A stretch of 64,000 nt of DNA from Escherichia phage PhaxI. Below are positions 1-64,000 of the stretch, piece after piece (positions within the stretch are counted from its first letter, which is position 1; every line of letters starts with the position of its first letter). Both the position numbers and the translations under genes were made by a program. The DNA is taken from sequence record JN673056. One strand, written 5' to 3'. A model generated the notes under the pieces. The model searched no databases, had not been told where the DNA came from, and saw only the letters and a program-made list of their open reading frames with translations.

Positions 1-215
1 TCCCAAGCTGTATTGGAAGCAATAGTGAAATTCCCGTCCAAGATTTGCATGTCAGTATATTTGTTGAAACCTAACACGGCATCAACGACTATTAAGCCAC
101 CTTGCTCTAGATAACGCTTTGGGGTCAACGTCACCTGATAATGTTTGTTTCGCTGATTCCATAACTCGACAGCGATATCACAAGCAATCTGAATTTCATC
201 TTTCTCTTCTGACAT
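1..215 (-). CDS. hypothetical protein, N-terminal part only (gene runs off window start)
   Basis: ATG at 213-215 on minus strand opens frame MSEEKDEIQIACDIAVELWNQRNKHYQVTL... that stays open to position 1; absent from ORF track because truncated. Confidence 0.3.
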   Translation of the reverse strand, partial: MSEEKDEIQIACDIAVELWNQRNKHYQVTLTPKRYLEQGGLIVVDAVLGFNKYTDMQILDGNFTIASNTAW

Positions 216-334
216 ATGTTTGTCTCAAATATTCAGTAAAAGATTTACCCAACTTACGGAATAGTTTAATACGACCGATCACTTTGACGTAAACATCCCC
301 GTGGCAGGGGCGTGGTTTACACCAGCACTAACCA

Positions 335-649
335 TCATGTCATGTCCTCATAATTAGATAGATTGATCAGGAAGGACAGATTCCGGTCTTCGACAAGGTC
401 AATTGCCTTGCGACTGCCCACAGCCTCACATGTCCAATACTTGTAATTCCCTGCGATCTTCATCGCCAAACGGATAACGCGCAGCTTCATCTGGTACTGG
501 GCGACTTGGTAGCGGACACGCGTCTTCTTGCGCCAGCATTGATTCTCCGCTTTGTACTTGTAGAGGATCATCAGGCGAACGGCTTTGTACAGGCGCTTTT
601 CAGCGCCCTTGGATTTCTTTGATACACGAATCAGGCTACCCATGATCAA
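335..649 (-). CDS. hypothetical basic protein (104 aa)
   Basis: ORF immediately downstream of and overlapping the Rad50-like gene stop (646-649); K/R-rich; no recognisable motif. Confidence 0.3.
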   Translation of the reverse strand: MIMGSLIRVSKKSKGAEKRLYKAVRLMILYKYKAENQCWRKKTRVRYQVAQYQMKLRVIRLAMKIAGNYKYWTCEAVGSRKAIDLVEDRNLSFLINLSNYEDMT

Positions 650-2979
650 TCCTTCTTAATCACTTCGGTCATGCCATTACGCAGACCATAACGAATGTTA
701 TGTTGGAAATATTCTTGGAACTCCTGCTCACGCTGACTGATGACAAACAGATTGTTCCCACCAAATTTATGTTTCAGCATCTCGATGGATTCTTGAACCC
801 CTCGCTCACTCATGTTTTCGAGTATCTCATCCAACACGAAGAGGTTACATTGTACAGACGCCTTCAGGTTAGCGACGTCCCGTAGGGCTAATGTCACAGC
901 CAGATTGAGTCGGCTGCGTTGTCCTGTAGACAGGGAGAATATGCTTTGCCCTTTACGACCAGCAGCGCTCATGGTGATTTCAAATGTATCATCAACAGCA
1001 ATATCCAAGAACATATTGAGTGCTTCAAGATACTCGTTTATTTTACTATTGAGGAAAGGCAAATACAGACTGATAATTCGAGCCTTGGTCTGATCATCTT
1101 TTAGGAAGAACAGAAGATGGTTCAGTCTTGCAATTTCCTCATCCAACTCTACGCGCCGCGCATTCAGATCTTCCATTAATGCCGTGATGCGAGCGATCTC
1201 TTCTTCCAGGGCGTCAGTTGGTGTCGGCTTAACCGCCAATTTACGCTCTAAATCAGCAATGGATGCCTCCAGAGGGGCACGGCGTGATTTCAGGCTGGTG
1301 AGTTTATCAGCCGTGTCGTTGATACTCTTAGAGAGCTGCTCACGCGCTTGACGGATTGACGTCGTGATATCTTCGTAACGGGTGTCTACGGCCTTGAGGA
1401 CGTCGTTAATTTTGGACTGTTGTTCCCGCTGTAAAGATGTTTTCTCAACAGCAGCGACATCATAGAATCCTTGGATGTCGCGTTTTAATGTAGCGATCGC
1501 CGATTCCGCTTCTCGAATTTCATTGCGCAAAGCATCCAGTTCTTTGTCAACAACCGAAATCTGAGAAGATAATTCTGAATCTCTGACATTGTAATTCTCA
1601 ATCAGGGAATTCACTTCTTCTAGGGCTGTATCAACCTGAAGAATCTTGTCAGTCAGTTCACTGATTTGTGGATAATATTGACTTTCAATGCGTGATTTGG
1701 TATCGTCCGACACTAATTGCGTACACGTAGGGCAAGTGCCCATATCGTGGAAACGTTTGATGGCAGATTCATGGCCTTCCATTTCTGTGACGAATTTGAA
1801 ACGGAAGTTCTCTCCCTGTTGACGCCGCGCCAACGCTTTATTCAGTTCGTCGAGATTAGCATTCCTCTGACCGACTAGTTCGTTTTTGCGTTCTGCGACC
1901 ACCGCCATTCTTTCGCGGATTTCTTGTAACGACCTTTCGCCGTCGGATACTTCTATGTGTTCATAATCTTCAGCCTTGGTATCGGCTTCATCCTGAACTG
2001 CTTGGATTTTGGCCGCATACTCTTCATTGATGGCATCGATATCCCCTTTCATTTCGGCATTCAGGCGATTACGGACTTCTGATAATTCTGATTCCAATTT
2101 AGAGTCTTGAGCACGGGACTCTGTCAGTTGTTCCTGCACTGCGCCGATATCTGAATTCAGGCTATTCAGACGTTCCTTCTCTTGGACAAGGATATCCGCA
2201 GATTGTTGCTGGATCATCGCATTGGAATTATTGATCTGTTCCAACTGCGCTTGCTGGCCTTTTAAATTTACATCATGAAAGGCGTAATCATTGGTGACCG
2301 TCGTGAGTTCATTCGTTACTGTCTTGATAGATGCTTTTACATCTTCATTCATCAGACTGAAGAACCCCAAATCCCAGATTGTCTCTACCATAGCGCGACG
2401 GTCGGCAGTGTACATTTCCGTGAATGGGATGAACTTCTCTTTGCCTAGAACCAGGGAGTTCTCAAACATCTTCTGGTCTACGCCAATCAGGTTCACAATA
2501 TATTTGTTCATGTCGGCTTTGGCCGCATCATTCACGACCTGCTTCCACTCACCGTCTACCATCTGATAGACTTCTACGAAATCAGGTTTGATATCACGAC
2601 GGACTTTCCATTCACTTCCTCGAGTGGAGAACTCAACTTCACCCACGCATTCCTTTTTGTTTTGGGAATTGACTAATCCGGCTTTCTTTTCTTTCTTGCT
2701 ATATGTGTCATTATACAGAACGAAGAACAGCAGCCAGACAAGCATGGTGGATTTACCAGCGCCATTGTCATCGGATGTAACCAAGGTTGCCGAATTGCGT
2801 TGGTAATCAATTTCCATGAATTCATTACCGATGGAACGGAAGTTTTTAGCGCGACCGCGATGGAATGTCAGTTTGTGGGTAATTTCCCCACGGATTTCAA
2901 ATGGTGCTTCAACAGAAACAGGAGTGTCCGCTTCTTTCAGAAGGGAACCGAATTTAGACAGTAGATCTACATTGCTCAT
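646..2979 (-). CDS. Rad50/SbcC-like recombination ATPase (T4 gp46-like)
   Basis: Walker A GAGKSTMLVWLL near N-terminus, long coiled-coil middle with CPTC zinc-hook (GTCPTCTQ), C-terminal signature LSTGQRS and Walker B/D-loop FVLDEILENMSERG; ATG 2977-2979 abuts stop of Mre11-like gene. Confidence 0.8.
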   Translation of the reverse strand: MSNVDLLSKFGSLLKEADTPVSVEAPFEIRGEITHKLTFHRGRAKNFRSIGNEFMEIDYQRNSATLVTSDDNGAGKSTMLVWLLFFVLYNDTYSKKEKKAGLVNSQNKKECVGEVEFSTRGSEWKVRRDIKPDFVEVYQMVDGEWKQVVNDAAKADMNKYIVNLIGVDQKMFENSLVLGKEKFIPFTEMYTADRRAMVETIWDLGFFSLMNEDVKASIKTVTNELTTVTNDYAFHDVNLKGQQAQLEQINNSNAMIQQQSADILVQEKERLNSLNSDIGAVQEQLTESRAQDSKLESELSEVRNRLNAEMKGDIDAINEEYAAKIQAVQDEADTKAEDYEHIEVSDGERSLQEIRERMAVVAERKNELVGQRNANLDELNKALARRQQGENFRFKFVTEMEGHESAIKRFHDMGTCPTCTQLVSDDTKSRIESQYYPQISELTDKILQVDTALEEVNSLIENYNVRDSELSSQISVVDKELDALRNEIREAESAIATLKRDIQGFYDVAAVEKTSLQREQQSKINDVLKAVDTRYEDITTSIRQAREQLSKSINDTADKLTSLKSRRAPLEASIADLERKLAVKPTPTDALEEEIARITALMEDLNARRVELDEEIARLNHLLFFLKDDQTKARIISLYLPFLNSKINEYLEALNMFLDIAVDDTFEITMSAAGRKGQSIFSLSTGQRSRLNLAVTLALRDVANLKASVQCNLFVLDEILENMSERGVQESIEMLKHKFGGNNLFVISQREQEFQEYFQHNIRYGLRNGMTEVIKKD

Positions 2980-2981
2980 TA

Positions 2982-4097
2982 TTATGCATCCAATGTGTTC
3001 AGGCGTTGTTGGGCAGCATTATAGAATTGTTCTGCTAATTTGCAAACATTTTCAGGGCGCTGGATATTATTGGCGGCGCGGATATCTTTCTTCAAGACTT
3101 CCACCGCATCAGTAGCCACCATCTCTTCAGTGACTTCTACCTTCTCGGAAGCAACAGTAATCGTCCGATCGATGAAGTTGTAATCGATGCATTTACAGCG
3201 CTTCAATGCGTCACAGAACTTTTCATAATGCTTGGCATTGTCACGGTTCTGTACAATCACCTTAACGATTTGCCCTTCAATACCCAAAACATTGTTTAAC
3301 CAATCGGGGTCGATCCAATTACCTTCAGTATCAGAAGACATTTGGGTGTAGTCGTATTCCACGAACCGGAACAACGTTTGTTGTTCGTTGTTGGGGATAA
3401 ACAATTCCCCGCCATTCATGTCGTCTACATAGAATCCTCGGTTCGTCCCGTCTTTGTGGTCTTCCCAGGTAAGGTGATAAGGAGTCCCAATATACTGAAT
3501 GTTACCTTCCATCGAACGGGTATGGAAATGTCCGGTATCCACGCGCTCGAATTTCGAAAGGAGCGCCAAGTCGATCTGACCTTTATCACATACAGAGGAC
3601 TGGTACATTTTGAACCCTGCCAACTCCAGATGCGCAAAACAGTACTTGGCGTCTGTATCTTGTATCGCTTTAATGGACGCATCATAGTTCTCTTTGTTAA
3701 TCCACGGCAGTAGGAGGGTCTTGACACCTTCAATCATTACTTCAGTTGGTTCGCTGTAATAATGATAAACCTCCGGTGCCAATTCATTAAGATAAGAAGG
3801 CCAGTTAATACGATTGGACTCTTCTAACGTGATATCATGGTTGCCGACGATGCCATTCCATTTAATACCTGCTTTGCGCAGCGCTGGCGTCAATTCATCT
3901 TTCAACCAATCTTTATCGCGACCATACATGAATTTGCGAACATCAAACGTATCACCAAATTGCCACACTTCTTTAATATCGGCGTCAACCAATTCTGGAA
4001 TAAAATAATTGATGAGATAATTCTTTATGAATTCTCGAACGTAACGGGAACCATTACGGCTCCCGATATGTAAATCGCCAATTTTAGCAATCGCCAT
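2982..4097 (-). CDS. Mre11/SbcD-like nuclease (T4 gp47-like)
   Basis: Calcineurin-like phosphoesterase motifs GDLHIG, GNHD, DTGHFH; directly upstream of Rad50-like gene as in T4 47-46. Confidence 0.8.
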   Translation of the reverse strand: MAIAKIGDLHIGSRNGSRYVREFIKNYLINYFIPELVDADIKEVWQFGDTFDVRKFMYGRDKDWLKDELTPALRKAGIKWNGIVGNHDITLEESNRINWPSYLNELAPEVYHYYSEPTEVMIEGVKTLLLPWINKENYDASIKAIQDTDAKYCFAHLELAGFKMYQSSVCDKGQIDLALLSKFERVDTGHFHTRSMEGNIQYIGTPYHLTWEDHKDGTNRGFYVDDMNGGELFIPNNEQQTLFRFVEYDYTQMSSDTEGNWIDPDWLNNVLGIEGQIVKVIVQNRDNAKHYEKFCDALKRCKCIDYNFIDRTITVASEKVEVTEEMVATDAVEVLKKDIRAANNIQRPENVCKLAEQFYNAAQQRLNTLDA

Positions 4098-4875
4098 TAT
4101 TTTGTTGCTCCCGTTCTAATGCTCGTTTCTTTGCTTCTTCCCAATCTGGTTCCATAGAACATATTTCGTCTTCCAGATTGAATTGAGTAGAGCCGAAGTC
4201 ATAGTCTGAATTATCTTCGGCGTCGGCGGTAATGGTATTTTCACTCTTTGTGAGACATTGAAGTATACCGCGAGGAATTTTCTTATTCTTTTCCTCTTCT
4301 TTGATGGCGATTTGCTTTTGGCGTTCCTTTTCGCGCTGGGCTTCTTTCTTAGTTTCAAAATTTCCGATACGCTCACGAAAGTCCATTGTTATACCAGTGC
4401 TGTCTACGAATGTCTGTTGCTGGAAGTCTGGGTCATCTGATAATGCAGCGAAACCACCTGCTTCTTCAAATGAACGCAACTTGATATAATTGTGTTCTTC
4501 TTCACTGGTGAGTTTCTTGGCGAATGAACGATCGGCGCACATCGTTACCCAAGAGAAGAAATTGATTTTTCCTTTCTTGCCGATATGACTGACGTCAAAT
4601 GTATGGAGGTAACGAAGGATGTTGACAACGGCCTCACTGACCATGTCTTCGCGGTATGGATAATCACGATAGTTGTAGCGCATACTCATGTTCTTAATAA
4701 TCATCTGAACATTCATGGCCACATAATTGGGGATTCTTGGTAGGGGTGTTCCTTCGGCCAAAGCCTTTTTGCGAGCCGGAATCCAATCTCTCAATATTCC
4801 AACAACACGGTCATTATCTTCGTCTGTGAAATATTTGGTGACGTTATCACCCCTGTCTACAAAATTCATACCCAT
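4084..4875 (-). CDS. late-transcription sigma factor (T4 gp55-like), with acidic C-terminal extension
   Basis: Positionally equivalent to T4 gene 55 next to gp47; segments LRDW, MNVQMIIKNMSMRYNYRDY, NFFSWVTMCADRSFAKKL align by eye with remembered gp55 (IIDW, [39 protein letters not shown]); start moved from TTG 4890 to ATG 4875 preceded by GAGGAT. Confidence 0.55.
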   Translation of the reverse strand: MGMNFVDRGDNVTKYFTDEDNDRVVGILRDWIPARKKALAEGTPLPRIPNYVAMNVQMIIKNMSMRYNYRDYPYREDMVSEAVVNILRYLHTFDVSHIGKKGKINFFSWVTMCADRSFAKKLTSEEEHNYIKLRSFEEAGGFAALSDDPDFQQQTFVDSTGITMDFRERIGNFETKKEAQREKERQKQIAIKEEEKNKKIPRGILQCLTKSENTITADAEDNSDYDFGSTQFNLEDEICSMEPDWEEAKKRALEREQQNNGDC

Positions 4876-4886
4876 CGTGATAATCC

Positions 4887-5414
4887 TCAAATACCAATGA
4901 ATTCATTGAAAGAACCAACGACTTTCTTGACCGAGAAACGGTTATTTTCAAGAACCATTGAACTATCTTCTTTGGCTCTAACGCTCCACTGATCCGCAAT
5001 TTCGTTGCCCATCGTTCCTGCATGACCTTTCACCCATTTTAATTCAAGTTCACAAATTGAACAAACTTTGTCATAATAATCGAACAACTCGAGCAGAAGT
5101 TCTGTGTTCTTAGGCGGCATTCCTTCATATTCCCATTTACGACGCCACTCCAAAACGCTATTGATAACATATTGGCTGTCGGATATAATGCGGGCTGGGG
5201 GAATGCAGCGTTCACCGCAATTAGAGAATTTCCATAGGATCTTCATCGCGTTTATAACCCCGAGTAACTCAGCTATATTGTTCGTTGACGGCGGGGGTAA
5301 ATACCCATAAAACACTTTCCATTGCTCTCCAGTGATTGGACTGATGGCAAATGCCCAACCAGCGGCTCGTGTCTTCTGAGGGGATGATGCCCCGTCAGTG
5401 TATATTTCAATCAT
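4887..5414 (-). CDS. rnhA: ribonuclease HI (bacterial rnhA type)
   Basis: RNase H motifs IYTDGA, NNIAEL, SDSQYV, WVKGHAG..NE.AD match E. coli RNase HI catalytic residues; start set to ATG 5412-5414 (track begins at TTG 5429). Confidence 0.75.
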   Translation of the reverse strand: MIEIYTDGASSPQKTRAAGWAFAISPITGEQWKVFYGYLPPPSTNNIAELLGVINAMKILWKFSNCGERCIPPARIISDSQYVINSVLEWRRKWEYEGMPPKNTELLLELFDYYDKVCSICELELKWVKGHAGTMGNEIADQWSVRAKEDSSMVLENNRFSVKKVVGSFNEFIGI

Positions 5415-5456
5415 GTATAAGTATCCCAAACTGGTTTTATCGATGAGGAACGAATC

Positions 5457-6224
5457 ATGTCAGAACGCGCATATCGTTTCAGTCTGACCGCCCCAGAAAT
5501 TGAGCGTTTGCTCTTGTCTATAAATGATTCCATACAAAAGCTGGACATCATTTATGACTACACGGCGGGTGGGACTGAAGGTCAAGTCGCAGCTGCGTCA
5601 GCTGTCAAAAACATGTGGCTAAAACTTAATGAGATGGTCACAGGTGAAGGTCTTAAAGACGCAATCAATGCAGCTAACGACAGCAACGTATTCACCGATT
5701 ATTATAAGTCTATTTTAGATCGCGAAACTTGGAAATTTATTGGTTCTCCGGCAGATTTATTAGCAAGGGACGATATAGACACTTCCAATTTTGAAGGCGG
5801 TGAAGTAATCCTCCTACAAAAGAACGCTTCGGGCAACCCAGAATTCCAATACTGGAAAAGAACTCCTGTGGCAGGAGGTGATCCAATATTTGGTTGGGAA
5901 TCTGTTTATGAAGGAAACTCCAACGACTCTTCTATTGATATTCCGGTTGTTGGGACCAGCATACTGAAGACAATCCCAAAAGCATTGTTTCATATGGTCG
6001 AATTCCGAGTACACGCTCGAGAGTCTACCCTCGGTCATTGGCAGGACACTGATGGCAAAATCGGTTATCGTGGTGAAGATCTGATTTATAGCCTGTATAA
6101 TCATGTTCAAACCAAACCGATCGCAAATATATCTTTCAGCCAAGATGTGGACAATATGATTATCACGATAACGACACTTGAACCAAATATCAAGTGCCAT
6201 TTATCGTTTATTGCGGGTTATTAA
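5457..6224 (+). CDS. hypothetical protein (255 aa), plus-strand
   Basis: ATG 5457 preceded by GAGGAA; convergent with flanking minus-strand genes; no motif recognised. Confidence 0.45.
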   Translation: MSERAYRFSLTAPEIERLLLSINDSIQKLDIIYDYTAGGTEGQVAAASAVKNMWLKLNEMVTGEGLKDAINAANDSNVFTDYYKSILDRETWKFIGSPADLLARDDIDTSNFEGGEVILLQKNASGNPEFQYWKRTPVAGGDPIFGWESVYEGNSNDSSIDIPVVGTSILKTIPKALFHMVEFRVHARESTLGHWQDTDGKIGYRGEDLIYSLYNHVQTKPIANISFSQDVDNMIITITTLEPNIKCHLSFIAGY

Positions 6225-7927
6225 ACCTCAAACACTGCATCGGTGAACCAGGTTGGGAAGAATTCTGGGTTGCGCATCATAAGAGATTCAAAGGATGAAT
6301 CAATGATGTATGTCGCAGCCCAGTCATCAACACCCCTGACCGAACGCCCACACATTTGAACAATGCGCAGTACTGCATTGCGGAAATATGCCGACGGATC
6401 CACTGAATTGATATGTGCTATCAGTGGATCGCCCAGATAATCATAAGGGACTTTGATCAGTATTTGGAAACGGCTGTAATCCCCTTTGAAATCATAACCT
6501 TCTTCCATAGCCGGACTGGCAATGACGCATGGGGACTTTGTTCTAAAAGCATTTTCCATAATATCCATCAACGCCTTTCGGGTACGCGGAACATGGATAA
6601 AATTCTGATATTTGCTGAATTTTTGTATTGCCAAGGCGCGATCATAACTCACTGTATGGATAATGCCGGACTGACCTGGGTGGAACGCGATTATTTCATC
6701 AATATATTCCGTCAACCTTTTCATTTCATAGTCACCCATATTGTTAGTCATCTTCACTATGGGCATATAGTTGACTTTTCTGTTTTCAATCGGGATAGGG
6801 TTGCCGATCTGAATGGAATGATAATCCCCCTGTCGAATACCCAATGAACGAGCATACAGATCGTGCTGACATATGAACGTGGATATCGCTTTTCGGAATA
6901 ACCCGAATTCGCTTACATCAGAAGGCATTACAGGTTTAAACCGGATAAAATCCTCCCCCTTTTCTTGCACAATAAATGTACTTGCTTGGGTTTGTGACAT
7001 AATACCGCAATAATCACTCAAGTTATGCAAGACATCTATAATGTCGGCGAGTTTCATCACTTGGCTTTCACTCAAGCGATCATCTTCGACCAATTCTTCA
7101 AGAACTTCCAACAAATTTTCTACTTTGAGATGGAGGGCTTCAAACATTGAATGCAGTTCACCAGACAAAGAATATAACTTGCCCAGGACATAGTCCTTGG
7201 TGCGTTCTACGATATCACCAATGGTAGAGACGATCTCCTTGCCCTCAGGGATAGAACGCAGCCCCTCCACGGCCTTTGTATTGTATTCCATGATCGTGTG
7301 CTCTAGGAGCGTAGAGGGCATTTTATGGCACTCGTCAAGGATCAGCATATCGGAACGGTTTTCGGGCTTCATGCAGATGGTTGTACACATTTCGATCATC
7401 ATGGCAGCATTAGTACAACGCAATGATGAAATATCCGTCCACAAATTACGCGCCTGTACATAAGGACAGCGGCGTTTGCTACAATGCCCGTCACGGCATG
7501 CTATACGGCATTGGACAGCATTGTAATACACATCTGGATGTACGTGGCAACGATAGTTCTTCTTGCCTTTTAGGATGTCTATCGCCACCGCCTTTTCAGC
7601 AGCATACTGATCTTGCAGACCTTTGGTCGGGGTGCTGATAGAAGTGCGAAATTGCCCATAAGGATCAGCCTGTAAAACTAGATGGCGAATCACTTTATGA
7701 ATGGTAGTGCCAATCAAAGATTTACCGACACCTGTCGGAGCTTCAATGATGACATGTTTAACCTTTTTGTTGATAAGCGCATCTATGGCTTCGACGATGC
7801 ATTCCATCTGGCCTGGGTTCGCTTTGTCATATGGGAATTCATCTTTGGTAAGGCGTTGTATTTCTTCCACAGGAACCTTACGGCCTATGGCGTCAATCGC
7901 CTTTCGGTGTTGATTAAATGCTGTCAC
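6221..7927 (-). CDS. SF2 DNA helicase, Rad3/XPD/DinG-like with Fe-S cysteine cluster
   Basis: Walker A APTGVGKS, DECH box (ILDECHK), cysteine-rich insert CHVHPDVYYNAVQCRIACRDGHCSKRRC typical of 4Fe-4S helicases; GTG start with strong SD AAAGGAGG. Confidence 0.65.
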   Translation of the reverse strand: MTAFNQHRKAIDAIGRKVPVEEIQRLTKDEFPYDKANPGQMECIVEAIDALINKKVKHVIIEAPTGVGKSLIGTTIHKVIRHLVLQADPYGQFRTSISTPTKGLQDQYAAEKAVAIDILKGKKNYRCHVHPDVYYNAVQCRIACRDGHCSKRRCPYVQARNLWTDISSLRCTNAAMMIEMCTTICMKPENRSDMLILDECHKMPSTLLEHTIMEYNTKAVEGLRSIPEGKEIVSTIGDIVERTKDYVLGKLYSLSGELHSMFEALHLKVENLLEVLEELVEDDRLSESQVMKLADIIDVLHNLSDYCGIMSQTQASTFIVQEKGEDFIRFKPVMPSDVSEFGLFRKAISTFICQHDLYARSLGIRQGDYHSIQIGNPIPIENRKVNYMPIVKMTNNMGDYEMKRLTEYIDEIIAFHPGQSGIIHTVSYDRALAIQKFSKYQNFIHVPRTRKALMDIMENAFRTKSPCVIASPAMEEGYDFKGDYSRFQILIKVPYDYLGDPLIAHINSVDPSAYFRNAVLRIVQMCGRSVRGVDDWAATYIIDSSFESLMMRNPEFFPTWFTDAVFEV

Positions 7928-7976
7928 GTTGTTCCTCCTTTGGATTCTGTTATAGTTTACCCGAATCCCAACAACG

Positions 7977-8010
7977 AAAAAGCCGAGGCATTAACCTCGG
8001 CTTCTCCTTT
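7977..8010. terminator. bidirectional rho-independent terminator hairpin (GCCGAGG-CATTAA-CCTCGGC)
   Basis: 7-bp GC-rich stem flanked by A-run upstream and T-rich run downstream on plus strand; lies between HU gene end and helicase gene start. Confidence 0.5.
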
Positions 8011-8062
8011 TAGCCTTGCGCCGCTGCACTGCAGACATGCGCTGGGCCGACGCCTGGTGTGA

Positions 8063-8341
8063 TTACTGGCCGTTGGCAGCAGCTTTCAGACCTTCACCGA
8101 CTTTGAATTTAACTACATTTTTCGCTTCGATCTGGATCTGTTGTCCGTTCAGCGGGTTGCGGCCAGTGCGCGCTTCCTGATGTTTAACTTCGAACGCGCC
8201 GAAGCCTACGAATTGGACAGATTGGCCAGCCGCGACTGCAGTTTTCACGCCATTGATAAAAGATGCAACGATTTTCTCAGCTTCGCCTTTGGTCATACCC
8301 TGGGTTTGAGCGATGTGAGCGATAAAATCAGTACGGTTCAT
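8063..8341 (-). CDS. HU/IHF-family DNA-binding protein
   Basis: MNRTDFIAHIAQ..GMTKGEAEKIVASF..GFGAFEVKHQEARTGRNPLNGQQIQIEAKNVVKFKVG is a canonical HU fold sequence; start set to ATG 8339-8341 with GGAG SD (track start 8377 is upstream). Confidence 0.85.
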   Translation of the reverse strand: MNRTDFIAHIAQTQGMTKGEAEKIVASFINGVKTAVAAGQSVQFVGFGAFEVKHQEARTGRNPLNGQQIQIEAKNVVKFKVGEGLKAAANGQ

Positions 8342-8428
8342 TCGGATTACTCCAGTTGGTTGTTTACGATGTTTCACTACAAGAGGACTACAGCTTACCT
8401 AACAAATATTATTGAATAAAGCGTTTAT

Positions 8429-9217
8429 TTACCGGGCATTTAGCATGTTACTTGAGCCTGAACCATCAACAGTCAGAGTACATTTCCCGGTGTTTGGGCA
8501 AGATTGCAACACCATGTTATATTCGTGGTGTAAATATTCAGGTGTCAGAGATGTCGTCAGTTTCTGATTCGCCCTGGCTTCTTGATCTGGAATTTCAACG
8601 TTCTTTCTTGCTGTATCCAAACGTTTGTCGGCCAGGACATTATCGCGGATAGATTGCTCAATCGAAGGATCTGTCAGCGCCTTTTTCACCAACACACGTG
8701 TGATTGTGAACATGCCAGGCGCAGCAGTTTCCAATTGCTGCTGGGTGCGTTCCTTGATCATCTTTTCTAACTCAGCCCGTTGGGTGTGAATTGTCATAGA
8801 ATCCAAAGAGGAAACGGCGTCCATCGTTGAGGATGCTGCGGCGGTTTTAACCAGGTTGAATCCCACCGCTATCGTGCCGTCACCGAGTTCAGCGCTCTGA
8901 CCTGCAAATTTGGTATGGAACCAAGGAACCTTCGCGACGTTCGGTGTGTAATAAACGTCCACATCCAGATCTTCCAAGGTCAGGTTGTCTTTGGCCTTTG
9001 GCGTCATTTTGGTCAGACTCACAACGGCTTCTTTGGTCGTGTAAACATCCACGCTTGAAACAAAGCTGGTGTAGATCCCCGCTGTTACAGGGTTCATGTC
9101 TACTTCACCCCATTGGGTGTGAACGCCGACATTACCTTCATCGATAACGCCACCACAACCAGAAAGTAGACTTGCAGCCAGAACCATAATTGCACCAAAC
9201 ACCAATTTCTTGAACAT
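8429..9217 (-). CDS. SPFH (band-7/stomatin-prohibitin-like) domain lipoprotein
   Basis: Signal peptide plus lipobox MMFKKLVFGAIMVLAASLLSGC; SPFH-like N-terminal motif VIDEGNVGVHTQWGEV and later AKDNLTLEDLDVDVYYTP resembling the TKDN..v.vd..v.yr block; start overlaps stop of upstream membrane protein gene. Confidence 0.5.
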   Translation of the reverse strand: MFKKLVFGAIMVLAASLLSGCGGVIDEGNVGVHTQWGEVDMNPVTAGIYTSFVSSVDVYTTKEAVVSLTKMTPKAKDNLTLEDLDVDVYYTPNVAKVPWFHTKFAGQSAELGDGTIAVGFNLVKTAAASSTMDAVSSLDSMTIHTQRAELEKMIKERTQQQLETAAPGMFTITRVLVKKALTDPSIEQSIRDNVLADKRLDTARKNVEIPDQEARANQKLTTSLTPEYLHHEYNMVLQSCPNTGKCTLTVDGSGSSNMLNAR

Positions 9218-9435
9218 CAATGTACCCCTTCAAAAATGTAGATATATGCACCCAATGTGAGTGCGGTTATTGTAACCGAAGAAATCAGCAGCAGGAAAGT
9301 TACCCTCACCCGTTTACGCCAACGTTTACTTCGGTAGATTTTAGTCTCTTTCAAGTATTTGAAAAAGAAAAATAAAATGAATGTTGAAATTACGAATATG
9401 AACAGATAACGGATTAACCCGATCATATTTCCCAC
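9217..9435 (-). CDS. small two-helix membrane protein (72 aa)
   Basis: Two hydrophobic segments (LIRYLFIFVISTFILFFFF and FLLLISSVTITALTLGAYIYIF) separated by basic loop KRWRKRVR; translationally coupled to the SPFH lipoprotein gene. Confidence 0.45.
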   Translation of the reverse strand: MGNMIGLIRYLFIFVISTFILFFFFKYLKETKIYRSKRWRKRVRVTFLLLISSVTITALTLGAYIYIFEGVH

Positions 9436-9743
9436 CCTGTGCTACGCAGATGATCAAAATAATCGTTGAGTTCGTCAATATCTTCGATATCAACCCAACG
9501 ATCATCCAGACCCATATCATTTAGATCTTCTTCAGTCAGATCATGTTGGTATATTTGAACGCCGGAAGCATTACAATAATCCGGCTTGATGTTATTGTTA
9601 TACTGAAACAGGTCGTAATCAGCCAGAGTATTCTTCAGGCGCTGCGCTTCTTCAAATGTTGGAACCTCAACATGAAAAGCGATCCCAGGAACCTGGGGAA
9701 TATGCCAAACGCGAAATTTAAGTTCAAACGGTTTATTCGACAT
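9423..9743 (-). CDS. hypothetical acidic protein (106 aa)
   Basis: ORF in operon context; acidic C-terminus DDRWVDIEDIDELNDYFD. Confidence 0.4.
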   Translation of the reverse strand: MSNKPFELKFRVWHIPQVPGIAFHVEVPTFEEAQRLKNTLADYDLFQYNNNIKPDYCNASGVQIYQHDLTEEDLNDMGLDDRWVDIEDIDELNDYFDHLRSTGWEI

Positions 9744-10062
9744 GGGGTTCTCCCTGAGACAGTATGGTTTTCATCTGTTCACGCGTGATAATTGTTTCAA
9801 CAAGATTCTCGTCAATCATCATTTCGTTTAACAGTTCACAACCCAGCACGTGTGGTCGCGCCATATACGGCATCGTGTTGAGTTTTTCTTCTATGTCAAG
9901 AACGCGCTTGACAGTCAGACCCATAGAAGAAAAGGGAACAGGATAAAAGAATGAAATGATCTGATTATCCATCCCGTTTGAAAATCTTACCAACAATACA
10001 TCACACCATACGCCGGACATATTACACCTCCAGACGGTTACAATGAGAAAGCGCGTTATCAA
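9733..10062 (-). CDS. hypothetical protein
   Basis: ORF in operon context; true start may be an internal Met. Confidence 0.35.
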   Translation of the reverse strand: MITRFLIVTVWRCNMSGVWCDVLLVRFSNGMDNQIISFFYPVPFSSMGLTVKRVLDIEEKLNTMPYMARPHVLGCELLNEMMIDENLVETIITREQMKTILSQGEPHVE

Positions 10063-10690
10063 TCTGTTCCCGAGACAGATATTCCCAACGGGTTGCGAGA
10101 AATACGCGTCTAACAGCAGCAGTTGAGCACAGCGCGATTACGAGTTTCCTCTCCATCATGATACCGTTCATATGTGGTGAACGGGCTGTCCATACAACAT
10201 ACTGACCTAAATCGTCGTTGGCAGTCAGGCTAATGCGAAACTGATTACACAATTTGTCGATTAACGCATAATCATATGTGAACGTCCCTTCAGTTTTCCA
10301 GCTTGATTTCTTCACCTGAAGAGCTTCACCACGAGTTCTGAATTCTAACGTCACTCCATGAGTTTCATTGTCGAAATGAACAACTCTCTGAGTTTCATTT
10401 TTCAGAGTCCGGTTCATATTATGTACGAAGAAACGGGCGTCGATCTCCCTATTGCTCATGGAATTAAAATCGATCGGCCAAAAACGAGCGCGCATAATCG
10501 CGCCTTCTGGCAATACAATTAGTCCATTTTCACGGGAGACATAGCAAAGACGTTTAACTACAGGGTCAGGATGTTCCACACAATAAACGGAAATTCCAGT
10601 GGGAAGGATAGCGTGGGCGACAACACCAGATCTTTCAAAATATAAATTACCCTGGTCAGCCCCGATGATAATACGGCTCTTGTTGTTCAT
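10022..10690 (-). CDS. hypothetical protein (222 aa)
   Basis: Long ORF in minus-strand operon, no motif recognised. Confidence 0.45.
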   Translation of the reverse strand: MNNKSRIIIGADQGNLYFERSGVVAHAILPTGISVYCVEHPDPVVKRLCYVSRENGLIVLPEGAIMRARFWPIDFNSMSNREIDARFFVHNMNRTLKNETQRVVHFDNETHGVTLEFRTRGEALQVKKSSWKTEGTFTYDYALIDKLCNQFRISLTANDDLGQYVVWTARSPHMNGIMMERKLVIALCSTAAVRRVFLATRWEYLSREQIDNALSHCNRLEV

Positions 10691-10747
10691 AATATAGATC
10701 TCTCAAATAAAAGGCGGTTTAATAATAACCGCCCTAATGTTATTGAA

Positions 10748-11542
10748 TTATTTTATATCACCGACATACATGTTCAAACTTTCATCCCATTCTAAACGAA
10801 CACGAATAGTGCCAGAATCGTTTGGGAAAGACAATTTGTCGCACATATGACGATTTGCATATGTTCCGCTCTTATTAACAGGATAATCTTTACCTTCACC
10901 GATTGCGAATCGTTTGAAGTTCCGACTCACCATCATATTGATGTTAGGCCACTGCAATTGTTCCCGTAGGGTTTTGCACAATATAATCTTCCCATTAGAC
11001 CGGAAAGACACGAATAAATCATTTGGTGAAGAAAATCGCCTTTCTTGCGGGCATAATTGCCTGATTGAAATAAACTCAGATTCTTCTTTATTCTCAACTG
11101 GAGACTTCACGGGTTCTTCTTTTCGTTTTTCTGCATATTGCTCAACAGCCTTTTGGCTGATAGGCGGCAGATCAATAGAAGGGGAGATGACTGCGGGCTT
11201 AACGACTGGTGAAGTACGAGCAGCAACAAGTTTTTCCTGAGCTTCCAGAATTCTCTCTTGGCGAGATTTTGGTCGAGTATCAACCTTGGAGCTGAAATCA
11301 CAAACCGTAACCCAATCACCCTGATCATTGCGCTTGGCAACCAGAGTCAGTTTATAGATGATGCCCTGCAGCTTGCTTTCGCGCATAGTGTCTGCGAACC
11401 AGAAAGCACAACCCTGCTCGAACTTTTCAGCGAAGATGACGCGTCCGTCTTCGTGAATCAGAATGACCTTTGCTTTGTTGGGCGCGAACATCTTATTCTT
11501 TTCAATGATCGATTCGGCGATCTTTTTGGTAATAATCATCAC
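10748..11542 (-). CDS. hypothetical protein (264 aa)
   Basis: Long ORF; no motif recognised. Confidence 0.45.
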   Translation of the reverse strand: MMIITKKIAESIIEKNKMFAPNKAKVILIHEDGRVIFAEKFEQGCAFWFADTMRESKLQGIIYKLTLVAKRNDQGDWVTVCDFSSKVDTRPKSRQERILEAQEKLVAARTSPVVKPAVISPSIDLPPISQKAVEQYAEKRKEEPVKSPVENKEESEFISIRQLCPQERRFSSPNDLFVSFRSNGKIILCKTLREQLQWPNINMMVSRNFKRFAIGEGKDYPVNKSGTYANRHMCDKLSFPNDSGTIRVRLEWDESLNMYVGDIK

Positions 11543-11589
11543 GAAGTATTTCCTTTCAGTTCAATGGAAGTTAAATTTTAACCTGAAAA

Positions 11590-11910
11590 TTATCTTTGAT
11601 TTCCAACGAAATTAGTCGCTATTTCCCGACACATAGTCAGATCTTTGATCGTCTGTTTGCTATTGTCGGCAGCGGACTCCATCATTGACAAATCCAAAGC
11701 ATTCTCTATTTGATCCACGCTGTAGAGATCAAGGCGTTTCAACTCACCTTCATAATCTGATAAAAGGATGGATGTATCTTTATCATCAGGGTGAAATTGT
11801 TGATAAGTAGACAACCAGGCCGCACACATATTCAATTTGCTAGCCGGAGTTGCCACAACTTGGAATGATGCCAACATAGAAAAGAATAACAAGAATATTA
11901 TGTTTCTCAT
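11590..11910 (-). CDS. small secreted protein (signal peptide)
   Basis: N-terminus MRNIIFLLFFSMLASFQVVA looks like a Sec signal peptide. Confidence 0.4.
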   Translation of the reverse strand: MRNIIFLLFFSMLASFQVVATPASKLNMCAAWLSTYQQFHPDDKDTSILLSDYEGELKRLDLYSVDQIENALDLSMMESAADNSKQTIKDLTMCREIATNFVGNQR

Positions 11911-12596
11911 CTTTCGTTCTCCTTCATCATATTATCACAGTCAATTCTTGTTTGCTTGAGTTCACGGGCAAGCCTGGGATCATCAAGATTGACAGACAAA
12001 TTAGTGGAAAGATCTTTCAAACCATTCTGAACACGGTCTTCATAATAATGATCATTTTCCACCAGCCATGCTCTCAGGCCAAGGGCGCGAGTCCGCCATT
12101 CCTTTTTCAAACGTCGATCTGATTCTTGATCAGCACTGTATTCAAATACTCGGATACATTGGTTGCCATCATTGATGAGATCCAGCTGACGTCGGCCAAC
12201 CTGCACACCTTTTTGTAATGCTGGAGAAGGAAGAGAACGGCACTGTCTTACGGTCATTCGTCCTTGTGTGCCCATACGACCAGTCATGATGAGATCGCCA
12301 GCCTCCATGCCTCCTCGATTAAATTCTTTGTCGTTCATATATCCTTTCAGGTTGAACGCGCCTTGCTTATATCGATTAAACTCAATACCAGCATTTACAA
12401 CGGCATCTGTGACATTACCTGTGGCCCAGAGTTCAGCAAAGTTCTCTATGGAACCAGTTTTGTCTATAGCGACGGCTTGGGAGAACCCAGCACAGTAGGA
12501 AAGATCAGACCACAGTTTTTCACCTGTGGAGTTCAGCTTGGCGGTGGCAGGAAGTGCCAGACCAGCCAGCACAACCCCGATGATTAAACGTTTCAT
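11907..12596 (-). CDS. secreted/periplasmic protein (229 aa)
   Basis: Start set to ATG 12594-12596 with SD AAGGAG giving MKRLIIGVVLAGLALPATA signal peptide; track ORF extends further upstream to 12761. Confidence 0.45.
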   Translation of the reverse strand: MKRLIIGVVLAGLALPATAKLNSTGEKLWSDLSYCAGFSQAVAIDKTGSIENFAELWATGNVTDAVVNAGIEFNRYKQGAFNLKGYMNDKEFNRGGMEAGDLIMTGRMGTQGRMTVRQCRSLPSPALQKGVQVGRRQLDLINDGNQCIRVFEYSADQESDRRLKKEWRTRALGLRAWLVENDHYYEDRVQNGLKDLSTNLSVNLDDPRLARELKQTRIDCDNMMKENER

Positions 12597-12675
12597 GGTG
12601 ATTCTCCTTATTTCATTGGATAAAATGATAGGGCTGTCACCATGTTGAGTAAAGGGTTTCAATAAACTATCGTAT

Positions 12676-13125
12676 TCAGAAACGGGTATCGCTGACCGTT
12701 CTGTATCGCACACCCTGAAACTGTTTAGCGAGTTTAACAAATTCCATCGCTGGCAAATCAACTTTGTAGACCTTCATGCGCTGTTTGCCGTCCATGTTCA
12801 ACGCAGCGACAAATCGGTGAGACCCGTCAACAACGTAATTGTCAGAAGACACCCAAACTCGACCCATGGGCTTCTTATTTCTGATCTGCTTCATAATCTT
12901 CCAGACCTTCATTTTATTGATTTCGTTCTGGGTAAGACGAAGCATTTTGATGGGCACTTGCGCAGCATCTATGGACACGCCGTTGTCTTCAAGATATTTG
13001 TGAAAATCTTCTTGTTTGTCGGCATCGATTTGCGGCATAGAAGAACGAGAAAGCCCGAGGTTCCCAACAGGAATCCTCAGGCCATTTATGATATTCATCC
13101 AGTCAATAAAGGATGTAAGGAACAT
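12676..13125 (-). CDS. ParB-like nuclease domain protein
   Basis: Motif ..KPMGRVWVSSDNYVVDGSHRFVAALNMDG.. matches the ParB/Srx N-terminal domain signature (vIDGhHR). Confidence 0.5.
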   Translation of the reverse strand: MFLTSFIDWMNIINGLRIPVGNLGLSRSSMPQIDADKQEDFHKYLEDNGVSIDAAQVPIKMLRLTQNEINKMKVWKIMKQIRNKKPMGRVWVSSDNYVVDGSHRFVAALNMDGKQRMKVYKVDLPAMEFVKLAKQFQGVRYRTVSDTRF

Positions 13126-13162
13126 GACACACCTCGGGATATAGGGTTATCCCTTAGTTAGT

Positions 13163-13441
13163 TCATTCGGACTTAAACAGCAATTCGCGAACAGAAGTCC
13201 CAACGATATTTTGGGCGTTCAACAAACGAGTTAAATCATCCATGTCGTATGCTGAATTGGTGACATGGCCCAAGATAATCGCCAACATTCCCTCCAGCGC
13301 TCTCCGATTGTTATTCTCTTCAATGTCAAACTTAATTTCAACAAATCGAGATAGCATTCTGGATTGAGCATGAGTTTCGTTGGTTTTGCTCTGTATAATA
13401 TCTTTGATTTCCGAACGAGCAATACTTCTTTGATCTGTCAT
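13163..13441 (-). CDS. hypothetical protein (92 aa) starting MTDQ
   Basis: Preceded by conserved hairpin-RBS cassette (see repeat 13425-13510); AAGGAA SD. Confidence 0.45.
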   Translation of the reverse strand: MTDQRSIARSEIKDIIQSKTNETHAQSRMLSRFVEIKFDIEENNNRRALEGMLAIILGHVTNSAYDMDDLTRLLNAQNIVGTSVRELLFKSE

Positions 13442-13510
13442 GATATAGTTCCTTCATTTCAAATGGGCGGGGCAAAGATACCCCGCCGTGGGTTTATAGG
13501 GTAACAAGTG
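13425..13510 (-). repeat. terminator-RBS-start cassette, copy A (hairpin GGCGGGG-N8-CCCCGCC then CATTTGAAATGAAGGAA..ATGACAGATCAA)
   Basis: About 75 percent identical over about 70 bp to 13985-14070, including the first four codons (MTDQ) of the downstream gene. Confidence 0.6.
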
Positions 13511-14000
13511 ATACGGTAAAAACCATCGTCCCATCTGTTGTCATTTTTCTTGAAACTGGGAAGACGCGAGGCTGACAGAATATCCATTCTTTCTCCATGG
13601 ACGCCAAGTCCAGCATATCCATTTCTGATTCATCGCCTTTGTTCACAAATTTTTCTAGAGAACCAAAGACATTAAGCCCCTCTGGGAGTCCGTTTCGATG
13701 TTTATAACAAATGCGGGCAACAGCTTTGGTTCCATACGATTTAGAAAATTGTTTGGCCACATGCTTCAGTTCGCTGAAACTAAGACAAGAATCCCATGTC
13801 TGAAACATGTCTCCTCGTTCAAACATCATCTCCAAACGCGCAACGTCCTCTTTAGGCAACCCGCGATAAAGTGTGGTCATCTGCGGTTCGCGTAATTCTT
13901 GCACCAGACCACGGATGGCAGGGGAAACAGTGCCAGGGCGCATGATGTGGGACTTATCATGGACGAGGTAAAATAAATCTTGAATTTGTTGATCGGTCAT
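13494..14000 (-). CDS. hypothetical protein (168 aa) starting MTDQ
   Basis: Preceded by copy B of the hairpin-RBS cassette; no motif recognised. Confidence 0.45.
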   Translation of the reverse strand: MTDQQIQDLFYLVHDKSHIMRPGTVSPAIRGLVQELREPQMTTLYRGLPKEDVARLEMMFERGDMFQTWDSCLSFSELKHVAKQFSKSYGTKAVARICYKHRNGLPEGLNVFGSLEKFVNKGDESEMDMLDLASMEKEWIFCQPRVFPVSRKMTTDGTMVFTVSLVTL

Positions 14001-14070
14001 GATGTATTTCCTTCATTTCAAATAGGCGGGGTAATCATACCCCACCCTAAGTTATAGAATTAACTGATGT
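13985..14070 (-). repeat. terminator-RBS-start cassette, copy B
   Basis: Hairpin GGGGTA-ATCA-TACCCC followed by CATTTGAAATGAAGGAAATACATCATGACCGATCAA on minus strand; paralogous to 13425-13510. Confidence 0.6.
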
Positions 14071-14350
14071 GCTTCAGAAGAGCGAAGAGGATCGCGGCCT
14101 TGGCTTTCACCTTTCCGACGACGCCTGTTTCGACATCGACTTCTTCGGCAACCCAATCTTTTCCCTTCTTGCTGATGATAACATCGCGGCGCTGGGCATA
14201 TACTTCTTTGGTCGCATACACACGACGGAACCCTTTAGCGCGGAGCAAGCCCCAATTACGATCATCTCCACTGAGTTCTACCATTTGTCTCATGATATAT
14301 CTACCTTTCACCTGTGAACCCATCGTTCGCCAGTTATTGAATATACGCAT
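14060..14350 (-). CDS. hypothetical protein
   Basis: ORF in operon; likely shorter than track ORF (internal Met MRQMVELSG). Confidence 0.35.
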   Translation of the reverse strand: MRIFNNWRTMGSQVKGRYIMRQMVELSGDDRNWGLLRAKGFRRVYATKEVYAQRRDVIISKKGKDWVAEEVDVETGVVGKVKAKAAILFALLKHIS

Positions 14351-14412
14351 TTGCCTTATAGAAGTAAACCCCTAAAAGTAAAAATCCCCCAACGTTTGTT
14401 GGGGATCTTCAG

Positions 14413-14745
14413 TTACTTGCGCAGGGCAACCACGTATTCGGCAAGTTCACCCATGGTCGGGTCGTCGCCTTTACCGCCCAGCCAGCCATCAGAGATCTCG
14501 ACATTGAACTCTTCTTCTAGTTCCATGACGATTTCGATGGCATCAAGATCGTCGCCGCCGAGGTCTTTCTTGGTGCGGAGGCCAGCCAGTTTATCCAGGG
14601 CGTCATTCATAATCACTTCCGCGTCGACGATGCCTTTGATGCTGCTCTTGTCTTCGTCACTGACTTCCAGGTTCAGATTGTCAGTGGCGTACTGAGCCAG
14701 GTGACGCATTACTTCAACATAAGTTGGTTTGTTTGACATAAGCAT
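14413..14745 (-). CDS. acyl-carrier-protein-like protein lacking the phosphopantetheine-attachment serine
   Basis: KDLGGDDLDAIEIVMELEEEFNVEISD aligns with E. coli ACP [27 protein letters not shown], but codons GAC GAT (DD) replace the DS of the DSL motif; checked on the DNA. Confidence 0.6.
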   Translation of the reverse strand: MLMSNKPTYVEVMRHLAQYATDNLNLEVSDEDKSSIKGIVDAEVIMNDALDKLAGLRTKKDLGGDDLDAIEIVMELEEEFNVEISDGWLGGKGDDPTMGELAEYVVALRK

Positions 14746-14758
14746 ATCTCAAAATGAA

Positions 14759-14774
14759 GGCGGGTTTCCCCGCC
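14759..14774 (-). terminator. GC hairpin (GGCGGG-TTTC-CCCGCC) between vWA gene stop and ACP-like gene start
   Basis: Perfect 6-bp GC stem followed on minus strand by TTCATTTTG; 13 nt upstream of the ACP-like ATG. Confidence 0.4.
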
Positions 14775-14782
14775 AGTTGAAT

Positions 14783-17035
14783 TTAGATTTTGACTTCTTT
14801 TTCAGCCAGTTCGGCAGTGACGGTGTATTTCACCCCATCAACGTCCACATCCATAGTGGATTCTTCCAAATCCAGGTCGGTAAACCAACCATGGCCTGCA
14901 ACAATCCCATAAACTACCTTGGACAGCGTTTTGTTCAGAGATCGAACTTCGTTGATAGCTGCTTTTGCTGCATCACCAATCCAACTTTCGATCAGCTTTT
15001 TCTGAGTCTCTTCCGGTACGCTGGTGATCATCGGCGATTTAACAAACGCATTGTATTCGGCCAGGGCATTAGCGATCAGCTGATCAGCGACATTCAGTTT
15101 TTTACCGTCCGTCTGTTTTTTGATAACAGACGCGATGCTCGGCAGTGAAGATGCGCCTTTGATTTTCACATTCAATTCACGACTCATATAGACATCGGTT
15201 GATTCTACAGAAGAAGTCTTCGGTGAAAATCCATAGTCGCGAATGCCGTTTGCTGACAGGAAATCAGCCGCTTCTTTGCCATATTTTGAAGCCAGACCCG
15301 TAGCGTTGCCTTTTCCAACCAGTTCATCACGGTAGAATTTCAGAACTTTCTGTTTTGCCTTCAATGCTTCACGGCGCACATTGTCTGCAAAGAATTCAGC
15401 AGCACTGATATTCTTTGTCATGGCGCGGTTAACCATTGGGACACTTTCCAGATTTACAATGAAGACTTCCGGCCCACCAAACACATGAACACCCATGGCA
15501 GTCAAATCCTGTGCCACCTTAGCCCGAACAATCGGAGAATCTGCAGTGATAGGCATTGTTTTCAGGTTGATGATACCATCCTTGACAATGGTGTAATTGC
15601 GATAACGCCATGTATCCAGCTCTTCAGGAAGTTCATATTTCTTCTGTACAAACTCGGGCACAACAACCGTCCCGTGTTGAACTGTCTGCACACTGATGTT
15701 AGGACGTTCTGAATTATAGACCAAATTGCTGATCGGGACAATCCCTTTATCATCTGCTGGATTGAATTCCGGCGTCCAATCTTCGTGCTCGGCCAGTTTG
15801 AGCGCCAGGGCTTTACGCTCTTCTTTAGAAGTCGCATTCGCAATCTCTTCGGCCAACTTGTCTTCGGTGTCGTCAACTTTTTGTATAGTACCGCGCCCAA
15901 TGCTCTTGTAAGAGAATAGCGGATGCTTGGTGACGATAGAGACATCTGCTTCAGCCAAATACGTCAGAACATCAACAATGGTGGTGGCGTCTTCAGCCGG
16001 AACCATATTATAATCGATGCCATCAACTCCTCGCAGAGATTCGTCTACGATAGCCTGAGTCAGATCGACTTTGATGTTGGAGTAATCCTGCTTGGTGAAA
16101 CAGTTGCTGTATTGTTTGATGAAGCGGACGTCACCCGTTTTCTTCAGCGCAGCCCAAACCAAATCTGCGTCCATGGTATACACGCCGTAAAATGCCAGCA
16201 CGTATGCCGCTTGGATGTCTGCCAGATTATCCAGCTGGTCGATCATGTTGGGGTTTACAACCCACAGCTGAGAAACGCTTTCAGGGATGCTGACGTGGCC
16301 AATAGGGTGCTCTTCATCAGGATGCACAGCTAAAACAGTCGCCACGCCATTTTCAACATAAATGGCATGGGTGTAAACCAGGGGAACATCGACCACCACT
16401 TTCGGTGAAGAAGTTTTTAGCACGTTTTCCAATTCGGTCTGATATTCATTCTGGCCTTCGGCGAATACGTGGGTCGCACCAGAACGTTCTGCCATTAGCG
16501 CCAGCAGTTCGCGATTACAATACCAACCGTATTCGATGAAGGTAATGTTATCAAACGCTTTGGGCAGTACTTCAGCGGCATCCAGGATTTCATTAGAGCG
16601 CCAGCAGTTGTCATATCCGTCGGTCATGAACGCCAGGTTATTGACATAACCAGGTTTGTTCAGGCTCATCGCGGTTTCAGCAGCCAACTTCAGAGGTTCT
16701 ACAAATCCCGTACAACCTGACGGTTGCAGGAAGCGGTCAATCAGTTTATTGATTTCACTGAGATCGGTCGCGCTATTGATCTGACGGCCAGCGAATACCG
16801 TACCGAAATCACCACGGGATGAAAAGTAAAGAATGCTGACGGTATCTTCTGGTTTAACCAGAGACGGGAGATTTTCCTTCAGATGCTTACGGACTTCTGG
16901 AAGTGAAAGATACATGGACCGGGAGATATCCACAACGATTACATGGTTAGACGGTGCGACGGTCGCAACCGCATTCTTAAATGTTAATGATTCAATCATC
17001 GTTATTACCTTCTTTGGTGGTTTGAGCGGCTTCAC
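14783..17035 (-). CDS. von Willebrand factor A (vWA) domain protein (750 aa)
   Basis: MIDAS motif DxSxS (VVVDISRSMY) in N-terminal domain followed by a long C-terminal region of unknown fold. Confidence 0.5.
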   Translation of the reverse strand: MKPLKPPKKVITMIESLTFKNAVATVAPSNHVIVVDISRSMYLSLPEVRKHLKENLPSLVKPEDTVSILYFSSRGDFGTVFAGRQINSATDLSEINKLIDRFLQPSGCTGFVEPLKLAAETAMSLNKPGYVNNLAFMTDGYDNCWRSNEILDAAEVLPKAFDNITFIEYGWYCNRELLALMAERSGATHVFAEGQNEYQTELENVLKTSSPKVVVDVPLVYTHAIYVENGVATVLAVHPDEEHPIGHVSIPESVSQLWVVNPNMIDQLDNLADIQAAYVLAFYGVYTMDADLVWAALKKTGDVRFIKQYSNCFTKQDYSNIKVDLTQAIVDESLRGVDGIDYNMVPAEDATTIVDVLTYLAEADVSIVTKHPLFSYKSIGRGTIQKVDDTEDKLAEEIANATSKEERKALALKLAEHEDWTPEFNPADDKGIVPISNLVYNSERPNISVQTVQHGTVVVPEFVQKKYELPEELDTWRYRNYTIVKDGIINLKTMPITADSPIVRAKVAQDLTAMGVHVFGGPEVFIVNLESVPMVNRAMTKNISAAEFFADNVRREALKAKQKVLKFYRDELVGKGNATGLASKYGKEAADFLSANGIRDYGFSPKTSSVESTDVYMSRELNVKIKGASSLPSIASVIKKQTDGKKLNVADQLIANALAEYNAFVKSPMITSVPEETQKKLIESWIGDAAKAAINEVRSLNKTLSKVVYGIVAGHGWFTDLDLEESTMDVDVDGVKYTVTAELAEKEVKI

Positions 17036-17266
17036 CTTCCGGCTTTGCCAGCATGTGTTCTATGAATTCGCGATTAGTTTCAATCTGTTGGATTAAAACT
17101 TCGCTGGGTTTAAACTGTGAGTCAAGAGAGTCAACTCTTGAACGCAAAAATGGTTTGGGCAAAGTAATTTCCCTCGCTTTACAATTGGGCCATTATACCT
17201 TGGCTTGTTAATTGAAACGCCCAGCAATTTGCCGGACGTTATTGATTTTGAAAGACTTTTGAAGAA

Positions 17267-17992
17267 TTACAAGTATGACACCACGATGGCTCTATACAGC
17301 GCCCCCACGGAATCACCAGGTTGGGCTTTCGGATCTAACAAGAATTTCTTAACACGATCACAAGCTGCTTGGCGTTTGTCTTCTGACAGGTCACACCACG
17401 GATAATCCCCTGAAGCAGCATTACACGTTTTCGCCAAACGCAGGACAAGTTCAGAATTTAGATCTTCAGAAGTCATAAACGAGCGAAGATACGCTTCCAC
17501 CAAAGATCTTGCTTCACCATTACGCCGTTCGTTATAACGTTCATTATCGGTGCGAACAAATTCAACTCGACATCCCCGACTTGGATCCTTGGGATGACGA
17601 AACACGACGGATTGTCCTTTACCCTCAAGGAATTCAGAACCACCCATCTCATGTATCGCTTCCCTTTCTGACACATATTCATCAATGTTGATCTTAGCAT
17701 CTTTGGCGGACACATCGATGATCTGCTTTTCTACTATCGCGCGATATGCTTCCAGTTCCCATAGTTGAGAAAGGGTCTTTTCATAGGCCAGCTGCTTGCC
17801 TATTTCTTCATCGAAGTGGCAGGGGTCTACCGATGTGGAACTATTCTTACCCCACACAATGAACCCATTGTCCATCTTGAAATGGCATGTAATGACGCGG
17901 TGACCACCAACTTCACGGTCTTCATAAATCACTTCGGCGATGTGGGACTTTAGAAGTTCTGGAGTGAGTTTAATCCCTTCACGATTACCCAT
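17267..17992 (-). CDS. hypothetical protein (241 aa)
   Basis: Long ORF, no motif recognised. Confidence 0.45.
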   Translation of the reverse strand: MGNREGIKLTPELLKSHIAEVIYEDREVGGHRVITCHFKMDNGFIVWGKNSSTSVDPCHFDEEIGKQLAYEKTLSQLWELEAYRAIVEKQIIDVSAKDAKINIDEYVSEREAIHEMGGSEFLEGKGQSVVFRHPKDPSRGCRVEFVRTDNERYNERRNGEARSLVEAYLRSFMTSEDLNSELVLRLAKTCNAASGDYPWCDLSEDKRQAACDRVKKFLLDPKAQPGDSVGALYRAIVVSYL

Positions 17993-18236
17993 TATCCACC
18001 CCCACTTTCACTAAACGGTCTAGTAATTGGCGGATATTACGGGGGCAATGTTCTAGATCTTCATCAGACAAATACAGCACGTTGGTCTGAATATCTTTAA
18101 AAGTTGAAAGGTTATTCAACTCAGATTCGACGACGGTTTTCAATTGCGTATACGCTTCATCGCAATAATTTCGGCGGTTGCAGTCGGTCATTACCTGAGA
18201 TAACTTTTCAAAAGATTCTTGTATTTCCTTTGACAT
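17985..18236 (-). CDS. hypothetical protein (83 aa)
   Basis: Overlapping start/stop with downstream gene. Confidence 0.35.
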   Translation of the reverse strand: MSKEIQESFEKLSQVMTDCNRRNYCDEAYTQLKTVVESELNNLSTFKDIQTNVLYLSDEDLEHCPRNIRQLLDRLVKVGVDNG

Positions 18237-18246
18237 CGTTTGACAC

Positions 18247-18645
18247 CTATAGTTGGTTACACACAGATATTACTTTACGGCACGTGTCGATATCGAACAA
18301 GCCGATATGGCAATCGCGCTTCTTGATCCCCAGATTATGAGCCAGCCAGTTGTAAGCATCACTCCTGCTCCTCTGCCCACTTTTCCAGATAGGGTCAAAC
18401 GACCTATGAGCTTCCTGCTTAGCAGCACGGAGAGCGGCATTCGCCATCCTTCCCATAGGGGTCTTTCCATCACCATGTTTATGGCAACCGACTCGGGCGT
18501 CACATGGAGTGCACACCCAGAACTTCAGATTGCGGAGTTCAGGGCGGTGGGGGTATACAGCATCACCACTGACGTATTTGGCAGGAAGGCCGCAATAATC
18601 ACAGATGACAGGTTTCATATTCTTTGTCCAAAAGAAACCCCGCAC
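18247..18645 (-). CDS. cysteine-rich zinc-finger-like protein
   Basis: CDYC...CTPCDARVGCHKH cysteine/histidine clusters. Confidence 0.4.
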   Translation of the reverse strand: MRGFFWTKNMKPVICDYCGLPAKYVSGDAVYPHRPELRNLKFWVCTPCDARVGCHKHGDGKTPMGRMANAALRAAKQEAHRSFDPIWKSGQRSRSDAYNWLAHNLGIKKRDCHIGLFDIDTCRKVISVCNQL

Positions 18646-18656
18646 ACGGCGGGGTT
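18636..18656 (-). terminator. rho-independent terminator (AACCCCGC-CGTGTG-CGGGGTT + TTTCTTTT on minus strand)
   Basis: GC stem plus T-run immediately downstream of stop of gene 18678-19049. Confidence 0.6.
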
Positions 18657-18677
18657 GCTTAGGCCGAGGCCGACAGA

Positions 18678-19049
18678 TTATTTCAGGAGTTTTTCCAGTT
18701 CTTCAACAGAGAGACCTTCCAGTTCCTGCTGTTTCTTACGCTGGATCAGTTCCATGATCGCCTGGTTATTCGCTTTGCGTTCGGCGGCGGTTGCGCTTTC
18801 GTCACGTTCTTTCAATTTGACACCGATGATCGCTTTCACGATATCGAAACGCAGTTGTAACTGAGAGTCGACTGCGCTTTTCACGCCGATGAAATCTTCT
18901 TCATCGCTGGCGGCTTCCTTCACCTGACGGCTGAGGTCTTTCGCCAGTTCGTTTAGGGCATTCAGGTTCAGATCCCAAACCTGCTCAACAGATAGCAGAC
19001 CTTTGTTAGAGTTGAAACGCAGTTTTAAACGGGTTGCTTGATCAAACAT
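18678..19049 (-). CDS. hypothetical protein (123 aa)
   Basis: ORF followed by clear terminator. Confidence 0.45.
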   Translation of the reverse strand: MFDQATRLKLRFNSNKGLLSVEQVWDLNLNALNELAKDLSRQVKEAASDEEDFIGVKSAVDSQLQLRFDIVKAIIGVKLKERDESATAAERKANNQAIMELIQRKKQQELEGLSVEELEKLLK

Positions 19050-19086
19050 TTCATTGTTCCTTATTACGAATTTGTGGTCAAATCAA

Positions 19087-21105
19087 TTAGAAAATGACTT
19101 TTACAGTACGGTTAAACGCGCCGGACACTTTGACGAACACGTGGTTGCGTTGCGTCGTCGAGAATCCCAGACCGGACAGTTGGTTTTCATTCGGCTGGAC
19201 TTTCATTTTACTACCCAACATTTCAAAAACCTTACGATGTTTATCCAGTTCCGGCTTCAGATATTCGTTGTAGAAACCACGAGTACCTTCAGGATTAGCA
19301 CAGCCTTCCAGGATGAAGAACACGTGCTTGTTGCCTGTCTGCTCGCCATCCCAATGGTTTGGTGAGTTCAGGACCAGCTGTACTTTCTGGAAGGTCGCAG
19401 TCTTGATACCCCAAACTTCTTTAGACTTATCAACATTAGCCAGTTCGGACTTAATGCCAACAACTTGTTTGTCTTTAACAGTCAAGATGACTGCGGTGAT
19501 ACGTCCCTGATCTTTCAGGCCAGGATGGCTGAAACGATGCGTTGCGCCTTTGTATTCTACTTCGACTTCAAACCCTTCGTCGATTTTTTCACGTTGATTG
19601 TAGTTGTGGATTTCGAAACGGTATTCACCATCGCGCAGCTTGCTTTCATCTGTAAAGATGATATTTTCCACCGGAGCGCGGTTTGGATCAATACCATCCA
19701 TACCGTTCATATCGATATCCAGATGGGCACCTGTCATAGAGCGGCGATCGCGGAAGTAAACGTGCTCCATGTTGTTGAACATATGCAGATCGAGGTCGTC
19801 GTTATTGTGCCACGCCAAGGAAACGCGCAGATACCCGTCAACTTTACCGCCAGCAGCCTTTACACGTTCTTTAATGGAATCGGTCACTTCACCGTTGTAA
19901 GACCAGGAGAACCCGTTGTTCCACTTGAACAGGTTAGGCGCATCTGGGTTCGCCGGAGCAACCAGGGACATCAGGTTGCTAGTATGAGAATTCTCTACAA
20001 GCACTTCCATTGAATGCGCTTTTGGCAGAACATTGCTCAGGAAATCATCAACGCTGATCTCTTCAACTTTTTCCAGGGACTTGGTCGGAGTTTTCACTTC
20101 GGCGGCCAGCTGTGCAAACGGATCCATCGCTTTCTGAGCAGCCAGATCTGCGAACAGAACGTTGTTGATTGTCAGATCATCGTAAACCGCATAACGACGC
20201 GCCAGTGAGTCTTCCAAACCCAGAGCAATAACTTCTTTCTGAGCGTTTTCGATCATGGATTTTGAAACCAGCGCTGTCGGACGTTTGTAGTTCGCCGGAG
20301 CAACTTTGGATTCAAACGATTTAACAGCCTTTTCCAGTTCCACGCCTTCACTGATATCTGTCAGCAGAGTGCCGATAACTGTGTTGCGGATGCCGTGTGG
20401 AACATGATTGTTTGAACGGTATCCAGTATGCCATGCCCAAAGAGAACGGGCTGATTCGGGGACTTGTTCATATGCCTTTTTGGTTTCAACAAATCCCTTC
20501 ACTGCTGCTTTGTGTTCTGCGCCGCGATACAGAGAATTCTGGTCAATCAGTTCCAGAACGATTTCAGCTGATTCCAGAGTAATTTCACGCAGACCGCGTT
20601 CAAACAATTCAATAGCCTGGCGGATTTCACCTTTTTTCGAAGCGATTGCGTCCGGACGCAGAACATAGCTACCAAGTAATTGGGTATGGAAATGATTGTA
20701 AGTACGGATTTTGCCATCTTCACCAGATTCGTGATTGTGAGACAGGCCGACTTTGGCAGAATCGTTAAAATAAACATCGACGATTGCGTGTTGTTTGACA
20801 TACGCGGAAAGAGCCGCAGCCACCACGTCATATTCATTACCCAGATCAATGTTGTCCCAGATAGAAATTACGTTCAGTTCTGAATCGATGGTGACAACAC
20901 CGCCGATGTTACGGATGAATTGTTTACAGCAGGTGCAATCGTGTTCAGTACGTTCGCGGTACAGCGGGTTAGTACCAGCAGGGAAAGATGCCAGATACAG
21001 ATCCCAAAGAGCATCTTTATCGATATTGGTCATGAACAGACCAGTTGCGGACATCGCCAGCACGTTGTTATTAACTGCCGTTGCGAAGGGTTTGAATTCT
21101 GCCAT
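19087..21105 (-). CDS. large hypothetical protein (672 aa)
   Basis: Long uninterrupted ORF; no Walker or polymerase motifs found by eye. Confidence 0.5.
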   Translation of the reverse strand: MAEFKPFATAVNNNVLAMSATGLFMTNIDKDALWDLYLASFPAGTNPLYRERTEHDCTCCKQFIRNIGGVVTIDSELNVISIWDNIDLGNEYDVVAAALSAYVKQHAIVDVYFNDSAKVGLSHNHESGEDGKIRTYNHFHTQLLGSYVLRPDAIASKKGEIRQAIELFERGLREITLESAEIVLELIDQNSLYRGAEHKAAVKGFVETKKAYEQVPESARSLWAWHTGYRSNNHVPHGIRNTVIGTLLTDISEGVELEKAVKSFESKVAPANYKRPTALVSKSMIENAQKEVIALGLEDSLARRYAVYDDLTINNVLFADLAAQKAMDPFAQLAAEVKTPTKSLEKVEEISVDDFLSNVLPKAHSMEVLVENSHTSNLMSLVAPANPDAPNLFKWNNGFSWSYNGEVTDSIKERVKAAGGKVDGYLRVSLAWHNNDDLDLHMFNNMEHVYFRDRRSMTGAHLDIDMNGMDGIDPNRAPVENIIFTDESKLRDGEYRFEIHNYNQREKIDEGFEVEVEYKGATHRFSHPGLKDQGRITAVILTVKDKQVVGIKSELANVDKSKEVWGIKTATFQKVQLVLNSPNHWDGEQTGNKHVFFILEGCANPEGTRGFYNEYLKPELDKHRKVFEMLGSKMKVQPNENQLSGLGFSTTQRNHVFVKVSGAFNRTVKVIF

Positions 21106-21201
21106 GGTATAGTCTTCCTGTTTCAGTTCAAAGTGAGCGCCCTTATCGGGGCGCGTCGTTAAAGTGAGGTCAATATACGCTGAAAAGATTTATTGAAAAG
21201 T

Positions 21202-21609
21202 TTAAACGGGAATCATGTTTACTCGAATACTTCTGAACTGTTTCCCGTCATAACTGGTGTAACCAACAACCGTAACTGATCTTGTTCCCTTTGGATAACC
21301 CTTTGGAGTACTCACAACGCGCACAGGGCGCTTGCTTTCTTTATCGTATTTCGAAATCAATTTCAAAAGATGTTTATCGATCTGGCTTAAACTATCACCA
21401 TACACGGTATATTGATATTGCTCGCAATTACCCAACAAAATGATAAATTTATAAATTTTGTCGACCAAAGATCGACATTTTGGATCATCATAATGATGCC
21501 GACAGACTTGACATTCATATTTCCCAGTATTCATGTTGAACAATTTTGTCGCCCGACTTGAACACGCTGGGCATACTTTCCATGAACGATGATGTTTTAC
21601 GGGTTTCAT
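21202..21609 (-). CDS. zinc-ribbon protein (135 aa)
   Basis: CPAC...CQVC pairs near N-terminus. Confidence 0.4.
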   Translation of the reverse strand: MKPVKHHRSWKVCPACSSRATKLFNMNTGKYECQVCRHHYDDPKCRSLVDKIYKFIILLGNCEQYQYTVYGDSLSQIDKHLLKLISKYDKESKRPVRVVSTPKGYPKGTRSVTVVGYTSYDGKQFRSIRVNMIPV

Positions 21610-22832
21610 TTTTTCATCTTCTCTAACAGATTAATAGAACGAACGGGAGTCTTCTGTAATGGCTGATTAACTTCACCACCATTATACCCCACCTTTCCTC
21701 GAGGTTTCTCCCCGCGCATCACCGCCTCAACGCAGCGGGTATATTTCTGAAGTTCACAGAACATGTTCTCCAACTGCATAACATTCATGCAACGGTCTTC
21801 CGGTTCTTCTGCCGACCAAAATTCATTACGTTTATACCCGTACTGAGCGAACAATTGATCTTGATGATCACGAACCCAGAATATGCATTCTTCATGCGTC
21901 ATGCCGTCCTTGTCCAAAAATAACAGATCGATACCAGCACGGCAACCTGGACCAGCGATAGTGAAGTGGTTTTCACTGAATGGATATTCATCGATGTATG
22001 TAAAATCAACCCAAATCTGGTATGCCAAGAATGGTCCAAGCCCCTCAATGTCGTCATACATCGCCTGGTAAACAGAGTCGGGACGGCTAAATTCCCTGAG
22101 GCGATCAAAGTAATGAGGGTGTTTGTTGACGAATGCCTTCAAAGAGCGGATGACTCGCATCGGCATGTATGGTTCCCAGCCTTCTATTTTGTATTCACCA
22201 GGATTATCTTCGGCCAGCTTCTTGGCAACCTTGTAATCCATTTCATCTATAACACCGCCAACCCGATGGACTTTTACCTTCATGCCGCCAAAGCGTTGCT
22301 CCTTGTGGTTGACAACTAGTTCAGGGAAAGCCAGGCATTGTTTCAGACCGCCTGTATTAAACGCATTGGTGAAAACTTTGCCACCTTTAGATTCGAATTC
22401 CTGAAGAACATCTCGACACCATTCAAGATTTATGTTTCCGAATTCTTCGATCGTCCATGGACCACCCAAAGCCTGTATAGGTTCCCACATGTTGTACATG
22501 CGGAACAATACACAGTTGAACATTTTGTCAGATAGCGTGAGATCCTGATCGAGGATGATATTATTGATCAAATTTCGAGACTGCCTATCGTGCTCTCTCC
22601 GGACGTTACAGAACTTGACCTGCCGTAGTATGGGATTATCCGTCCAAGGAGCAGGAAGACGCTGGACGTCCTTTCTCACGTGGATCTTATAACGCTCGCT
22701 CATCCATTCGTATGCGAGTTGTTTATGGAATGGGCTTAACATGGGATGTGCAGATTTAATTTTAACTTCCCGAACACCGCAATAAGGAATGTCACACGGT
22801 TTATCTTTCATGGTATCCTCTCTAGAATACAA
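21606..22832 (-). CDS. hypothetical protein (408 aa)
   Basis: Long ORF overlapping downstream gene start; no motif recognised. Confidence 0.45.
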   Translation of the reverse strand: MYSREDTMKDKPCDIPYCGVREVKIKSAHPMLSPFHKQLAYEWMSERYKIHVRKDVQRLPAPWTDNPILRQVKFCNVRREHDRQSRNLINNIILDQDLTLSDKMFNCVLFRMYNMWEPIQALGGPWTIEEFGNINLEWCRDVLQEFESKGGKVFTNAFNTGGLKQCLAFPELVVNHKEQRFGGMKVKVHRVGGVIDEMDYKVAKKLAEDNPGEYKIEGWEPYMPMRVIRSLKAFVNKHPHYFDRLREFSRPDSVYQAMYDDIEGLGPFLAYQIWVDFTYIDEYPFSENHFTIAGPGCRAGIDLLFLDKDGMTHEECIFWVRDHQDQLFAQYGYKRNEFWSAEEPEDRCMNVMQLENMFCELQKYTRCVEAVMRGEKPRGKVGYNGGEVNQPLQKTPVRSINLLEKMKK

Positions 22833-22833
22833 A

Positions 22834-22860
22834 AAACAGAGGCCATTATAGCCTCTGTTG
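22834..22860. terminator. bidirectional terminator hairpin (ACAGAGGC-CATTATA-GCCTCTGT)
   Basis: 8-bp stem, A6 upstream and T-rich downstream on plus strand (T6 on minus); between genes 22882-23838 and 21606-22832. Confidence 0.6.
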
Positions 22861-22881
22861 TTTAGTGAATAACGGATTATA

Positions 22882-23838
22882 TTAATCGAAGCGAGAGAGG
22901 TGTGTCACAGTGTTTTGAACAGGTGCGCACGCGTATACACGAACATTAGCACCCCACACCCCACACAGCTTAGGCATATTGGTATCGTTAATGATATACG
23001 CTGGCACATAACTTTCAATTTGGCCGTTAACATCTACGGGTCGAGAAGATTTTTCAACTGCCATAGAAAGAATTATTTCCAACGTTTTTGGAGATACCAA
23101 ACGCCACGCCGTCAAATCATCAACAAATACCTGACCTTCTTCAATTGCCATGCTGGCAACGATGTCATTGATCTGACGGGAAGGGGTATTCGTCAGCATA
23201 TCAGAGAAATCAGGCTCTTTGAACACAGCCATGTTTTTCAGGAATTTTCCTTTCGGATATTCTTTGCCATTCCACATCACAGTCTCATTCACTTTGATGC
23301 ATGCCTGAGGGAATTCACCTTCAACGCGTAACTGGCCAACTGGGAAACCGCGTGAATAATAATATTCCAGTGCCGGACCGACTTCATCTTCTGAGCGAAT
23401 AAATTTGCTCATGTTGGAGGCATAAACACGCTGCAAGCACTCATCGCCGTTGAAACCAGCAATGTGTGCCACGCCGTCATTGACTGTTGTGATGTCGCCC
23501 TGAGCGTCCAAAATCTGGCGCATAATGTCTTTGATGTCGACAACAGCAGGTTCTTTCAGGACTCGCGGAGATGCAGTGAACTCAATTTTCACCTCGTGGT
23601 CGAAATAAGCCGCTTCCAGTAATTCGCGGGTCTCTTCCAGAACCAGTTTGGCCTGATTGCGAATTTTACCGAAGTCAGGGGCTGTAATATCTCCAGCCGC
23701 ATTACCAAAAGCCAAATTCAGTCTCACGTTTTTATTAAATGTAGTTGTCATAATATAGCGACTCCAGTTATTCAATTTTTGCCCGACTTGGGCGAATGGT
23801 GTATTTTGGAACCAGTTTCCACTCTGAAACTTGGTCAT
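22882..23838 (-). CDS. hypothetical protein (318 aa)
   Basis: Long ORF; no motif recognised. Confidence 0.45.
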   Translation of the reverse strand: MTKFQSGNWFQNTPFAQVGQKLNNWSRYIMTTTFNKNVRLNLAFGNAAGDITAPDFGKIRNQAKLVLEETRELLEAAYFDHEVKIEFTASPRVLKEPAVVDIKDIMRQILDAQGDITTVNDGVAHIAGFNGDECLQRVYASNMSKFIRSEDEVGPALEYYYSRGFPVGQLRVEGEFPQACIKVNETVMWNGKEYPKGKFLKNMAVFKEPDFSDMLTNTPSRQINDIVASMAIEEGQVFVDDLTAWRLVSPKTLEIILSMAVEKSSRPVDVNGQIESYVPAYIINDTNMPKLCGVWGANVRVYACAPVQNTVTHLSRFD

Positions 23839-24232
23839 GTTTTACAACTTTGATCCGAGACATGTCAGCCACTTCGGTTATTTGTTCCGGATGCAAGATC
23901 TTAACCATATTCCATTGCTCCAGAAGCCGTATAATCCGATTCATACGCAGGACATCTTCACGCGTAAAGCCGTTATAGTGCCCATCTAGCATGAACAAAT
24001 GCTTGAAATGCACGATGTGATATCTGCCAAATTTATGCAGGATATGGCACGTTTGATACAAGGTGTTAGGCTCTTGACGAGTGTTAACCCCTATCCGACT
24101 CAGCGTTTCCTTGATACCCAGGAAAATCCCTGGTTTGTCTTGGTTCAATTGAACTTCAACCATACAGTCAACAATGCTGGCCTCATCGTTGACAGCTGAA
24201 AGTTTTAAGATGTCCAGCGTATTACGCGCCAT
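23768..24232 (-). CDS. regA: RegA-like translational repressor
   Basis: GIKETLSRIGVNTRQEPNTLYQTCHILHKFGRYHIVHFKHLFMLDG and EWKLVPKYTI match remembered T4 RegA (VKETLTRMGI..LYQSCHILQKKGLYYIVHFKEMLRMDG, EWKLVPKYTI); same position after gp62 as in T4; possible internal start at MVEVQ (24163). Confidence 0.75.
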   Translation of the reverse strand: MARNTLDILKLSAVNDEASIVDCMVEVQLNQDKPGIFLGIKETLSRIGVNTRQEPNTLYQTCHILHKFGRYHIVHFKHLFMLDGHYNGFTREDVLRMNRIIRLLEQWNMVKILHPEQITEVADMSRIKVVKHDQVSEWKLVPKYTIRPSRAKIE

Positions 24233-24261
24233 GACTCATACCCCTTTAACAATTATTTGAA

Positions 24262-24684
24262 TTACTTAGCCTTGCGCGGTTTGGCTTTTTCGTTGCTGTT
24301 GGAACGTTCGACCTTCGCCTTGATTTCAGCCAGGACTTCTTTCGGCAGGAATCGAACATATTCTGAAGCCTTTTCAGGACTGATGTAATAATACTCAGAA
24401 ATCAATTTCACATCAGGATCCATAGCTCCCTTCTTAGACCACTTGCCATAGCGACGTTTTGCCGGAATGCTATGAAACGCCAGGTTCCATTGCATCCAAG
24501 GAGTAATGGCATGAAAGCGGTTCATTTGTTCAGCAACCACAAGCGTGTCTTTACTCTGGGCAAGGCCGCGCCGAGTCATGAAAGGATCAAAAGCCTTTCT
24601 GATTTCGGGGTCTTCGGTCATCAACAGATTCTCTTTGGTGCTATTCAACGCACCGAGGTAATCGAACAGTGACGGAGCGGCCAT
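24262..24684 (-). CDS. clamp-loader small subunit (T4 gp62-like)
   Basis: Motif AKRRYGKWSKK matches T4 gp62 RGKRYGKWAK; gene order 45-44-62-regA conserved. Confidence 0.6.
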   Translation of the reverse strand: MAAPSLFDYLGALNSTKENLLMTEDPEIRKAFDPFMTRRGLAQSKDTLVVAEQMNRFHAITPWMQWNLAFHSIPAKRRYGKWSKKGAMDPDVKLISEYYYISPEKASEYVRFLPKEVLAEIKAKVERSNSNEKAKPRKAK

Positions 24685-24688
24685 AATA

Positions 24689-25678
24689 TTACTTCCATTT
24701 GATGTTGAGCATGACGTTAGTCAAGAAGTAAACGCCGTGTAACCAGACGTCGCCGACGGAACGATGTTCAATCTGAGACTGACCACAGACGCATACCAGA
24801 TCAGGGATTGACTCGTTTTGAATCAAAGGAGTCTTTTCCTTGTTCTGGGGAACGCAGAAATGGAAGAAACGGGAATAAAAATCTTCAGTGATGTAGTTTT
24901 GGTTGTCGGTCACCCACTGCTTCATCCCAGCCCAATCATTGGTTTTTAGGAAATCCACCAACGCTTGGAATTCCCCTGCTTTAACCTGTGCCAGAGCGCG
25001 TTCATCGATTTTACCAAACGTGGTGGCATTATCCTGAAGAGTTCCCATAATTTTGCGATTATCTGGGAAATATGATTTCACAATGGAAGCAATTACACCA
25101 GCTTCATACGGAATGCCTTCCTCTGTCAGGATAGTTGCGCAACGACGCATGAATTGAAGTTTAACTTCATCTGCTTCCTTTTCAGACCAGATAAAATCAA
25201 TTTCACGACAGCGGGAACGCAGAGGTTCGTTAACGCGCTGTTTCGCATTAGTCGTCAGGATGAAGGAGCAGTTTTTGGAGACTTTCTCTACGATGCCTTT
25301 CAGGGATTCCTGCGCCGCCATGGAAAGTCGCTCAACTTCATCGAGGATAACGACTTTGCGGCCACCGAAAACACTGACGCCAGTTGCGTATTGAATAACA
25401 CGGTCACGGATGACATCAATGCTGTTATCCAGTGACGCATTGATCATCAACGGTTTGATACAACCGATTTCGTTGCAAACAGCCAGAGCAGAAGTAGTCT
25501 TGCCCGTACCAGGCTGAGGGGAATAGAACAGCATTGAGGGGATGTTTCCATTGCCTGATGTAACATAGCCATGGATTTTTGCACGGACGTCTGAAGGGAG
25601 GACGATCTCATCCAGATTGTCAGGGCGATATTTGTTTTCCCACGCGTATTGATCTGTGACGATAGTGATGTTAGACAT
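24689..25678 (-). CDS. clamp-loader ATPase subunit (T4 gp44-like, RFC family)
   Basis: AAA+ motifs: KYRP box (ENKYRPDNLDE), Walker A PQPGTGKTT, Walker B ILDEVE, sensor SRC (LRSRCREI). Confidence 0.85.
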   Translation of the reverse strand: MSNITIVTDQYAWENKYRPDNLDEIVLPSDVRAKIHGYVTSGNGNIPSMLFYSPQPGTGKTTSALAVCNEIGCIKPLMINASLDNSIDVIRDRVIQYATGVSVFGGRKVVILDEVERLSMAAQESLKGIVEKVSKNCSFILTTNAKQRVNEPLRSRCREIDFIWSEKEADEVKLQFMRRCATILTEEGIPYEAGVIASIVKSYFPDNRKIMGTLQDNATTFGKIDERALAQVKAGEFQALVDFLKTNDWAGMKQWVTDNQNYITEDFYSRFFHFCVPQNKEKTPLIQNESIPDLVCVCGQSQIEHRSVGDVWLHGVYFLTNVMLNIKWK

Positions 25679-25707
25679 TGCAGCCTCTTTAGATAAAACG
25701 TTTCAAA

Positions 25708-25725
25708 GGGCGGGGAAACCCCGCC
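25708..25725 (-). terminator. GC hairpin (GGCGGGG-TTT-CCCCGCC) between gp45 stop and gp44 start, followed by CTTTGAAACG
   Basis: Perfect 7-bp stem; same hairpin-plus-TTTGAAA architecture as cassettes at 13.4 and 14.0 kb. Confidence 0.5.
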
Positions 25726-25755
25726 ACCGATAATAAAGCGCTGAATCGTTATTGA

Positions 25756-26424
25756 TTAATCCAGCTGCATGCCGACGTAATAGTTGATGGTGCCGTCTGC
25801 GGATTGGAAGTTAACCAGTTGCATTTCGGCACAGGCGCGGATCACGTAGTTTCCTTCGATCATTTTCAGGTTGACCACATCAACAGGCATAGCAAAATCG
25901 CCCAGAGTTGTTTCGCCCAATTCAACAGTGTAATCGTTGGAATTATCGATAGTAGTGGTCGTGCCTACCAGACGAGTTTTACCGCCGCTGGCAACCAGAC
26001 GTACAGTTTTGTGGCCCAGAGTAGAACAGGCGCGGGTCAGCTCTTTCATTTTTTCAGGAGTGACCGTTGCTTCGAATTCTACAGACGGGAGATCGATGCT
26101 GTCTGCTGGAACGACCGTCAATTCTTTAGCGGAACGCCAGAATTGCAGTTGGGAGTTTTCACCTTTCAGCAAAATGTGGTCTTCTGACATTTCAATTTTA
26201 CCGCCTTTGAAACTCGGAAGACGCTGGATTGCCAGCAGTTTGGTGAGATCTAGAATCGGGAATTCGAACGGGAAGTCTTCGTCGATATCAGCGATAGCGA
26301 TAACTGTACTGGAATCGTTAACGGTGCGCAGCTTTTTACCAGGTGCCAGAACGATAGAGGGGCAGATGGTTTCAAAGTTAGCCAGCAGTTGTAAAGTGCG
26401 TTCGGAGAGAGTGATCTCTTGCAT
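25756..26424 (-). CDS. sliding clamp (T4 gp45-like)
   Basis: 222 aa, immediately upstream of clamp loader genes in T4 order; size and synteny; no catalytic motif expected. Confidence 0.6.
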   Translation of the reverse strand: MQEITLSERTLQLLANFETICPSIVLAPGKKLRTVNDSSTVIAIADIDEDFPFEFPILDLTKLLAIQRLPSFKGGKIEMSEDHILLKGENSQLQFWRSAKELTVVPADSIDLPSVEFEATVTPEKMKELTRACSTLGHKTVRLVASGGKTRLVGTTTTIDNSNDYTVELGETTLGDFAMPVDVVNLKMIEGNYVIRACAEMQLVNFQSADGTINYYVGMQLD

Positions 26425-26761
26425 TGTTTATATCCTCAAAATATAGTGGGGTTCAAGTCATGTTTGACGCAAATTAGTATCGCGTGTTTGCAGTTATAGA
26501 ACAAGTGTTAAAATGCCCTACGCGCGATAAATAAATGCCTGACGGCATTTATAGTATTCTGTTTTAATAAAAACCTTTCTTTATCAGTCTACTCGCTTCG
26601 CTCGTGATAATACTCGTTGCTCGCAAAGCTCACAACTCGTATATTACGCACGGATTGTTCAACAAGAAAGCGATTTTTATTCAACTAGCAAAATAATTTA
26701 TTTGGTCTAAACACAGCATGAGATTATTATGTAGTTATGTTTACTAACAAGAGAGTGATAT

Positions 26762-27139
26762 ATGAAACAATTCGTGGGTTTATATGCAGTGGGGGAAGTT
26801 CAAGAATCCAACCTTTCAATGTCTTCAATGTTGGCAGAAGCACAACCGACATTGAAAGGTGTTTACTTACACAGCCTCTATCGCACTTCTAAGTTTGTTG
26901 TGACACCAATGATGGTGATTCCGTTACTGCCAGACACCAAAGGTCTGTATATCGGCATTATCCAACAAGGACAGGCGCGGGAAGTGAAAGTCATCCCGCT
27001 GATGGAATCTAATGAAGAACTGATGAGTCAGATTCTTGAGCCGGAAGTTCTACAACAATGCGTCAACACGATGGGTTGTTTGTTCGGTTCTAACAAAGAC
27101 GGCGAGGCAACCCCCGCCTATGTGAATCAAGATAAATGA
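26762..27139 (+). CDS. hypothetical protein (125 aa), plus-strand
   Basis: ATG 26762 after long AT-rich noncoding region; convergent with uvsW. Confidence 0.4.
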   Translation: MKQFVGLYAVGEVQESNLSMSSMLAEAQPTLKGVYLHSLYRTSKFVVTPMMVIPLLPDTKGLYIGIIQQGQAREVKVIPLMESNEELMSQILEPEVLQQCVNTMGCLFGSNKDGEATPAYVNQDK

Positions 27140-27141
27140 AT

Positions 27142-28647
27142 TTATTGGAGCGATACTTTCTTCATTTGTACAGGGTGTCGCTCCATAAGATAAAATTTAT
27201 ATCTCTCATGTGAATGTCTAAGGGCATGGTTGTACGAAAATCCTTTGTAACGCAAGTTGTCTACTAAATCCCAGATCTTGGCAACATCCTTTGAAGAGTG
27301 CTGGCGCATGAGACGCCCTAAAGTCTGTATGACACGGATATAGGATTTACTCGGGTGTGCCAATATCAGATGATGAAGTTTTTTGATCGACACGCCTTGC
27401 TGCATGGTTCCATATGACGCCAACAGTGTTATATCTTCACCCTCTTCCATCGCTGCCTGAATTTGTTTACGAACTTCTGTCTTAACTTCGCCGTTGATGA
27501 CAAATACGTTTTTCTTAACGGCTGAAAGCATTTCATAAACAATCATCATATGGGCGTCAATGCGTTCGAACATGACGGCCACGTTACCTTTCAAAGACAA
27601 TGCCATTCTGGCTATTAACTCGTTTCGACGTTCATTCGCTATGAGGAATTCTATTTCCTTTTGATACTCAGCACCATGCATTTCTATACAATCCGCCATG
27701 GGATGTATGACTTCAATCATGTTGACATGGATATCTGTGGCATAACCAAGATTGATCAAATCACGCGCTGTAATAATTTTATGATATGCACCAAAGTGAG
27801 CAACGACTTGTAACCCTGCGACCTTTGTATTCGCCAGAGTTCCAGTTACACCCAAACGTTGGTCAGCGTTAATACAGTTGTTCAGGATATAAGATAGCTT
27901 TTCAGATTTAGATGTGTGTACTTCGTCGACAACAATATCCCCAAATTGATGGAACCATTCTTTGGGCTGATTCTGAATTCCCTGCCAAGTGGAAATGACT
28001 ATGGGCTTGAATATATCCTTTGTTGCACCTTCACATATCATCTGGACATTCATCATCGGATTCCAATCTGTCCCGTGGCTGTATTCCTCAAAGTTGTCAT
28101 ACAACTGAGTCACCAAGTGAATGGAAGGTACAACGATCAACGTCTTGAGATTGCTTTCCAGTGCCTCTCTGCGTTGCCTGTAGTAACGCGCCATGATGTA
28201 CAAAATAAACGATTTACCCGCGCTCGTAGCCGCTTCTAGCACGCATCTGGATTGGCGTATTGCTGTGGCCACTGAGTCGAATTGATAGTCACGCACTGTT
28301 GCGATTTGGTATTGCTTGTTTTCATCACGGTAAACAGCGTCAGGAATGATAAATGTATGTATCTCTTCGTCTGGTATATCTTGGATATATTTTAAGGCGG
28401 GATCTAATTTGATGGTGTAACCATTCATCTTACAGAACTTAAACACCTCAAACAACAGACCGATGTCTATAAGGCCAGAACTCTTTGTGAACAAGCGTAC
28501 CACGCCGTCCCATTTACTGAATGGATTTGGTTGGAAATTAGGATCTTCAAATTTGAAGTAATCGTTGAGTTCTTCACGGATATAGTCCTCGGCAAGGATC
28601 CGCATTCTAACTTCGTTCACTTTGACTATTTGGATCTCAGACATCAC
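27142..28647 (-). CDS. uvsW: UvsW-like SF2 recombination/repair helicase
   Basis: Walker A-like TSAGKS, motif II DEVH, motif VI QTLGRLMR; blocks IVVPSIHLVTQ, TWQGIQNQPKEWFHQFG, LLASYGTMQQGVSIKKLHHLILAH match remembered T4 UvsW; length close to the 502 aa remembered for T4. Confidence 0.85.
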   Translation of the reverse strand: MMSEIQIVKVNEVRMRILAEDYIREELNDYFKFEDPNFQPNPFSKWDGVVRLFTKSSGLIDIGLLFEVFKFCKMNGYTIKLDPALKYIQDIPDEEIHTFIIPDAVYRDENKQYQIATVRDYQFDSVATAIRQSRCVLEAATSAGKSFILYIMARYYRQRREALESNLKTLIVVPSIHLVTQLYDNFEEYSHGTDWNPMMNVQMICEGATKDIFKPIVISTWQGIQNQPKEWFHQFGDIVVDEVHTSKSEKLSYILNNCINADQRLGVTGTLANTKVAGLQVVAHFGAYHKIITARDLINLGYATDIHVNMIEVIHPMADCIEMHGAEYQKEIEFLIANERRNELIARMALSLKGNVAVMFERIDAHMMIVYEMLSAVKKNVFVINGEVKTEVRKQIQAAMEEGEDITLLASYGTMQQGVSIKKLHHLILAHPSKSYIRVIQTLGRLMRQHSSKDVAKIWDLVDNLRYKGFSYNHALRHSHERYKFYLMERHPVQMKKVSLQ

Positions 28648-28673
28648 TAATTTCCCCCAATATTATGGAGTAT

Positions 28674-29447
28674 TTAGCGATCCGCCCAGATTCCTTTCTG
28701 TTCTTTATCCATTTTGTGATACAGGCGAACACGATCAAACATTTTAGAAATAACGTCTTTGCGATCGAATTCGATTATGGTGGGAACAAGGGCATTTTCG
28801 TTGGATATAATATTGATTAAACGCTCTATCTTAACATTAAACATCTGTTGAAACATGACTGAGTATAGGCACAATTGAATACTATAATCTTCTATCATGC
28901 TTCGAGTTTTCAGGGTGTTGGATGTTTTGAAATCGATTATGCTAGGGATTCCCTCGTAAACGCCGATGAGGTCAACACGACCAGCAAGACCCAGGACTTC
29001 GCTATATAACGGAATCTCCTGTGCGTATATCTTGCTCATTTTGTTCAGGTAGGGGAAGACCTGTTTAAACATAAACACGTATTCCCCTGCGGCTTCTAAC
29101 ACTTCCTTCATCGGCCTGTTTTTGAGATACAACTCACAAGCCAAATGAAGTTTTTCCCCACGGTCTGCGCAACGATGTGTTTCTATATCAGCAGCTTCAT
29201 GTCCCAACTTGTCCCGCCAGGCTTCTAACCATGTGTGGTCACCAGTACGCCCTAACATGGTCGTCACTGAAGTCAGTTTGACTCCAGTGGGAGAAACATA
29301 GTGACGACCATTTTCGGTAGTTACGCAAGTCAGTTCCTTAAACGGCAAGGAATATTGCTGAAATGTATGATGACGATTTTCAAAGTCATTAAGTTTGCGC
29401 AAAGCCTGTAGAGAAACCATTACATCCCATCCAAATATTTTCGCCAA
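28674..29447 (-). CDS. putative PD-(D/E)XK family nuclease
   Basis: GRVDLIGVYEGIPSIIDFKTS resembles the D..(D/E)xK core of RecB/Cas4-type nucleases; weak. Confidence 0.35.
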   Translation of the reverse strand: MAKIFGWDVMVSLQALRKLNDFENRHHTFQQYSLPFKELTCVTTENGRHYVSPTGVKLTSVTTMLGRTGDHTWLEAWRDKLGHEAADIETHRCADRGEKLHLACELYLKNRPMKEVLEAAGEYVFMFKQVFPYLNKMSKIYAQEIPLYSEVLGLAGRVDLIGVYEGIPSIIDFKTSNTLKTRSMIEDYSIQLCLYSVMFQQMFNVKIERLINIISNENALVPTIIEFDRKDVISKMFDRVRLYHKMDKEQKGIWADR

Positions 29448-29875
29448 TCAATAGCATTCTTCACTTCATATCCGAGTTTGTTCAAACGATCTAAGCAACT
29501 TTCGATAAACTTGACTTTGGCTTTCTGCTCCTGAAGCATGCTAGACAATTCGATATAATCATTATCTGCCTTTACCCATACGTCTATATCAGATTTCAGG
29601 GGTTTAACTTTTAATGGGCGTTCAACATAAACATTGGGCGGCAATTCCCCTGCATAAAATCGGCGTAAATAAAGATCTATTCGGCGGAATTTGCCAGTTA
29701 GATACTCAAGATATCTTCCTTCCCGAATATAATGGCGTTGCACAGTCATCCACGAACGACCAATTTTCAATGACATTTGGTCTAAGTTCATGTCTTCAGG
29801 ATTTACCGAAATAAGAGGATCCAATTCTGCCATTATATCTTCGGTTTTCATCGTTTCAAGTTTTGTTTCGCTCAT
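29420..29875 (-). CDS. uvsY: UvsY-like recombination mediator
   Basis: Position downstream of uvsW; by-eye alignment with remembered T4 UvsY (LRRFYAGEL vs ARLDYYSG; LKSDIDVWVKADNDYIELSSML vs MKTVLSADKDVLKVDTSLQY; CLDRLNKLGYEVKNAIDWRKYLDG vs ALDAIKSRGFAIKHIQDMRAFEAG). Confidence 0.5.
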   Translation of the reverse strand: MSETKLETMKTEDIMAELDPLISVNPEDMNLDQMSLKIGRSWMTVQRHYIREGRYLEYLTGKFRRIDLYLRRFYAGELPPNVYVERPLKVKPLKSDIDVWVKADNDYIELSSMLQEQKAKVKFIESCLDRLNKLGYEVKNAIDWRKYLDGM

Positions 29876-29913
29876 GATTTATTCCCTGCTGTTTCAACTC
29901 TCTGTATTATAAC

Positions 29914-30411
29914 TTATTGTTTATCAATTTCGCGGGTGACGCGAGTCGGAGTCAGTTTCAAATATTTGAACGTAACAGTCGTGACCAGTTGGGGAACCGC
30001 AGCATCCACATCCACCAATACGTTGTCCAAAGCTGTGGGACGGGCTTCTTCCAACAACAATTGTAGACCAATAGGTCGATTCATGTTATCAAGAAGGTCG
30101 ATGGTGATGTCGCGGCTGACAGCTAAATCAGATCCAGCATTGGACGCAATCCAATTGTAAATCTGTTCCCAGTTGTACCAACTCTCATCGATAACGAACG
30201 TAAATACGATGGGGTCATACGTGAGACGTTCTGAAGGTATAGAGTTTAGGACATCGCCAGGGGATGGGCCTTCGATACCTTCAGAATACACGCCAGGGAT
30301 ACTGAAGTCATGTATCGAACGGGTTAACAGCACCAGGTCTCCGATAGTTAAGCGCCATTTATCGGAAGCCGCGAAATTAGGATTTTCGTTTTTGAATTGT
30401 ACACCTGTCAT
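29914..30411 (-). CDS. hypothetical protein, possibly tail-tube-family (gp19/gp48/gp54-like) structural protein
   Basis: Weak resemblance of C-terminal half to tail tube proteins; T4 has baseplate genes after uvsY. Confidence 0.25.
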   Translation of the reverse strand: MTGVQFKNENPNFAASDKWRLTIGDLVLLTRSIHDFSIPGVYSEGIEGPSPGDVLNSIPSERLTYDPIVFTFVIDESWYNWEQIYNWIASNAGSDLAVSRDITIDLLDNMNRPIGLQLLLEEARPTALDNVLVDVDAAVPQLVTTVTFKYLKLTPTRVTREIDKQ

Positions 30412-30474
30412 GTTAGCACCTTTGCTGTGGAGAACGTTTTAGTGTTCCTGATACGTGGATTCAGAAAATGGATC

Positions 30475-31095
30475 ATGACGATGATAATGGTTCTTGTACT
30501 TACAAGCTGCCGTATCTTTGTCACGTCCGTCATTTCTGTCACCGATCTTTGGGATCCTGAAATCAGAACTATACCAGTCAATATTTCTGCTGATGTCGAC
30601 AAATGTAATAAAAAGTTACTGAATCAAGTTGTGGCAGACTTCCAGAATTTCCAAACCATACAAGTCGTCGGTTGTTTTTATGATAACAACCAGGCGTTGA
30701 GACCGTACTGGAAAACCACGATCCCTCTATTGAGGAAAGGTGATGAGGGAAAAATCCCTTATCTGTCTGCCAGTATTTACTACTCACAAAACAACAGCAT
30801 CATAGCCACATTCAATCCATCTTTCTTTGAAAAATTGAGGAGATATACAACAGCAAGAAATGTGGAATTGACAATGGATATCACGATATCTTTTCAGATA
30901 ATTAACAACACAAAAACGCCTATTCGGATTGCTACTCAAGGCGTTTTTGTGAATGGGTCTGCTGTTGGAAACGAGATGAACATCTATGAGATAAGGCCAG
31001 GGGGTAAGGTTTGGATTCGCCTGAGCGATGTTGGAGTGGACTCCCTGATGATCGAAGGCATCGAACCAGTGGGAGTCCTCCCTGCTCGTCATTGA
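30475..31095 (+). CDS. putative lipoprotein/membrane protein, plus-strand
   Basis: Internal ATG 30475 gives MTMIMVLVLTSC with lipobox-like LTSC; start uncertain (track ORF begins TTG 30397). Confidence 0.3.
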   Translation: MTMIMVLVLTSCRIFVTSVISVTDLWDPEIRTIPVNISADVDKCNKKLLNQVVADFQNFQTIQVVGCFYDNNQALRPYWKTTIPLLRKGDEGKIPYLSASIYYSQNNSIIATFNPSFFEKLRRYTTARNVELTMDITISFQIINNTKTPIRIATQGVFVNGSAVGNEMNIYEIRPGGKVWIRLSDVGVDSLMIEGIEPVGVLPARH

Positions 31096-31096
31096 T

Positions 31097-31825
31097 TTAT
31101 TTCAGGGATTCTTTTAATGCTGGAGTCCCTATTTTGTCAATAACACCTCCGGCGCACAGATCTTTAGCCCATTCCGCGAGCACGTTAGCAAAAGAGAAAT
31201 TCAAGCACTCTTTGATCATACTTTCAATATGAGCAAGTTCTGCAGCTATCCCATCGGTGATATCGTTTATAACTCCATTGACGGCGGTTATTGCCTCATT
31301 GATATGTCCTGTTACTTCAGCAGCCAATTGCTGTAGTTTTGCCATCCCTTCTGAGGCACCTTCCATAATCATGTCATACAATTCCGATATCTTGTTAGTC
31401 ACAGTCTGGAGAGCGCCTTCCATAGCATTCAGCCATTGGCGTCCTAAATCCTGAACAACACCAAAAGCCTTGTTGATCAGATCACAATTGTTTGGTTCCC
31501 GTGATATACTTTTCAAACCTGATTTATATGAAACGGAAGTCCCAATTCTTGAATACGCTTCATTTACACTCTGGTCGCCATATGTGTTCAGTGTCGTTAT
31601 CCCCGTGTTGGCAGAGCTATACATGTTTGTGGCTGCTGTAAGTTTATCTGGTGTTAATCCACCTGCTGACATAGCCACCTGCATCTCCGGAGTCGCGTTG
31701 GCAGTTATCAATGGTATATTGGTACTACCACTGGTGATTAAATCCTGTGAGGGACCGGAGAGGGACGGAAGCGGGTTGCTAAATGCATTACCAGAGGAAA
31801 GGACATCGTAGATTTGTGCGTTCAT
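31097..31825 (-). CDS. hypothetical protein (242 aa)
   Basis: Long ORF; Ser/Thr/Ala-rich N-terminal half. Confidence 0.45.
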   Translation of the reverse strand: MNAQIYDVLSSGNAFSNPLPSLSGPSQDLITSGSTNIPLITANATPEMQVAMSAGGLTPDKLTAATNMYSSANTGITTLNTYGDQSVNEAYSRIGTSVSYKSGLKSISREPNNCDLINKAFGVVQDLGRQWLNAMEGALQTVTNKISELYDMIMEGASEGMAKLQQLAAEVTGHINEAITAVNGVINDITDGIAAELAHIESMIKECLNFSFANVLAEWAKDLCAGGVIDKIGTPALKESLK

Positions 31826-31855
31826 AAAAATACCCCCAATTTTGGGGGTATTTAA

Positions 31856-32018
31856 TCATGGTAGATGATAAATAAAGTTTTCCGAGAACTTTTTGGCAAA
31901 CTTCTTCAGAAAGATGAATTTGGGGTCACGTGGGATACCCTTCATGTCATCTAAAGTAATAAAACAGATGCGCGCCATGAAGTACATGGTAAATGCGACA
32001 CAAAGCACCAACAGTATT
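31856..32018 (-). CDS. small single-pass membrane protein (54 aa)
   Basis: ATG 32016-32018 with SD GAGGAG; hydrophobic MLQILLVLCVAFTMYFMARICFI then basic tail KKFAKKF. Confidence 0.4.
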
Positions 32019-32056
32019 TGTAACATGGTATAACTCCTCATGGGTGGCAAATTTAT

Positions 32057-32524
32057 TTATAACAATCGTTTGGTTTTGGGTTTGCCCATGAGAGTGATAT
32101 TGACATTTATTCCCGCTTTCTTCATGCGCTTGATCATGTCTTGCGTCCCAGTAGACGAACCATCCCATAATGCAATTCCAAAGACCCTCAAGATCTTTTT
32201 GCTTTGCCACGATAGAGCATTGTCAGCATATCTTGGGTTGCGTTGATTCCCTGCGCTTTCCCATAATAATGTATGGTAATTCTTAGGAATTGCCATCGGG
32301 GTGATATGGACATAATTGATTTCACACCAATCACGGGATATCAGGTCGACACCCACCGCTTCGCCTTCTATAAAAGTTTCGATCTCGTGCGGATCTAACA
32401 GTTCATCCAGTTTGGTGAATATTTTGTCCCGTTCGGTTATAGAACGGGAACCCGTTATAAGAACGATATACTTCTTCATAGAACTCACAGCGCCCCAAGA
32501 TTGCTGATGACGTACAGGCTGCAT
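32057..32524 (-). CDS. DUF2493/SLOG-like Rossmann-fold protein
   Basis: IVLITGSRSITERDKIFTKLDELL..ETFIEGEAVGVDLISRDWC resembles the G-x-R ... G-A-x-G-x-D motifs of DUF2493-type phage proteins. Confidence 0.4.
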   Translation of the reverse strand: MQPVRHQQSWGAVSSMKKYIVLITGSRSITERDKIFTKLDELLDPHEIETFIEGEAVGVDLISRDWCEINYVHITPMAIPKNYHTLLWESAGNQRNPRYADNALSWQSKKILRVFGIALWDGSSTGTQDMIKRMKKAGINVNITLMGKPKTKRLL

Positions 32525-32844
32525 AGCGGGGTTCCTGACGAACGCGGTTCTATGTTCATCCCTGATAGGCGGATCAGTTCCAGCAAACCGTCGGTGGTCT
32601 GATACGCTCGAGTCGAACCGTTCGGACGATATAGCTCCAACTCGGTTCGCCCTTCCTTTAATGCGTTGCGGATACGGGTAAAGACACTATGTTCTTGATA
32701 TTTTTGGCGCAGAAGATCCAAGCGTGTGATGACGTTGCGACTACGGGTGCGCCGCCGAGGTGAAGAAACAACCAATTTCATTTCCGGTGATTTACAAGCC
32801 ATGTTGTAGTCCTCTATTTGTAGGGGAGGGTATGCGTTTAACAT
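32485..32844 (-). CDS. hypothetical protein (119 aa)
   Basis: ORF in operon. Confidence 0.35.
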   Translation of the reverse strand: MLNAYPPLQIEDYNMACKSPEMKLVVSSPRRRTRSRNVITRLDLLRQKYQEHSVFTRIRNALKEGRTELELYRPNGSTRAYQTTDGLLELIRLSGMNIEPRSSGTPLCSLYVISNLGAL

Positions 32845-32869
32845 ACCCCATTCAATGTTTTAGAACAAA

Positions 32870-33334
32870 TTACAGATCCTGACATTGATCACAATAATCG
32901 TCATATGTGAAAGTTTCATCACATAACCCGTCGCGGATCATATCCGCTTTGGCTTCACCAAACCTTTTTAACGTGATGACATTGCCGTCCAGATCGGTGC
33001 GCAGCGTCGTGGGCTTATTCTCAACGAAATCAAATACAACGAAGAAACCGTCAGTAATATATTTCACGGTTTTATTGGCTAGTTTGCGCATTTGTCCGTT
33101 CTTTTTAAAGATTGAAATGCGTAAGTTTTCAAATTCAGAAATATTGTCATCATGGTTTTTCAGAGCGCTCAACATTTCGTCGAGTTCAACTTCAGGGCGA
33201 AACATCTTAACTTTGTCTTCACGGTCATATGAAATAGATGATTGTATATCAGAAATTCCAAATCCATTTTTAACGAATGCGTCGAATTTGCTGAAATTGT
33301 TGAATGCCCAGACGGAGATTTTTACGATTGCCAT
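32870..33334 (-). CDS. hypothetical protein (154 aa)
   Basis: ORF in operon. Confidence 0.4.
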   Translation of the reverse strand: MAIVKISVWAFNNFSKFDAFVKNGFGISDIQSSISYDREDKVKMFRPEVELDEMLSALKNHDDNISEFENLRISIFKKNGQMRKLANKTVKYITDGFFVVFDFVENKPTTLRTDLDGNVITLKRFGEAKADMIRDGLCDETFTYDDYCDQCQDL

Positions 33335-33388
33335 GATGTATGTCCTTCATTTCAGAGTCAGTGTTGTGCTGCTTATGGAATGAAGTAT

Positions 33389-33445
33389 ACGGGGTTTATT
33401 GAAGAAGTAAACCCCGTTTATTGAAGAAGTAAACCCCGTTTATTG
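33389..33445 (-). repeat. tandem direct repeat (2.3 copies of a 25-bp unit GTTTATTGAAGAAGTAAACCCCG) forming alternative hairpins GGGGTTTA/TAAACCCC
   Basis: Visible as ggggtttattgaagaagtaaaccccgtttattgaagaagtaaaccccgtttattgaa; sits between stop of 33460-33696 and start of 32870-33334. Confidence 0.7.
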
Positions 33446-33459
33446 AATAAATTTAAAAA

Positions 33460-33696
33460 TTATTTGAAGCGATCCGGAAGGGTGTCGTGAACCTCGGCGC
33501 TCAGCACCAGGAACTTGCCGTCTTTAGTAGGGAAGCAGTAATCTTTCTTGATATGAAGCATGTGTTCAGCTGTAGCTGCTACGCAGTCGTCAGTCACATC
33601 AGTCTTCTCACCGACCCACATGCTGGTCTTGGTGTTCAAAGTTCCCTGGAAGATTGTCCCCGTGAGGGGGCTTGCGCCGATCTTTTTGATCCTCAT
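33460..33696 (-). CDS. hypothetical protein (78 aa)
   Basis: ORF followed by tandem hairpin repeat. Confidence 0.4.
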   Translation of the reverse strand: MRIKKIGASPLTGTIFQGTLNTKTSMWVGEKTDVTDDCVAATAEHMLHIKKDYCFPTKDGKFLVLSAEVHDTLPDRFK

Positions 33697-33704
33697 AATT
33701 GACC

Positions 33705-34145
33705 TCAGTTAATACGGAACAAATGTGGATAGCCACCAGGATGACCCTGGCCAGTAACGAACACGTCGAATTTTGAACCCTTGATCAGGCCAGGCAGATT
33801 GCCGGAGTCCAGCAATTCACGGATCTGATCCATCGCCAACATCCAGGTTTTGGCAGGTTCGGCTTCTGCTTCTCCTCGATTGAGTACGAGTTCACCTTCG
33901 GAATAGAACTTCCCGCTGTCCTTCATATAGTACAACGTGATATGAATGTACTGAGGGGACGGAACTAAACGCCAACCGTCGTCGATCAGATCTTGGCGAT
34001 CATTGTCCAGTGACTGATAATCAATATCACCAGATGGCAAACCATAGCTGCGCATGTAGCGGAACTTCTCAACACGATCTTTCACGTCGGAGATGAAGAA
34101 CTCCTTCGTAGCGGGGCTGATGAATATGTATTTTTCTTTTGACAT
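33705..34145 (-). CDS. hypothetical protein (146 aa)
   Basis: ORF in operon. Confidence 0.4.
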   Translation of the reverse strand: MSKEKYIFISPATKEFFISDVKDRVEKFRYMRSYGLPSGDIDYQSLDNDRQDLIDDGWRLVPSPQYIHITLYYMKDSGKFYSEGELVLNRGEAEAEPAKTWMLAMDQIRELLDSGNLPGLIKGSKFDVFVTGQGHPGGYPHLFRIN

Positions 34146-34205
34146 AATATAGATCTCTCAGTGATAGACAATATCATGATAGCACTGAGGGTAGATAAAG
34201 AAAAA

Positions 34206-34523
34206 CTACATGAAATCTTTTACCCATTCAGGGTCTTCCATAGGAACCCAATTTTCGTATTTGAACATTTTGTACATGTTATAGAACACTCGAATATTAT
34301 TCCCGTCGTTCATCCGGTTACAAAATCGTTCATGCCCCCAACCTTCATTCTTCCATAATTGATAGAATTGGTCAGCCATAGCCCAAACGTGTTGTAATGG
34401 TTTGGCTCTATTCGTTTGCCAAATGCTCAGAGAAGAGTTTCTTACTTTATTGGTGGCTGATACCTTTTCCCCAAATCCAGCGGGCTTCTTACGTCCTCTC
34501 AGGGAATCTGAAATGGAAGCCAA
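34206..34523 (-). CDS. hypothetical protein (105 aa)
   Basis: ORF in operon. Confidence 0.35.
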   Translation of the reverse strand: MASISDSLRGRKKPAGFGEKVSATNKVRNSSLSIWQTNRAKPLQHVWAMADQFYQLWKNEGWGHERFCNRMNDGNNIRVFYNMYKMFKYENWVPMEDPEWVKDFM

Positions 34524-34654
34524 CTCTTCGGGAGTTTTTGTTCTATTCTTATTGGTTGTATTGATTTTGTTTCTTAATTGTTGGTACGCTTCTGTTTGTT
34601 GGAAAGCCTTGACACCATCCCTTTGTGCTTCAGACCAAGTGGTTCCTGTTTTCC

Positions 34655-35053
34655 CTAATTTAATTCTTTCTCTTGTCTCCTTTGTCCTCTTTTTACCTTT
34701 GTTTGACGAAGAAATTTTCTGTCGTACCTTTTCAGAAGGAGTGCCGTATGTGCCCAGATGGACAGGCGTCCCATCTTTACGACAAAGGAAATTGATTCAA
34801 ACAACCCAGGAAACTTATGAGTCTTTGATATTAATAATCCTTCTACGCGTAGAGCATCTTCAGGAGTTTCACATACCATAACAATCTTGGTTTCAAAGAA
34901 TTCTAACCCATTTTCTTCTATCAAAGATTTAACTGGGAAGGAAGAAGTGAAATATGTTGCCCACAAATCATCAGGATGGCAATCTTTGGAATAACGACAT
35001 CCGTAATAGAAATGTCCTTGTTTAGATTTTATTCTGTACACATATGGGGTCAT
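34655..35053 (-). CDS. GIY-YIG-like nuclease domain protein (short, possible homing endonuclease remnant)
   Basis: N-terminus YVYRIKSKQGHFYYGCR fits the GIY-(x9-11)-YIG-x-R pattern, later conserved Glu (RVEGLL); only 132 aa, no DNA-binding domain. Confidence 0.35.
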   Translation of the reverse strand: MTPYVYRIKSKQGHFYYGCRYSKDCHPDDLWATYFTSSFPVKSLIEENGLEFFETKIVMVCETPEDALRVEGLLISKTHKFPGLFESISFVVKMGRLSIWAHTALLLKRYDRKFLRQTKVKRGQRRQEKELN

Positions 35054-35100
35054 AATGATCTCCTTTCTGAGTAATATAACCCCATATCTTAGAAAAGAAA

Positions 35101-35120
35101 ACCCCGCACATGGCGGGGTT
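35101..35120 (-). terminator. rho-independent terminator after major capsid gene (AAACCCCGCC-ATGT-GCGGGGTTTTCTTTTCT on minus strand)
   Basis: 7-bp GC stem and T-run immediately 3-prime of gp23 stop. Confidence 0.75.
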
Positions 35121-35150
35121 TGATTATAGCGTAAGTCTTTGTTTTAGCTA

Positions 35151-36473
35151 TTAAAACAGCGACTTTATCAGCCCCTTCCTGAAATACGGGTTGCTGTCTT
35201 GAGCAATACCGTCAGCAGTCACGTAAACCTGCGGGTCTTGGTTAGCCGGAATCTGAACGAACGGGTTAGCACAGATGCCGTAACGGGTTTTGAACGCCAT
35301 ACGCGGAGCGAAGGTGGTTTCACCCTGGGTGCGGTACATTTCCAGCGGCACATACGGCGCGAAGAAGATACCGGCATCCAGCGCAGTTGCGCCTTTGTAT
35401 GCCAGAGTGATATATTCTGCTACAGCATACGGGTCAACATAGACGCACATACCGTTGGACAGAACACCAGCGAAGGTCTGGCCAGTCGGGTCAACAGCCA
35501 GTTTAGTGTTTTCCTGCAGAACCGGAGCATAGTCCAGCATGCCAGACATCGCCAGAGCGGATGCCACGTTCGGAGAACACAGAACACGGTTGCCTTTACC
35601 ACGACGGGTGTCAACACCGATACCGTTCGCTTCAACTTCCAGCATGAAAGTCAGGAACTTCCATTTTTCCAGCGCCCAACGACCAGAGATGTCCTGCGCG
35701 ATATCAACAACACCGTTGGTGCCGAATTTTTTGAAGCGAACAGCACTGAAGTTCATGGTACGGATGAATTCACGGTTCATTTCCGCCTGAATTTCAGTTA
35801 CCATCACGTCAGACAGGATATTGTCCACGTCTTCGCCGTGAATTGCCATCATATCCTGACGCAGTTCATGGCTGTAATCAGCATACAGGCCGCGAGACTT
35901 GGCAGTAACGGTCGCTTTCTGAACGGTGATACCAACACGCGCCCACGGATTGGTGGTAGTACCCAGCAGTTCCGCGTCGGTTGACGGCATACCTTTACCG
36001 ATAGTGGTCACGACAGAGCCGGAACCTTCGATCTCAGCCTGACTGAAGCCTGACGGGTCGCCAGCCTGCACAGTGCCATCACCAGAGTAGCCGGAATCGG
36101 CTTCCTGCATGAACAGTTCTTTACGCGCCTGAGCGGTAGTAGAACCGTCGCCAACGCCTTGGCGAGCACGCAGTGCGAAGATCTGACCATCAGGACCAGA
36201 CAGCGGCTGAACGCCGAAGAAGTCCATCGCGATGTTGATCGGCGCCAGACGTTTTGCCATGTCGATCAGGACTGGCTGCCATTTACCGACAGTGCTGTTT
36301 ACAGAACCAGGAGCGTCGGATTCGCCCAGGTTTTTAGCGTTCCACTCGGCCTGGTTTTGCATCAGACGGATGGTTACGTTTTCGGCAGACAGAGGTTGGA
36401 TGGCTTCAGATTCTTTTTGGAGAACTGGCAGCCACTGTTTGCGCATTTCTTCGGTTACAAGTTTCTTAGTCAT
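35151..36473 (-). CDS. major capsid protein (T4 gp23-like)
   Basis: Blocks FGVQPLSGPDGQIFALRA, PWARVGITVQKATVTAKSRGLYADYSHELRQDMMAIHGED, YFAPYVPLEMY..FKTRYGICANPF, NPYFRKGL match remembered T4 gp23 (FDICGVQPMNSPTGQVFALRA, AKSRQLKAAYSIELAQDLRAVHGMD, YYAPYVALTPL..FKTRYGIGINPF, NAYFRRV). Confidence 0.9.
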   Translation of the reverse strand: MTKKLVTEEMRKQWLPVLQKESEAIQPLSAENVTIRLMQNQAEWNAKNLGESDAPGSVNSTVGKWQPVLIDMAKRLAPINIAMDFFGVQPLSGPDGQIFALRARQGVGDGSTTAQARKELFMQEADSGYSGDGTVQAGDPSGFSQAEIEGSGSVVTTIGKGMPSTDAELLGTTTNPWARVGITVQKATVTAKSRGLYADYSHELRQDMMAIHGEDVDNILSDVMVTEIQAEMNREFIRTMNFSAVRFKKFGTNGVVDIAQDISGRWALEKWKFLTFMLEVEANGIGVDTRRGKGNRVLCSPNVASALAMSGMLDYAPVLQENTKLAVDPTGQTFAGVLSNGMCVYVDPYAVAEYITLAYKGATALDAGIFFAPYVPLEMYRTQGETTFAPRMAFKTRYGICANPFVQIPANQDPQVYVTADGIAQDSNPYFRKGLIKSLF

Positions 36474-36512
36474 GATGCTCGTTCCTTACATTGATATTCA
36501 GTTAAGTTGAAA

Positions 36513-36520
36513 TTACTTAG
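36513..36520 (-). promoter_or_regulatory. late-promoter-like motif variant CTAAGTAA about 40 nt upstream of gp23
   Basis: Variant of the recurring CTAAATA motif. Confidence 0.25.
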
Positions 36521-36564
36521 TAGTTCAAAATCAAGCCCCCTTTCGAGGGCTGTGGCTGCTAAAA

Positions 36565-37404
36565 TTAGCCGTTCAGCAAGGCGCTGATCTGGCGACGGAC
36601 GGCTTCGTTGACTTCTTTGCCAACTTCGTCTTTGTCGTCGTCGTCTTTGTCGTCGCCAACATCATCACCTTCTTTTTTCTGTTTCTTACCTTCTTTGATG
36701 TCTTTTTCAGCCTTGTCACCATCCGGCTTACCCTTTTCATTGTCTTTACCGACTTTGTCAGAGAAGTCATCTTTACCTTCTACCAGATTACGGAAGGTGC
36801 GAACACGCGATTCGAATTCAGACTCGGTCTGGAATTCAATACCTTCCAGCAGGTTGACAACAGTGTCTTTCTTGGTGTCAACCATGCCTTCACAAATGCG
36901 ATCAATTACGTCGGTGCGCTGGCGTTTAGTCTCGCTTTCTTTGAGTTGGCTCAACTCTGTATTAGCCATATTGGCGCGTTGTTCTGCTTCAGCAAGGCGA
37001 CTGGTGAGGGCGGCAATCTGACCGTCTGGGTCAGTAGCGAAACTCACACCTGCTTCTTTCAGCACGTTGGAGAAACCAGTGAGGAAGCGTTCAGCAGCTT
37101 CAGTTTTGATCTGAGCGTCAATAGCTGGGGCATTTTTGTTAGCCCATTCTTCAACCACCGCGTTGAGGAATGAGTCAACTTTCCCAGCCAATTGCAGAAT
37201 GAAATTTTCTTTCAGGTCGGCGATTTCTTTCTGGTGAGATTCTACCAAATTCAGGCGCTCGACGTTGCCAGCTGCTTCGGTTTCTTGGATAGCTTTCAGA
37301 CGAGCCGCTTCAACTTTCGATTCCAGCAAATTGGATACTTTATCCAGGAAATCTGGGCTGATGCCGTTAACGCCTTCAAACAGATTTTGCAATTCAGGTT
37401 TCAT
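36565..37404 (-). CDS. prohead scaffold/core protein (T4 gp22-like)
   Basis: Position between gp21 and gp23; coiled-coil, highly acidic/lysine-rich C-terminal region (KDDDDKDEVGK). Confidence 0.6.
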   Translation of the reverse strand: MKPELQNLFEGVNGISPDFLDKVSNLLESKVEAARLKAIQETEAAGNVERLNLVESHQKEIADLKENFILQLAGKVDSFLNAVVEEWANKNAPAIDAQIKTEAAERFLTGFSNVLKEAGVSFATDPDGQIAALTSRLAEAEQRANMANTELSQLKESETKRQRTDVIDRICEGMVDTKKDTVVNLLEGIEFQTESEFESRVRTFRNLVEGKDDFSDKVGKDNEKGKPDGDKAEKDIKEGKKQKKEGDDVGDDKDDDDKDEVGKEVNEAVRRQISALLNG

Positions 37405-37431
37405 GATAGTTTCCTTCTGAACGATTTTTCA

Positions 37432-37439
37432 GTATTTAG
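37432..37439 (-). promoter_or_regulatory. late-promoter-like motif CTAAATAC, 28 nt upstream of gp22 start
   Basis: Minus-strand CTAAATAC; same motif recurs before gp18, gp14, gp67-like, the 1612-aa gene and a tailspike gene. Confidence 0.4.
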
Positions 37440-37450
37440 TGAGCTGAAAT

Positions 37451-38119
37451 TCAGCCCAGATGATTCAATGCTGCATCAAGGCGGCGCAGGAAATCGTCTT
37501 CAACCTGGATATTGGTTTTCACCAACTGGTCTACAACTTTCCCTTTAACATCACGAGGCATCCAAATACCCGAAGCCTCATCAAGCTGCCATTCAACAGA
37601 TTCACTCACAGCCTTAACATAACAAACTTGTCCAGAAGGACGGTCGACTGCATCAACAGCGGTGAGCATAAAGCCAGGTTGAACGTCATCATAACCGTTT
37701 ACTGACTTGGTCTCACCCAGGCCACGTGTAGACACGGCCAGATTGAAGTCTGCTTCGGCCAATGCACGTATGATTTGGCCTTTTGGTGTATTTAAAATTC
37801 GCGCCCGACCGATGGCATTAGTGCCTTCCCAGCGAAGGGATTCGGTTTTGAGTGCAGCTTCCACCAGATTAGGGAAAGGATAGTCAGGATGTGTGACTTC
37901 ACCGATTGCGCGACGATCTTGGATATACTCTTTGTCGTATGCTTCGACAGCAGGAATACCCACTTTCTGCAGATCATAGTTACGCCCGTTACGGTTGACT
38001 TGGTTACACATCACAAACGGACCTTCGATGAACATGGCCTTCCCACCAGTTGAGGTTGTGGCCTCACCGATTTGAAGATCCTTCCCTATCGCTGTGATCT
38101 CACGCAACAGTTTCATCAT
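37451..38119 (-). CDS. prohead protease (T4 gp21-like)
   Basis: Synteny (between gp68-like and gp22) and size 222 aa; not checked at motif level. Confidence 0.5.
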   Translation of the reverse strand: MMKLLREITAIGKDLQIGEATTSTGGKAMFIEGPFVMCNQVNRNGRNYDLQKVGIPAVEAYDKEYIQDRRAIGEVTHPDYPFPNLVEAALKTESLRWEGTNAIGRARILNTPKGQIIRALAEADFNLAVSTRGLGETKSVNGYDDVQPGFMLTAVDAVDRPSGQVCYVKAVSESVEWQLDEASGIWMPRDVKGKVVDQLVKTNIQVEDDFLRRLDAALNHLG

Positions 38120-38126
38120 AAACTCC

Positions 38127-38444
38127 TTACTTGTTCTTACTCAGTCCCATCATTTTGCGGAACTTCATAGCCTTTTTCTTGCGGCGCTCGATTTTACGTT
38201 GATAGCCCATTCCCATACGCTTTTTAGAGCGGAGGGCTTTGCGGTTGCCGATCTTGCGAACACGACGTTCGCTGGCGTCCATAACTTCACAACGTGAACC
38301 ATCAGCCGACAATTTGAACCCAGGGGCACATTTCAAGCGGCGGCGGCGTTTACCACGAGCGTTCACTTTATCGATGACTCGCTGCTCGTCCATACGAGAG
38401 GCCAGGAAATCAGCGAACGTGGCGATCTCTGTGATTTCCATCAT
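38127..38444 (-). CDS. basic prohead core/internal protein (gp68 position)
   Basis: Highly basic (KRRRRLK, RKKKAMKFRK); occupies T4 gene 68 position. Confidence 0.4.
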   Translation of the reverse strand: MMEITEIATFADFLASRMDEQRVIDKVNARGKRRRRLKCAPGFKLSADGSRCEVMDASERRVRKIGNRKALRSKKRMGMGYQRKIERRKKKAMKFRKMMGLSKNK

Positions 38445-38452
38445 GCATCTCC

Positions 38453-38623
38453 TTACTGGCCGTTGTTGTTTGAATTCATATCGGCTGCGATAGAATCCAG
38501 AACATATGCTGTGCCTTGGTTTAATAGTTCTTGACTACGTGCATCAAGTTCCATGTTGCATTCTGCAACAGCAGTTTCAGTGTCACCGTCAATTACTGCA
38601 CGAACGATATCAATTGCGCTCAT
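38453..38623 (-). CDS. small acidic protein (56 aa), gp67 position
   Basis: Not in ORF track (under 60 aa); ATG 38621-38623 with SD GGAGAT; MSAIDIVRAVIDGDTETAVAECNMELDARSQELLNQG... Confidence 0.4.
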   Translation of the reverse strand: MSAIDIVRAVIDGDTETAVAECNMELDARSQELLNQGTAYVLDSIAADMNSNNNGQ

Positions 38624-38650
38624 GATTTTGATCTCCGAATTAATTTTCTA

Positions 38651-38657
38651 TATTTAG
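38651..38657 (-). promoter_or_regulatory. late-promoter-like motif CTAAATA upstream of gp67-like gene
   Basis: Minus-strand AACTAAATATAG about 28 nt upstream of ATG. Confidence 0.35.
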
Positions 38658-38664
38658 TTGAACT

Positions 38665-40347
38665 TTAAATACTATCGTCTGTTGAACCGGAGAATGGGAT
38701 AGTCTCAGGTTTAAACTTCAACGGACTAACATCTGAACCGCTATAATTGCCAGTTTCATCTGCTTGAACCTTCGGATAGAGACCTTTCTTCTTCTCTTCC
38801 GCGATCTTAGCCTGTTGTTCTTTAACTTCTTCGTCTGACATACGCAGAACATTCCGCATGACATAATCGATGGAGAATATAGAACCAACAAAAGGCTCAA
38901 CAGTGTTCAGAGAAGCCAGGCGATCATTTAATATGGCGTTTTCTTGTTGCTCACGAATATAGCTATCAGAAGTGAATTCAAACTTAATAAACGGCTTGAT
39001 TTTTTCATTCCAATCTTTTTCGTCAGTCACGCCTTTCAAAATTAATTGGCGACGTAAAAACTCCATAAAGAAATGGGAGTAACGACGACGTAACCCAGCA
39101 CAGAACTTGCTGAAACGCAGCTCTTCCTGTGTAATCTCCGCGAGGTTGGAACCCCCAATGTTAATAGATCCTTCCTCTTGGAGGCGGCTCTTAGGGATCA
39201 TTAGAGCATCATAGAGTTTTTCACGGAAATAGTTCACGTGATCCATTTCGCCCAATTGATTCCCACCCCCAACAGTCGCAATCTCTGTAGCATTCTGACC
39301 TTCGCGGCGCGGCAACCAATAATCCTCTGCAATACCCATAAGATGGGCATTACCTGTTATCTTACCAGTGGTGCGGTCATATGCGTTGCGGTTTTTGAAT
39401 TTACCCATCATCATGGTCATGTATTCTTCAGCAGATTTCTTACCGAGAGTACCGACGTCAAGATAGAATGCGCGTTTCTCAGGGGCGCGAGTGATGGCAT
39501 AAATTACTGTTGCGTCTTCAGTCGTAACCAAGTTGTTCAACGGGCGGATTGCAGGATTTAAAAGCCCTGGGACAATACCGTTAGCCAATGGTTCTTCACC
39601 ACTATCGATATAAACGATACTTTCGTCATCAAACACGAGTTCTTGTTGTGAAGGTTGGAAGTTTTGAGAAGTACCTGATTGACCAGTGAATTGGTTCCGA
39701 TTATAATTCGGATTGTAATAGTATTTCAGCGTTACAGATTCGATCGCTTCTATACCACCTTCACGCATTGCCTTTTCAACGATGTACACAGGACGAATAC
39801 AACGAGAATCCAGCATGACCAATTTCTTGATCCCGCCCTTCTTATTCGTTGGGTCAACAATCACATGATACGCTTGTCGACCATCTACATACCATTTCCG
39901 AATCTTTTGATACGCCGTATTTTCAAAATCCATCAAATGAATCACTTCTTTGAAACATTCGGTGATAGATTCTTTGACTGATTCAGAAATACCATCAACT
40001 TTGTCAAGATTGACTGTCACCGGAGTTTCGTCTTCCTCACATGTGACAACGTCATTAACAATGATGTCCACAGCTTTGCGGATTTCTGGCTGCTGGGCCA
40101 TGGACTGATATTCTTCCACAACTGTTTTAACGCTGAGAAGTTCACTCTCAACGCCAACATAGTTGTAGGTGTTTGCACCGCCCTGAAGGATTATAGAACC
40201 GTCTTGAGCATCGTCCAGAGCAACAACTGTCGCCTTGGTGAGCAACAATTCATCTTGTTTTTGGGCTAACTTATCGGTGTCGACTTTGGCATTGACTAAA
40301 CCGCCGCCACCAAACAAACCGAAGAACCCCATGCCGTATCCAGCCAT
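38665..40347 (-). CDS. portal vertex protein (T4 gp20-like)
   Basis: VIYAITRAPEKRAFYLDVG..KFKNRNAYDRTTGKITGNAHLMGIAEDYWLPRREGQNATE matches remembered T4 gp20 ([50 protein letters not shown]). Confidence 0.85.
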   Translation of the reverse strand: MAGYGMGFFGLFGGGGLVNAKVDTDKLAQKQDELLLTKATVVALDDAQDGSIILQGGANTYNYVGVESELLSVKTVVEEYQSMAQQPEIRKAVDIIVNDVVTCEEDETPVTVNLDKVDGISESVKESITECFKEVIHLMDFENTAYQKIRKWYVDGRQAYHVIVDPTNKKGGIKKLVMLDSRCIRPVYIVEKAMREGGIEAIESVTLKYYYNPNYNRNQFTGQSGTSQNFQPSQQELVFDDESIVYIDSGEEPLANGIVPGLLNPAIRPLNNLVTTEDATVIYAITRAPEKRAFYLDVGTLGKKSAEEYMTMMMGKFKNRNAYDRTTGKITGNAHLMGIAEDYWLPRREGQNATEIATVGGGNQLGEMDHVNYFREKLYDALMIPKSRLQEEGSINIGGSNLAEITQEELRFSKFCAGLRRRYSHFFMEFLRRQLILKGVTDEKDWNEKIKPFIKFEFTSDSYIREQQENAILNDRLASLNTVEPFVGSIFSIDYVMRNVLRMSDEEVKEQQAKIAEEKKKGLYPKVQADETGNYSGSDVSPLKFKPETIPFSGSTDDSI

Positions 40348-40414
40348 GATCTAAGTCCTCAACGTTTTCTTGTAATTAGTGAGGGGGAATAACATTCCCC
40401 CAGCACCGAGGACA

Positions 40415-40948
40415 TTACAAAGACTTGTCAGAAACGGCTTGGAAATAACGCAAGTCGACAGTGAACTGTGTGTAAGAGTCCATTGCCGACATATCGAGTT
40501 CCAGTTGGCCGAGGTTTTGAGGCCAGCCGCCCTGTAAAGTCCATGTCTTAGTCACGTTGTCATTCGCGTCCAGAAGTTCCATGATGATATCACGGAAATA
40601 ATCATCTGGATTCGCGCTGGCGCGGTTGTTTTCACTACCGTTGATGAATTGCTGCCACACTTCAAAAGCATTGTATGGAGCGTTGTTCACCACGTTAATG
40701 AACGTCACAGGAAGCGCTTCGAAACGACGATCCCCTGGGAACGGAAGTTCACGTCCACCCCAGGGCACCAGAATTTCGCCCAGCTGACCTGTTGGGGTGT
40801 TGGTGGTTACAGCCAGCAAGGACACGTCACGAATTGTGTCGGAACCAGCAACAAAAGAAGGAAAGTTTACAGTCACACGCCAGCGGTGTTGGCGTTGTAC
40901 GCCGCCCCCTCGTGACATGGCTGCGCGAAACTCATTGACTGTCGCCAT
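40415..40948 (-). CDS. tail tube protein (T4 gp19-like)
   Basis: Synteny between gp18 and gp20; C-terminal LQGGWPQNLGQLELD resembles T4 gp19 IKGLWPTNVGELQLDW. Confidence 0.65.
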   Translation of the reverse strand: MATVNEFRAAMSRGGGVQRQHRWRVTVNFPSFVAGSDTIRDVSLLAVTTNTPTGQLGEILVPWGGRELPFPGDRRFEALPVTFINVVNNAPYNAFEVWQQFINGSENNRASANPDDYFRDIIMELLDANDNVTKTWTLQGGWPQNLGQLELDMSAMDSYTQFTVDLRYFQAVSDKSL

Positions 40949-40978
40949 TTTTATATCTCCAAATAAGAGTACACAATT

Positions 40979-41437
40979 CTAATTAGTCGTCAATCTTTTA
41001 ATCTTCATGGAAGAAAAATCAAATCCGTGGTCAACATTGCTTAAAACGGGTTCTATTTCACACAATTCCCAACGGGGATCTATGAGAGAAACAAGACCAA
41101 TGTGTTCACCTGTGGATGTCAATTTTGCTGCAGTTTTACCCAGCATATGACTTCCATCATTACCGCCTTTATTCATGTTGTAACCCATCTCATAAGAATT
41201 ATATTGAGCGATGAGTTGCTTCTCTAATTCCCATTTATGGACTTCATCGGTCTGAGCAATTACAACGAAAGTAAATCCAGATGTTCCATACTTACGCATG
41301 GCATCATACAATTCACTTTGGACTCCATGATGAAAAGCATTCGCAAAATGCTGATCATATCTTCGTTGTGGGTTATTGGTTACACCGATGTAGACCTTTC
41401 CATTAGTTATCGTTTCAATTTTGTATGCGTATATCAT
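40979..41437 (-). CDS. GIY-YIG homing endonuclease
   Basis: MIYAYKIETITNGKVYIGVTNNPQRRYDQHF is a canonical GIY-YIG motif with the conserved Arg; inserted between gp19 and gp18. Confidence 0.7.
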   Translation of the reverse strand: MIYAYKIETITNGKVYIGVTNNPQRRYDQHFANAFHHGVQSELYDAMRKYGTSGFTFVVIAQTDEVHKWELEKQLIAQYNSYEMGYNMNKGGNDGSHMLGKTAAKLTSTGEHIGLVSLIDPRWELCEIEPVLSNVDHGFDFSSMKIKRLTTN

Positions 41438-41504
41438 TTCAAATTCACCTCTATTTTATTTAGTGTTGAACAATTTCGGGGTATTATGCTCTTGGAGGTG
41501 TTAT

Positions 41505-42293
41505 ATGATCGGTCATATCTACATGTTAACCGTCGGTAAAAAGAAGTATATCGGACAAACTAGAAACGGCGTTGAGTATCGAGTAAATGAACATTTGGGT
41601 GAAGCAAGAAGAGGGAATAAAACTATCCTCTACAACTATATCCGAAAGTATGGAATTACCAGCCAAGAAATATTGCTAGAATGCCATGTCGATGACCTAA
41701 ACTCTAACGAAATTGAACTCATAAAATTGCATAAGACTCATATCTCTGAAGGTGGGCTGAATATCAGCCGTGGCGGTCAGATAGACATATCTGGTATGGC
41801 CGCAGCATATGATATAGAAAGCAGGGAATTCATCGGAATGAAACCAGTTAATGATGCTGGTTGGAATGTTTTGTTTGTGGCAAAACAATACGGTTTAGTA
41901 CATAAAGAAGAAAGTAAAACAAAAATGTCCCAATCCCAAGCGGTCGTGTGGACAGAAGAAAAGAAAGAATTGCAATCCCGGCGAATTACAAAGGCATACG
42001 AGAATCCAAAATGTAAAGAAAATCTTCGTATCGCTATGAACAAAGTGCGTATGAATCCTGAATTTCAAGAGAAAATAAATCGATCTCTCGGGAGATGGTT
42101 TACACTTCTTTCACCAGCTGGTGAAGAATATGAAATCAAGAATCTAAACAAATTTTGTCAAGAACAATGTTTGTGTATAGAATCTTTCAACATGGCATTA
42201 GCTGGAAGGATGCAGAATCCCATCCCTAAACCTTACAGGAAATCTTCATTGAAGAGAACAAATACCACAGGATGGCATATCAGTAGGAAATAA
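41505..42293 (+). CDS. GIY-YIG homing endonuclease (Seg-like), plus-strand
   Basis: ATG 41505 with SD GGAGGTG; HIYMLTVGKKKYIGQTRNGVEYRVNEH canonical GIY-YIG; divergent from adjacent minus-strand GIY-YIG gene. Confidence 0.7.
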   Translation: MIGHIYMLTVGKKKYIGQTRNGVEYRVNEHLGEARRGNKTILYNYIRKYGITSQEILLECHVDDLNSNEIELIKLHKTHISEGGLNISRGGQIDISGMAAAYDIESREFIGMKPVNDAGWNVLFVAKQYGLVHKEESKTKMSQSQAVVWTEEKKELQSRRITKAYENPKCKENLRIAMNKVRMNPEFQEKINRSLGRWFTLLSPAGEEYEIKNLNKFCQEQCLCIESFNMALAGRMQNPIPKPYRKSSLKRTNTTGWHISRK

Positions 42294-42316
42294 AAACCCC
42301 GCCGAAGCGGGGTTGT
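42293..42316. terminator. bidirectional terminator (CCCCGC-CGAA-GCGGGG) shared by plus-strand HEG and minus-strand gp18
   Basis: A-run before and T-rich run after stem on both strands. Confidence 0.65.
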
Positions 42317-42320
42317 TGTC

Positions 42321-44216
42321 TTAGGATGCAGCAACGATGCCGCCGCCTGATTCGATCTCGGAGAATTCCATATCTGGTCGAACTGCAGCAAAATCCAAAT
42401 ATACCCAATTAATGCTGTACTCAGGCTTCAACCAAATGCCTGCAACCATGGTGTTGGCTGCGATAACATCAGCAGTGTTGTTATCTTCGTCACACTTGAC
42501 TTTACCATCGTAGATCGCACCCATATTTGCCAGTTGGCGAATATAAGGACGAACAGCGTTGCTGAACAGGCTGCGAGTGAACGCATCATTGTTCTCACCA
42601 AGGTAATATTTGGCGATTGCAGCGATGTTCTGTTCTGCCATAATGAACAAGCCACGAACATTGATACGATCGAAAGCAGACGGACGAGTCAGGCCAGTTT
42701 TGTCACCATACAACACGATACCTTCATTGGAGAAGGTTACGATGCTGTTAATCTGGTTGCGGTACAACACGGCACGTTCATCGGAAGACGCAGACCACGC
42801 CATTCGATTGTAGTTGTTGTATTTGCCACGGTTGTGGAACGCAGGAGATTTGTAGATACCCGCGATTTCAATGCTTCGCGCCCAAACACCTGCGGTGCCA
42901 CCACAAGCCGGAATCCAACGCATTTTGTCGTTGTACTTGTCGTACACATATGCCCAGTTATCATCCATGAAGAAATAAGAAGAGTCGCGAACAAGGCTTT
43001 CACGCCAAGCAACGACATCATCCATTTCACGACCACGGTTGCCAACAACCGTATCACGGAGCGGGGATACGAAAGATACCGTATCTTTTCGCTCAGTAGA
43101 TAAGTCGATCAATGCTTGTTGCTCAATCAGTTCTTCACAGTACGCAAATACTGGCTTCGCATCATATGCTTCAGCATTGTTCAAGACTTGGATAGCTGCC
43201 ACGCGGTTGATGTTATAATCGTCTACGCCGCCTTCTAATTCAACAACACCTGCGGACAGAGCGGTAGCGAAGGTGTACACCCAATTTGATGTATCATTGA
43301 TGACATCTTTGAAGTACGCATTCGCGCCATCGGACTTTTTGGAACCCTGTGTGTTCTGCATGAGTTCGTATTTTTCGATAATAGAACCAGATGCGCCAAC
43401 AGTGGTAATCACGGCGGTTGCAGTCAGCCCCTTATCATCTGGAACAATAGCAGTAACTGTCTGGGGACCAATAGCTTTATGGGTCACGATGACAGTGTTG
43501 GACTTCACGACAACAGAAGAATAAACACTTGTCAGGGAAGTTAGTGCTGTACCGATTTTGGTTGCCAAATCGGCTGGAGTATCAGTATCCAGATATGCGA
43601 TATCTTCACCTGCCACACTGATGGTGCCAGCAGCAGTAGCCGTACCAGAAACGGAGATACGGTCAACCTGACCGACCGCGCCAGCAGAGTCGGTAATGCG
43701 ACCAACTTTGTCTACGACAACTACATGGAATTCACCAGACTGAGGTGCGTATGCAAAGTTATTACGGAATTCCCAAGTTGAGAATCCAGCAGCATCACAA
43801 ACATTGATAGCAATATCATTACCCAGGGAACCTGGATAACGACCAGTCCAAGTGATGGACGCCGAAGGACTTGCTGTTTCAAAATCCAGTTTGTTTTTGA
43901 TCGCAATCGCTGTCTGACCTTTGGTAACAGAGTTCTTGGCCAGAGGACCAACAACACGGGTCACCCATGCCATAGAGCTGTAAGACAAAAAGTCCGCGAT
44001 TACGAGAAAATCGGTCGCAGTACTGTCGTTGGGTTTGAAGAATTTCTTCACCAAACCTGTCTCACCACCAGTCACCAGCACTGGAAGTTCAACTTCACCC
44101 CATTGAAATTTGCCGACGGTCGCGCCCTGAACAACAACGGACGGGGACGTCTGAAGCGTGGCATCACGCTCAGTCCACTGAACGGACGGCGCAACGCTGA
44201 AGCTTTGAGTTGCCAT
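42321..44216 (-). CDS. tail sheath protein (T4 gp18-like)
   Basis: N-terminus MATQSF..GKFQWGEVELP matches T4 gp18 GKFQWGPAFQ; start set to ATG 44214-44216 with SD AAGGAA (track starts at TTG 44249). Confidence 0.85.
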   Translation of the reverse strand: MATQSFSVAPSVQWTERDATLQTSPSVVVQGATVGKFQWGEVELPVLVTGGETGLVKKFFKPNDSTATDFLVIADFLSYSSMAWVTRVVGPLAKNSVTKGQTAIAIKNKLDFETASPSASITWTGRYPGSLGNDIAINVCDAAGFSTWEFRNNFAYAPQSGEFHVVVVDKVGRITDSAGAVGQVDRISVSGTATAAGTISVAGEDIAYLDTDTPADLATKIGTALTSLTSVYSSVVVKSNTVIVTHKAIGPQTVTAIVPDDKGLTATAVITTVGASGSIIEKYELMQNTQGSKKSDGANAYFKDVINDTSNWVYTFATALSAGVVELEGGVDDYNINRVAAIQVLNNAEAYDAKPVFAYCEELIEQQALIDLSTERKDTVSFVSPLRDTVVGNRGREMDDVVAWRESLVRDSSYFFMDDNWAYVYDKYNDKMRWIPACGGTAGVWARSIEIAGIYKSPAFHNRGKYNNYNRMAWSASSDERAVLYRNQINSIVTFSNEGIVLYGDKTGLTRPSAFDRINVRGLFIMAEQNIAAIAKYYLGENNDAFTRSLFSNAVRPYIRQLANMGAIYDGKVKCDEDNNTADVIAANTMVAGIWLKPEYSINWVYLDFAAVRPDMEFSEIESGGGIVAAS

Positions 44217-44258
44217 AATATCATTCCTTCTCGGTAGAGTTTCGCTCAATTTGAAAGA

Positions 44259-44265
44259 TATTTAG
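44259..44265 (-). promoter_or_regulatory. late-promoter-like motif CTAAATA between terminase stop and gp18 start
   Basis: Minus-strand CACTAAATATC about 40 nt upstream of gp18 ATG. Confidence 0.4.
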
Positions 44266-44268
44266 TGA

Positions 44269-46479
44269 TCAATTCTTAAACCACTCATCCATGGTCATCC
44301 CTGACATTTCGTTGAAAACTTGAATACCCCCGAAACCAGGCAAATGCTCAGTTTCGGATGGGGTGTCTCCAACGACTAAACCGCCAAATGGGAATACCTG
44401 CTGGGATTCAGTTGAAGACATTCGGTTTCTCATGTCCTGAGAAATACTTGTAGATGTCAAGTCACTGAACCATTCTTGTTTTACCGCCCATGAATATAAG
44501 ACCAACGGCATGACACAGTCATCGTGACAACCGTCATCGGCTTCATACCGAGCGCCTTTGAACACAAATGTACTGAGTTCATCTATCGTGTCCTGGTCTT
44601 CTATCACCAACATTTCTTTCTCAATGAGCGCTTTCAGGTTAGCACAACCGATAGATCGGACTTTTCTGTTGGTATTGATACCAGGTTCCGGTTTACGTCC
44701 ACCAATCCGTTTCCCCGTCCCTTTGTTATCTGTTGATGTGAATATGATTTCTGGATATTCTATCTCTTGATAAAGAATTGTAATAACCTGACCGCCGACG
44801 TCGTTGTTTGTTTCAACAAGGACAGGACATTCCCCGTATTCGGTGCACATATCAGCTATCGTGTATGCATACATCATAGGAGGTATCGTATTATTCCTGT
44901 ACTTGGCTGCTATGACATGCGGATATTCAGTTATATCCAGAATTGTTAAGACGGAATAATCTCCTTCCACCCCCTTCCCAGTGTCCGCAATCCCAAAGTA
45001 GAGACGTTGTGGGTCGTATTCCTTATAAATCTTGGTGAATTCATTAGGTTCCCGATACAACTTGGACGTCATTTTATCTAAGCATTTGGCCGGAATCAAT
45101 GAACCCACGGAACCACGGAACTTAATGCCAAATTCTTGATCGAAACGAGCATCCCCCAGACGGGCACGTTGTTTGGTTTCCCAATCTGGATCTTTGGTAT
45201 ATGCCGGAACCTTATACCATGGGACTTCAGTTAGGTGGAAGTCGTTGTATGGTGGATGGCGTGGATCTGCTTTGGTGACAATATCATAGAACAACCCTCG
45301 CTGGCCTTTCGGAGTACTTGTCAAAATACAGCGTGATGTATCGGCAGATGCAATGGCTGGGAAAGTTGATTCCCAAAATTCAAAGTCGTTTTCGATAAAC
45401 GCGACTTCGTCAACATACAGGAGCGATCGACGACCACGGATGGAGTTCCGAAGACTCGTGGCATAAGCGTATATCTTAGAACCATTCTCAAACTCTATCA
45501 GGGTAGAACCAAACTTCTCACAACCCTGCTGAAGGAAGAATGGAAGGTCTTGGTATGCCTTTCTGATACGGTCAAGAATTTCTATCGCTTGTTTCTCTTT
45601 GTTTGCCAGTACTGCGATTTCCTTATCAGAATGGAACATCGCGTACCAAAGAAGAAACGCCGCCACCACGGTCGTGTTATGACTGAGAAAGCCATTCGTG
45701 TAATAACGTTGATCACTAGATTTGACCTGCAGATCGTACATATGGTGATATTCACCAGTCTGCCAAATCTCACGGATTTCTTCTGGACCTTCGGTCGTCA
45801 TGATGTATGACCCAGCATTCAGGTCTTTGGCAAATATCTCCTTCATGTCCGGAGTGAAGAACATATGTTCATCGGCCACGTTAATTCGCCTTCCGGTAAC
45901 GGTGACAATAACGAATTCCGCATATTTCTTCGTCTTATGCGCTGCGATAACCGGAACCCAGCCACTATCGGATTGTACAAAGTAACGTTTGCCGAAGCGG
46001 CTGTCCACGAACTTGTCATGGTTGCCAATGGTATTCAGCGGCACAGCGTGGTTGACGTCCTCGAAGCGGCTGTGAAGCTCCCCTATAGTCAGGAGCAACT
46101 CCTCTTGGCTGAGAGTATCGTAAACTGTGACAAGCGTGTCGCCTTTTACACATTTTCCGGACTGACGAGCCTGGACGACCGCATTAAATCGATAGTCCTG
46201 AAAGTCGTGGAACAACTGCTTCTGATAATCATGCATATCGAAAAGGATAAAGCCCTTATCGATCGTGGTTATCTTGTAATAGTTGGCGGCGAAGTAGTGT
46301 GCATCCATAGAACATTCAACGAATTCGTCTTCTTGTTCATCTGTCAGCATTAACTCGACTCGAGGAGCACGCACAGAAAGTTTGCGCATGAACGTTTGGT
46401 CCATACGCAATTTTACATCGTCTATTTTGAACCCCGTTTTAATTGGGGCATATTCTATATCACGCTTCTGATACGCCAT
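44269..46479 (-). CDS. terminase large subunit (T4 gp17-like) interrupted by a mini-intein
   Basis: C-terminal nuclease/ATPase blocks (LLYVDEVAFIENDFEFW, ILTSTPKGQRGLFYDI) match remembered T4 gp17; Walker A ARQSGK is separated from its TTVVAAFL continuation by a 159-aa insert. Confidence 0.9.
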   Translation of the reverse strand: MAYQKRDIEYAPIKTGFKIDDVKLRMDQTFMRKLSVRAPRVELMLTDEQEDEFVECSMDAHYFAANYYKITTIDKGFILFDMHDYQKQLFHDFQDYRFNAVVQARQSGKCVKGDTLVTVYDTLSQEELLLTIGELHSRFEDVNHAVPLNTIGNHDKFVDSRFGKRYFVQSDSGWVPVIAAHKTKKYAEFVIVTVTGRRINVADEHMFFTPDMKEIFAKDLNAGSYIMTTEGPEEIREIWQTGEYHHMYDLQVKSSDQRYYTNGFLSHNTTVVAAFLLWYAMFHSDKEIAVLANKEKQAIEILDRIRKAYQDLPFFLQQGCEKFGSTLIEFENGSKIYAYATSLRNSIRGRRSLLYVDEVAFIENDFEFWESTFPAIASADTSRCILTSTPKGQRGLFYDIVTKADPRHPPYNDFHLTEVPWYKVPAYTKDPDWETKQRARLGDARFDQEFGIKFRGSVGSLIPAKCLDKMTSKLYREPNEFTKIYKEYDPQRLYFGIADTGKGVEGDYSVLTILDITEYPHVIAAKYRNNTIPPMMYAYTIADMCTEYGECPVLVETNNDVGGQVITILYQEIEYPEIIFTSTDNKGTGKRIGGRKPEPGINTNRKVRSIGCANLKALIEKEMLVIEDQDTIDELSTFVFKGARYEADDGCHDDCVMPLVLYSWAVKQEWFSDLTSTSISQDMRNRMSSTESQQVFPFGGLVVGDTPSETEHLPGFGGIQVFNEMSGMTMDEWFKN
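45676..46152 (-). mobile_element. mini-intein (Hint domain only, 159 aa) inserted in the terminase Walker A P-loop
   Basis: Insert begins Cys (CVKGDTLV, block A), contains VYDLQV...NGFLSHN ending in His-Asn, and is followed by Thr (+1 nucleophile) that completes QSGK-T of the P-loop; no homing endonuclease domain. Confidence 0.75.
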
Positions 46480-47140
46480 CGTCTTCTTCCTTCACATCAA
46501 CTGTTTCACCATCAATGATTTCATCTTCTGGTTGTTGTGCGGCCTTTGCTTGTGCTCTTTCTTCAGCGCGACGGCGGGCATCTTCAATCGTCTTCAATAA
46601 ATCGCGAGAAGATCGCGCCTTTTTCCCAACCGATACTGTTGTTGTTCCGTCTGGTGAAGTTGTAACATCCACTGTCGTGTCATCAACAGGTGGTTCTTTA
46701 TCACCTGTTACTGCCTTGATGGTTTTCTGGTTTTCCATCAAGTCTTTATTCAGACCGCGCATGAGTTCACCCAATTCACGGAAAACAGAAAATGCTCGCG
46801 GAGCTTCTGTGGATGCAGCCAATTTAGCGGCTTGTCCCATCATGAACATTGTGGCTTCTTGCATAGCATATGTTGTGTCGCGTATCCGTTTGTAATCCGT
46901 TGTAGCATCAGTGTCCGCAAACTCAGGTACTTTGGATTCCTTGGAAGCAATATCCTCCAATGAAGGCGGTTCAGGAATCGGCTGATACCCTTCCGGACGT
47001 TCACCAAACCATTCACCTGTATTTTCATCGAAGTCAATACCTGGACGAGGGGCGACAGCCTCCATCGCCTCCTTCCCGACTTCGTCTCGGGCAGTCACTG
47101 CATCAAGCGTGGCGAGTAACCTTTCTGACATATTGCTCAT
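46460..47140 (-). CDS. terminase small subunit (gp16 position)
   Basis: Directly upstream of and overlapping terminase large subunit; acidic C-terminus; start set to ATG 47138-47140 with SD GGAGG. Confidence 0.6.
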   Translation of the reverse strand: MSNMSERLLATLDAVTARDEVGKEAMEAVAPRPGIDFDENTGEWFGERPEGYQPIPEPPSLEDIASKESKVPEFADTDATTDYKRIRDTTYAMQEATMFMMGQAAKLAASTEAPRAFSVFRELGELMRGLNKDLMENQKTIKAVTGDKEPPVDDTTVDVTTSPDGTTTVSVGKKARSSRDLLKTIEDARRRAEERAQAKAAQQPEDEIIDGETVDVKEEDDGVSEA

Positions 47141-47142
47141 GA

Positions 47143-47841
47143 TCAATCCTCCGGATGATGTATGCCGTCTTTATCAACTCGGAACCACTCAGGAAGTTCC
47201 GACCATGGCATGTTCAAATCATTAGACATTTCAATAATTATCTCTTTGATGACGTTTGGGTCCCCACCGCCCGAACCATCATCAACCCAATAATCTTCTC
47301 CATAGATGTGACCATGTAATTGAAAATTGAATGAACAATCTATGTGTGGTGATTCTGTTGCGTCTCCTTCCCAGTTGTCAGAAATCGTGTGATTTACCAA
47401 CATTATCTTCACGTTCTGATCTTGAGATAGCGTATCCGTGTCTTTTATCTGACAATCAATAGAAGGAGTGAACACAGAATAAATTTGTTCTAATACTTGC
47501 AACATTTCGACCAATTTTTTAGTTCTGATATTGTATTCAAAATCTATAATGATCGGAATGCGTTGTTTGGACCGTGCCGTAGCGGTCGATATTTGGTTGT
47601 GGTATGACTTCGTCACCTGTTTATTGATTTCGAACTGACCAAAGGACATTGTTGCAAATGGCAGCATATTGGCTGGCACGTTCCTGTTGAGGTCATTACG
47701 GCGGCCAATGGCCATATGCAGCGGGATTTCCATCAAGCCACGTTCGGTTTTGACTTTTAAATCTGACATGATAGCGTTGAACACATGTATGTATTTCAAC
47801 AATGATTCATGATAGAAATATTTTTCAAATGGTCTGGCCAT
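47143..47841 (-). CDS. tail sheath stabiliser/completion protein (T4 gp15-like)
   Basis: N-terminus YFYHESLLKYIHVFNAIMSDLKVK resembles T4 gp15 YFYNSSFRRYATLMGDLFSNIQIK; synteny. Confidence 0.65.
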   Translation of the reverse strand: MARPFEKYFYHESLLKYIHVFNAIMSDLKVKTERGLMEIPLHMAIGRRNDLNRNVPANMLPFATMSFGQFEINKQVTKSYHNQISTATARSKQRIPIIIDFEYNIRTKKLVEMLQVLEQIYSVFTPSIDCQIKDTDTLSQDQNVKIMLVNHTISDNWEGDATESPHIDCSFNFQLHGHIYGEDYWVDDGSGGGDPNVIKEIIIEMSNDLNMPWSELPEWFRVDKDGIHHPED

Positions 47842-47843
47842 GA

Positions 47844-48485
47844 TTATTCCCCGAAGTCTATCTTCATTTTATTGGGCGAAAGATCTTTCTCTATTTCGTC
47901 CGCAAATTGGTTATCCGTTTGCAGGCTGGCGTCTTTGTACACACCGTCTCCTTCCAGATCCTGCAATCGTTTATCGATATCGTCTATTTCAGATACACCT
48001 GTATCGAAATCTTCGTTACCGTATTGGAACAACGTACATGGTAGGGAATATGTGTACCATTTCCCAAATTGCATGAATTCTTCATCGTTATTCGGGTTAT
48101 TCACTTTAAATATTTTGTTAGCCATAGGCAGATATATCAAATCACCTTCTTGAGGCATTTGTTCAAGGCCTGGACCATTACCAATAACTTCTGAAAAACG
48201 ACGACGAGCAATAGTGAATGTCACTTCATCTTGTAATTGGATACCGCCGAACTTTTCCCACATCTGTGTGTTGAAGCCTTGATAATCCTGCATATAAACT
48301 TCGATGTCAAACGCTTGGTCGAATTTGTGTTCGGCCTCGTTTAAAATTGGGTATTTTTCAACAATAGAACGTGGGATATACTTGACGTCAATCCCACGCA
48401 ATTGTATCATCTCGACCACCAAGTCATCAATTAATTTTTGAGTACCTTGGTGTGAAGTGTAATTAAAGTATCGAGAAGTAGCCAT
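47844..48485 (-). CDS. neck protein (gp14 position)
   Basis: Synteny only (upstream of gp15). Confidence 0.4.
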   Translation of the reverse strand: MATSRYFNYTSHQGTQKLIDDLVVEMIQLRGIDVKYIPRSIVEKYPILNEAEHKFDQAFDIEVYMQDYQGFNTQMWEKFGGIQLQDEVTFTIARRRFSEVIGNGPGLEQMPQEGDLIYLPMANKIFKVNNPNNDEEFMQFGKWYTYSLPCTLFQYGNEDFDTGVSEIDDIDKRLQDLEGDGVYKDASLQTDNQFADEIEKDLSPNKMKIDFGE

Positions 48486-48509
48486 AATATTTTCCTCAAG
48501 ATTTAAATA

Positions 48510-48516
48510 TATTTAG
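48510..48516 (-). promoter_or_regulatory. late-promoter-like motif CTAAATA upstream of gp14-position gene
   Basis: Minus-strand AACTAAATATAT about 25 nt upstream of ATG 48485. Confidence 0.35.
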
Positions 48517-48543
48517 TTGAATTTGTTTTTAAGGTGAATCAAT

Positions 48544-49254
48544 ATGATCGTCCTGACAGAAGGAATTGCTTCTAAAAGAATCAAATCATATGCTTCTTCT
48601 AGAGGTGGAATATTTCACGGATTTGTCGGTGGTAAATTTGTCACCAACCAAACTAAGTGCATTTTGTCTTGCGAATTTGGTCATGAATGGAACTCAGCAA
48701 CTTATGCGAATTTGATAAATAAAGGAAGTTGGTGTCCTTCGTGTCGTGGAAACAAGAAGATCTCAAATGAAGAAGCTAAAATCAGGATATCGGAGTACGC
48801 CGTAAGCAACGGTGGTAAATTCATAAATTTCATTGGCGGGAAGTACAAAGACAACGTGACAATTTGTGTCATGGAATGTTCTGAAACGCACAGGTGGGAA
48901 TCCAGGTACGGTAATTTAGTCAACAGCCGAAGTTGGTGTCCGTATTGCGCAGAATCGGGTTACAATTATTCTAAGGAAGGTTTCTTATATATTCTAGTCA
49001 ACGACGAAGGTTGTATGAAAGTGGGAATAACCAACTCGCCTAAGAAACGTATAAATTGTTTGAGAAGCACCACCCCGTTTTACTTCAACGTTCTAGAAAT
49101 ATTTAATTCAACTGACGGATTATTTGTTTCCAGGTTGGAAAGAATTGCCCATAGAATGTGTAAGAGCGCGGGGTATAAGGATTTTGACGGTGCTACCGAA
49201 TGGTTTGTATACGATGGATCAGTCGTAGATTTTATCAGAAATATTTTGAAGTAG
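48544..49254 (+). CDS. T5orf172/GIY-YIG-superfamily nuclease domain protein with two N-terminal zinc-ribbon repeats, plus-strand
   Basis: C-terminal GFLYILVNDEGCMKVGITNSPKKR...EWF fits the T5orf172 pattern; N-terminus has two about 70-aa repeats each with C..C..H.W...SWCP.C; SD AAGGTG. Confidence 0.55.
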   Translation: MIVLTEGIASKRIKSYASSRGGIFHGFVGGKFVTNQTKCILSCEFGHEWNSATYANLINKGSWCPSCRGNKKISNEEAKIRISEYAVSNGGKFINFIGGKYKDNVTICVMECSETHRWESRYGNLVNSRSWCPYCAESGYNYSKEGFLYILVNDEGCMKVGITNSPKKRINCLRSTTPFYFNVLEIFNSTDGLFVSRLERIAHRMCKSAGYKDFDGATEWFVYDGSVVDFIRNILK

Positions 49255-49316
49255 CCATGACTTTACCTCAATTTTGAAGGTATTTAGTCAATCATTAATT
49301 CTTTTGAGAATGATAA

Positions 49317-49529
49317 ATGATGGTGGAAGATATTAAAGAAACTCGTGACGGAAGGCGTGTGAGAATTATCTGTGTAGACGCTAAATCCGCCGATGGTTCA
49401 TATAACATTGTGGGTCTTATCAAAGACGAAAAGGGAAATGATTTTATTGAATGGTGGGATGAAAAGAACTTGGTTGATGGTTATATTCTAGCAAATTCAA
49501 ATCCTTCCGACCGCGACATCAAGTTATAA
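49317..49529 (+). CDS. small hypothetical protein (70 aa), plus-strand
   Basis: ORF between T5orf172 gene and bidirectional terminator. Confidence 0.35.
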   Translation: MMVEDIKETRDGRRVRIICVDAKSADGSYNIVGLIKDEKGNDFIEWWDEKNLVDGYILANSNPSDRDIKL

Positions 49530-49530
49530 A

Positions 49531-49558
49531 AGAAAGGCGGGATAACCCGCCTTTCTCT
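49531..49558. terminator. bidirectional terminator (AAAGGCGGG-ATAA-CCCGCCTTT)
   Basis: 9-bp stem with T-rich flanks on both strands; separates plus-strand island from gp13. Confidence 0.7.
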
Positions 49559-50310
49559 TATCCCATCATAAAATCGATAGGGTATTGCTGGCCAGTACGC
49601 AATTCTTCCTCCAACCGCTCTATCTCGGTCTCGGCCTCACTGAACATACTATCACCATCCAGTTCGATACCACCAGGGAGACGGATGCCTCTTGCCTTCT
49701 TAAGCACCTCTGCCCAACGGCGCTTGACCAATGCAGTCGCATACGCTTTCAACCACATATCATTCCATGCTTCAGCGTTTTCTTCCGATTCGGGGTCGAT
49801 ATTTTGATAACAACGAAAAGCCAGGGTTTCATCAACAATGGCAGCAAACTGCGGGTAAAGGCGTCGCTGGAACTTCTTGTACACAAAATTACGGCGAACA
49901 TTTAAGACGCTTGTGATATCCGACAGGCGTTGTTGCATGGAAACATAATCAATGAGACGAATAGAAACCAGCGCTGCTTTGGGGACAAGCATTGCTTGAG
50001 CCATTTGCCATTGAGGAGTTGCCCAGTTTCCGATTGACTCAATAGGAGGTCCAGGGATAACTTCAATCACATCGTCAATATCATCGGGAAATTCTATATA
50101 TCCCTTGTCGATATCTTCTTGTTTAACTTGGTACAGGAAGAACGCATCTTGGCTACCATCACGATGATATTCCCAAAATTTCTGCAGAGCATCATCGACT
50201 GCATCTTCGACTTGTGAACTGTCAAGGTTAATTTGGATCACAGGAGCGCCCAATTTACGCAAGACATAATTCATAAAAGATTTTTTGTCTCGAATCTTAT
50301 TGACGGCCAT
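49558..50310 (-). CDS. neck protein (T4 gp13-like)
   Basis: MAVNKIRDKKSFMNYVLRKLGAPVIQINLD matches T4 gp13 N-terminus ([21 protein letters not shown]); start set to ATG 50308-50310 with SD AAGGGG. Confidence 0.7.
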   Translation of the reverse strand: MAVNKIRDKKSFMNYVLRKLGAPVIQINLDSSQVEDAVDDALQKFWEYHRDGSQDAFFLYQVKQEDIDKGYIEFPDDIDDVIEVIPGPPIESIGNWATPQWQMAQAMLVPKAALVSIRLIDYVSMQQRLSDITSVLNVRRNFVYKKFQRRLYPQFAAIVDETLAFRCYQNIDPESEENAEAWNDMWLKAYATALVKRRWAEVLKKARGIRLPGGIELDGDSMFSEAETEIERLEEELRTGQQYPIDFMMG

Positions 50311-50638
50311 TGTTATTCCCCTTTTGCTGCAAATCAGATACAGTAATCCGCAGTGTGCGAACATCATCTGAAAGACTGCTGCTATTGAGTTTTAACTCAG
50401 CCATGTTTTGTTTGACATATGCGAGGTCAGTATTCATGATCGCCATACGTTCACTCATGTCATTCACTTTCTGAAGAACTTGATCCATCTTGTTGGAATC
50501 TCGTTCCAATACATTCACGCGCGTTTCCATCCCGCCCATGAACCAAAGGAACGATGCTGCCGAGACCAATGCAGAAGCCACGACGGCAGTTAAGATACCA
50601 CGGATGTCAAGCCCCGTTCTTTCAGCTTGCGTCGCCAT
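50297..50638 (-). CDS. membrane-anchored coiled-coil protein (113 aa)
   Basis: N-terminal TM segment ILTAVVASALVSAASFLWFMGG then heptad-like region. Confidence 0.4.
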   Translation of the reverse strand: MATQAERTGLDIRGILTAVVASALVSAASFLWFMGGMETRVNVLERDSNKMDQVLQKVNDMSERMAIMNTDLAYVKQNMAELKLNSSSLSDDVRTLRITVSDLQQKGNNNGRQ

Positions 50639-50909
50639 TCTGACCTCCTTCGGGGATTTCGATCCCCAACTTTTCGGCCATCATTTTGATTGTCGCCTCC
50701 AGATTAGATATCTGGTTTGATTGTTCAACAATGGTGGCTTCACGAGTTTCATTGCGTTGACGGGCTTGCAATGCAGCCATGCCAGCAGCGTGATCGGTGC
50801 AAATAATCGCGCCAGGGCAAGAACTGCTTCTCAACATGGATGCGTGCCCCTGTACTTTCATTCCACGCATATTTTTATCCTCTATTGGTTTGGTGGGCGT
50901 AAAGCCCAC
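50622..50909 (-). CDS. hypothetical protein (95 aa)
   Basis: ORF in operon between large structural gene and membrane protein. Confidence 0.35.
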   Translation of the reverse strand: MGFTPTKPIEDKNMRGMKVQGHASMLRSSSCPGAIICTDHAAGMAALQARQRNETREATIVEQSNQISNLEATIKMMAEKLGIEIPEGGQNGDAS

Positions 50910-50923
50910 CTTTCAACATTATT

Positions 50924-53900
50924 TCATGCCAGAGCAATAAGACGGAAGTCTTTGAATGAAGGAGGAGCAACTCGGTTCCCCCTTACAAGTGCTCTGACTT
51001 TCAGTCCAACGAACGGATTGTTGCTTGCCACAGTCTTATCATACTCATATTCAAAGAATGTAGAACCGTCGTTAACCAGAGGCGAAGTTGGAGTAACGTC
51101 TTCCCAATCCACGCTATCCATCTCTTGACCTGCTCGGAGCAGTTTTACCTGCACCTTCATGGAGGATTGAGAAGGCAGCATCGCCCCGAAGAACAACTTC
51201 ACAGTAGAACACGGATTATCAAATCCGATGTCCTTTGTCACGTATTTGAAGACATCTTCAAATGGATCCACACCGTATGAGTTGAAGATTACGCTCAGGT
51301 CATCGCCATCAATCATTGGAGCAGTGTACACGTTGTTTTCACTACGCGTCATGGTGGCTCGGATTTGGAAATCCCCGACCTGACGATAGATACCTTCAGT
51401 CGGCAATGCCACGTCAGTGTCAGTTTCAAACTCAGCCCAATCAGACATAGAATTTGAAGTGGCATCGCGATAACGGTATTCCAATTTCAGAATTGAACCT
51501 TCCAGAGCCGAATTGGTAACGCTGGCATAGAACATATCAACCAGATAATTGCCCAAGAAAGAAGCATTATCTCCACCGATTTGTCCATTGCTGTCTGCTG
51601 CCGTACCGACGTCAATCTTGAATGAAGTATAGCTCGCATCTGTCACAGTAAACGTTTTGTTAAGTTGTTCAGGAGTAAAGCCACAACCGCCTGTCAATTC
51701 AGAAAGAGTGACATTGTTCCCAGCAACCAAACCATGACCAGGTGCAAACACAGTCACAACAGAAGACCCGCTTACGCAGTTCAGAGTATTCAATCCCAAC
51801 GGACGTTGTTTTGGCCCGAGCTTCGGATCAAATGTTACAACGTTCTGCCCCGCAGCGAAGTTACAACGATATATGCGGAATTTCATATCAGCCATTTGGT
51901 TTGGAGACCATGTAGAACCGTTTGAAGAAGTGAAGAACACCCCTGTATACGGTTGTTTGGCGATATATTCGTTGGACAGAAGGTTTTTCTTGCCCATTTC
52001 CGCGATATACGCGTTGTAATCCTGAGTATTCGCCAACAAAACGATAGCAAACTCAGTCGATGCTTGCAGATACACCGGATAATCAAAGGTGAACTTCGTA
52101 CCGCCGGAAGAGTCTGTAGAGATCGTCACTTCAGACGGGTTCAAAGTTTTACGAGTAATGACTGTATGAGAAGGTAAGCCATTCTCCATCTCGCGAATTT
52201 CCAGAGTGATCGGAACATCACGTGACTTGGTAGAGAAGAATACTTCCACGCCTTCAATATACTCGCCGCCATTCTTAGTCGCTACCATAAACGATTGGGC
52301 AATCGGATCACGCCATTGGTCGACCACAACTTCAGAAGTGCTGGTTTCGGTGCGAGTACTAGCAGTGTAACCCAGGACACGAGTGTTGACAAAGGTCTTT
52401 TGAATACCTTGTTTCTTACCGAAAGATTTATGAACAATTTCTGCATTGGTCAGTGTATCATCCGCAGATTTACTGTCAACAGGGCTATCCGTTAAGCGGA
52501 ACACGTTGTCGCCTGTGTTGAACTTGATTGTATCGTTCTGTGGAACGCGGAATATACCTTTAACAGCACCATTGGCATCAGTGGTGATTGGGTCACCGAA
52601 ATTACCACCATTCGGTTTGCAATACAGATTGACGTCACGACCAGAGAAGAACGCATACATACGAGTGAAAGGTCGCAGCCCAGATGCGTCGAAAGAAATA
52701 TCGATCTCGCGCATGTATGGGATAACTTGCGTCTCCACAATCTGTTCACCAGTCATGGTCGTGGTTGTTTTGTCCGTGTATGTATATGCGGTGACATCAC
52801 GGGCAGAAACAGTCGTGCGGTAAGGATATCCCCCCCACACACCACCAGCGCCATGCGGTTCCCAAACACGATCAGAAACAGAAACAGTATGCCATGTTCC
52901 GTACACTGAACCTTCTTGTACAGTACCACGGGTGTTGATCGTTTCATTGATAATACGCGGCGCAACATAATAGTTTTCGAACCAGTAGTCTGTGGTCGGG
53001 TTAATCTTCAAGAAACCTTCCCAATTGAATACTGCATACGGGTTAACGTTGATCGTCGTCGTCGCATATTCTTGGTTCACTGAGATTTCAGGCGTGTAAT
53101 TACAAACCACCATCCCATCCATCACTTTGTTCCAGCCAACAGGAGTCATGTCAACAACGTTCTGTTGTACAAACGGGCGTAGACGTCCGTTTTCGGTATC
53201 GATAGAACCCATCCAATCTTCAGACAAGTCATCAATCAACCGGAAGTCTTTGAACGGATCAGCTGCAATACCATTTTTGAAACGGGGATTGCCCGTGATG
53301 GGGTCGAACACTTGCTGTGTCATCGCTGAAGATTCCAACTGTGACAGAGAGGTATAGTATTCAACATTGGAAATACGGGTTTCCAGTTTACCGATATCGC
53401 GCATTGTATACCGACGATTATCAATAGTTCGAATTTGGATATCATCAATATTCGGCGTATACGGCGGGATCAACAGTTCATACAAACGCATGGCGTTCGC
53501 TGGGATTGCTGGAGAAGCCAGGTTGTTAGAACTGATGCCACGAGCCACTCCGAACACGCCGTTGTCTGCCAGATAAATCGCGTCGATGCGCGGCAGATAA
53601 TATTCTGTGTCCAGAATAACTGCAGTGTTTGGACGAACCATATCTGTGTCAGAAGTTCCGTTGGTGATTTTCGGACGGAAATCCAAACTATCTGCCAGGC
53701 CGTACACCGCGCCTGATGTAGAAGATGTATAATTCGGGATATCTTTATAATCCATCGAAGTATACGAATCAGCAGAGAAGAAATCACCGGAACTGTGGGC
53801 GAAGTATTGATACACCACTGTATACGTCCCTGAGATTGCTCCAGCGCTGGATAACAAGTTAGACTTGTAATACCCTGCATCACGCTGTCCGCCGTCTAGG

Positions 53901-55762
53901 ACGAAGCTGGAGGTCACGTCTGCGCCAGTATCGTTTTTTACCGACACCAATTTCCAACCATCGTGATTCGCCAAAGGACGGCTAGTCTGCGAGGTGAACG
54001 TCACTGTTTCAGTTGTTTCAGTGATGGTCTTCGTTTTGATTGTGGCCGTGGTACGAATCATCAGCGCCAGCAAATTGATTGACTGGTTAGCATTACCACT
54101 GCCTAGAGAAATCTGCAGCGCCGAACCGACCGGAGAACCAGTCAAAGACAAAGAACCAGAGATATCGAACTGCGCTTCAGAACCATCAGATTTCGCTGCA
54201 GAGTACAACGAAAATTCTGGGGAAAAACTATATCCCAATGGAGCAGAAATAGAACCCGCGCCGCTGTTGTCCAACGTCACTTTATACGTTCTGAGAACAG
54301 TGTAGTTGATATCCACGGAGCCAGTTGGTGCTAAAGTCTTGACACCGAATACCGGAAGAGAGAAGATCAGATCTATCATAGAACTCTGGTTAAACTGATT
54401 GGATTCCAGTTCAGCAGAGAACATGGTGATACCGCTTTCTTCGTAAGACACTTTGGTGATAGTGGACGCGTCCCCAGTCACAACTAAATCACGCATGTAC
54501 AGGCGGAATTCAGTTGAATTGCGTTCAGCGGATATACACAACGCCGTGGCTTGAGTAGCGCCGGATGCATTCAATAACTTGTATCGCACAGTGCGAGATA
54601 TTACTGGAACACCTTTGGAGTTCTTGGTGACCAGATAATTCCCTGTAGCAACTGCGACAGGCGTGTTATTCAGGACATCGGTATCCCGTGCCTTGTCAAC
54701 GATCACCAACTCTTCCCCGACGTTTTCGATACGACGACCGCGAACATAGGAAATACCTGGTTTCATTACAGACACGAATTTACTTTCGTCGCCGCCATCA
54801 GCAGCATTGAATACACCACCATTGTTATTGACTTTCAGGTGTTCGCGGATGTCGATCTGGTGCGTTGAAACGTTGTAATCGCCGTTGGTTTCATACGTCC
54901 GTTGGGCCAACGTGTCTTCCAGAATATTATAGGTGGACTGAGTCACCATAGACTGGATTTTACCATCACGAACTTTGGCCAGTTCAACAAAGTCTTCAAC
55001 CACAGCATCATAATCAAATCGAGATAAGACCAGATCTATTCGAAGACGATGAGCGCCTGGGGCTTTGGAGTTAATCGTTCCCTGAGCATTTGAATAAAGG
55101 GATTCGTCTTCAGATTCAGTCACGATGGTTTCAGTGACTTTAAATCCGACGCGGTGGGAAGACGTGTTCGAAGTTTTATCAACGATAAGAGTTGCGTCAT
55201 CAACGTCTAGGAACATCCCACGAATGAAGTAAACGCCTTTCGTCATACGAGCAACGATAGAACCAGTCACAGCAGCCGCGATACCATAACCAATACGAAT
55301 GAAATTATCATTCACGTCGTAAGTCTGGAAATACAGATTATCGTTAACATGGAATCCGTCAGCATTACCCGCTTCAGTCATCTCAAGGATAGCCAGCATT
55401 GTATCAGGAGCAGACAGATCACGTTCAAGAGACAACACACGCGCTTTGGCGTTATTGTCTTTCCCCAAAACGTAGAGTTCAGAAATACCTTCCAGATCAG
55501 TGAATTCAGTACCACCAGCCAAAGTGAATTTCAAAGAGACTGCGGCATTGGTAATCGTCAGACCACCAGGGATAACCATAGAACCATCTTTGAACAAATG
55601 GTTGCCCAGTTTTTCAATTTGATCCTGAAGAATAGTCTGCATCTGGTTCAGTTCGCGAGTCTGAACCTTGATAGGCATCGGACGAAAAAGAATCCGTGAA
55701 AAACGTTTCCCAGGATTCCAGTCATCCCAATACGGGCGACGGTTTAAATTTGTAGATTGCAT
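50924..55762 (-). CDS. very large virion structural protein (1612 aa; putative baseplate/tail fibre component)
   Basis: Single uninterrupted ORF, ATG 55760-55762; location between tailspike cluster and neck genes; Thr/Ser/Gly/Asn-rich as in fibrous proteins; function inferred from context only. Confidence 0.5.
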   Translation of the reverse strand: MQSTNLNRRPYWDDWNPGKRFSRILFRPMPIKVQTRELNQMQTILQDQIEKLGNHLFKDGSMVIPGGLTITNAAVSLKFTLAGGTEFTDLEGISELYVLGKDNNAKARVLSLERDLSAPDTMLAILEMTEAGNADGFHVNDNLYFQTYDVNDNFIRIGYGIAAAVTGSIVARMTKGVYFIRGMFLDVDDATLIVDKTSNTSSHRVGFKVTETIVTESEDESLYSNAQGTINSKAPGAHRLRIDLVLSRFDYDAVVEDFVELAKVRDGKIQSMVTQSTYNILEDTLAQRTYETNGDYNVSTHQIDIREHLKVNNNGGVFNAADGGDESKFVSVMKPGISYVRGRRIENVGEELVIVDKARDTDVLNNTPVAVATGNYLVTKNSKGVPVISRTVRYKLLNASGATQATALCISAERNSTEFRLYMRDLVVTGDASTITKVSYEESGITMFSAELESNQFNQSSMIDLIFSLPVFGVKTLAPTGSVDINYTVLRTYKVTLDNSGAGSISAPLGYSFSPEFSLYSAAKSDGSEAQFDISGSLSLTGSPVGSALQISLGSGNANQSINLLALMIRTTATIKTKTITETTETVTFTSQTSRPLANHDGWKLVSVKNDTGADVTSSFVLDGGQRDAGYYKSNLLSSAGAISGTYTVVYQYFAHSSGDFFSADSYTSMDYKDIPNYTSSTSGAVYGLADSLDFRPKITNGTSDTDMVRPNTAVILDTEYYLPRIDAIYLADNGVFGVARGISSNNLASPAIPANAMRLYELLIPPYTPNIDDIQIRTIDNRRYTMRDIGKLETRISNVEYYTSLSQLESSAMTQQVFDPITGNPRFKNGIAADPFKDFRLIDDLSEDWMGSIDTENGRLRPFVQQNVVDMTPVGWNKVMDGMVVCNYTPEISVNQEYATTTINVNPYAVFNWEGFLKINPTTDYWFENYYVAPRIINETINTRGTVQEGSVYGTWHTVSVSDRVWEPHGAGGVWGGYPYRTTVSARDVTAYTYTDKTTTTMTGEQIVETQVIPYMREIDISFDASGLRPFTRMYAFFSGRDVNLYCKPNGGNFGDPITTDANGAVKGIFRVPQNDTIKFNTGDNVFRLTDSPVDSKSADDTLTNAEIVHKSFGKKQGIQKTFVNTRVLGYTASTRTETSTSEVVVDQWRDPIAQSFMVATKNGGEYIEGVEVFFSTKSRDVPITLEIREMENGLPSHTVITRKTLNPSEVTISTDSSGGTKFTFDYPVYLQASTEFAIVLLANTQDYNAYIAEMGKKNLLSNEYIAKQPYTGVFFTSSNGSTWSPNQMADMKFRIYRCNFAAGQNVVTFDPKLGPKQRPLGLNTLNCVSGSSVVTVFAPGHGLVAGNNVTLSELTGGCGFTPEQLNKTFTVTDASYTSFKIDVGTAADSNGQIGGDNASFLGNYLVDMFYASVTNSALEGSILKLEYRYRDATSNSMSDWAEFETDTDVALPTEGIYRQVGDFQIRATMTRSENNVYTAPMIDGDDLSVIFNSYGVDPFEDVFKYVTKDIGFDNPCSTVKLFFGAMLPSQSSMKVQVKLLRAGQEMDSVDWEDVTPTSPLVNDGSTFFEYEYDKTVASNNPFVGLKVRALVRGNRVAPPSFKDFRLIALA

Positions 55763-55795
55763 TTTGATGCTCCATCGATTGCCATTTTATAGAGA

Positions 55796-55802
55796 TATTT
55801 AG
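55796..55802 (-). promoter_or_regulatory. late-promoter-like motif CTAAATA (also TATAAAAT nearby) upstream of 1612-aa gene
   Basis: Minus-strand TACTAAATATCTCTATAAAATGG 20-40 nt upstream of ATG. Confidence 0.4.
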
Positions 55803-55830
55803 TATACAGCCAATAAACAGATAGAAATAA

Positions 55831-55856
55831 AAACCCCGCCTAAGCGGGGGTTTTGT
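55831..55856. terminator. bidirectional terminator (CCCCGC-CTAA-GCGGGGG) with T-runs on both strands
   Basis: AAAACCCCGCCTAAGCGGGGGTTTTGTT. Confidence 0.7.
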
Positions 55857-55919
55857 TAAACAGTTACGTTATAATGTTTACTACATCATTAAAATATTGA
55901 TTAATTTACTACTATGCTG

Positions 55920-56543
55920 TTAATCAGTATACGCCATCAAGAACATAATAAGCTCATCATAGCGTACTCCGTACCTTACTCCTGCTGGTTTAACTATTAC
56001 AACTTCTTCTAACGTTTCTGGATTAATGATTATTTCAGAAGACGCTTCCCATTCGTCCTTGCACCAGAATGCGTAATCCTCTGGTTTAAGTCCGTGCTTT
56101 GTCAGGATAGAACCAACAGTTTGCGCACCAACGCCGAAGTGGACTCGTGCAGACTCTTCTCCCTTAATTTCTATAGCGTCAGTAAACTTATAGCGAATAA
56201 TATTATTGCGAATTTCATTAGCCGCTTCCCTTTCCGCACTCTCGTTTGTTGCTGGGGTTTTTACCTTCAGTGTTTCATCGGAGGTGCTTATTGTTCCCGT
56301 TGCAGCATAGACAACAGACCATCTATGTGATGTATATCCTAATACGGTCGTATTGTCTGTATCAGGCATAAATCCATTGTATCCACCAATCTTAAGGTCG
56401 CCATTTGGGTTTCCGGATGACGTTTTACCATCATAACTTCTCAGAGTTACTCCTTTCGTTCCGGCAGTGGTATCTACCAAGATACCAGCGTTGGTAGAAC
56501 CTAGAAGCTGAATTCCACTATTATCATTACGCAAATCCTGCAC
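55920..56543 (-). CDS. hypothetical protein (207 aa), possible C-terminal fragment or accessory of tailspike
   Basis: GTG start in track; frame is open about 50 codons further upstream; lies directly downstream of a short tailspike ORF. Confidence 0.35.
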   Translation of the reverse strand: MQDLRNDNSGIQLLGSTNAGILVDTTAGTKGVTLRSYDGKTSSGNPNGDLKIGGYNGFMPDTDNTTVLGYTSHRWSVVYAATGTISTSDETLKVKTPATNESAEREAANEIRNNIIRYKFTDAIEIKGEESARVHFGVGAQTVGSILTKHGLKPEDYAFWCKDEWEASSEIIINPETLEEVVIVKPAGVRYGVRYDELIMFLMAYTD

Positions 56544-56738
56544 AGGTGCTTCAAGTACAGTTGCTGTAAATTTCCATTTTGTATCGGAATAAAATTCAGC
56601 AGGTGAAGTATCATCACTTTGTATGATTACCGCTTGTTTGCCAGATTCTCTTCTACGACACCAGCAATATTTTTCTGGGTTGGATCCCAGTTACTAGAGA
56701 CAAGCACCCCATCAAATTCTACTAATGATTCAAAAGGT

Positions 56739-58163
56739 TTACCTACTGCACGCGTTGGGGTTTGGGACAAAAATACCCCAGTTCCAATCAAAGAAATTGT
56801 TATACGTACCAACATTATCATCTATCTGATACCCACGAGTGCATAATTCGCCAAAATAACCATAGAATCGCAAGTTACCAGCAACTTGGGTGTCACTGCT
56901 CACCCTTTTAACAACACGTACCGCACAAGGTACATCAGCAGGCCAAGTGCCTTGTGTGATGTTCTCTGAATGTCCACCGAATACGCGAAGGCTATCTGTA
57001 CTTTCAATCCAGAAGCTACAGTTACCGGTTGCATGGTGCGGGTCGTATATATGAATGCGGGTATTATTATTATCGCCACTCTCTGATCGTTCGAAGAAGA
57101 AACCACAGTCAACACGTTCGAAGTTAGGATTCATAATGGAATGGTAATAAGCACCACTATTGCTACCACCTACAGTTGGGCCAGGTTTGAACTTGATACC
57201 AATCTTAACACCACGTGCTCGTGGGTTCTCCATTACACAGAACTGCTGAGATACACGCACTGTTGTTTGAGTTTCATTTTCTGGTGCAATAGCATAGGCG
57301 ATAACGTCAGTGTGGTTACTTGGGTTAATTACTGTTGGATTTATAACGTGGCAGAAATCATGACTCATGCGAATACAGGTAATGTTATTGGCACCTGCCA
57401 CAATCACTGTCCCAGTGAAATCCAGATAGCGAGTTGACATTACATCCTGGGTATATGAACCGTCAAATTTCATTACGAGGCTATTCGTAATGAGATACTT
57501 AGCCCCAGGTCTGCCAACCAACTTACCGAAAGGTATCCCCTCTAGCCACACTAATGCTTCCAACATTGAGGCAGTGTCATTAGTAACCCCATCTCCAATC
57601 GCACCAAACTCTTCAAATGATTTTATTGTAGTAACCCGATGGGCAATTTGGTCAATTGTTGGACCATACTTTGTTAGGTCAGTTATAAGAGACGTAGCCC
57701 CAACACTAACCCAAGCACCCACGCCAATCCCGCCAGATTCTTCTGGTGTTGAACTGGCAGGTACACTTTTAGGCAATGCCCCATCCCAACGGTATCTACC
57801 ATCTGTAAAAGTAACCAATTCATTCTTGGTATTAACAGTTACACCAGTAGAGAATGAACCAGGTAGAGTTACATACTCTTCACGAGTAACAGCTAATGCA
57901 CCAAGGTCTACATTACCTCCAGAATGAACCAATACACCAGCAGTATTAAGACTGACGGCAGTAGTACCAGCACCAAGGTCAGTAGGTAAGGAATAAGCTC
58001 TCTGTGTTACTTTATCATAGATGACTTTATAGCCACTTAATACAGCACCGATAGAGAAGTAAACAACCTCAGATTGCTTAACTCCAAAGTGACGAGCTAC
58101 TGCTTGCTTGTTGGTTAAGATTCCAGTTGAACCTTTTCCACCTTGTGAGAACAGTTCGTTCAT
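56739..58163 (-). CDS. tailspike protein, short (474 aa) with conserved N-terminal module and start of beta-helix
   Basis: N-terminal 140 aa near-identical to residues 275-412 of tailspike at 61088-64000; GAIGDGVTNDTASMLEAL is typical of pectate-lyase-like beta-helix entry. Confidence 0.6.
   Translation of the reverse strand: MNELFSQGGKGSTGILTNKQAVARHFGVKQSEVVYFSIGAVLSGYKVIYDKVTQRAYSLPTDLGAGTTAVSLNTAGVLVHSGGNVDLGALAVTREEYVTLPGSFSTGVTVNTKNELVTFTDGRYRWDGALPKSVPASSTPEESGGIGVGAWVSVGATSLITDLTKYGPTIDQIAHRVTTIKSFEEFGAIGDGVTNDTASMLEALVWLEGIPFGKLVGRPGAKYLITNSLVMKFDGSYTQDVMSTRYLDFTGTVIVAGANNITCIRMSHDFCHVINPTVINPSNHTDVIAYAIAPENETQTTVRVSQQFCVMENPRARGVKIGIKFKPGPTVGGSNSGAYYHSIMNPNFERVDCGFFFERSESGDNNNTRIHIYDPHHATGNCSFWIESTDSLRVFGGHSENITQGTWPADVPCAVRVVKRVSSDTQVAGNLRFYGYFGELCTRGYQIDDNVGTYNNFFDWNWGIFVPNPNACSR
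57690..58100 (-). repeat. tailspike N-terminal module, DNA copy A (paralogous to 62750-63160)
   Basis: Encodes SEVVYFSIGAVLSGYKVIYDKVTQRAY...YRWDGALPKSV..GGIGVGAWVSVG; roughly 80 percent nucleotide identity by eye to copy B. Confidence 0.7.
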
Positions 58164-58213
58164 ACATACCTCTTTGTTTTTCTAGTGATATCCCTCCGAA
58201 GAGGGGTATATTT

Positions 58214-60997
58214 TTAAATAGAAGAATCCAATATACGGTAACTAATTAACTTAGTAGGGTCTACAGGATTAATCAGGTTGTAGTACCGTGAAGATACATA
58301 ATCATTCTCAGAAGAGAACATACCAACATACACTTTAGCACCTACACCAGAACAGGCATCCCCACCAGCATTGCTATCCGAGAAGAATGTTAATGAGGAA
58401 GTTAATCCGAATATAGAATTAAATGGTACGGCTAAATAAGCGCCTCGGAATGACCGTCTGATTCTCTTACCCGTCTGAATATTAAGAATACTCCACCAGA
58501 AATATCCAGGTTTAGCACCAATAGCTATATGATATGGTACACCACTTTGTAGTTTAAGGTCGTTAGGTAAATCCCCAGATAAAATTTGGGTTGTACCATC
58601 GCCCCCCAATAGCAAAGCAATTGTTTGTTTTCCAGAAGCGTCTATAACTAATTGAAGATGAAGACTGTTGGATGTATCACTAAACCCTGAACCAATGGCC
58701 ATGAAGTTAAATACTTCAGCTCCAGATATGGTAGGTACTACAACAGCAGCCATGGTAATACCTTCTGGACCTGCTGTTCTTGAATACAGTAATTTATCTT
58801 TGTTGGCTTGTGATAGTCTCAGACCATTTACTTGCCCTACAGAAGATGGGACACTTACATAAACAGGTGTAGTGCTAACACCATCAAATGTAGGGGTCTC
58901 GTTCATGGTTTGCAAACCAGTCTTGGAATAATTAACCAATCCGTTAATGCTCAGGTCGGAATTGGTGGGGTTGATAATATTGTTATCACCAATAAAGTTA
59001 ATGCCCATATAACCAGTCTCAACCACACCATTAATGGTGACACTACAATCATTAGACAGGAACTGAAAATTGCCTGCACTAGAGTTAGCACCTGAACCAC
59101 TATTCGCGGCATAATTGAGTCCTACGAATCCGTTGATAACTGCATCGCTTTTGTTAAATACGATGTTGTAGAAAGTGTTGTTAGCATTGATGCCGTTACG
59201 ATTGGTGTTCAATCCGTTCATGGAAATTGAATATGAATCGCTAATCTCAATGCCATTCCCGCCACAATCTTGTACCTCAATACCATTAATAACCATATTC
59301 TGGCTGTTATTAATAGTAATGCCTGGGAACTGTCCTACTGTACCATAAGGTTGCCAGTTAGCCCAAATGAATTTACCGCCCAATAAATACGAACCATTAC
59401 CACAACCATCAAGAACCAGACATTGTTTACCGCAGGTATTAACCTGGATATTTGTCCAAGTCCAATCAGTAGTAGCACAACGGACACCCACCTGATTGAT
59501 GTGGTTGACTAAAAGAGAATCTGTAGTAACACTAAAGTTACCACTATCAATATTTAACCCATATTCATCAAAACCTGCTATATGGACCTTAGAAATACAC
59601 AAGTCGCGTCTTGGGTCTGCGGTAGTGTGGAACGGATAATCGGCTGAGAGACCTGAAGGAGTTTCTACATAGATACCTGTTGTGCCCGCAGTAAATGGCA
59701 TGCCTTGTTGTGCACCTGTGCCATATACCCCAAAGGCGTCTAATACAATAAGGGAGCATGTATCTTTTATGGTAATACAATTCCCAGTAGCAGAAGGCAA
59801 CTGATGCAACCTTGAGTAATGTAATCCAGACCCATAAATAGACGACGTATTATATTTTAACTGGATATTGCTAACGTAATGTGCATCAGTTAATTGTGTG
59901 GCCTTACCACTATCCACACAAGATTGTACTGGAATAGTATCATCATTAGAACCACCCAAAGCACCAAACATGAATGGGTTAACTCTATCAGCATTAACAC
60001 GTAACCATGCCGCGCCGCCAACAGTTTTGATCACAGTACCGTTATTATCAGTCTTTCCTGTACCATCAATTAACGCACGGAATACCCCTCCACCAAGAAG
60101 AGTACCCGCAGTGTGTTGCTTAAGAATAATGCGTTGTCCATCCATAGTGGGTTCAGTATTCCTGAGATCAGCAACAGAATGGCATTCTCCAATATACTTG
60201 GCACCATCATTGCGCCCCAGAGTGTTTATCACATTAATAAATGAATCCTCTAAAGGCAACAAATCAACCTGCACATCACCTGGGTTGTAATTCAATTTCC
60301 CAGCAGATACAGAAGAAATGACAGAACCATCAGGAATGGTTGGTAAACCATAACTGGTTTGCGTCGCTATATCATAAACAACTTTCTTCCCATCCAACAA
60401 AGATATGGTGTCCGTACTAACGATGACTTCAGAGTCTTTTACATTAGCAGAACGGGCGATTTCTTGAATACTTCGGTCAAACGCCGGACTGATATTCGGT
60501 TGTTTAACAGACATTTCAGCGACTACCCAAACGCCTGCAGTCAGTGCAGTTTGCAAAGACACTTTCCCTGTCGTGCTGTTATAGGAATATTCAATTTCGG
60601 GTGTTTTGTACTCGCCACCGATATAAAGAGATTGGACACCATAGGATGTGAAATCAGGAGTGAACTCGGTTTCACCTCCCACGGCCTGAAATTTGTATAT
60701 GCGGATACCTTTGGCTGTATCTTCTGGCGAAAGAATTTTATCGAATAAGCAATACACAACATCGCCTTTGGACAATGCGCGCCCGAGATTCAACGTATTT
60801 CCTTCGATTTCAAAGTTGTCTAACGGAACTTGCATACCACCGTTGATTGTGACTACGCCAGTGACAGGATAGAACGGCAAGGAAAGGAAAGTTTCTCCAC
60901 CAACATTTGATTTATACGTGAAAGGAATCTGGTGGGGAGCTGTGATTACGCCGCCGAATAATTCTTCTACATTTCTGGTCATTTGAAAATACCCCAT
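58214..60997 (-). CDS. tailspike protein (927 aa) with beta-helix and C-terminal lectin-like domain
   Basis: Contains weaker copy of shared module (ARSANVKDSEVIVSTD..VVYDIATQTSYGLP), Gly/Asn-rich repetitive beta-helix region, C-terminal domain LHLQLVIDASGKQTIALLLGGDG. Confidence 0.6.
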   Translation of the reverse strand: MGYFQMTRNVEELFGGVITAPHQIPFTYKSNVGGETFLSLPFYPVTGVVTINGGMQVPLDNFEIEGNTLNLGRALSKGDVVYCLFDKILSPEDTAKGIRIYKFQAVGGETEFTPDFTSYGVQSLYIGGEYKTPEIEYSYNSTTGKVSLQTALTAGVWVVAEMSVKQPNISPAFDRSIQEIARSANVKDSEVIVSTDTISLLDGKKVVYDIATQTSYGLPTIPDGSVISSVSAGKLNYNPGDVQVDLLPLEDSFINVINTLGRNDGAKYIGECHSVADLRNTEPTMDGQRIILKQHTAGTLLGGGVFRALIDGTGKTDNNGTVIKTVGGAAWLRVNADRVNPFMFGALGGSNDDTIPVQSCVDSGKATQLTDAHYVSNIQLKYNTSSIYGSGLHYSRLHQLPSATGNCITIKDTCSLIVLDAFGVYGTGAQQGMPFTAGTTGIYVETPSGLSADYPFHTTADPRRDLCISKVHIAGFDEYGLNIDSGNFSVTTDSLLVNHINQVGVRCATTDWTWTNIQVNTCGKQCLVLDGCGNGSYLLGGKFIWANWQPYGTVGQFPGITINNSQNMVINGIEVQDCGGNGIEISDSYSISMNGLNTNRNGINANNTFYNIVFNKSDAVINGFVGLNYAANSGSGANSSAGNFQFLSNDCSVTINGVVETGYMGINFIGDNNIINPTNSDLSINGLVNYSKTGLQTMNETPTFDGVSTTPVYVSVPSSVGQVNGLRLSQANKDKLLYSRTAGPEGITMAAVVVPTISGAEVFNFMAIGSGFSDTSNSLHLQLVIDASGKQTIALLLGGDGTTQILSGDLPNDLKLQSGVPYHIAIGAKPGYFWWSILNIQTGKRIRRSFRGAYLAVPFNSIFGLTSSLTFFSDSNAGGDACSGVGAKVYVGMFSSENDYVSSRYYNLINPVDPTKLISYRILDSSI

Positions 60998-61017
60998 AAA
61001 GGATTTGCCAATATGGG

Positions 61018-61025
61018 GTATTTAG
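61018..61025 (-). promoter_or_regulatory. late-promoter-like motif CTAAATAC upstream of 927-aa tailspike gene
   Basis: Minus-strand CAGCCTAAATACCCCAT about 25 nt upstream of ATG 60997. Confidence 0.4.
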
Positions 61026-61087
61026 GCTGAACTAATAAAATTTATAATAAGATCCCCCCGCTTTTGGCGAGGAGGGATGGTTGTTAA

Positions 61088-64000
61088 TCATATCAATCCG
61101 TAAATGACATTGTGTATTGCAATACCACCAACAATAGAGGAAACATTGAAATTAATTTCAGCTTTGTAAGCTCCTGGCGGAACGCAATCCACCAAAGCAT
61201 AAAAGTTGAACGTGTTTCCTACTGGGATGTTATATCCTATGGAATCCGCGACAGCATTTCCTTGCTGGTCCAGGAATCTAATTGATGCCAGGGTGGTTGT
61301 TGTATTTTTAGCCCAAAAACCAAGTTGAAAATAACGCCCAGGCTCACAGTCAATGATTGTCTGGGTGAAATTAGCCGCTGCACCCACTGATGGTACGGAT
61401 AAGACAAAAGAAGTTGAAAACATTAAATCATTAGGGACATCATTTCCTACAGTAGCGGTGACAACGCCGGATCCAGTTTGTGACAGCGCCCAGTTAGATA
61501 TATTATTAAACTGTCCTGAACCGTTACTAATACTGTTTATATGAGGGCTTACAATGCATCCTAAATCCCAGTTACTTGTGATAAATCCTGCGCGTGGATA
61601 GCAACCTCTAGACATTACTTTTTTACTTAATCCGCCTATCAACTGCCTTGTGGCAAATCCAGTAGCAATCGTTGTATTCCCATAGAGTGGTAGCGAACAA
61701 TTATTTAGAATAACAACCCCATCCCCGTTGTTTACAATAGGTACTGTAGAATAATCATTTGGCAACAGTATCGTCGAATCACTGATGCTTAATCGTGAAC
61801 TACCATCCACAGTAAACCCAACGAAACTCTGACCTGGTTGATACTCAATGTTACCGTTTGTGAAAACCATAGTTGCGTTATCAGATAACGCGACAACAGG
61901 GTCAAAATATCGTGATTTTTTTACTGCTGGCAGAGAGCAGCTATCGAATATAAATTGACCATTAACAAACGTGAAAGGTCCACCGTTGTCAACCATCCAA
62001 CAATGATTAAATTTTATAACCTCACCGGAATTCGCTGGTGAATTGAAAATAACAGAATTTGTAAAACTTCTGGACAACGTACATTTATCAAAAAGAATAC
62101 GATATGCATTATCAAGAAACTCAATTCCGGCAGTTGAGATAAACCCGCAATTAGATATTCTTAACTCTGAGACTTCTCCACTGGTAGAACCACCGATCGC
62201 CAATTTCCTGGTCCCTTTTCCAACAAATGACACTCCAGTCATTAACGCAGTTGCGTTAATTACATCTCTATTGGTGTAATCCGTGTCTGTATTAACAATG
62301 GTTAGATAGTAGCCGCCCGTTGCAGATGCAGATTCTATTAGAGTACATTTATTTTTTCCAATAAGTGCACCTTTTGCTATATCAAAAATAATCGGTGTTG
62401 TTATCTCACCAGAAACAGGGACTACACAGTCAAATCCGACGGCATTTATTTTATTGATGAATATAGCCAAATCTCCGGTTCCTGTATAACCAGCTTCGTA
62501 CACATCCACCACACCGTTGAATAATTTCCTTTTCCAAACGACACCATTGCCTTGGAAAGTAACGATATTATCTACCACAGTATCTGAGTTAACAGCCACC
62601 ATAACACCGCCACCAAGATTAAACCCGTCAACATACGAATCAAGAATTATAGAATCACCAATTAATCCTGCTATTGATGATAATTCAGAAACTGATGATA
62701 CGGTTCCTATATAAGATAAGCCATTCGGTTTATTTAAATTACTTTTCAGAGATGCAACACCAACACTCAACCATGCACCTAAACCAACGCCACCAGATGT
62801 TTCAGGTGTTGAGCCAGCATCGACAGTTTTAGGAAGTGAACCATCCCAGCGATACTTACCGTTCGTATGGGTGAGTAATTCATTTTTAGTATTGATGACA
62901 GCACCAGAATCAAATGTCCCAGACAAGGTAACATACTCTTCACGAGATACAGCTAATGCGCCCAGATCAACACTACCAGCAGAATGCACAAGCACAGCCG
63001 AAGAACTAAGGCTGACCGCCGTGGTTCCAGTCGGTAGCTCTGGAATAAAATATGATCTCTGTGTTACTTTATCATAGATAACTTTATACCCGCTTAACAC
63101 TGCACCAACACTAAAATAAACAACCTCTGTATCTTTAACATTGGTTACACGAGCCACTTCCCGCAAAGTATAATCAATTTGATTATAGATGTTTGGCGTT
63201 CCATTGATAATTACAACAACTTCATCCTCTGCATCCAGTTCTTGCGCAAGAGTGATTTTACTGGTTAATGGATCGAATGTGAACCCCAGGTTTTTATACT
63301 GGCGACTTCCGTTTATATCAATGGCTGGAACATCATCGACAACGATGTCTAACGTGATTTCGGTTTCACCACCAATCGCAGAACCACCATTATAGACCCA
63401 GGTAATCGTAGAAGAACTAGAACCACCGCCATTACCCAATTGAATAGGAGTATATTCTATTACCTGCAATTCAGTGCTGGCTGGCAAAGAAGGACTGAAA
63501 GTGATTACATTCCCATCTAATGAATATTTGGATTCCGCAAGACGTTTTCCGTCAGCATACACGTCCACAATTGTTGGTGGAGTATTGAGAGTGACAGCAC
63601 TTGTTTCAGACGCCAAAATTTGTGTAAAGATTTCACGACTGTAGACACGGCCTTGACCAAGACCGACGCCGGATGTGATAACCCAACCTTGTTCATGTCC
63701 AGACCAAGTGAACGTTGCTGAAACATTATCAGTTGTTATAGCCATGTCTTCAGTGGAACCATACAAATTATTTCCAGAAGGAGACACGGTCAATGGGTAA
63801 GTGGCAAATTTCCCATAAGCATCACAAATAGTAACGGAATCCCCAATACGCGTAGGGGAAGGGAGAACCACTGTAGATGTCCCTGTGGTATTATTAATGA
63901 GATATCCACGACCTTCTAACAAATTGCTAGAGGGAGCGTGAGGGAGCGTTTCCCAGCGTATTCCACCACCCCCCAAAGACAACCAACCACCGTTTTCGTA
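61088..64000 (-). CDS. tailspike protein, 5-prime partial (more than 964 aa; frame open to window end)
   Basis: Track start at 63982 is TTG and frame continues to 64000; contains shared attachment module (residues 275-412) and long beta-helix-like region. Confidence 0.6.
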   Translation of the reverse strand, partial: YENGGWLSLGGGGIRWETLPHAPSSNLLEGRGYLINNTTGTSTVVLPSPTRIGDSVTICDAYGKFATYPLTVSPSGNNLYGSTEDMAITTDNVSATFTWSGHEQGWVITSGVGLGQGRVYSREIFTQILASETSAVTLNTPPTIVDVYADGKRLAESKYSLDGNVITFSPSLPASTELQVIEYTPIQLGNGGGSSSSTITWVYNGGSAIGGETEITLDIVVDDVPAIDINGSRQYKNLGFTFDPLTSKITLAQELDAEDEVVVIINGTPNIYNQIDYTLREVARVTNVKDTEVVYFSVGAVLSGYKVIYDKVTQRSYFIPELPTGTTAVSLSSSAVLVHSAGSVDLGALAVSREEYVTLSGTFDSGAVINTKNELLTHTNGKYRWDGSLPKTVDAGSTPETSGGVGLGAWLSVGVASLKSNLNKPNGLSYIGTVSSVSELSSIAGLIGDSIILDSYVDGFNLGGGVMVAVNSDTVVDNIVTFQGNGVVWKRKLFNGVVDVYEAGYTGTGDLAIFINKINAVGFDCVVPVSGEITTPIIFDIAKGALIGKNKCTLIESASATGGYYLTIVNTDTDYTNRDVINATALMTGVSFVGKGTRKLAIGGSTSGEVSELRISNCGFISTAGIEFLDNAYRILFDKCTLSRSFTNSVIFNSPANSGEVIKFNHCWMVDNGGPFTFVNGQFIFDSCSLPAVKKSRYFDPVVALSDNATMVFTNGNIEYQPGQSFVGFTVDGSSRLSISDSTILLPNDYSTVPIVNNGDGVVILNNCSLPLYGNTTIATGFATRQLIGGLSKKVMSRGCYPRAGFITSNWDLGCIVSPHINSISNGSGQFNNISNWALSQTGSGVVTATVGNDVPNDLMFSTSFVLSVPSVGAAANFTQTIIDCEPGRYFQLGFWAKNTTTTLASIRFLDQQGNAVADSIGYNIPVGNTFNFYALVDCVPPGAYKAEINFNVSSIVGGIAIHNVIYGLI
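62750..63160 (-). repeat. tailspike N-terminal module, DNA copy B
   Basis: Encodes TEVVYFSVGAVLSGYKVIYDKVTQRSY...YRWDGSLPKTV..GGVGLGAWLSVG. Confidence 0.7.

Follow-up and report, generated by a model that had tools for sequence, protein, structure and literature searches.

The cages formed by SPFH proteins (HflK/C, prohibitin, stomatin, erlin, flotillin and QmcA) have been solved recently, and the effect of such a cage on the membrane that it encloses is debated. What, then, does a phage do with an SPFH protein of its own, and does this protein act alone? The question is raised by a locus of Escherichia phage PhaxI, a Kuttervirus (Vi01-like), of which a stretch of 64,000 nt (JN673056), hereafter called the window, was analyzed. 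SPFH proteins are widespread in viruses (PMC1524935; PMC13239085), and earlier annotated viral genes include RB43 ORF139c, 44RR ORF098c and Aeh1 ORF064c as well as genes of N4-like GIB1 and of giant viruses. The annotation of the gene studied here as SPFH or lipoprotein is also public, in GenBank records and in papers from 2011 and 2024 (PMC3220722; PMC10892097): the Kuttervirus entries (PhiSH19, Vi01, CBA120 orf126; Sajous1 gp200) are the same gene with 95-97% identity and are named "SPFH domain band 7 family protein" or "lipoprotein," and the protein was seen by mass spectrometry in a preparation of Sajous1 (PMC10892097). According to a 2026 paper, what such an SPFH lipoprotein does in a different phage is unclear, and the presence of its gene there is unexplained. 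In the sources on the PhiSH19, Vi01, CBA120, Sajous1, RB43, 44RR, Aeh1, GIB1 and giant-virus genes, neither a hairpin partner nor a function of the SPFH protein is mentioned. New here are a clade of phage copies with a lipobox, their pairing with a gene for a small helical hairpin, the lack of conservation of all other neighbors, and the finding that the pair is both under purifying selection and accessory.

Both open reading frames (ORFs) were found at the coordinates of the initial annotation, on the minus strand (Table 1). The SPFH protein had been given a length of 263 aa, and a TTG-started ORF of this length is indeed present (8429..9220), but translation probably starts at the ATG at 9217-9215, because homologues start with MFKK or MKK, and this likely start gives 262 aa. 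The small ORF encodes 72 aa if read from a GTG (9217..9435) and 69 aa if read from the ATG at 9426; the 69-aa reading fits phrog_11680 (E = 1.4e-46, with the alignment beginning at residue 4) and the proteins in GenBank. The overlap of the SPFH start with the stop of a small gene for a protein with two transmembrane (TM) helices was found as described, since the TGA of the small gene (9219-9217) and the ATG of the SPFH gene have base 9217 in common. A Shine-Dalgarno sequence is located 7 nt 5' of this ATG, within the final codons of the small gene, and the TGATG overlap supports the translational coupling that had been proposed for the SPFH protein and its small two-helix neighbor. One gene further upstream, the ATG of the small gene overlaps the stop codon of a gp17-like gene (ATGA). 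At other loci, the hairpin and SPFH genes are spaced by -4 to +28 nt. The pair is surrounded by genes for replication and host takeover that are encoded on its own strand. In the 64 kb, the T4 late promoter motif TATAAATA was found a single time, distant from the pair, and a scan for sigma-70 promoters and terminators gave 15 promoter-like sites versus 9.4 expected, which is not informative; a literature search for Kuttervirus transcriptomes yielded nothing relevant. Since the promoter scans were uninformative, the expression class was inferred from gene context alone.

Table 1. Positions of the two genes and their features in the window, with the evidence for each
Feature	Position	Strand	Evidence
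SPFH/Band-7 lipoprotein precursor gene, 262 aa	8429..9217, stop codon included	-	Pfam, PHROG, AlphaFold, Foldseek
Helical-hairpin mini-protein gene, 69 aa (72 aa from alternative GTG at 9435)	9217..9426	-	phrog_11680, GenBank homologues, AlphaFold
Predicted signal peptide and lipobox LSGC, Cys21 at 9155-9157	9155..9217	-	Sequence, homologue conservation
SPFH (Band 7) domain, residues 24-206	8600..9148	-	Pfam envelope, model secondary structure
C-terminal helices 184-223 and 226-243, terminal strands 248-261 (model)	8432..8668	-	AlphaFold model, full-length Foldseek alignments
Coupling junction, Shine-Dalgarno GAAGGGG (9231-9225), then TGATG	9217..9231	-	Sequence

The SPFH product begins with MFKK-LVFGAIMVLAASL-LSGC21 and continues with GGVIDEGNVGV. 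LSGC matches the lipobox pattern [LVI][ASTVIG][GAS]C and is preceded by a K-K n-region and a hydrophobic h-region, and the lipobox is retained in nearly all close homologues and throughout the phage clade described below. Pattern and conservation both speak for the lipoprotein signal that had been proposed, and the mature protein is predicted to begin with a lipidated Cys21 and, according to the model, would be a folded SPFH protein of 241 aa. Between Cys21 and the first SPFH strand there are two Gly residues, the strand starting at residues 21-25 in the AlphaFold2 model, and essentially no disordered linker follows Cys21. Positions +2 and +3 are thus both Gly, and the Asp at +2 that serves inner-membrane retention in Enterobacteria is absent; therefore, the sequence cannot assign the final membrane of the lipoprotein.

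A profile search agreed with the proposed SPFH domain: Pfam Band_7 (PF01145) was matched over the residues listed in Table 1 with an E value of 1.5e-12 and 48.4 bits (gathering score, 23.6), and the two SPFH-like motifs cited earlier are both found in the 262-aa product. PF01145 was also detected in all 36 close homologues but one truncated copy, and the PHROG match was phrog_200, "lipoprotein" (E = 1.7e-54). The AlphaFold2 model (mean pLDDT, 80.8) shows the alpha/beta fold of SPFH domains and, after it, long helices and a C-terminal strand. When it was compared with the PDB by Foldseek, 62 matches with E <= 0.001 were obtained, and the best 50 of these 62 were SPFH-family or major vault proteins only, with prohibitin at 6.6e-14 and with erlin, stomatin, HflK/C, QmcA and flotillin also among the fold matches. 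The alignments to cage-forming SPFH chains are full length and cover the C-terminal helices and the terminal strands, that is, the elements from which wall and cap are built in SPFH cages of known structure. A sequence profile from 22 family members matched no solved SPFH chain in the PDB, and searches with the single SPFH product against NCBIfam, PADLOC and PDB sequences gave nothing useful. Orthology to HflC or HflK was rejected, since the hflC model TIGR01932 was matched with E = 0.051 and 12.4 bits, versus a cut-off of 134.4, and over the N-terminal 40 residues only. The C-terminal region carries a pair of cysteines, Cys240 and Cys246, which is present in 19 of the 38 phage-clade members and in 0 of 131 bacterial relatives.

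The product of the small gene consists of two hydrophobic helices (residues 2-27 and 34-68 in the AlphaFold model of the 69-aa protein) with a strongly basic loop between them (KYLKETKIYRSKRWRKRVR). Such hairpins are 55-69 aa long in the phage loci, and the two-helix architecture persists where their sequence identity drops to 10-25%. Over 31 hairpins, K/R residues averaged 4.9 in the loop versus 0.65 and 0.23 in the tails, and the putatively periplasmic tails are only a few residues long (0-11, by automatic helix assignment). The positive-inside rule predicts an inner-membrane hairpin whose loop is cytoplasmic and whose two short ends are periplasmic. A class II holin or pinholin was rejected because the basic loop and the near-neutral tails predict N-out/C-out, not N-in/C-in with a charged cytoplasmic C terminus. 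The 69-aa protein matched no significant Pfam family and no PDB chain at E <= 10, including YbbJ of 8z5g. A profile of 24 hairpins likewise found nothing in the PDB, and its Pfam matches were weak and scattered over unrelated membrane families; 1 of the 24 hairpins gave a weak match to the LydA holin (E = 0.03). Since the profile was without a PDB or a significant Pfam match, the ideas of a truncated NfeD and of a known holin were dropped, and an identity with NfeD was rejected also on account of the length of 69 aa without an OB-fold NfeD domain. PADLOC matched neither the SPFH nor the hairpin protein, and the PHROG labels are "lipoprotein" and "unknown function." A Glu near the C terminus of the hairpin is conserved, possibly at the nucleotide level and not as a contact residue; this acidic position overlaps the downstream Shine-Dalgarno sequence and was set aside as a candidate contact.

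Does the hairpin gene belong to the SPFH gene? A neighbor-joining tree of 169 relatives was rooted on a bacterial TM form, after midpoint rooting had split the phage group; it is a crude tree with a short stem below the phage clade. In this tree, all phage copies but one (L033) fall into a single clade of 38 leaves, and every leaf has a lipobox. An upstream hairpin gene was detected in 33 of the 36 evaluable members of the clade, and inspection by eye of 22 distinct phage loci, with SPFH identities down to 36%, showed a hairpin ORF immediately upstream in 20. Automatic detection produced false negatives as well as false positives (C-termini of ABC permeases and of a larger membrane protein), and these were checked by eye. 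The three automatic flags outside the clade were C-termini of larger membrane proteins, which leaves no case among the roughly 126 bacterial relatives. These bacterial relatives have either a TM helix or a lipobox at the identical junction with the SPFH domain, a swap that suggests equivalent placement of both forms. The TM-anchored phage SPFH genes examined, L033 and RB43 ORF139c, are both without a hairpin gene. The label "lipoprotein" has been put on TM-anchored copies, too.

No other neighbor common to different phage groups was found, and the bacterial relatives of the subfamily have no conserved neighbor or partner gene. The gp17-like gene, rIIA/rIIB, an RNase T-like exonuclease, rI and prepilin-like ORFs each lie beside SPFH genes in some lineages only, and guilt by association failed on these lineage-restricted neighbors. 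Judged by gene content, the hairpin and SPFH genes are inherited together across unrelated phages as a fixed pair, and this co-occurrence in distant phages argues for the functional pair that had been suspected from a single locus. Within Kuttervirus, dS of the ORFs of the locus reaches 0.27 versus a dN of 0.006-0.013, and therefore they are not chance ORFs. With a dN/dS of about 0.03 for the SPFH gene and about 0.03-0.05 for the hairpin gene, strong purifying selection is indicated for both. Apparent G-biased substitutions are present in the window at 8430-8650. In phage STP55, a single in-frame deletion takes out most of the hairpin and SPFH genes together; the records of Liang dang 541 and BRM 13314 match only in the same C-terminal quarter of the SPFH gene as STP55, and in phage "bering" the SPFH gene is broken. 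Since copies are deleted or broken in some isolates, the pair is accessory and not essential.

The best explanation of these data, to which we give somewhat less than an even chance, is a conserved two-gene membrane module of phages in which the hairpin serves as the membrane partner of a periplasm-facing SPFH ring or cage. The downstream, coupled gene would give rise to a Sec-exported, lipid-anchored SPFH protein, with the domain only 2-3 residues past the lipidated Cys. As its fold and the analogy to HflK/C, prohibitin, stomatin and QmcA suggest, this protein would oligomerize on the periplasm-facing membrane surface, as a ring or cage that lies flat against it. The hairpin would be a dedicated membrane-embedded partner, to which the pairing, purely genomic evidence, points; it would supply the TM segments that TM-anchored relatives carry in their own chain and would either keep the assembly at the inner membrane or lie enclosed within it. 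In early or middle infection, the assembly might fence off a patch of the host envelope. Among the possible roles, we rank first (a) protection or partitioning of the inner membrane, tied to lysis timing or membrane-triggered abortive-infection resistance, followed by (b) exclusion of superinfecting phages and last (c) interference with FtsH-type quality control.

When their disordered linkers are deleted, three lipoproteins of the E. coli outer membrane go to the inner membrane instead (bioRxiv 10.1101/2021.01.05.425367), and by analogy the near-absent linker after Cys21 in the model is counted for inner-membrane placement. On the other hand, under the "+2 rule" of E. coli (reviewed in PMC5727369), a lipoprotein with Gly at +2 is expected to be carried to the outer membrane by the Lol system and would then be separated from a partner in the inner membrane. 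Also against the explanation are an HflK/C-like protein of a Pasteurella prophage (25-35 kDa), which is located in outer-membrane vesicles (PMC9872710) and is set beside the phage clade by its similar size only, and the bacterial lipoprotein forms of the family, which, going by their gene neighborhoods, manage without a hairpin.

A more specific form of the two-gene module is conceivable but doubtful: a phage-specific, minimal two-component SPFH nanocompartment, built against the inner membrane from the periplasmic side, that would enclose either an oligomer of its own hairpin or host machinery (FtsH, a site of DNA entry or a raft of holins) and would be a portable device for envelope takeover or exclusion in several unrelated phage lineages. 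If true, the pair would stand for a functional class of phage genes that is so far undescribed, and no natural SPFH system available for study would be smaller. The pair could serve as a compact SPFH model (~260 aa plus ~65 aa, lipid-anchored and non-essential, with natural deletion alleles) and is present in easily grown Salmonella and E. coli phages used in biocontrol. Explaining it would give a role to genes conserved across Ackermannviridae and many uncultured Proteobacteria phages; if it is merely another accessory membrane protein, the gain would be better annotation, as the small ORF is missing in some RefSeq records.

Another explanation, unlikely in our view, is that the two proteins exclude superinfecting phages in two separate layers, with an outer-membrane lipoprotein like T5 Llp or Cor and an independent inner-membrane hairpin like T4 Imm blocking adsorption, tail penetration or DNA entry and protecting the infected cell. 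Gly at +2 is not a Lol-avoidance signal (PMC5727369), and a prophage SPFH protein does occur in outer-membrane vesicles (PMC9872710). The region is of the early/middle type, the pair lies directly downstream of, and overlaps, a homologue of PF17420 "superinfection exclusion gp17" (E = 1e-49), and loss of an accessory pair in some isolates is typical for exclusion genes. However, this neighbor accompanies the pair in Kuttervirus only, no known exclusion protein was matched in Pfam, PHROGs or PADLOC, and TM-anchored SPFH relatives must be on the inner membrane. Strict co-inheritance and coupling favor one complex over two independent blocks.

If the protein faces the periplasm, it would share the orientation of HflK/C, to our knowledge the only periplasm-facing SPFH pair in E. 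coli, and a phage cage that rivals or replaces host HflK/C around the periplasmic side of FtsH could alter the turnover of host or phage membrane proteins. Phages do target host proteases, as lambda CIII does with FtsH, HflK/C-FtsH structures are among the Foldseek matches, and relatives are named "regulator of protease activity HflC" in JGI. These names are automatic COG labels, however, and the HflC model score of 12.4 bits is far under the cut-off. Moreover, the fold matches to prohibitin, erlin and stomatin equal or beat those to HflK/C, the resemblance is therefore generic to the SPFH family, and the HflK/C-FtsH system has no counterpart of the hairpin. Mimicry of HflK/C is thus rather improbable.

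A device for lysis timing fares no better and is likewise improbable. Here, a holin- or antiholin-like hairpin, kept inactive or concentrated by the SPFH cage, would set lysis or lysis inhibition. The size and two-helix build of the hairpin resemble those of small holins. In other phages, the TM-anchored SPFH gene of RB43 is directly 3' of rI and rI.-1, the pair of L003/L004 is directly 3' of rIIA/rIIB, and in other Ackermannviridae a gene labeled "Rz-like spanin" in PHROG is directly 5' of the pair. Adjacency to r genes is, however, found in few lineages, and around the gene studied here there is no lysis cassette and no late promoter motif close by. The predicted topology is opposite to that of class II holins, a charged C-terminal tail is missing, and the match to a holin family is limited to the single weak LydA case.

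That the two genes are mere neighbors, with the SPFH lipoprotein acting alone and the small ORF being unrelated or non-functional filler, is very improbable: bacterial lipoprotein relatives function without a hairpin and the small ORF is unannotated in the RefSeq record of phage SS9, but co-occurrence in 33 of 36 phage-clade members while all other neighbors vary, the low dN/dS of the small ORF, the survival of its architecture at 10-25% identity and the start/stop overlap or short gap in most loci stand against it.

How does the pair compare with known systems? Among phage-borne SPFH proteins, we found experimental data only for the HflK/C-like PM0222 of a Pasteurella multocida prophage, which is of similar size and is likened to the phage protein by size and phage origin only; the work on it dealt with virulence of the lysogen, not with phage biology (PMC9872710). 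The RB43 copy differs from the phage-clade loci in being TM-anchored and without a hairpin gene. Rz/Rz1 spanins have the same layout, a gene for an inner-membrane protein followed by an overlapping lipoprotein gene. Nevertheless, a two-component spanin was rejected, since the partner is a two-helix hairpin without a periplasmic coiled coil and the lipoprotein is large and folded, not a short proline-rich o-spanin. Neither sequences nor Pfam and PHROG profiles revealed similarity to spanins (Rz/Rz1), T5 Llp, Cor or T4 Imm/Sp. T4 Imm is a small two-helix membrane protein, as is the phage hairpin. With HflK/HflC, prohibitin, stomatin and erlin, the phage protein shares SPFH1/SPFH2, the long helices, the C-terminal strand and an anchor immediately before the SPFH domain, and in the Foldseek comparison with cage-forming SPFH proteins, nearly full-length alignments have E values between 1e-9 and 1e-14. 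These proteins are anchored by a TM helix, whereas the phage protein has a predicted lipid anchor, a shorter helical region and a very divergent sequence. HflK/C, whose periplasm-facing orientation is also predicted for the phage protein, is a K/C gene pair linked to FtsH, whereas the phage has a single SPFH gene. The likeness to bacterial membrane-protein/SPFH operons that had been noted initially holds for the architecture but not for the identity of the partner, as the bacterial relatives of the phage protein are partnerless and the phage partner, at 55-69 aa, has no NfeD OB-fold. QmcA faces the cytoplasm. Its operon with YbbJ (PDB 8z5g) and the archaeal stomatin-NfeD operons nevertheless combine, like the phage pair, an SPFH gene with a small gene for a dedicated membrane protein.

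Both open reading frames (ORFs) claimed in the initial annotation, an SPFH/Band 7 lipoprotein gene and, just upstream, a gene for a small two-helix membrane protein (the hairpin), exist as described. The SPFH ORF as first called starts with TTG at 9220, followed directly by ATG (9217-9215). Because all homologues begin with MFKK or MKK, we took this ATG as the start, which gives 262 aa instead of the claimed 263 and leaves the lipobox LSGC in place. By pattern and conservation, the N terminus MFKK-LVFGAIMVLAASL-LSGC21 is a classic lipoprotein signal, with the lipobox kept in nearly all close homologues, and the protein is confidently predicted to be exported and lipid anchored. The proposed domain was checked with the PF01145 profile, and residues 24 to 206 matched Pfam Band_7 with an E value of 1.5e-12 (48.4 bits; gathering score, 23.6). 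In the structure that AlphaFold2 predicted from 22 homologues (mean pLDDT, 80.8), the strand-rich SPFH domain begins at the lipidated Cys and is followed by helices 184-223 and 226-243 and by two short terminal strands. In a Foldseek comparison with the PDB, the top 50 matches listed were SPFH-family and vault proteins only, among them prohibitin (6.6e-14), erlin, stomatin, HflK/C, QmcA and flotillin, with alignments spanning nearly the whole chain. The protein belongs to the Band 7 superfamily, within a very divergent family whose profile did not match the sequences of solved SPFH proteins.

Coordinates of the hairpin-SPFH region in the window and of related loci
Feature	Record	Position	Strand	Description
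SPFH gene	window	8429-9217	-	SPFH/Band 7 lipoprotein precursor
SPFH ribosome-binding site	window	9225-9231	-	GAAGGGG
Hairpin gene	window	GTG start 9435; ATG start 9426	-	72 aa; 69 aa
gp17-like gene	window	9423-9743	-	PF17420 'superinfection exclusion gene product 17', E=1e-49
Terminator-like hairpin	window	10711-10735	-	strong; 9-bp stem, then T run
'Rz-like spanin'-labelled gene (phrog_3843)	window	11590-11910	-	106 aa, signal-like N terminus, two Cys
Secreted-protein gene	window	11907-12599	-	230 aa; precedes phrog_3843 gene
Hairpin ORF	Salmonella phage SS9 (L001, NC_049458)	7218-7422		intact
Fused remnant	Salmonella phage STP55 (L195)	2450-2701		in-frame deletion
Broken SPFH gene	bering (L196)	1201-1967		split in two
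SPFH locus	Escherichia phage RB43 (L197)	15590-17243		ORF139c
Pair with rII genes	uncultured phage, L003 / L004	2612-5827 / 3-2540		
Small ORF 3' of SPFH	relative's locus L024	4857-5090		prepilin-type motif
Small ORF 3' of SPFH	relative's locus L025	4897-5067		hydrophobic segment

The claimed overlap of the two genes was also found: at the junction, TGATG, the hairpin TGA and the SPFH ATG have one base in common, and the SPFH ribosome-binding site sits inside the last hairpin codons. The Glu-Gly codons GAA GGG near the hairpin C terminus are also the Shine-Dalgarno sequence of the SPFH gene; therefore, the acidic residue that appears conserved there (26 of 31 hairpins) may partly reflect nucleotide constraint. 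Two long helices are predicted for the hairpin gene product. The claimed size of 72 aa holds for the GTG start, and the ATG form agrees with PHROG 11680 and the GenBank proteins. Judged by its substitution pattern, the small ORF is a real gene, since synonymous divergence within Kuttervirus (up to 0.27) far exceeds nonsynonymous divergence (0.006 to 0.013); the corresponding values for the SPFH gene are 0.45 and 0.014. The ORF is unannotated in the RefSeq record of SS9 and is a hypothetical protein in others (e.g., CBA120 orf127A).

Relatives were gathered from viral contigs, species-representative bacterial genomes and metagenomes. A two-helix ORF of 55 to 72 aa ends -4 to +28 nt from the SPFH start in 20 of 22 distinct phage loci inspected by eye, which, like all loci counted here, are related sequences and not independent trials, and it persists at only 36 to 45% SPFH identity to the window. 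The hairpins are hardly alignable (mean column identity, 29%; zero invariant columns) and are connected by chains of pairwise similarity. Their common design is a loop with a mean of 4.9 Lys/Arg and tails with 0.65 and 0.23, a charge distribution that predicts, under the positive-inside rule, a cytoplasmic loop and short periplasmic ends. Members of the SPFH family are likewise common in Beta- and Gammaproteobacteria (152 genome loci), where the anchor is either an N-terminal transmembrane (TM) helix or a lipobox with the same junction to the SPFH domain. In a neighbor-joining tree of 169 proteins, rooted on a bacterial TM form, one 38-leaf clade, all with lipobox, holds every phage-derived copy except the TM-anchored L033. 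The hairpin gene was present in 33 of the 36 evaluable members of this clade, including one locus with an extra gene between the two and two loci missed by a second automatic pass. Outside it, three automatic flags were C termini of larger membrane proteins, which leaves 0 of about 126 bacterial relatives with the hairpin. Two loci from "bacterial genomes" have the hairpin; the Massilia one carries MazG and a DNA polymerase exonuclease subunit and is evidently a phage contig. At both TM-anchored phage SPFH genes examined (L033 and RB43 ORF139c), the hairpin was absent. Apart from the hairpin, no neighbor common to different phage groups was found. These comparisons are strong evidence that the hairpin and the SPFH protein form a functional unit, because the pair outlasted wholesale change of sequence and genome context; the two are firmly assigned as coinherited and translationally coupled.

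Several loci have neighbors of their own. RB43 ORF139c is labelled "lipoprotein" in RefSeq, yet its N terminus is a TM anchor and the lipobox Cys is missing. This gene lies directly 3' of the lysis inhibition genes rI and rI.-1, and the 230-nt gap that precedes it contains no hairpin ORF. In the uncultured phage, the pair, whose hairpin ORF was overlooked by the gene caller, directly follows an rIIA-sized gene and rIIB (PF26926); further genes on this contig specify a Bax inhibitor-1 family protein and a membrane-anchored coiled-coil protein, the latter just 3' of SPFH. The small ORF immediately 3' of SPFH in L024 has a prepilin-type N-terminal motif (KGFTLIELLIVVAIVG), which the hydrophobic segment in L025 resembles. 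In T4-like 44RR, ORF097c ("N-terminal methylation motif") is numbered next to the SPFH ORF098c (PMC1524935).

Over 2 kb around the locus, the sequence shares 99% identity with Salmonella phages SS3 and SS9 and matches 174 phage records, nearly all Kuttervirus (Vi01-like, Ackermannviridae). Every gene of the region lies on the minus strand, in a neighborhood of genes for replication, recombination and host takeover (helicase, HU-like protein, RNase H, gp55-like late sigma factor, SbcCD and Alt-like ADP-ribosylase). The hairpin ATG overlaps the stop of the gp17-like gene (ATGA), so that these two genes are translationally coupled as well; the gp17-like gene adjoins the pair in Kuttervirus only. 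A transcription unit through the gp17-like, hairpin and SPFH genes may begin where the terminator-like hairpin lies, between the 264-aa gene and the 222-aa gene. In other Ackermannviridae (L007 and L017), the phrog_3843 and secreted-protein genes lie directly upstream of the pair, and in Kuttervirus four inserted genes separate both from the pair. The spanin label of phrog_3843 looks doubtful; no embedded lipoprotein ORF was found in the window's gene.

Natural losses mark the module as accessory: one in-frame deletion in STP55 joins hairpin codon 17 to SPFH residue ~197 and destroys both genes, two other records match only in the same C-terminal remnant, and in bering the SPFH gene is broken. 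In STP55 and bering, an extra gene for a 102-aa LysM domain protein separates the hairpin from the gp17-like gene. The window's own SPFH allele is peculiar: 15 of the 19 differences from SS9, its nearest relative, in the 2-kb region lie inside the gene (8431-8645, 9011 and 9120), nearly all are nonsynonymous, and 10 of the 15 are changes to G on the plus strand, including C>G and T>G transversions. Several conserved columns are altered (R33H; R210P, inside a long helix; A241P, at a position with Ala in 20 of 21 relatives; I249T), and a 1-nt insertion at 8434 changes the last residues from NVGK to NAR. Outside the gene, the differences show the usual third-codon-position pattern. The divergence reflects either a local sequencing error or a decaying allele.

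Most likely, the SPFH protein would assemble into a ring or cage typical of its fold, with the hairpin as the membrane-embedded partner. This assembly would rest directly on a membrane, as the lipid is just two glycines away from the first strand. We favor the periplasmic face of the inner membrane, since helical membrane proteins reside there, TM-anchored bacterial relatives must be there and swap freely with lipobox forms, the hairpin accompanies lipid-anchored phage copies only, and the protein lacks the type of disordered linker that aids extraction by Lol (bioRxiv 10.1101/2021.01.05.425367). However, residue +2 is Gly and not Asp, which marks inner-membrane lipoproteins in Enterobacteria (PMC5727369), and outer-membrane vesicles of Pasteurella contain a similarly sized SPFH protein encoded by a prophage (PMC9872710).

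Candidate roles of the pair are membrane partitioning or stabilization tied to lysis timing, superinfection exclusion and FtsH interference. The first might be hinted at by rI beside the RB43 copy and rIIA/rIIB beside the L003 pair and the second by the gp17-like gene in Kuttervirus; together with the prepilin-like ORFs beside three other copies, these neighbors weakly indicate accessory envelope genes at most. Searches of PHROG and PADLOC matched neither protein to a known defense or exclusion family.

The domain assignment is correct and already public: many GenBank records name the gene "SPFH domain band 7 family protein," "lipoprotein" or "regulator of protease activity," SPFH ORFs were noted in T4-like 44RR, Aeh1 and RB43 in 2006 (PMC1524935), the PhiSH19 genome paper of 2011 lists the domain (PMC3220722), and BFVD holds SPFH proteins of many phages and giant viruses. 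In 2026, the authors of a study on an N4-like phage wrote that why a phage should encode an SPFH lipoprotein "remains unclear" (PMC13239085), and our literature search for the small partner gene or for a function found no paper. The new element is the conserved, phage-specific hairpin partner. Among known systems, a spanin pair and a known holin were rejected on hairpin topology, charge pattern and profile searches, and an HflC/HflK orthologue by profile comparison of the SPFH protein. The initially proposed likeness to bacterial membrane protein/SPFH operons is one of layout alone: profile searches of the hairpin rejected an SPFH-NfeD operon, and no conserved neighbor was found at the bacterial loci collected. 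The window's SPFH protein would work like the cage-forming SPFH proteins, and the pair, a tidy and testable two-gene system, varies the known theme of an SPFH protein plus a dedicated membrane partner.

Follow-up and report, generated by a model that had tools for sequence, protein, structure and literature searches.

GxxRxxA has equivalents in box II of ParB (GERRxRA), in Srx (GGCHR) and in SerK (DGHHR). The CTPase clamps ParB, Spo0J, Noc and KorB share the nucleotide-binding fold and this motif with gA, the 149-residue phage protein described here, but gA has no HTH, C-terminal dimerization domain, ParA-interaction motif or annotated parA neighbor. SerK (PDB 5X0B), SbnI and PF08857 (Atu1540, 1VK1) are ParB/Srx proteins of the DGHHR type, which gA matches only below threshold. 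SerK and SbnI contain a C-terminal domain that gA lacks, whereas gA carries at its N-terminus an R..MPQI motif of its own and a helix of 15 residues, and appears to be a phage virion protein. The ParB domains of polyvalent proteins are, like gA, phage-specific ParB/Srx domains found alone or within very large proteins, and they are likewise virion-associated and thought to act early after injection (PMC5512222). The DdrB-like ParB domain belongs to a different family from gA, which in this genome is not beside late structural genes. A 2025 survey now sees the ParB/Srx fold as a general NTP-binding module (PMC12704722).

For the two exported proteins described here, gB and gC, the closest systems by gene layout are the two-component spanins lambda Rz/Rz1 and T4 PseT.3/PseT.2. 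In both cases the genes adjoin and overlap, the products are envelope-targeted, and cysteines are conserved. Unlike these spanins, gB and gC have no conserved lipobox, convincing transmembrane anchor or predicted coiled coil, their genes are not part of a lysis cassette, and sister genera do without the helical half of gB. T4 Spackle is an inhibitor of the gp5 tail lysozyme, and PliC/MliC are lysozyme inhibitors with soluble and lipoprotein forms. We use these proteins as a working analogy for gB and gC, in which the shared features would be a Sec leader, small size, disulfide bonds and production in the infected cell, together with a lipid anchor that is optional within one family in the case of PliC/MliC and gC. 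No sequence similarity between these inhibitors and gB or gC was found, nor any PDB match.

The three genes lie in the window, a 64,000-nucleotide stretch of Escherichia phage PhaxI (JN673056). The window shares ~99.9% identity with Escherichia phage FEC14 (Kuttervirus, Ackermannviridae) and 99.3% with CBA120. All three open reading frames are present where the earlier note had placed them, within 11590-13125, and are encoded on the minus strand, which that note had left unstated (Table 1). Homologues of gA, gB and gC occur in 269-416 phage records, the dN/dS values against Dickeya phage LIMEstone1 are low (0.06 for gA and 0.075 for gB), and the order gA-gB-gC is kept across five genera; therefore, these are real genes and not chance open reading frames. 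The mechanical open reading frame of gB reaches 12761, and its annotated and conserved start is the ATG at 12596, with AAGGAG upstream. The overlap of gB and gC is also found in rabagast, CBA120, Serratia phage Kevin and Erwinia phage phiEa2809, and it is conserved in five genera. Pfam and NCBIfam searches returned no family for any of the three proteins. The three-gene set is conserved, already catalogued and ordinary for a Kuttervirus (Vi01/CBA120-like phage), and nothing in the findings on gA, gB and gC would surprise a specialist.

Table 1 Features of the gA-gB-gC locus, in positions of the window.
Feature	Position	Strand	Description
Candidate early promoter	14340..14368	-	TTTACT-17-TATATT; heads a seven-gene minus-strand block including gA, gB and gC
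gA	12676..13125	-	149-aa (17.3 kDa, pI 9.9) ParB/Srx-fold protein; virion-associated in orthologous phages
DGxHR / GxxRxxA nucleotide-phosphate-binding motif	12802..12828	-	D100-G-S-H-R-F-V-A-A108 of gA
Weak sigma-70-like site	12625..12653	-	TTTACT-17-TATCAT; in the 79-bp gA-gB spacer; 9/12 matches
gB	12596..11907	-	229 aa, exported (predicted); mature ~210 aa, 23.9 kDa
gB signal peptide	12540..12596	-	residues 1-19, MKRLIIGVVLAGLALPATA; predicted cleavage ATA↓K
ATGA overlap of gB stop and gC start	11907..11910	-	4 bp; translational coupling
gC	11590..11910	-	106 aa, exported (predicted); mature ~86 aa, 9.7 kDa, pI 4.5
gC signal peptide	11851..11910	-	residues 1-20, MRNIIFLLFFSMLASFQVVA; predicted cleavage VVA↓TP
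Intrinsic-terminator-like hairpin	10711..10735	-	9-bp stem and T-run; closes the block, past a 264-aa gene downstream of gC

The three genes had been proposed to form one cluster. As a single functional unit this cluster does not stand, since Vibrio Ackermannviridae have gA without gB and gC, and we therefore treat gA and gB/gC as separate functions. They would be neighbors by chance in a Kuttervirus block that is probably transcribed early or in the middle of infection. The LIMEstone1 annotation has an 'early promoter' at the position equivalent to 14340..14368, and we infer that this site may be the early promoter of the gA-gB-gC block. Scans for promoters and terminators returned weak sites only, and sigma-70-like sites were not enriched relative to shuffled sequences. 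As such sites are no commoner than in shuffles, the one in the gA-gB spacer is only a candidate; between it and the ATG of gB is the ribosome-binding site AAGGAG. A late-promoter core, CTAAATA, was derived here and scanned as (C/A)TAAATA, and positions 1-26500 of the window contain zero copies, so none lies near gA. A literature search for a transcriptome paper on Ackermannviridae found none.

Structure prediction and fold search uphold the ParB/Srx fold that the earlier note had assigned to gA. The AlphaFold2 model has a pLDDT of 82 and a pTM of 0.76, and the best 40 Foldseek matches in the PDB are all ParB/Srx. In the BFVD, the best matches are viral ParB/Sulfiredoxin proteins, and the structural matches include a protein of 811 aa that carries the annotation PBSX XkdF-like. 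gA is a single basic domain that starts with the 15-residue helix. Its residues 98-113 (VVDGSHRFVAALNMDG) hold the DGxHR / GxxRxxA motif, GxxRxxA being G101-S-H-R104-F-V-A107 (GSHRFVA). D100, G101, S102, H103, R104 and A107 show no variation in 21 homologues. Across 165 family domains, D, G and H of the motif are conserved at 99% and R at 90%, and the broad alignment shows no substitution at Q66, G101 or H103. Motifs specific to the family are R..MPQI, LxxTQxE and SxDxYxxDGxHR.

A profile search with gA matched 4870 cluster representatives (E<=1e-3), some of ~150 aa and others with the domain inside proteins of 300-2359 aa, in which it can be fused to an AAA_33/zeta-toxin-like kinase or a cytidylyltransferase, among others. 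One Pseudomonas phage has a gA-type domain inside a 4899-aa open reading frame, and further homologues were found in PhiW-14, T4-like Aeromonas phages, and small Pseudomonas and Ralstonia phages. The domain that gA represents in free-standing form is built into giant multidomain virion proteins in other phages. gA is among the simplest members of a very large phage ParB/Srx family (at least 4800 clusters) that has no curated Pfam model. PF02195 (ParBc) is not matched by gA, which has no Pfam match at E<=1, nor by any of 33 diverse relatives. PF08857 (ParBc_2) is matched by 12 of these relatives, none of which reaches the gathering score (best E 1e-3), and not by gA itself. The gA family profile reaches SerK (5x0j) with an E value of 0.023, also below threshold. 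The nearest proteins by sequence are DGHHR-type kinases (SerK) and ParBc_2, all at sub-threshold scores.

Three other connections of gA were considered and rejected. A link to thymidine hypermodification was prompted by the PhiW-14 homologue; the distribution of the gA family, with its Aeromonas, Pseudomonas and Ralstonia phages, appears not to track the chemistry. Assignment to the DdrB-like ParB domain of Iyer et al. found no support, with an hhalign probability of 0.1% for P1 DdrB and a score of -0.9 bits with a broadened HMM; two of the 33 relatives match PF18763 (DdrB-like ParB) weakly (E 0.012). The phage ParB that activates 5mYOX (PMC13229309) was set aside, because its C-terminal dimerization domain is missing from gA and the FEC14 records examined contain no dioxygenase annotation. 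In FEC14, parA and HTH annotations are absent from the 26 kb around gA.

Virion proteomics of related phages suggests that gA is packaged. The gA orthologue of LIMEstone1 was detected by virion mass spectrometry with 5 peptides and 35.6% coverage, and a structural counterpart was reported in ViI (PMC3296691). In CsCl-purified virions of Sajous1, gp192 gave 11 spectra, and we confirmed that gp192 is the gA orthologue. Packaging, detected through orthologues in two phages, is one part of the overall reading given below. No capsid-targeting signal was identified in gA. If packaged, gA would be delivered with the DNA or be active at the start of infection, and it may act as an NTP-binding or NTP-hydrolyzing enzyme or switch. 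Alternatively, gA may not be a virion component and may instead be an abundant basic intracellular enzyme, such as a SerK/SbnI-type kinase, that co-purifies with virions. Packaged proteins do not usually lack a late-promoter motif, and its absence here gives this explanation some room; gA is surrounded by genes of the early/middle type, both virion proteomes also contain non-structural proteins (ligase, PhoH and SSB), and gA resembles SerK and ParBc_2, at sub-threshold scores. We consider co-purification unlikely, because the orthologues were detected in two independent studies and two genera with peptide numbers above those of contaminant-type proteins, the ViI counterpart was reported as structural, and gA-type domains are embedded in giant proteins elsewhere, with the PBSX XkdF-like match pointing the same way. 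Another explanation, raised by the earlier note, is that gA is a ParB-like DNase that nicks or degrades host or competitor DNA, or an anti-restriction factor. The fold, the high pI and virion delivery, which would fit an early-acting nuclease, are compatible with it, and Iyer et al. 2017 considered that phage ParB domains might act as DNases or as NTPases (PMC5512222). The same authors favor NTP sensing or degradation above DNase activity (PMC5512222), the fold is now treated as an NTP-binding module (PMC12704722), the PF02195 'nuclease' model is not matched, a relation to the P1 DdrB-type domain is undetectable, and the sub-threshold nearest sequences have a kinase-type DGHHR motif. In addition, a nuclease packed beside the DNA of the phage would require a mechanism of self-protection. 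The nuclease function is thus unsupported and in our view improbable; for gA, 'ParB-like nuclease' names a fold and not a function.

Sec-type signal peptides had also been proposed for gB and gC, and our analysis agrees. The calls are rule-based (a positively charged n-region, a hydrophobic core 7-17 residues long, and a small residue at each of -3 and -1), and the evolutionary pattern is consistent with them. gB begins with MKR, a 14-residue core and ATA↓K; alanine at -1 and -3 is conserved in 16 of 16 homologues, and KD19 hydropathy exceeds 1.6 at the N-terminus only. gC begins with MR, a 17-residue core and VVA↓T; A20 at -1 is invariant among homologues, and the residue at -3 is small. The mean pairwise identity of gC is 30% in the leader versus 76% in the mature part, and the length of the leader is also very variable.

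The mature part of gB consists of an N-domain (residues ~20-135), which contains C35 and C119, and a C-terminal extension (residues ~140-229), which is helical and contains C147 and C220; all four cysteines are invariant. In Serratia phage Kevin, gB has the N-domain alone, matched with an hhalign probability of 97% (E 7e-11), and so does gB of Erwinia phage phiEa2809; the helical half is missing in Miltonvirus and Nezavisimistyvirus. In gC, C29 and C94 are invariant. Signal peptidase I would cut both leaders and release soluble periplasmic proteins, which disulfides, two predicted in gB and one in gC, would stabilize. Both proteins are missing from the Sajous1 virion protein list, and they would be made within the infected cell. 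In PHROGs, gB and gC fall into separate orphan families; gB matches phrog_4260 and phrog_22078, neither of which has an annotated function there. PDB profile searches with gB and gC gave chance matches only (E>0.7), and the AlphaFold2 model of gB, from a 16-sequence alignment, has a pLDDT of 37.

In the databases gB is labelled 'i-spanin', and gC is labelled 'Rz-like spanin' in PHROGs (phrog_3843) and RefSeq. These labels have spread to hundreds of Ackermannviridae records from one class-project call. They originate from a single doubtful entry for phage Marshall in a 2018 spanin census, on which the curators themselves left the flags 'Singleton', 'Too long?' and 'taking his word!' (PMC6139136 supplements). 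The CPT later reported no identifiable spanin in phage May, which has a gB of 86.8% identity. As a two-component spanin, gB would be the inner-membrane i-spanin and gC the outer-membrane lipoprotein o-spanin, and together they would span the periplasm and fuse the membranes in the final stage of lysis. The gene order and the 4-bp overlap resemble 'separated' spanin pairs, phrog_3843 carries the label, the Marshall orthologues are in the census, and Marshall gC has a LIAG↓C lipobox (PMC6139136). A search of the leader ends for the o-spanin pattern [LVI][ASTVI][GAS]C finds a lipobox-type motif in 7 of 40 gC clusters; the motif is missing in the other 33 and in the gC of the window, and the cysteine at the lipobox site is replaced by serine between close relatives. 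The core of gB, of only 14 residues followed by a conserved AxA, points by our rules to a cleaved leader and not to a transmembrane anchor. For the Marshall proteins, the census itself gives the 'i-spanin' 35% helix with 0 coiled coils and the 'o-spanin' an atypical 56% helix (PMC6139136 supplements), and two genera dispense with the helical half of gB. There is no lysis cassette: in FEC14 the endolysin (55983-56777) is ~21 kb from the pair (77438-78444). T4-like phages too have scattered lysis genes, so this distance is not decisive. No other spanin has been recognized in these phages, which favors the spanin reading, and a whole-genome lipobox scan of FEC14 returned only an SPFH lipoprotein and one doubtful embedded open reading frame. 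The latter (60 aa, ISS↓C lipobox) was rejected as a spanin, as its host gene has no transmembrane domain and it is probably a chance occurrence. That no other spanin was found in FEC14 argues neither for nor against gB/gC. Because most gC orthologues lack the lipobox, we correct the spanin annotation: a spanin function of gB/gC is very unlikely, and that the label does not hold up is a further part of the overall reading. A role in setting lysis timing, as periplasmic antiholin-like or holin-partner proteins comparable to T4 RI, is quite unlikely as well. Both are predicted small secreted disulfide proteins produced during infection, FEC14 has rIIA and rIIB, and no holin has been identified in this phage family. 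Against such a role, neither protein resembles RI and they form separate orphan families, no holin gene was found nearby and no lysis gene in the gA-gB-gC block, and by our rules the leaders look like signal peptides that are stable and cleaved, and not like SAR domains. Profile searches found no homology of gB or gC to T4 Sp, RI or solved structures. As neither a holin nor a spanin is known from these phages, no rival candidate argues against a lysis role of the pair.

Taken together, we read gA as a virion-carried ParB/Srx NTP-module protein and gB/gC as a coupled periplasmic pair that is not a spanin, with a probability of about 0.55. For the pair we favor a role in envelope protection or exclusion; gB and gC may act together as periplasmic binders or inhibitors, by which the envelope of the infected cell would be protected or conditioned. 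Superinfecting phage might be excluded, or attack on the wall from outside might be blocked. This idea draws on topology, cysteines and the analogy with Spackle and PliC/MliC. Exclusion or anti-defense by exported proteins, as the earlier note had suggested, is plausible in the same sense. A lipid anchor in gC is confined to one, Marshall-like sublineage, and its gain there fits a binder that is indifferent to its tether and not a spanin, in which the anchor is essential. A further possibility, doubtful in our estimation, is that gB/gC are an unrecognized periplasmic two-protein module and that gA founds a group of virion-delivered ParB/Srx enzymes with a new NTP-dependent activity; gB/gC would then be a new superinfection-exclusion or envelope-protection system, or the missing non-canonical step of outer-membrane disruption. 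With the corrected annotation, outer-membrane breach by these phages, several of which are candidates for therapy or biocontrol, loses its annotated spanin. gB-gC is also a small, tractable pair for studying secretion by lytic phages into the host periplasm.

The distribution of the genes is not that of variable accessory genes, a possibility that had been raised for them. Many Kutterviruses share a gA of 100% identity, and the gene is found throughout Ackermannviridae and outside the family, and gB and gC are fixed in the genera that infect Enterobacterales. The pair is restricted to Ackermannviridae of Enterobacterales, and a scan of IMG/VR with degenerate gB motifs returned Ackermannviridae only, so there is no outside context from which a function could be borrowed. 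A variable slot is found at 13494-14000, the next-but-one gene.

For the locus (window positions 11400-13300), identity to Escherichia phage FEC14 is 99.9% and to CBA120 99.3%; 274 phage records match it, nearly all from the Ackermannviridae (Kuttervirus, Taipeivirus, Agtrevirus, and Limestonevirus). In FEC14, it lies within 26 kb of minus-strand genes that are hypothetical or serve replication and recombination. The three open reading frames of the earlier note, encoding a ParB/sulfiredoxin-like (ParB/Srx) protein (gA) and two predicted exported proteins (gB and gC), are real, lie at the positions that note gave, all on the minus strand, and contain every peptide string it quoted. An ATGA overlap joins gB and gC, and the order gA-gB-gC is kept in five genera. 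The dN/dS values against LIMEstone1 are 0.06 for gA and 0.075 for gB, indicating strong purifying selection on both. We note that CBA120 has ~290 bp of additional DNA between gA and gB, with an annotated orf136 of 53 aa (positions 5198-5568 of the CBA120 stretch L002), compared with a spacer of only 79 bp in the window (12597-12675). The analysis adds a confirmed fold for gA, its placement outside curated ParB families, and a link to virion proteomes, and for gB-gC the modular anatomy, the distribution, and a documented case against the spanin annotation, which is useful curation and unsurprising.

Genes of the locus and neighboring genes mentioned in the text (window positions)
Feature	Position	Strand	Length	Remark
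gA	13125..12676	(-)	149 aa	
gB	12596..11907	(-)	229 aa	from conserved ATG; AAGGAG site upstream of that ATG
gC	11910..11590	(-)	106 aa	
SPFH/band-7 protein	8429-9217	(-)		lipobox LLSG|C
ORF directly upstream of SPFH gene	9217-9435	(-)	72 aa	two hydrophobic segments
P22 gp17 homologue	9423-9743	(-)	106 aa	annotated 'superinfection exclusion'
Alt-like ADP-ribosyltransferase part	13494-14000	(-)	168 aa	variable slot
Acyl carrier protein	14413-14745	(-)		
vWA-domain protein	14783-17035	(-)	750 aa	five genes upstream of gA

gA has no match in Pfam or NCBIfam; in PHROGs it falls in phrog_2859 (aligned to profile positions 316-467 of 740), with an additional weak ParB match. An AF2 model built from 21 homologues has a pLDDT of 82. 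The best 40 Foldseek matches of this model in the PDB are all ParB/Srx members, and its BFVD matches are viral 'ParB/Sulfiredoxin domain-containing' proteins. The motif picked out in the earlier note, D100-G-S-H-R104-F-V-A107, is nearly invariant and corresponds to the fold's GxxRxxA phosphate-binding element. The ParB/Srx fold suggested for this protein is borne out by the structural matches. The family is very large: at E<=1e-3, a full profile search gave 4870 cluster representatives, which range from ~150-aa members to domains within much longer proteins (at most 2359 aa), with fusion partners including a zeta-toxin/AAA_33-like kinase and a cytidylyltransferase; gA is most likely a free-standing version of the module seen in giant multidomain phage proteins. 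Motifs common across the family are R..MPQI, LxxTQxE, and SxDxYxLDGHHRW. Sequence links to curated families all stay sub-threshold (ParBc_2 in 12/33 members, ddrB-ParB in 2/33, and SerK at E 0.023), and P1 DdrB was not detected from the family. Therefore, gA has a ParB/Srx fold and belongs to an uncurated phage family of the DGHHR type. A gA-like domain is also found in Pseudomonas phage vB_PaeM_USP_25 (62.5 kb), within a single annotated 14.7-kb ORF of 4899 aa (positions 2631-10333 and beyond of its stretch L012), and Ralstonia phages Eline and Gervaise gave gA-like tblastn matches.

Record HE600015 annotates the LIMEstone1 orthologue of gA (73878-74327) as a 'confirmed structural protein', and an unknown structural protein of 17.31 kDa was listed for the LIMEstone1 virion with 5 peptides and 35.6% coverage (PMC3296691), against a calculated mass of 17.3 kDa for gA of the window. 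The gA orthologue of Sajous1, gp192, gave 11 spectra in CsCl-purified virions; its 450-nt gene immediately precedes the orthologues of gB and gC (gp193 and gp194), which the main text of the Sajous1 paper, virion table included, does not mention. A caveat on gA as a packaged protein comes from promoters. CTAAATA occurs within the 80 bp preceding 8 of 32 FEC14 structural genes, a 37-fold enrichment, and is probably the late-promoter core of this phage family. The pattern (C/A)TAAATA has 17 sites at 26527-61708, mostly minus-strand and in the structural module, and neither form occurs within 1-26500, the part that contains gA. That gA is a metabolic enzyme co-purifying with virions is unlikely. 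The label 'ParB-like nuclease' was not sustained, as 'nuclease' is a historical name of the fold and PF02195 matched neither gA nor any of 33 family members; a DNase is an equally improbable reading. Iyer et al. favored NTP sensing or degradation for phage ParB domains (PMC5512222), and a 2025 survey reports that the ParB/Srx fold binds CTP, ATP, or GTP (PMC12704722). Beyond its fold and the virion presence of its orthologues, gA is most likely a packaged basic enzyme or switch that binds or hydrolyses NTP, and it would act during DNA entry or shortly afterwards. The vWA-domain protein, whose gene adjoins that of the acyl carrier protein, is virion-associated in LIMEstone1 (6 peptides), and 1 spectrum of it was recorded in Sajous1.

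At the N-terminus, both gB and gC have a basic n-region and then a short hydrophobic core (14 residues in gB and 17 in gC), followed by a conserved small-x-Ala site (ATA|K and VVA|TP, respectively), and no further hydrophobic segments were seen in either protein. The gC leader is very variable in length and sequence, with 30% mean identity against 76% for mature gC, which is the usual pattern of a cleaved signal peptide. These sequence features support the Sec-type signal peptides predicted earlier for both proteins. The invariant cysteines, four in gB and two in gC, would be as expected for oxidised periplasmic proteins. gB is modular: in two phages, Kevin of Serratia and phiEa2809 of Erwinia, it consists only of the N-domain with the cysteine pair, its gene again overlaps a gC orthologue by 4 bp, and all four proteins carry predicted leaders of signal-peptidase-I type. 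A Vibrio member of the Ackermannviridae has gA followed directly by the helicase gene, so gA and gB-gC are independent units. Searches of 5.8 billion proteins, INPHARED, and IMG/VR found no relatives of gB or gC beyond the Ackermannviridae of Enterobacterales. The earlier note had asked whether these genes are variable accessory genes; the variable slot is instead that of the nearby 168-aa gene. Its product aligns with the C-terminal ADP-ribosyltransferase portion of Alt-like proteins (phrog_832, positions 1270-1425 of the 1480-position profile, E 9e-16). Its place is taken in rabagast, Sajous1, and LIMEstone1 by a DenV-like pyrimidine-dimer glycosylase, which is unrelated to it (no BLASTP alignment).

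In many database records, gB is labeled 'i-spanin' and gC 'Rz-like spanin', 'o-spanin', or 'putative lipoprotein'. The labels originate from the phage Marshall entry of the 2018 spanin census, where the i-spanin has 0 coiled coils and 35% helix and the o-spanin an atypical 56% helix (PMC6139136). Marshall gC carries a lipobox (LIAG|C), but only 7/40 homologue clusters have a lipobox, all but one of the Marshall sublineage; a near-identical relative has Ser at the lipobox Cys position, and gC of the window has no lipobox. The endolysin gene lies ~21 kb from gB-gC in FEC14. On these grounds, we reject gB and gC as spanin family members and consider a spanin function very unlikely; the optional lipid anchor within the gC family suits a binder or inhibitor better. 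A role as a lysis-timing factor is quite doubtful too. We favor gB and gC as soluble periplasmic proteins that are translationally coupled and made in the infected cell, whose export topology is supported and which most likely would act jointly as envelope binders or inhibitors, possibly excluding superinfecting phages or protecting from external wall attack. The P22 gp17 homologue belongs to the same minus-strand gene run, and its sequence shows no signal peptide.

A genome-wide lipobox scan of FEC14, a genome without a known o-spanin, found no alternative spanin; apart from the SPFH lipoprotein, its one hit was a doubtful ORF embedded in another gene. This ORF (60 aa, FEC14 32239-32421 (-), stretch L006, outside the window) encodes a leader well suited to a lipoprotein, MLKALILFLSLVFTVSFISS|C, and lies partly over the 3' end of gp051, in a different frame; it is probably a chance occurrence, as gp051 lacks a transmembrane segment. 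The SPFH protein, with its canonical lipobox, is the only convincing lipoprotein that the scan found in the whole FEC14 genome. Together with the 72-aa ORF it resembles an SPFH/NfeD-type pair, and 3 spectra of it were recorded in the Sajous1 virion preparation.

Follow-up and report, generated by a model that had tools for sequence, protein, structure and literature searches.

The closest described systems to the locus reported here are the promoter-early-stem-loop elements (PeSLs) of the phages RB49/phi1, T4/PST and KVP40/nt-1 (Arbiol et al. 2010, PMC2839356; Comeau et al. 2014, PMC4122927). In T4/PST the PeSL promoter has the consensus TTTACW-N17-TAYWAT (PMC4122927), and in RB49 the stem-loops are often located between or over the promoter boxes (PMC2839356). 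The crossovers of PeSL shuffling were mapped between the -10 box or SD and the ATG, and mini-circles were reported (PMC2839356, PMC4122927). For the GGGG...CCCC stems, recombination at the DNA level was raised as a speculation (PMC2839356). PST and nt-1 also carry degraded "1/2 PeSLs", which are decayed remnants that keep the -35 box (PMC4122927). A different kind of early signal is the RegA site of T4 and RB69, which is unstructured and A+U-rich and overlaps or immediately precedes the AUG; protection by RB69 RegA was seen at the SD-AUG spacers in genes 44 and 45, and RegA represses gene 44 (PMC3014915).

In the literature searched, no PeSL report was found for Ackermannviridae, and no transcriptome of this family either, only in-silico promoter and terminator counts for LIMEstone. 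Vi1-like phages are widely used as biocontrol and therapy candidates against Salmonella, E. coli O157, Dickeya and Klebsiella. The stretch analysed here, 64,000 nucleotides of Escherichia phage PhaxI (JN673056; hereafter the window), belongs to a Kuttervirus (Ackermannviridae, Vi1-like) near SS3 and CBA120, and it carries a duplicated intergenic unit that resembles a PeSL without its promoter.

Two copies of a 58-nt unit in a predicted early operon

The unit lies within a predicted early operon that holds, in this order, a terminator, an early promoter, orf141, a hairpin, orf140, a hairpin and orf138. The features of the region are as follows.

14386..14405, minus strand: canonical intrinsic terminator, TCCCCAACaaacGTTGGGGG then ATTTTTACTTTT, which ends the upstream ACP gene unit
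14340..14368, minus strand: predicted T4-type early sigma70 promoter, TTTACT-N17-TATATT, from promoter scans
14060..14293, minus strand: orf141-like gene, 77 aa, phrog_804, first gene of the operon, with its stop before copy 2
13989..14046, minus strand: cassette copy 2 (58-nt unit), from repeat, fold and covariance model (74.3 bits)
13494..14000, minus strand: orf140, 168 aa, Alt-like ADP-ribosyltransferase domain, phrog_832, bracketed by both cassettes
13430..13487, minus strand: cassette copy 1 (58-nt unit), from repeat, fold and covariance model (74.6 bits)
13163..13441, minus strand: orf138, 92 aa, phrog_4458, found after a single cassette in L015 and after denV in Vi01
12676..13125, minus strand: orf137-like conserved gene, phrog_2859, downstream anchor of the variable slot

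For comparison, we used 17 syntenic loci from Kuttervirus, Agtrevirus and Limestonevirus. An intrinsic terminator was defined as a GC-rich hairpin with a U-rich tract right after it (at least 5 U in 8); the terminator at 14405..14386 has such a tract, folds with -16 kcal/mol (z -3.6) and is conserved in 15/17 loci. The promoter at 14368..14340 fits the T4/PST PeSL consensus, and the same arrangement of terminator and early promoter was observed in all 17 loci. orf140 is an accessory gene, present in 66 phage records compared to 276 records that share the region. Its label as an Alt-like ADP-ribosylase comes only from PHROGs, and Pfam gave no matches for orf140, orf138, orf141 or orf137. No dedicated recombinase was evident in the locus with Pfam or PHROGs.

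The two copies are located on the minus strand at 14046..13989 and 13487..13430, 559 nt apart. In each, a GC hairpin of 9-10 bp is followed by yATTTGAAAT, the SD GAAGGAA, a 7-nt spacer and ATGACnGATCAA.

14047..14024, minus strand: copy 2 hairpin, GGGTGGGGTA-tgat-TACCCCGCCT (within the unit, GGTGGGGTA-tgat-TACCCCGCC)
Copy 2 after the hairpin: ATTTGAAATGAAGGAAATACATC / TATTTGAAAT, SD GAAGGAA, spacer ATACATC, ATGACCGATCAA
14000, minus strand: copy 2 ATG, which opens the 168-aa ORF
13487..13466, minus strand: copy 1 hairpin, GGCGGGGTA-tctt-TGCCCCGCC
Copy 1 after the hairpin: CATTTGAAATGAAGGAACTATATC / CATTTGAAAT, SD GAAGGAA, spacer CTATATC, ATGACAGATCAA
13441, minus strand: copy 1 ATG, which opens the 92-aa ORF

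The copies are identical at 50 of 58 positions (86%), and the identity extends to bases next to the loop, to positions outside the SD and 12 nt into the coding sequence. An independent repeat finder returned them as 65 nt at 83% identity, 559 nt apart (family D4), which is the strongest non-coding direct repeat of the window. A PeSL has the stop codon of the upstream gene in an AT-rich tract at its 5' end; here, copy 2 is preceded by TTAATTCTATAA and copy 1 by CCCTATAAACC, which contains the stop codon, and both tracts are short and only moderately AT-rich. The first-pass annotation had described a duplicated hairpin-RBS-start element ahead of two genes, and all of its described parts were found in both places on the minus strand. 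The stem it gave is correct for copy 1, whereas the 5' arm of copy 2 is GGTGGGG, with a G.U pair, and not GGCGGGG. The two downstream proteins are indeed unrelated beyond their common MTDQ, as BLASTP between them gave no alignment.

The motif is neither random in frequency nor indifferent to gene starts. CCCCGCC-N1-2-TTTGAAA was found 3 times, compared to 0.00 expected from 100 dinucleotide-preserving shuffles, and all 3 sites are on the coding strand with a start codon 23-30 nt downstream. The covariance model detected exactly two full copies in the window and likewise in the whole CBA120 genome (74 bits each), and all other sites scored 27 bits or less. A genome-wide regulatory motif was therefore rejected by the regular-expression and covariance-model searches of the window and the CBA120 genome; there are two full copies per genome, together with a graded family of relatives that share the TIR only. 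Rfam gave 0 matches at E up to 1 for window positions 12500..15000.

Fold and conservation of the hairpin

The fold of the hairpin has been preserved on the sense (mRNA) strand. Segments of 76 nt folded with -22.7 kcal/mol (z -3.6) for copy 1 and -21.1 kcal/mol (z -3.3) for copy 2. Among 16 distinct sequences from the three genera, all 144 of 144 stem cells were paired, and pairing fell to 44-65% in the control with slid 3' partners. In five stem pairs a single partner changes, and each such change gives a sense-strand G.U (antisense A.C); one pair is compensatory, G-C to A-U in Ag3. The set of related sequences is small (about 16) and gives weak covariation statistics, with 35 of 500 shuffles reaching the observed score, and the case for a structure rests mainly on the G.U-only pattern. 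One-sided changes that all give G.U on the sense strand, and A.C in a cruciform, favour selection on the transcript. After the stem, ATTTGAAA is invariant, and both it and the spacer vary less than the SD. This invariance is not specifically predicted by an attenuator/TIR model and may point to a bound factor.

The tails of the two hairpins, CATTTGAA and ATTTGAAA, contain 3 T in 8 bases compared to 5-7 in the canonical terminators of the genome. The terminator scan reported 14405..14386 and 14774..14759 and neither of the two copies, and a canonical terminator was rejected for both hairpins on the U-tract definition given above. Hence, the tail sequence predicts partial termination at best. 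The promoter scan found no -35/-10 pair above threshold at either copy, the distance from stem to ATG (23-24 nt in both) is too short for a promoter, and the strict pattern TTTAC-N17-19-TAYAHT matched the window only at 14368..14340 and 33411..33384. The loop sequences TATGAT and TATCTT were rejected as -10 boxes, and the upstream CTATAA was rejected as a sigma70 -10 or a T4-late TATAAATA box, as the spacing or the degree of conservation was unacceptable in each case; in the TATAA... motif, positions 6-8 differ among relatives. A second helix, UUUGA/UCAAA, that might have explained the common MTDQ appeared in the minimum free energy fold of copy 1. It was rejected, as it is a weak helix that the cassettes before denV or the MKKLIL gene do not share. 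The layout as such is common in this genome, where 42 of 185 GC-rich hairpins lie at most 60 nt upstream of a start.

A variable slot in related phages

The hairpin after orf141 was present in 17/17 loci, and the linker is followed by one of four unrelated genes, orf140, denV, an unrelated 124-aa gene or orf138. The distance from the ACP gene to orf137 varies from 739 to 2142 nt. Gene content between cassettes thus differs among the related phages, and the same hairpin and TIR stand before unrelated genes, which bears out the first-pass suggestion that the element marks recombination-mediated gene shuffling.

Mapping of the breakpoints agreed with this, because the cassette or its TIR part forms direct repeats around the inserted genes. 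The window has the L015 architecture (orf141-hairpin-orf138) plus 559 nt, namely orf140 with the 58-nt unit on both sides, and L015 positions 1098-1155 align with window 14046..13989 and also with 13487..13430. L013 relates to L014 as the window does to L015, with a 50-nt repeat flanking orf140 in L013. Between XF4 and Ag3, denV is flanked by a 17-nt TIR repeat, and in Vi01 denV takes the place held by orf140 and its hairpin in the window. Junctions are located either within the hairpin/ATTTGAAA segment or within the TIR, ...ACTATATC-ATGA; for denV they were mapped to the TIR at 17-25 nt from the hairpin, and a hairpin is absent at some of them. The second hairpin of L013 is an exact inversion of the common one (loop tgat to atca, stems unchanged), and L018 has orf140 without a hairpin after it. 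Ag3 and L013 both have the hairpin only a few nt downstream of the predicted early-promoter start, followed by the TIR. Judged from these alignments, the repeat around orf140 is the apparent signature of a linker-mediated insertion in the lineage of the window or a deletion in that of L015. The orf136 indel of CBA120, in the same region, was also considered as a cassette-mediated event and was rejected, as its junctions are not at a cassette; the linkers are therefore not the sole route to change.

Relatives of the cassette elsewhere in the genome

The 27-nt TIR of the cassette was matched at 21 or more positions by 6 of 203 CBA120 starts, compared to 8-14 positions for the bulk, and for 4 of those 6 the start follows a GTTTAC-N17-TATA(C/A)T promoter with a stem-loop. 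The complete PeSL-like elements that have this TIR too belong to orf176, orf112, orf096 and orf234. Complete elements of this genome run from a stem-loop through GTTTAC-N17-TATACT and a leader to the SD and ATG, with the same TIR at the end. The following features of the window lie outside the repeat.

33331..33440, minus strand: complete PeSL-like element, stem-loop ACGGGGTTTA..TAAACCCCGT, TIR TCTGAAATGAAGGACATACATC-ATG near the cassette TIR
10687..10735, minus strand: looser relative, hairpin AGGGCGGTT..AACCGCCTT then ttATTTGAGAGATCTATATT-ATG (covariance model 23 bits, E 0.001)
25701..25725, minus strand: third hairpin (stem-loop 25725..25709), GGCGGGGtttCCCCGCC then CTTTGAAACG / CTTTGAAA, between the gp45 and gp44 homologues
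23768..24232, minus strand: gene of a RegA-family translational repressor (PF01818, 120.8 bits)

The element at 33331..33440 begins with an AT-rich tract, has GTTTAC-N17-TATACT at 33411..33384 and a leader of 49 nt. The spacer motif TAYATCATG was found 18 times compared to 3.3 in shuffles, and the exact spacer CTATATC stands at 5 of 203 starts compared to about 0.15 expected from position-specific base frequencies. In a scan of IMG/VR, the TIR pattern was found only in contigs of Ackermannviridae size. The third hairpin, which the first-pass annotation had added to the two copies, does exist before gp44 and has the stem and TTTGAAA in common with them, but not the TIR. It is a marginal match to the covariance model (13 bits, E about 0.4 (0.43)), and its differing TIR sequence indicates that it is a loose relative of the cassette only. 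T4 also has a hairpin at the syntenic 45/44 junction, and the stem GGCGGG/CCCGCC recurs at 4-5 sites.

A probable conserved linker and its alternatives

The repeat probably serves as a conserved linker between cistrons in the early, hyperplastic part of Ackermannviridae genomes. The linker would be present twice because orf140 with its trailing hairpin occupies the linker site downstream of orf141. The unit is classed as a promoter-less linker of the PeSL type, and we infer that it acts as an RNA attenuator or stabiliser together with a standard early TIR. The operon would be transcribed early from 14368..14340, with read-through of both hairpins. In the RNA, each hairpin may terminate transcription in part, as an attenuator, and may also protect transcript ends. 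These would be the 3' end of the cistron before it and, once the RNA is processed or where the hairpin lies right behind a promoter (Ag3, L013), the 5' end of the cistron after it. Any gene placed behind the unpaired AUUUGAAAU-GAAGGAA-N7-AUG would receive an efficient start. Since the linkers of about 30-60 nt are near-identical wherever present, they would be used as portable crossover points for the efficient homologous recombination of the phage, through unequal exchange or through mini-circle excision and integration, and genes could therefore be inserted, deleted or replaced with the expression of their neighbours unbroken. The common MTDQ would then reflect homology or a past conversion tract running 12 nt into the ORFs.

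A translational operator is a rather unlikely main explanation, and could be an additional function that is compatible with the linker role. The SD-to-AUG segment ACUAUAUC-AUG-A, possibly with AUUUGAAA, would bind a RegA-family repressor or another RNA-binding regulator and shut off the early accessory genes together; regulator binding would select the repeat, and recombination would be a by-product. The window does encode a RegA homologue, in a T4-like position beside genes 62 and 44, and the cassette TIR equals the T4 gene 45 TIR at 17/18 positions (ATTTGAAtTGAAGGAAAT) and resembles the gene 44 TIR. T4 gene 45 is itself repressed by RegA. The enrichment of the exact spacer and the conservation of ATTTGAAA and the spacer above that of the SD also speak for an operator, and the cassette spacer and AUG are AU-rich and unpaired or weakly paired in the minimum free energy folds. 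However, the cassette TIR is missing from the classical RegA targets in this phage itself, genes 44, 45, 62 and regA, and the likeness to T4 gene 45 could be just a strong SD in an AU-rich context. Moreover, the 5' poly(A) tract typical of T4 RegA sites is absent here, and those sites have no strict consensus (PMC3014915). Along the same lines, the invariant hairpin-AUUUGAAA-SD-CUAUAUC-AUG might be, beyond a passive handle for recombination, a plug-and-play post-transcriptional control module recognised by a phage factor, which we regard as rather unlikely. If so, the factor might be the RegA homologue, acting at the spacer and AUG; alternatively, the hairpin and AUUUGAAA might be recognised by a nuclease or by an RNA-binding protein. 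A gene recombined into the slot would then gain an early translation level, an mRNA half-life and a timed shut-off, and the module would be a promoter-independent, RNA-level counterpart of PeSLs that is conserved across Ackermannviridae genera.

The crossovers that map to the hairpin/ATTTGAAA segment, and the recurrence of the GGCGGG/CCCGCC stem, would also be expected if the GC palindrome extruded from the DNA as a cruciform or hairpin and were the target of a phage nuclease or recombinase, making the swaps site-specific. This idea was raised for PeSLs (PMC2839356), and the inverted hairpin of L013, in which all four loop bases are changed, points to a DNA-level hairpin event. We still find it unlikely as the basis of the repeat, since the one-sided stem changes would be A.C mismatches in a cruciform arm, the denV junctions are off the hairpin in the TIR or have no hairpin, and the locus has no evident dedicated recombinase. 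It is very improbable that the copies are complete PeSLs, with hairpins as efficient terminators and a promoter overlapping the hairpin for each downstream gene (for example the copy 2 loop TATGAT). RB49 is a precedent for stem-loops between or over promoter boxes (PMC2839356), and loops such as TATGAT in copy 2 and TATTAT in Vi01 are -10-like. However, neither copy has a -35/-10 combination at scan threshold, the copy 1 loop TATCTT has no -35 at 16-18 nt, the strict early-promoter pattern occurs only at the two sites named above, and the bases after the stem are too poor in T compared to canonical terminators. Convergence of two ordinary terminator-plus-RBS regions through shared constraints has next to no chance of being correct. 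Hairpins ahead of an RBS and start are very common in this genome, and one spacer motif is preferred, but the identity of the copies extends to non-SD positions and into the coding sequence, the chance expectation is 0, no site elsewhere approaches their covariance-model scores, and the geometry of a direct repeat around an insert recurs in a second lineage. The shuffles, the breakpoints and the covariance-model scores effectively refute coincidence.

A conserved linker would extend the PeSL concept, in which an expression signal is also a recombination linker, beyond Straboviridae to Vi1-like Ackermannviridae. It would also suggest that the promoter is dispensable, with a hairpin and a standardised translation start being enough for a conserved linker within an operon. 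Linker swapping could explain the patchy distribution of accessory genes among near-identical isolates, and the slot would be a natural insertion site, of possible use for engineering, that tolerates denV, an ADP-ribosyltransferase-like gene and small ORFs as unrelated cargo.

Comparison with known systems

Intrinsic terminators and attenuators, such as the T4 45/44 hairpin, share with the cassette a stable GC hairpin right after a stop on the coding strand, and they differ in the tail, as (C/U)AUUUGAAAU has 3 U in 8 compared to 5-7. The E. coli ompA leader reportedly has a 5'-terminal stem-loop that stabilises the mRNA (the 1992 work of Emory, Bouvet and Belasco). Similar to this leader, the cassette has a single-stranded AU-rich segment and the SD after a hairpin, and the likeness is nearest in Ag3 and L013, where the hairpin is a few nt past the predicted early-promoter start. 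In contrast, the hairpins of the window are internal to the transcript, and 5' protection would need processing upstream of the hairpin. The RegA operators of T4 and RB69 (PMC3014915) resemble the cassette in having an A+U-rich SD-AUG stretch at several early genes; it is unstructured in the operators, and in the cassette folds its spacer and AUG are unpaired or weakly paired. Both the encoded RegA homologue and the identity with the T4 gene 45 TIR add to this likeness. They differ in that the T4 operators have poly(A) and no strict consensus, and in that genes 44, 45 and regA of this phage do not carry the cassette motif.

The resemblance to PeSLs noted in the first-pass annotation is real, as the genome has complete elements that fit the published definition (PMC4122927, PMC2839356), including the T4-type TTTACW-N17-TAYWAT promoter; the two copies themselves are not strict PeSLs, since they lack the promoter. 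Like PeSLs, the cassette has a short conserved intergenic GC stem (GGGG...CCCC, G-T tolerated) and has the SD and ATG of the next gene at its 3' end. It is located in a hyperplastic early region where indels occur and the flanked ORFs differ between close relatives, and it appears to be a linker for insertion, deletion and replacement with crossovers near the SD and ATG. Unlike PeSLs, both copies sit within an operon without the defining sigma70-like promoter, and their stem-loop has no U-tract or overlap with a -35 box. The host family is Ackermannviridae. A PeSL stem-loop is an effective terminator, and recombination between PeSLs yields mini-circles; for the cassette, the sequence proxy of termination, the U-tract, is weak. 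The 1/2 PeSLs come close to the cassette in keeping a stem-loop without a functional promoter beside indels. They differ from it in that the cassette has no promoter remnant, its ATTTGAAA and spacer are near-invariant, and it occupies one syntenic site in 17/17 loci. The promoter-less form has been kept across three genera with structure-preserving changes, and it is therefore not merely a decayed copy.

Two cassette copies in one predicted early operon

The phage is a Vi1-like myovirus (Kuttervirus, Ackermannviridae). Region 12000-18000 of the window is common to 276 phage records, with ~98% identity to Salmonella phages SS3 and SS9 and ~97% to E. coli phage CBA120, whose orf numbers are used for homologous genes. 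The minus strand carries all genes near the cassettes, which are transcribed in the following order.

14405..14386, minus: canonical terminator, tail ATTTTTACTTTT, just upstream of the operon
14368..14340, minus: T4-type early promoter, TTTACT-N17-TATATT
14293..14060, minus: orf141-like gene, first after the promoter
14047..14024, minus: hairpin 2 (copy 2, ATG at 14000), GGTGGGGTA-tgat-TACCCCGCC TATTTGAAATGAAGGAAATACATC ATGACCGATCAA
14000..13494, minus: orf140, between hairpins 2 and 1
13487..13466, minus: hairpin 1 (copy 1, ATG at 13441), GGCGGGGTA-tctt-TGCCCCGCC CATTTGAAATGAAGGAACTATATC ATGACAGATCAA
13441..13163, minus: orf138
13125..12676, minus: orf137

The first-pass annotation had described a duplicated hairpin-RBS-start element, and both layouts were found on the minus strand, with 50 of 58 positions identical between 13487..13430 and 14046..13989. 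Its reading of the copy 2 5' arm as GGCGGGG was corrected, since this arm contains a G.U pair. An independent repeat finder ranked the pair as the top non-coding direct repeat in the window (65 nt, 83% identity, copies 559 nt apart). The downstream proteins (92 aa for copy 1, 168 aa for copy 2) gave no BLASTP alignment with each other and have MTDQ alone in common, as the annotation had stated. The proposed motif search, run as CCCCGCC-N1-2-TTTGAAA, returned three occurrences against 0.00 expected, which is not a random frequency; the third corresponds to the hairpin claimed near gp44.

25725..25701, minus: third site, between the gp45 and gp44 homologues

T4 (locus L031, about 5868-5917) also has a hairpin between genes 45 and 44, GAGGGCttcgGCCTTT, and the two suggest a conserved attenuator between clamp and clamp-loader genes.

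The stem lies only 23-24 nt from the ATG in both copies, too short for a promoter, and a promoter scan at both cassettes found no motif. The 8 bases after the stem include 3 T in both copies, compared with 5-7 in canonical terminators of the genome. Because neither cassette has a promoter or a canonical-terminator U-tract, we infer that both hairpins lie between cistrons of a single predicted early operon. Each hairpin is preceded, at 5-6 nt, by CTATAA (13494-13499 and 14052-14059, minus; columns 9-14 of cassette alignment A1). Before copy 1 it is the last codon and stop codon of orf140; before copy 2 it is non-coding, and TTCTATAA there is conserved across genera. It was rejected as a late promoter, as it is not conserved as TATAAATA.

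Structure of the hairpin

Standard pairs were observed in 144/144 stem cells of 16 distinct cassette sequences. Three stem pairs are invariant, one is compensatory (G-C to A-U, in Ag3), and in the other five only one partner changes, in every case giving G.U or U.G on the sense strand; read on the antisense strand, or in the opposite arm of a cruciform, these changes would be A.C. Sliding the 3' partners by 1-3 columns lowered pairing to 44-65%, and the shuffle statistic (35/500) is weak with few, related sequences. The G.U-only changes argue that selection acts on the transcript. Some hairpin+TIR units (TIR, the translation start segment) in Ag3 and L013 (locus of IMGVR_UViG_3300045988_142553) are directly downstream of an early promoter, which would put the hairpin near the mRNA 5' end, where stem-loops reportedly are stabilising (described by Emory et al. 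1992). The L013 hairpin after orf140, ending at about locus position 6142, reads GGCGGGGTAatcaTACCCCGCC where GGCGGGGTAtgatTACCCCGCC is usual, an exact reverse complement with 4/4 loop bases flipped and the flanks not inverted, resembling a template switch at a hairpin or cruciform.

The TIR family and cassette abundance

When 203 annotated CBA120 starts were ranked by their match to the 27-nt TIR, six outliers (orf138, orf140, orf176, orf096, orf234 and orf112) matched 21-27 positions, against 8-14 for the bulk. The last four each lie behind a (G/C)TTTACTTCTTCAATAA-N6-TATA(C/A)T promoter; a stem-loop immediately precedes the -35 box and spacer or overlaps them, and a conserved leader follows the promoter. 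These four match the published layout of promoter-early stem-loop (PeSL) cassettes, namely an AT-rich tract, stem-loop, sigma70-like promoter, SD and ATG, with TTTACW-N17-TAYWAT as the T4/PST-type promoter (PMC4122927; PMC2839356). The window has one.

about 33440..33331, minus: complete PeSL-like element, before the homologue of orf176

In its TIR and first codons (ATGGCAATCG, MAI), this element agrees with the orf234 element of CBA120 and differs from the orthologous orf176 (ATGACAACCG, MTT). At 33384-33440 it also has, relative to CBA120, a 22-nt tandem duplication of GGGGTTTACTTCTTCAATAAAC, which takes in the -35 region and some of the stem. The element suggests slippage and conversion between cassettes.

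TAYATCATG occurs 18 times versus 3.3 in shuffles, nearly always at starts, and 5 of 203 starts have CTATATC as the exact spacer, versus ~0.15 expected from position-specific base frequencies. Right after the stem (13457-13464 and 14016-14023), ATTTGAAA is invariant in 16/16 cassette variants from three genera and, together with the spacer, is more conserved than the SD (cassette alignments A1 and A2). No model specifically explains this invariance. Its relatives CTTTGAAA, GTTTGAAA and ATTTGAGA follow other GGCGGG-type hairpins.

Hairpin-RBS-start spacing by itself is ordinary in this compact genome: of 185 GC-rich hairpins in CBA120, 42 have an annotated start <=60 nt downstream. As a full unit, the cassette is no genome-wide signal. 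When the window and the complete CBA120 genome were searched with a covariance model built from hairpin and TIR, both copies scored ~74 bits and all other sites <=27 bits, the gp44 hairpin reaching 13 bits only (E about 0.4). A TIR pattern scan of IMG/VR returned ten contigs only, of 156-161 kb, the Ackermannviridae genome range, and Rfam gave zero matches. At CBA120 143407-143440 (L005, the CBA120 locus, about 43397-43428, minus), a hairpin+TIR, GCCCCTTCGGGGGC tta CTTTGAACTGAAGGACTATATC ATG, precedes an ORF absent from the RefSeq annotation.

Two other repeat families were seen in the window. Near-identical canonical terminators (AAAACCCCGC-loop-GCGGGGTT, then a T-run) at 35092-35124, 42287-42319 and 55824-55856 are reused in the late/structural region and differ from the GGCGGGG hairpins. 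In the region of the tail-spike/tail-fibre genes, 57674-58082 and 62734-63139, ~5.06 kb apart, share direct repeats, one of 297 nt (70% identity) and one of 91 nt (80% identity), which probably represent N-terminal modules common to paralogous tailspikes.

Gene exchange at the linker

We compared 17 syntenic loci, from the window, Mutine, CBA120 and Vi01 (Kuttervirus), XF4 (Limestonevirus), Ag3 (Agtrevirus) and eleven IMG/VR genomes. The ACP gene and the orf137-like gene are 739 to 2142 nt apart, and a hairpin+TIR follows the orf141-like gene in 17/17 loci. The comparison of gene content proposed earlier found four different genes behind it.

Gene behind the hairpin+TIR (L numbers are compared loci)
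orf140: window, CBA120, Mutine, L013, L018
denV (Pfam Pyr_excise): Vi01, XF4, L010, L012, L017, L019, L020
unrelated 124-aa gene starting MKKLIL (phrog_5474): Ag3, L011, L014
orf138: L015

Breakpoint mapping aligned L015 positions 1098-1155 to both 14046..13989 and 13487..13430; therefore the window equals L015 plus 559 nt, with a 58-nt direct repeat around orf140. L013 differs from L014 in the corresponding way, with a 50-nt repeat around orf140, here before the MKKLIL gene. In XF4, compared with Ag3, denV is flanked by a 17-nt TIR repeat, and in Vi01 denV takes the position of orf140 and its hairpin in the window. In two settings that differ downstream, the orf140 module ends in a hairpin of its own (...TGTTACCCTATAAACCCAC-hairpin-CATTTGAAA). 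In L013 (about 4825-5255), a 74-aa ORF (MSAVSR...) missing in L014 also lies between two copies of a 73-nt element of terminator plus early promoter, by its sequence a classical PeSL-type insertion in an Ackermannviridae genome. PeSL recombination with mini-circle excision and integration has been shown experimentally (PMC2839356), and recombination between short linker repeats, through either unequal exchange or such mini-circles, would be expected to give the direct-repeat geometry seen here, with an insertion or a deletion around orf140. The direct repeats and alternative genes bore out the suggestion of recombination-mediated gene shuffling.

Found in 66 records versus 276 with the region, orf140 is an accessory gene. 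Its product (13494-14000, minus) matches only the C-terminal (catalytic) part, at profile positions 1270-1425 of 1480, of the long Alt-like 'RNA polymerase ADP-ribosylase' PHROG, and Pfam gave no match. The gene has two alleles, one at about 95-100% identity and the other at about 55%, and an Erwinia jumbo phage has one distant relative. The ACP gene (14413-14745, minus) is a small mosaic patch, with a protein 92% identical to Ag3 and 64% to CBA120 and Mutine, flanking DNA 96-99% CBA120-like and nucleotide divergence around 14571-14665.

Proposed mechanism and alternatives

We propose that early transcription reads through both hairpins, which may attenuate transcription and protect RNA ends, while AUUUGAAAU-GAAGGAA-N7-AUG would give a strong, standard start. 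The near-identical 30-60 nt may serve as crossover points for the phage recombination system. Homology between the copies extends 12 nt into both ORFs, and orf138 starts MTDQRS in every context and orf140 MTDQQ in both alleles, which is consistent with an old crossover or conversion tract that stopped shortly inside the ORF; the orf234-like, not orf176-like, start of the window's PeSL-like element may be a parallel.

T4 gene 45 is itself a RegA target, and the cassette TIR is 17/18 identical to its TIR and resembles that of gene 44. A RegA operator, perhaps as an added function, would also agree with the RegA homologue encoded in the window and with the conservation of ATTTGAAA and spacer beyond the SD. 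RegA binds unstructured, A+U-rich sites that overlap the AUG or lie just before it; gene 44 is among its targets, and RB69 RegA protects genes 44 and 45 (PMC3014915). However, the cassette TIR motif is absent from genes 44, 45, 62 and regA of the phage itself, and T4 operators have no strict consensus; we consider this reading unlikely. Somewhat less probable still is site-specific recombination of DNA at the palindrome: the crossover locations and the exact loop inversion in L013 would suit it, but the G.U pattern and the denV junctions away from, or without, a hairpin speak against it. That the copies are full promoter cassettes is very improbable, the promoter scan having found no motif, and coincidental similarity over 50 of 58 positions is hardly credible.

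Comparison with known PeSLs

In the library searched, phage papers on PeSLs deal with T4-type phages only, and the paper on LIMEstone goes no further than counts of predicted promoters and terminators. The first-pass annotation had likened the element to PeSLs. The layout, linker role and TIR are indeed shared with PeSL-like elements; a promoter inside the copies is not. The cassette also resembles a PeSL in being both linker and expression signal and in its hyperplastic location. Since the defining promoter is absent from both, the two copies were not classified as PeSLs, and a promoter-less PeSL-type linker appears to be the closest description. The '1/2 PeSLs' of PST and nt-1 are related; the cassette, instead of being decayed, is conserved across three genera.
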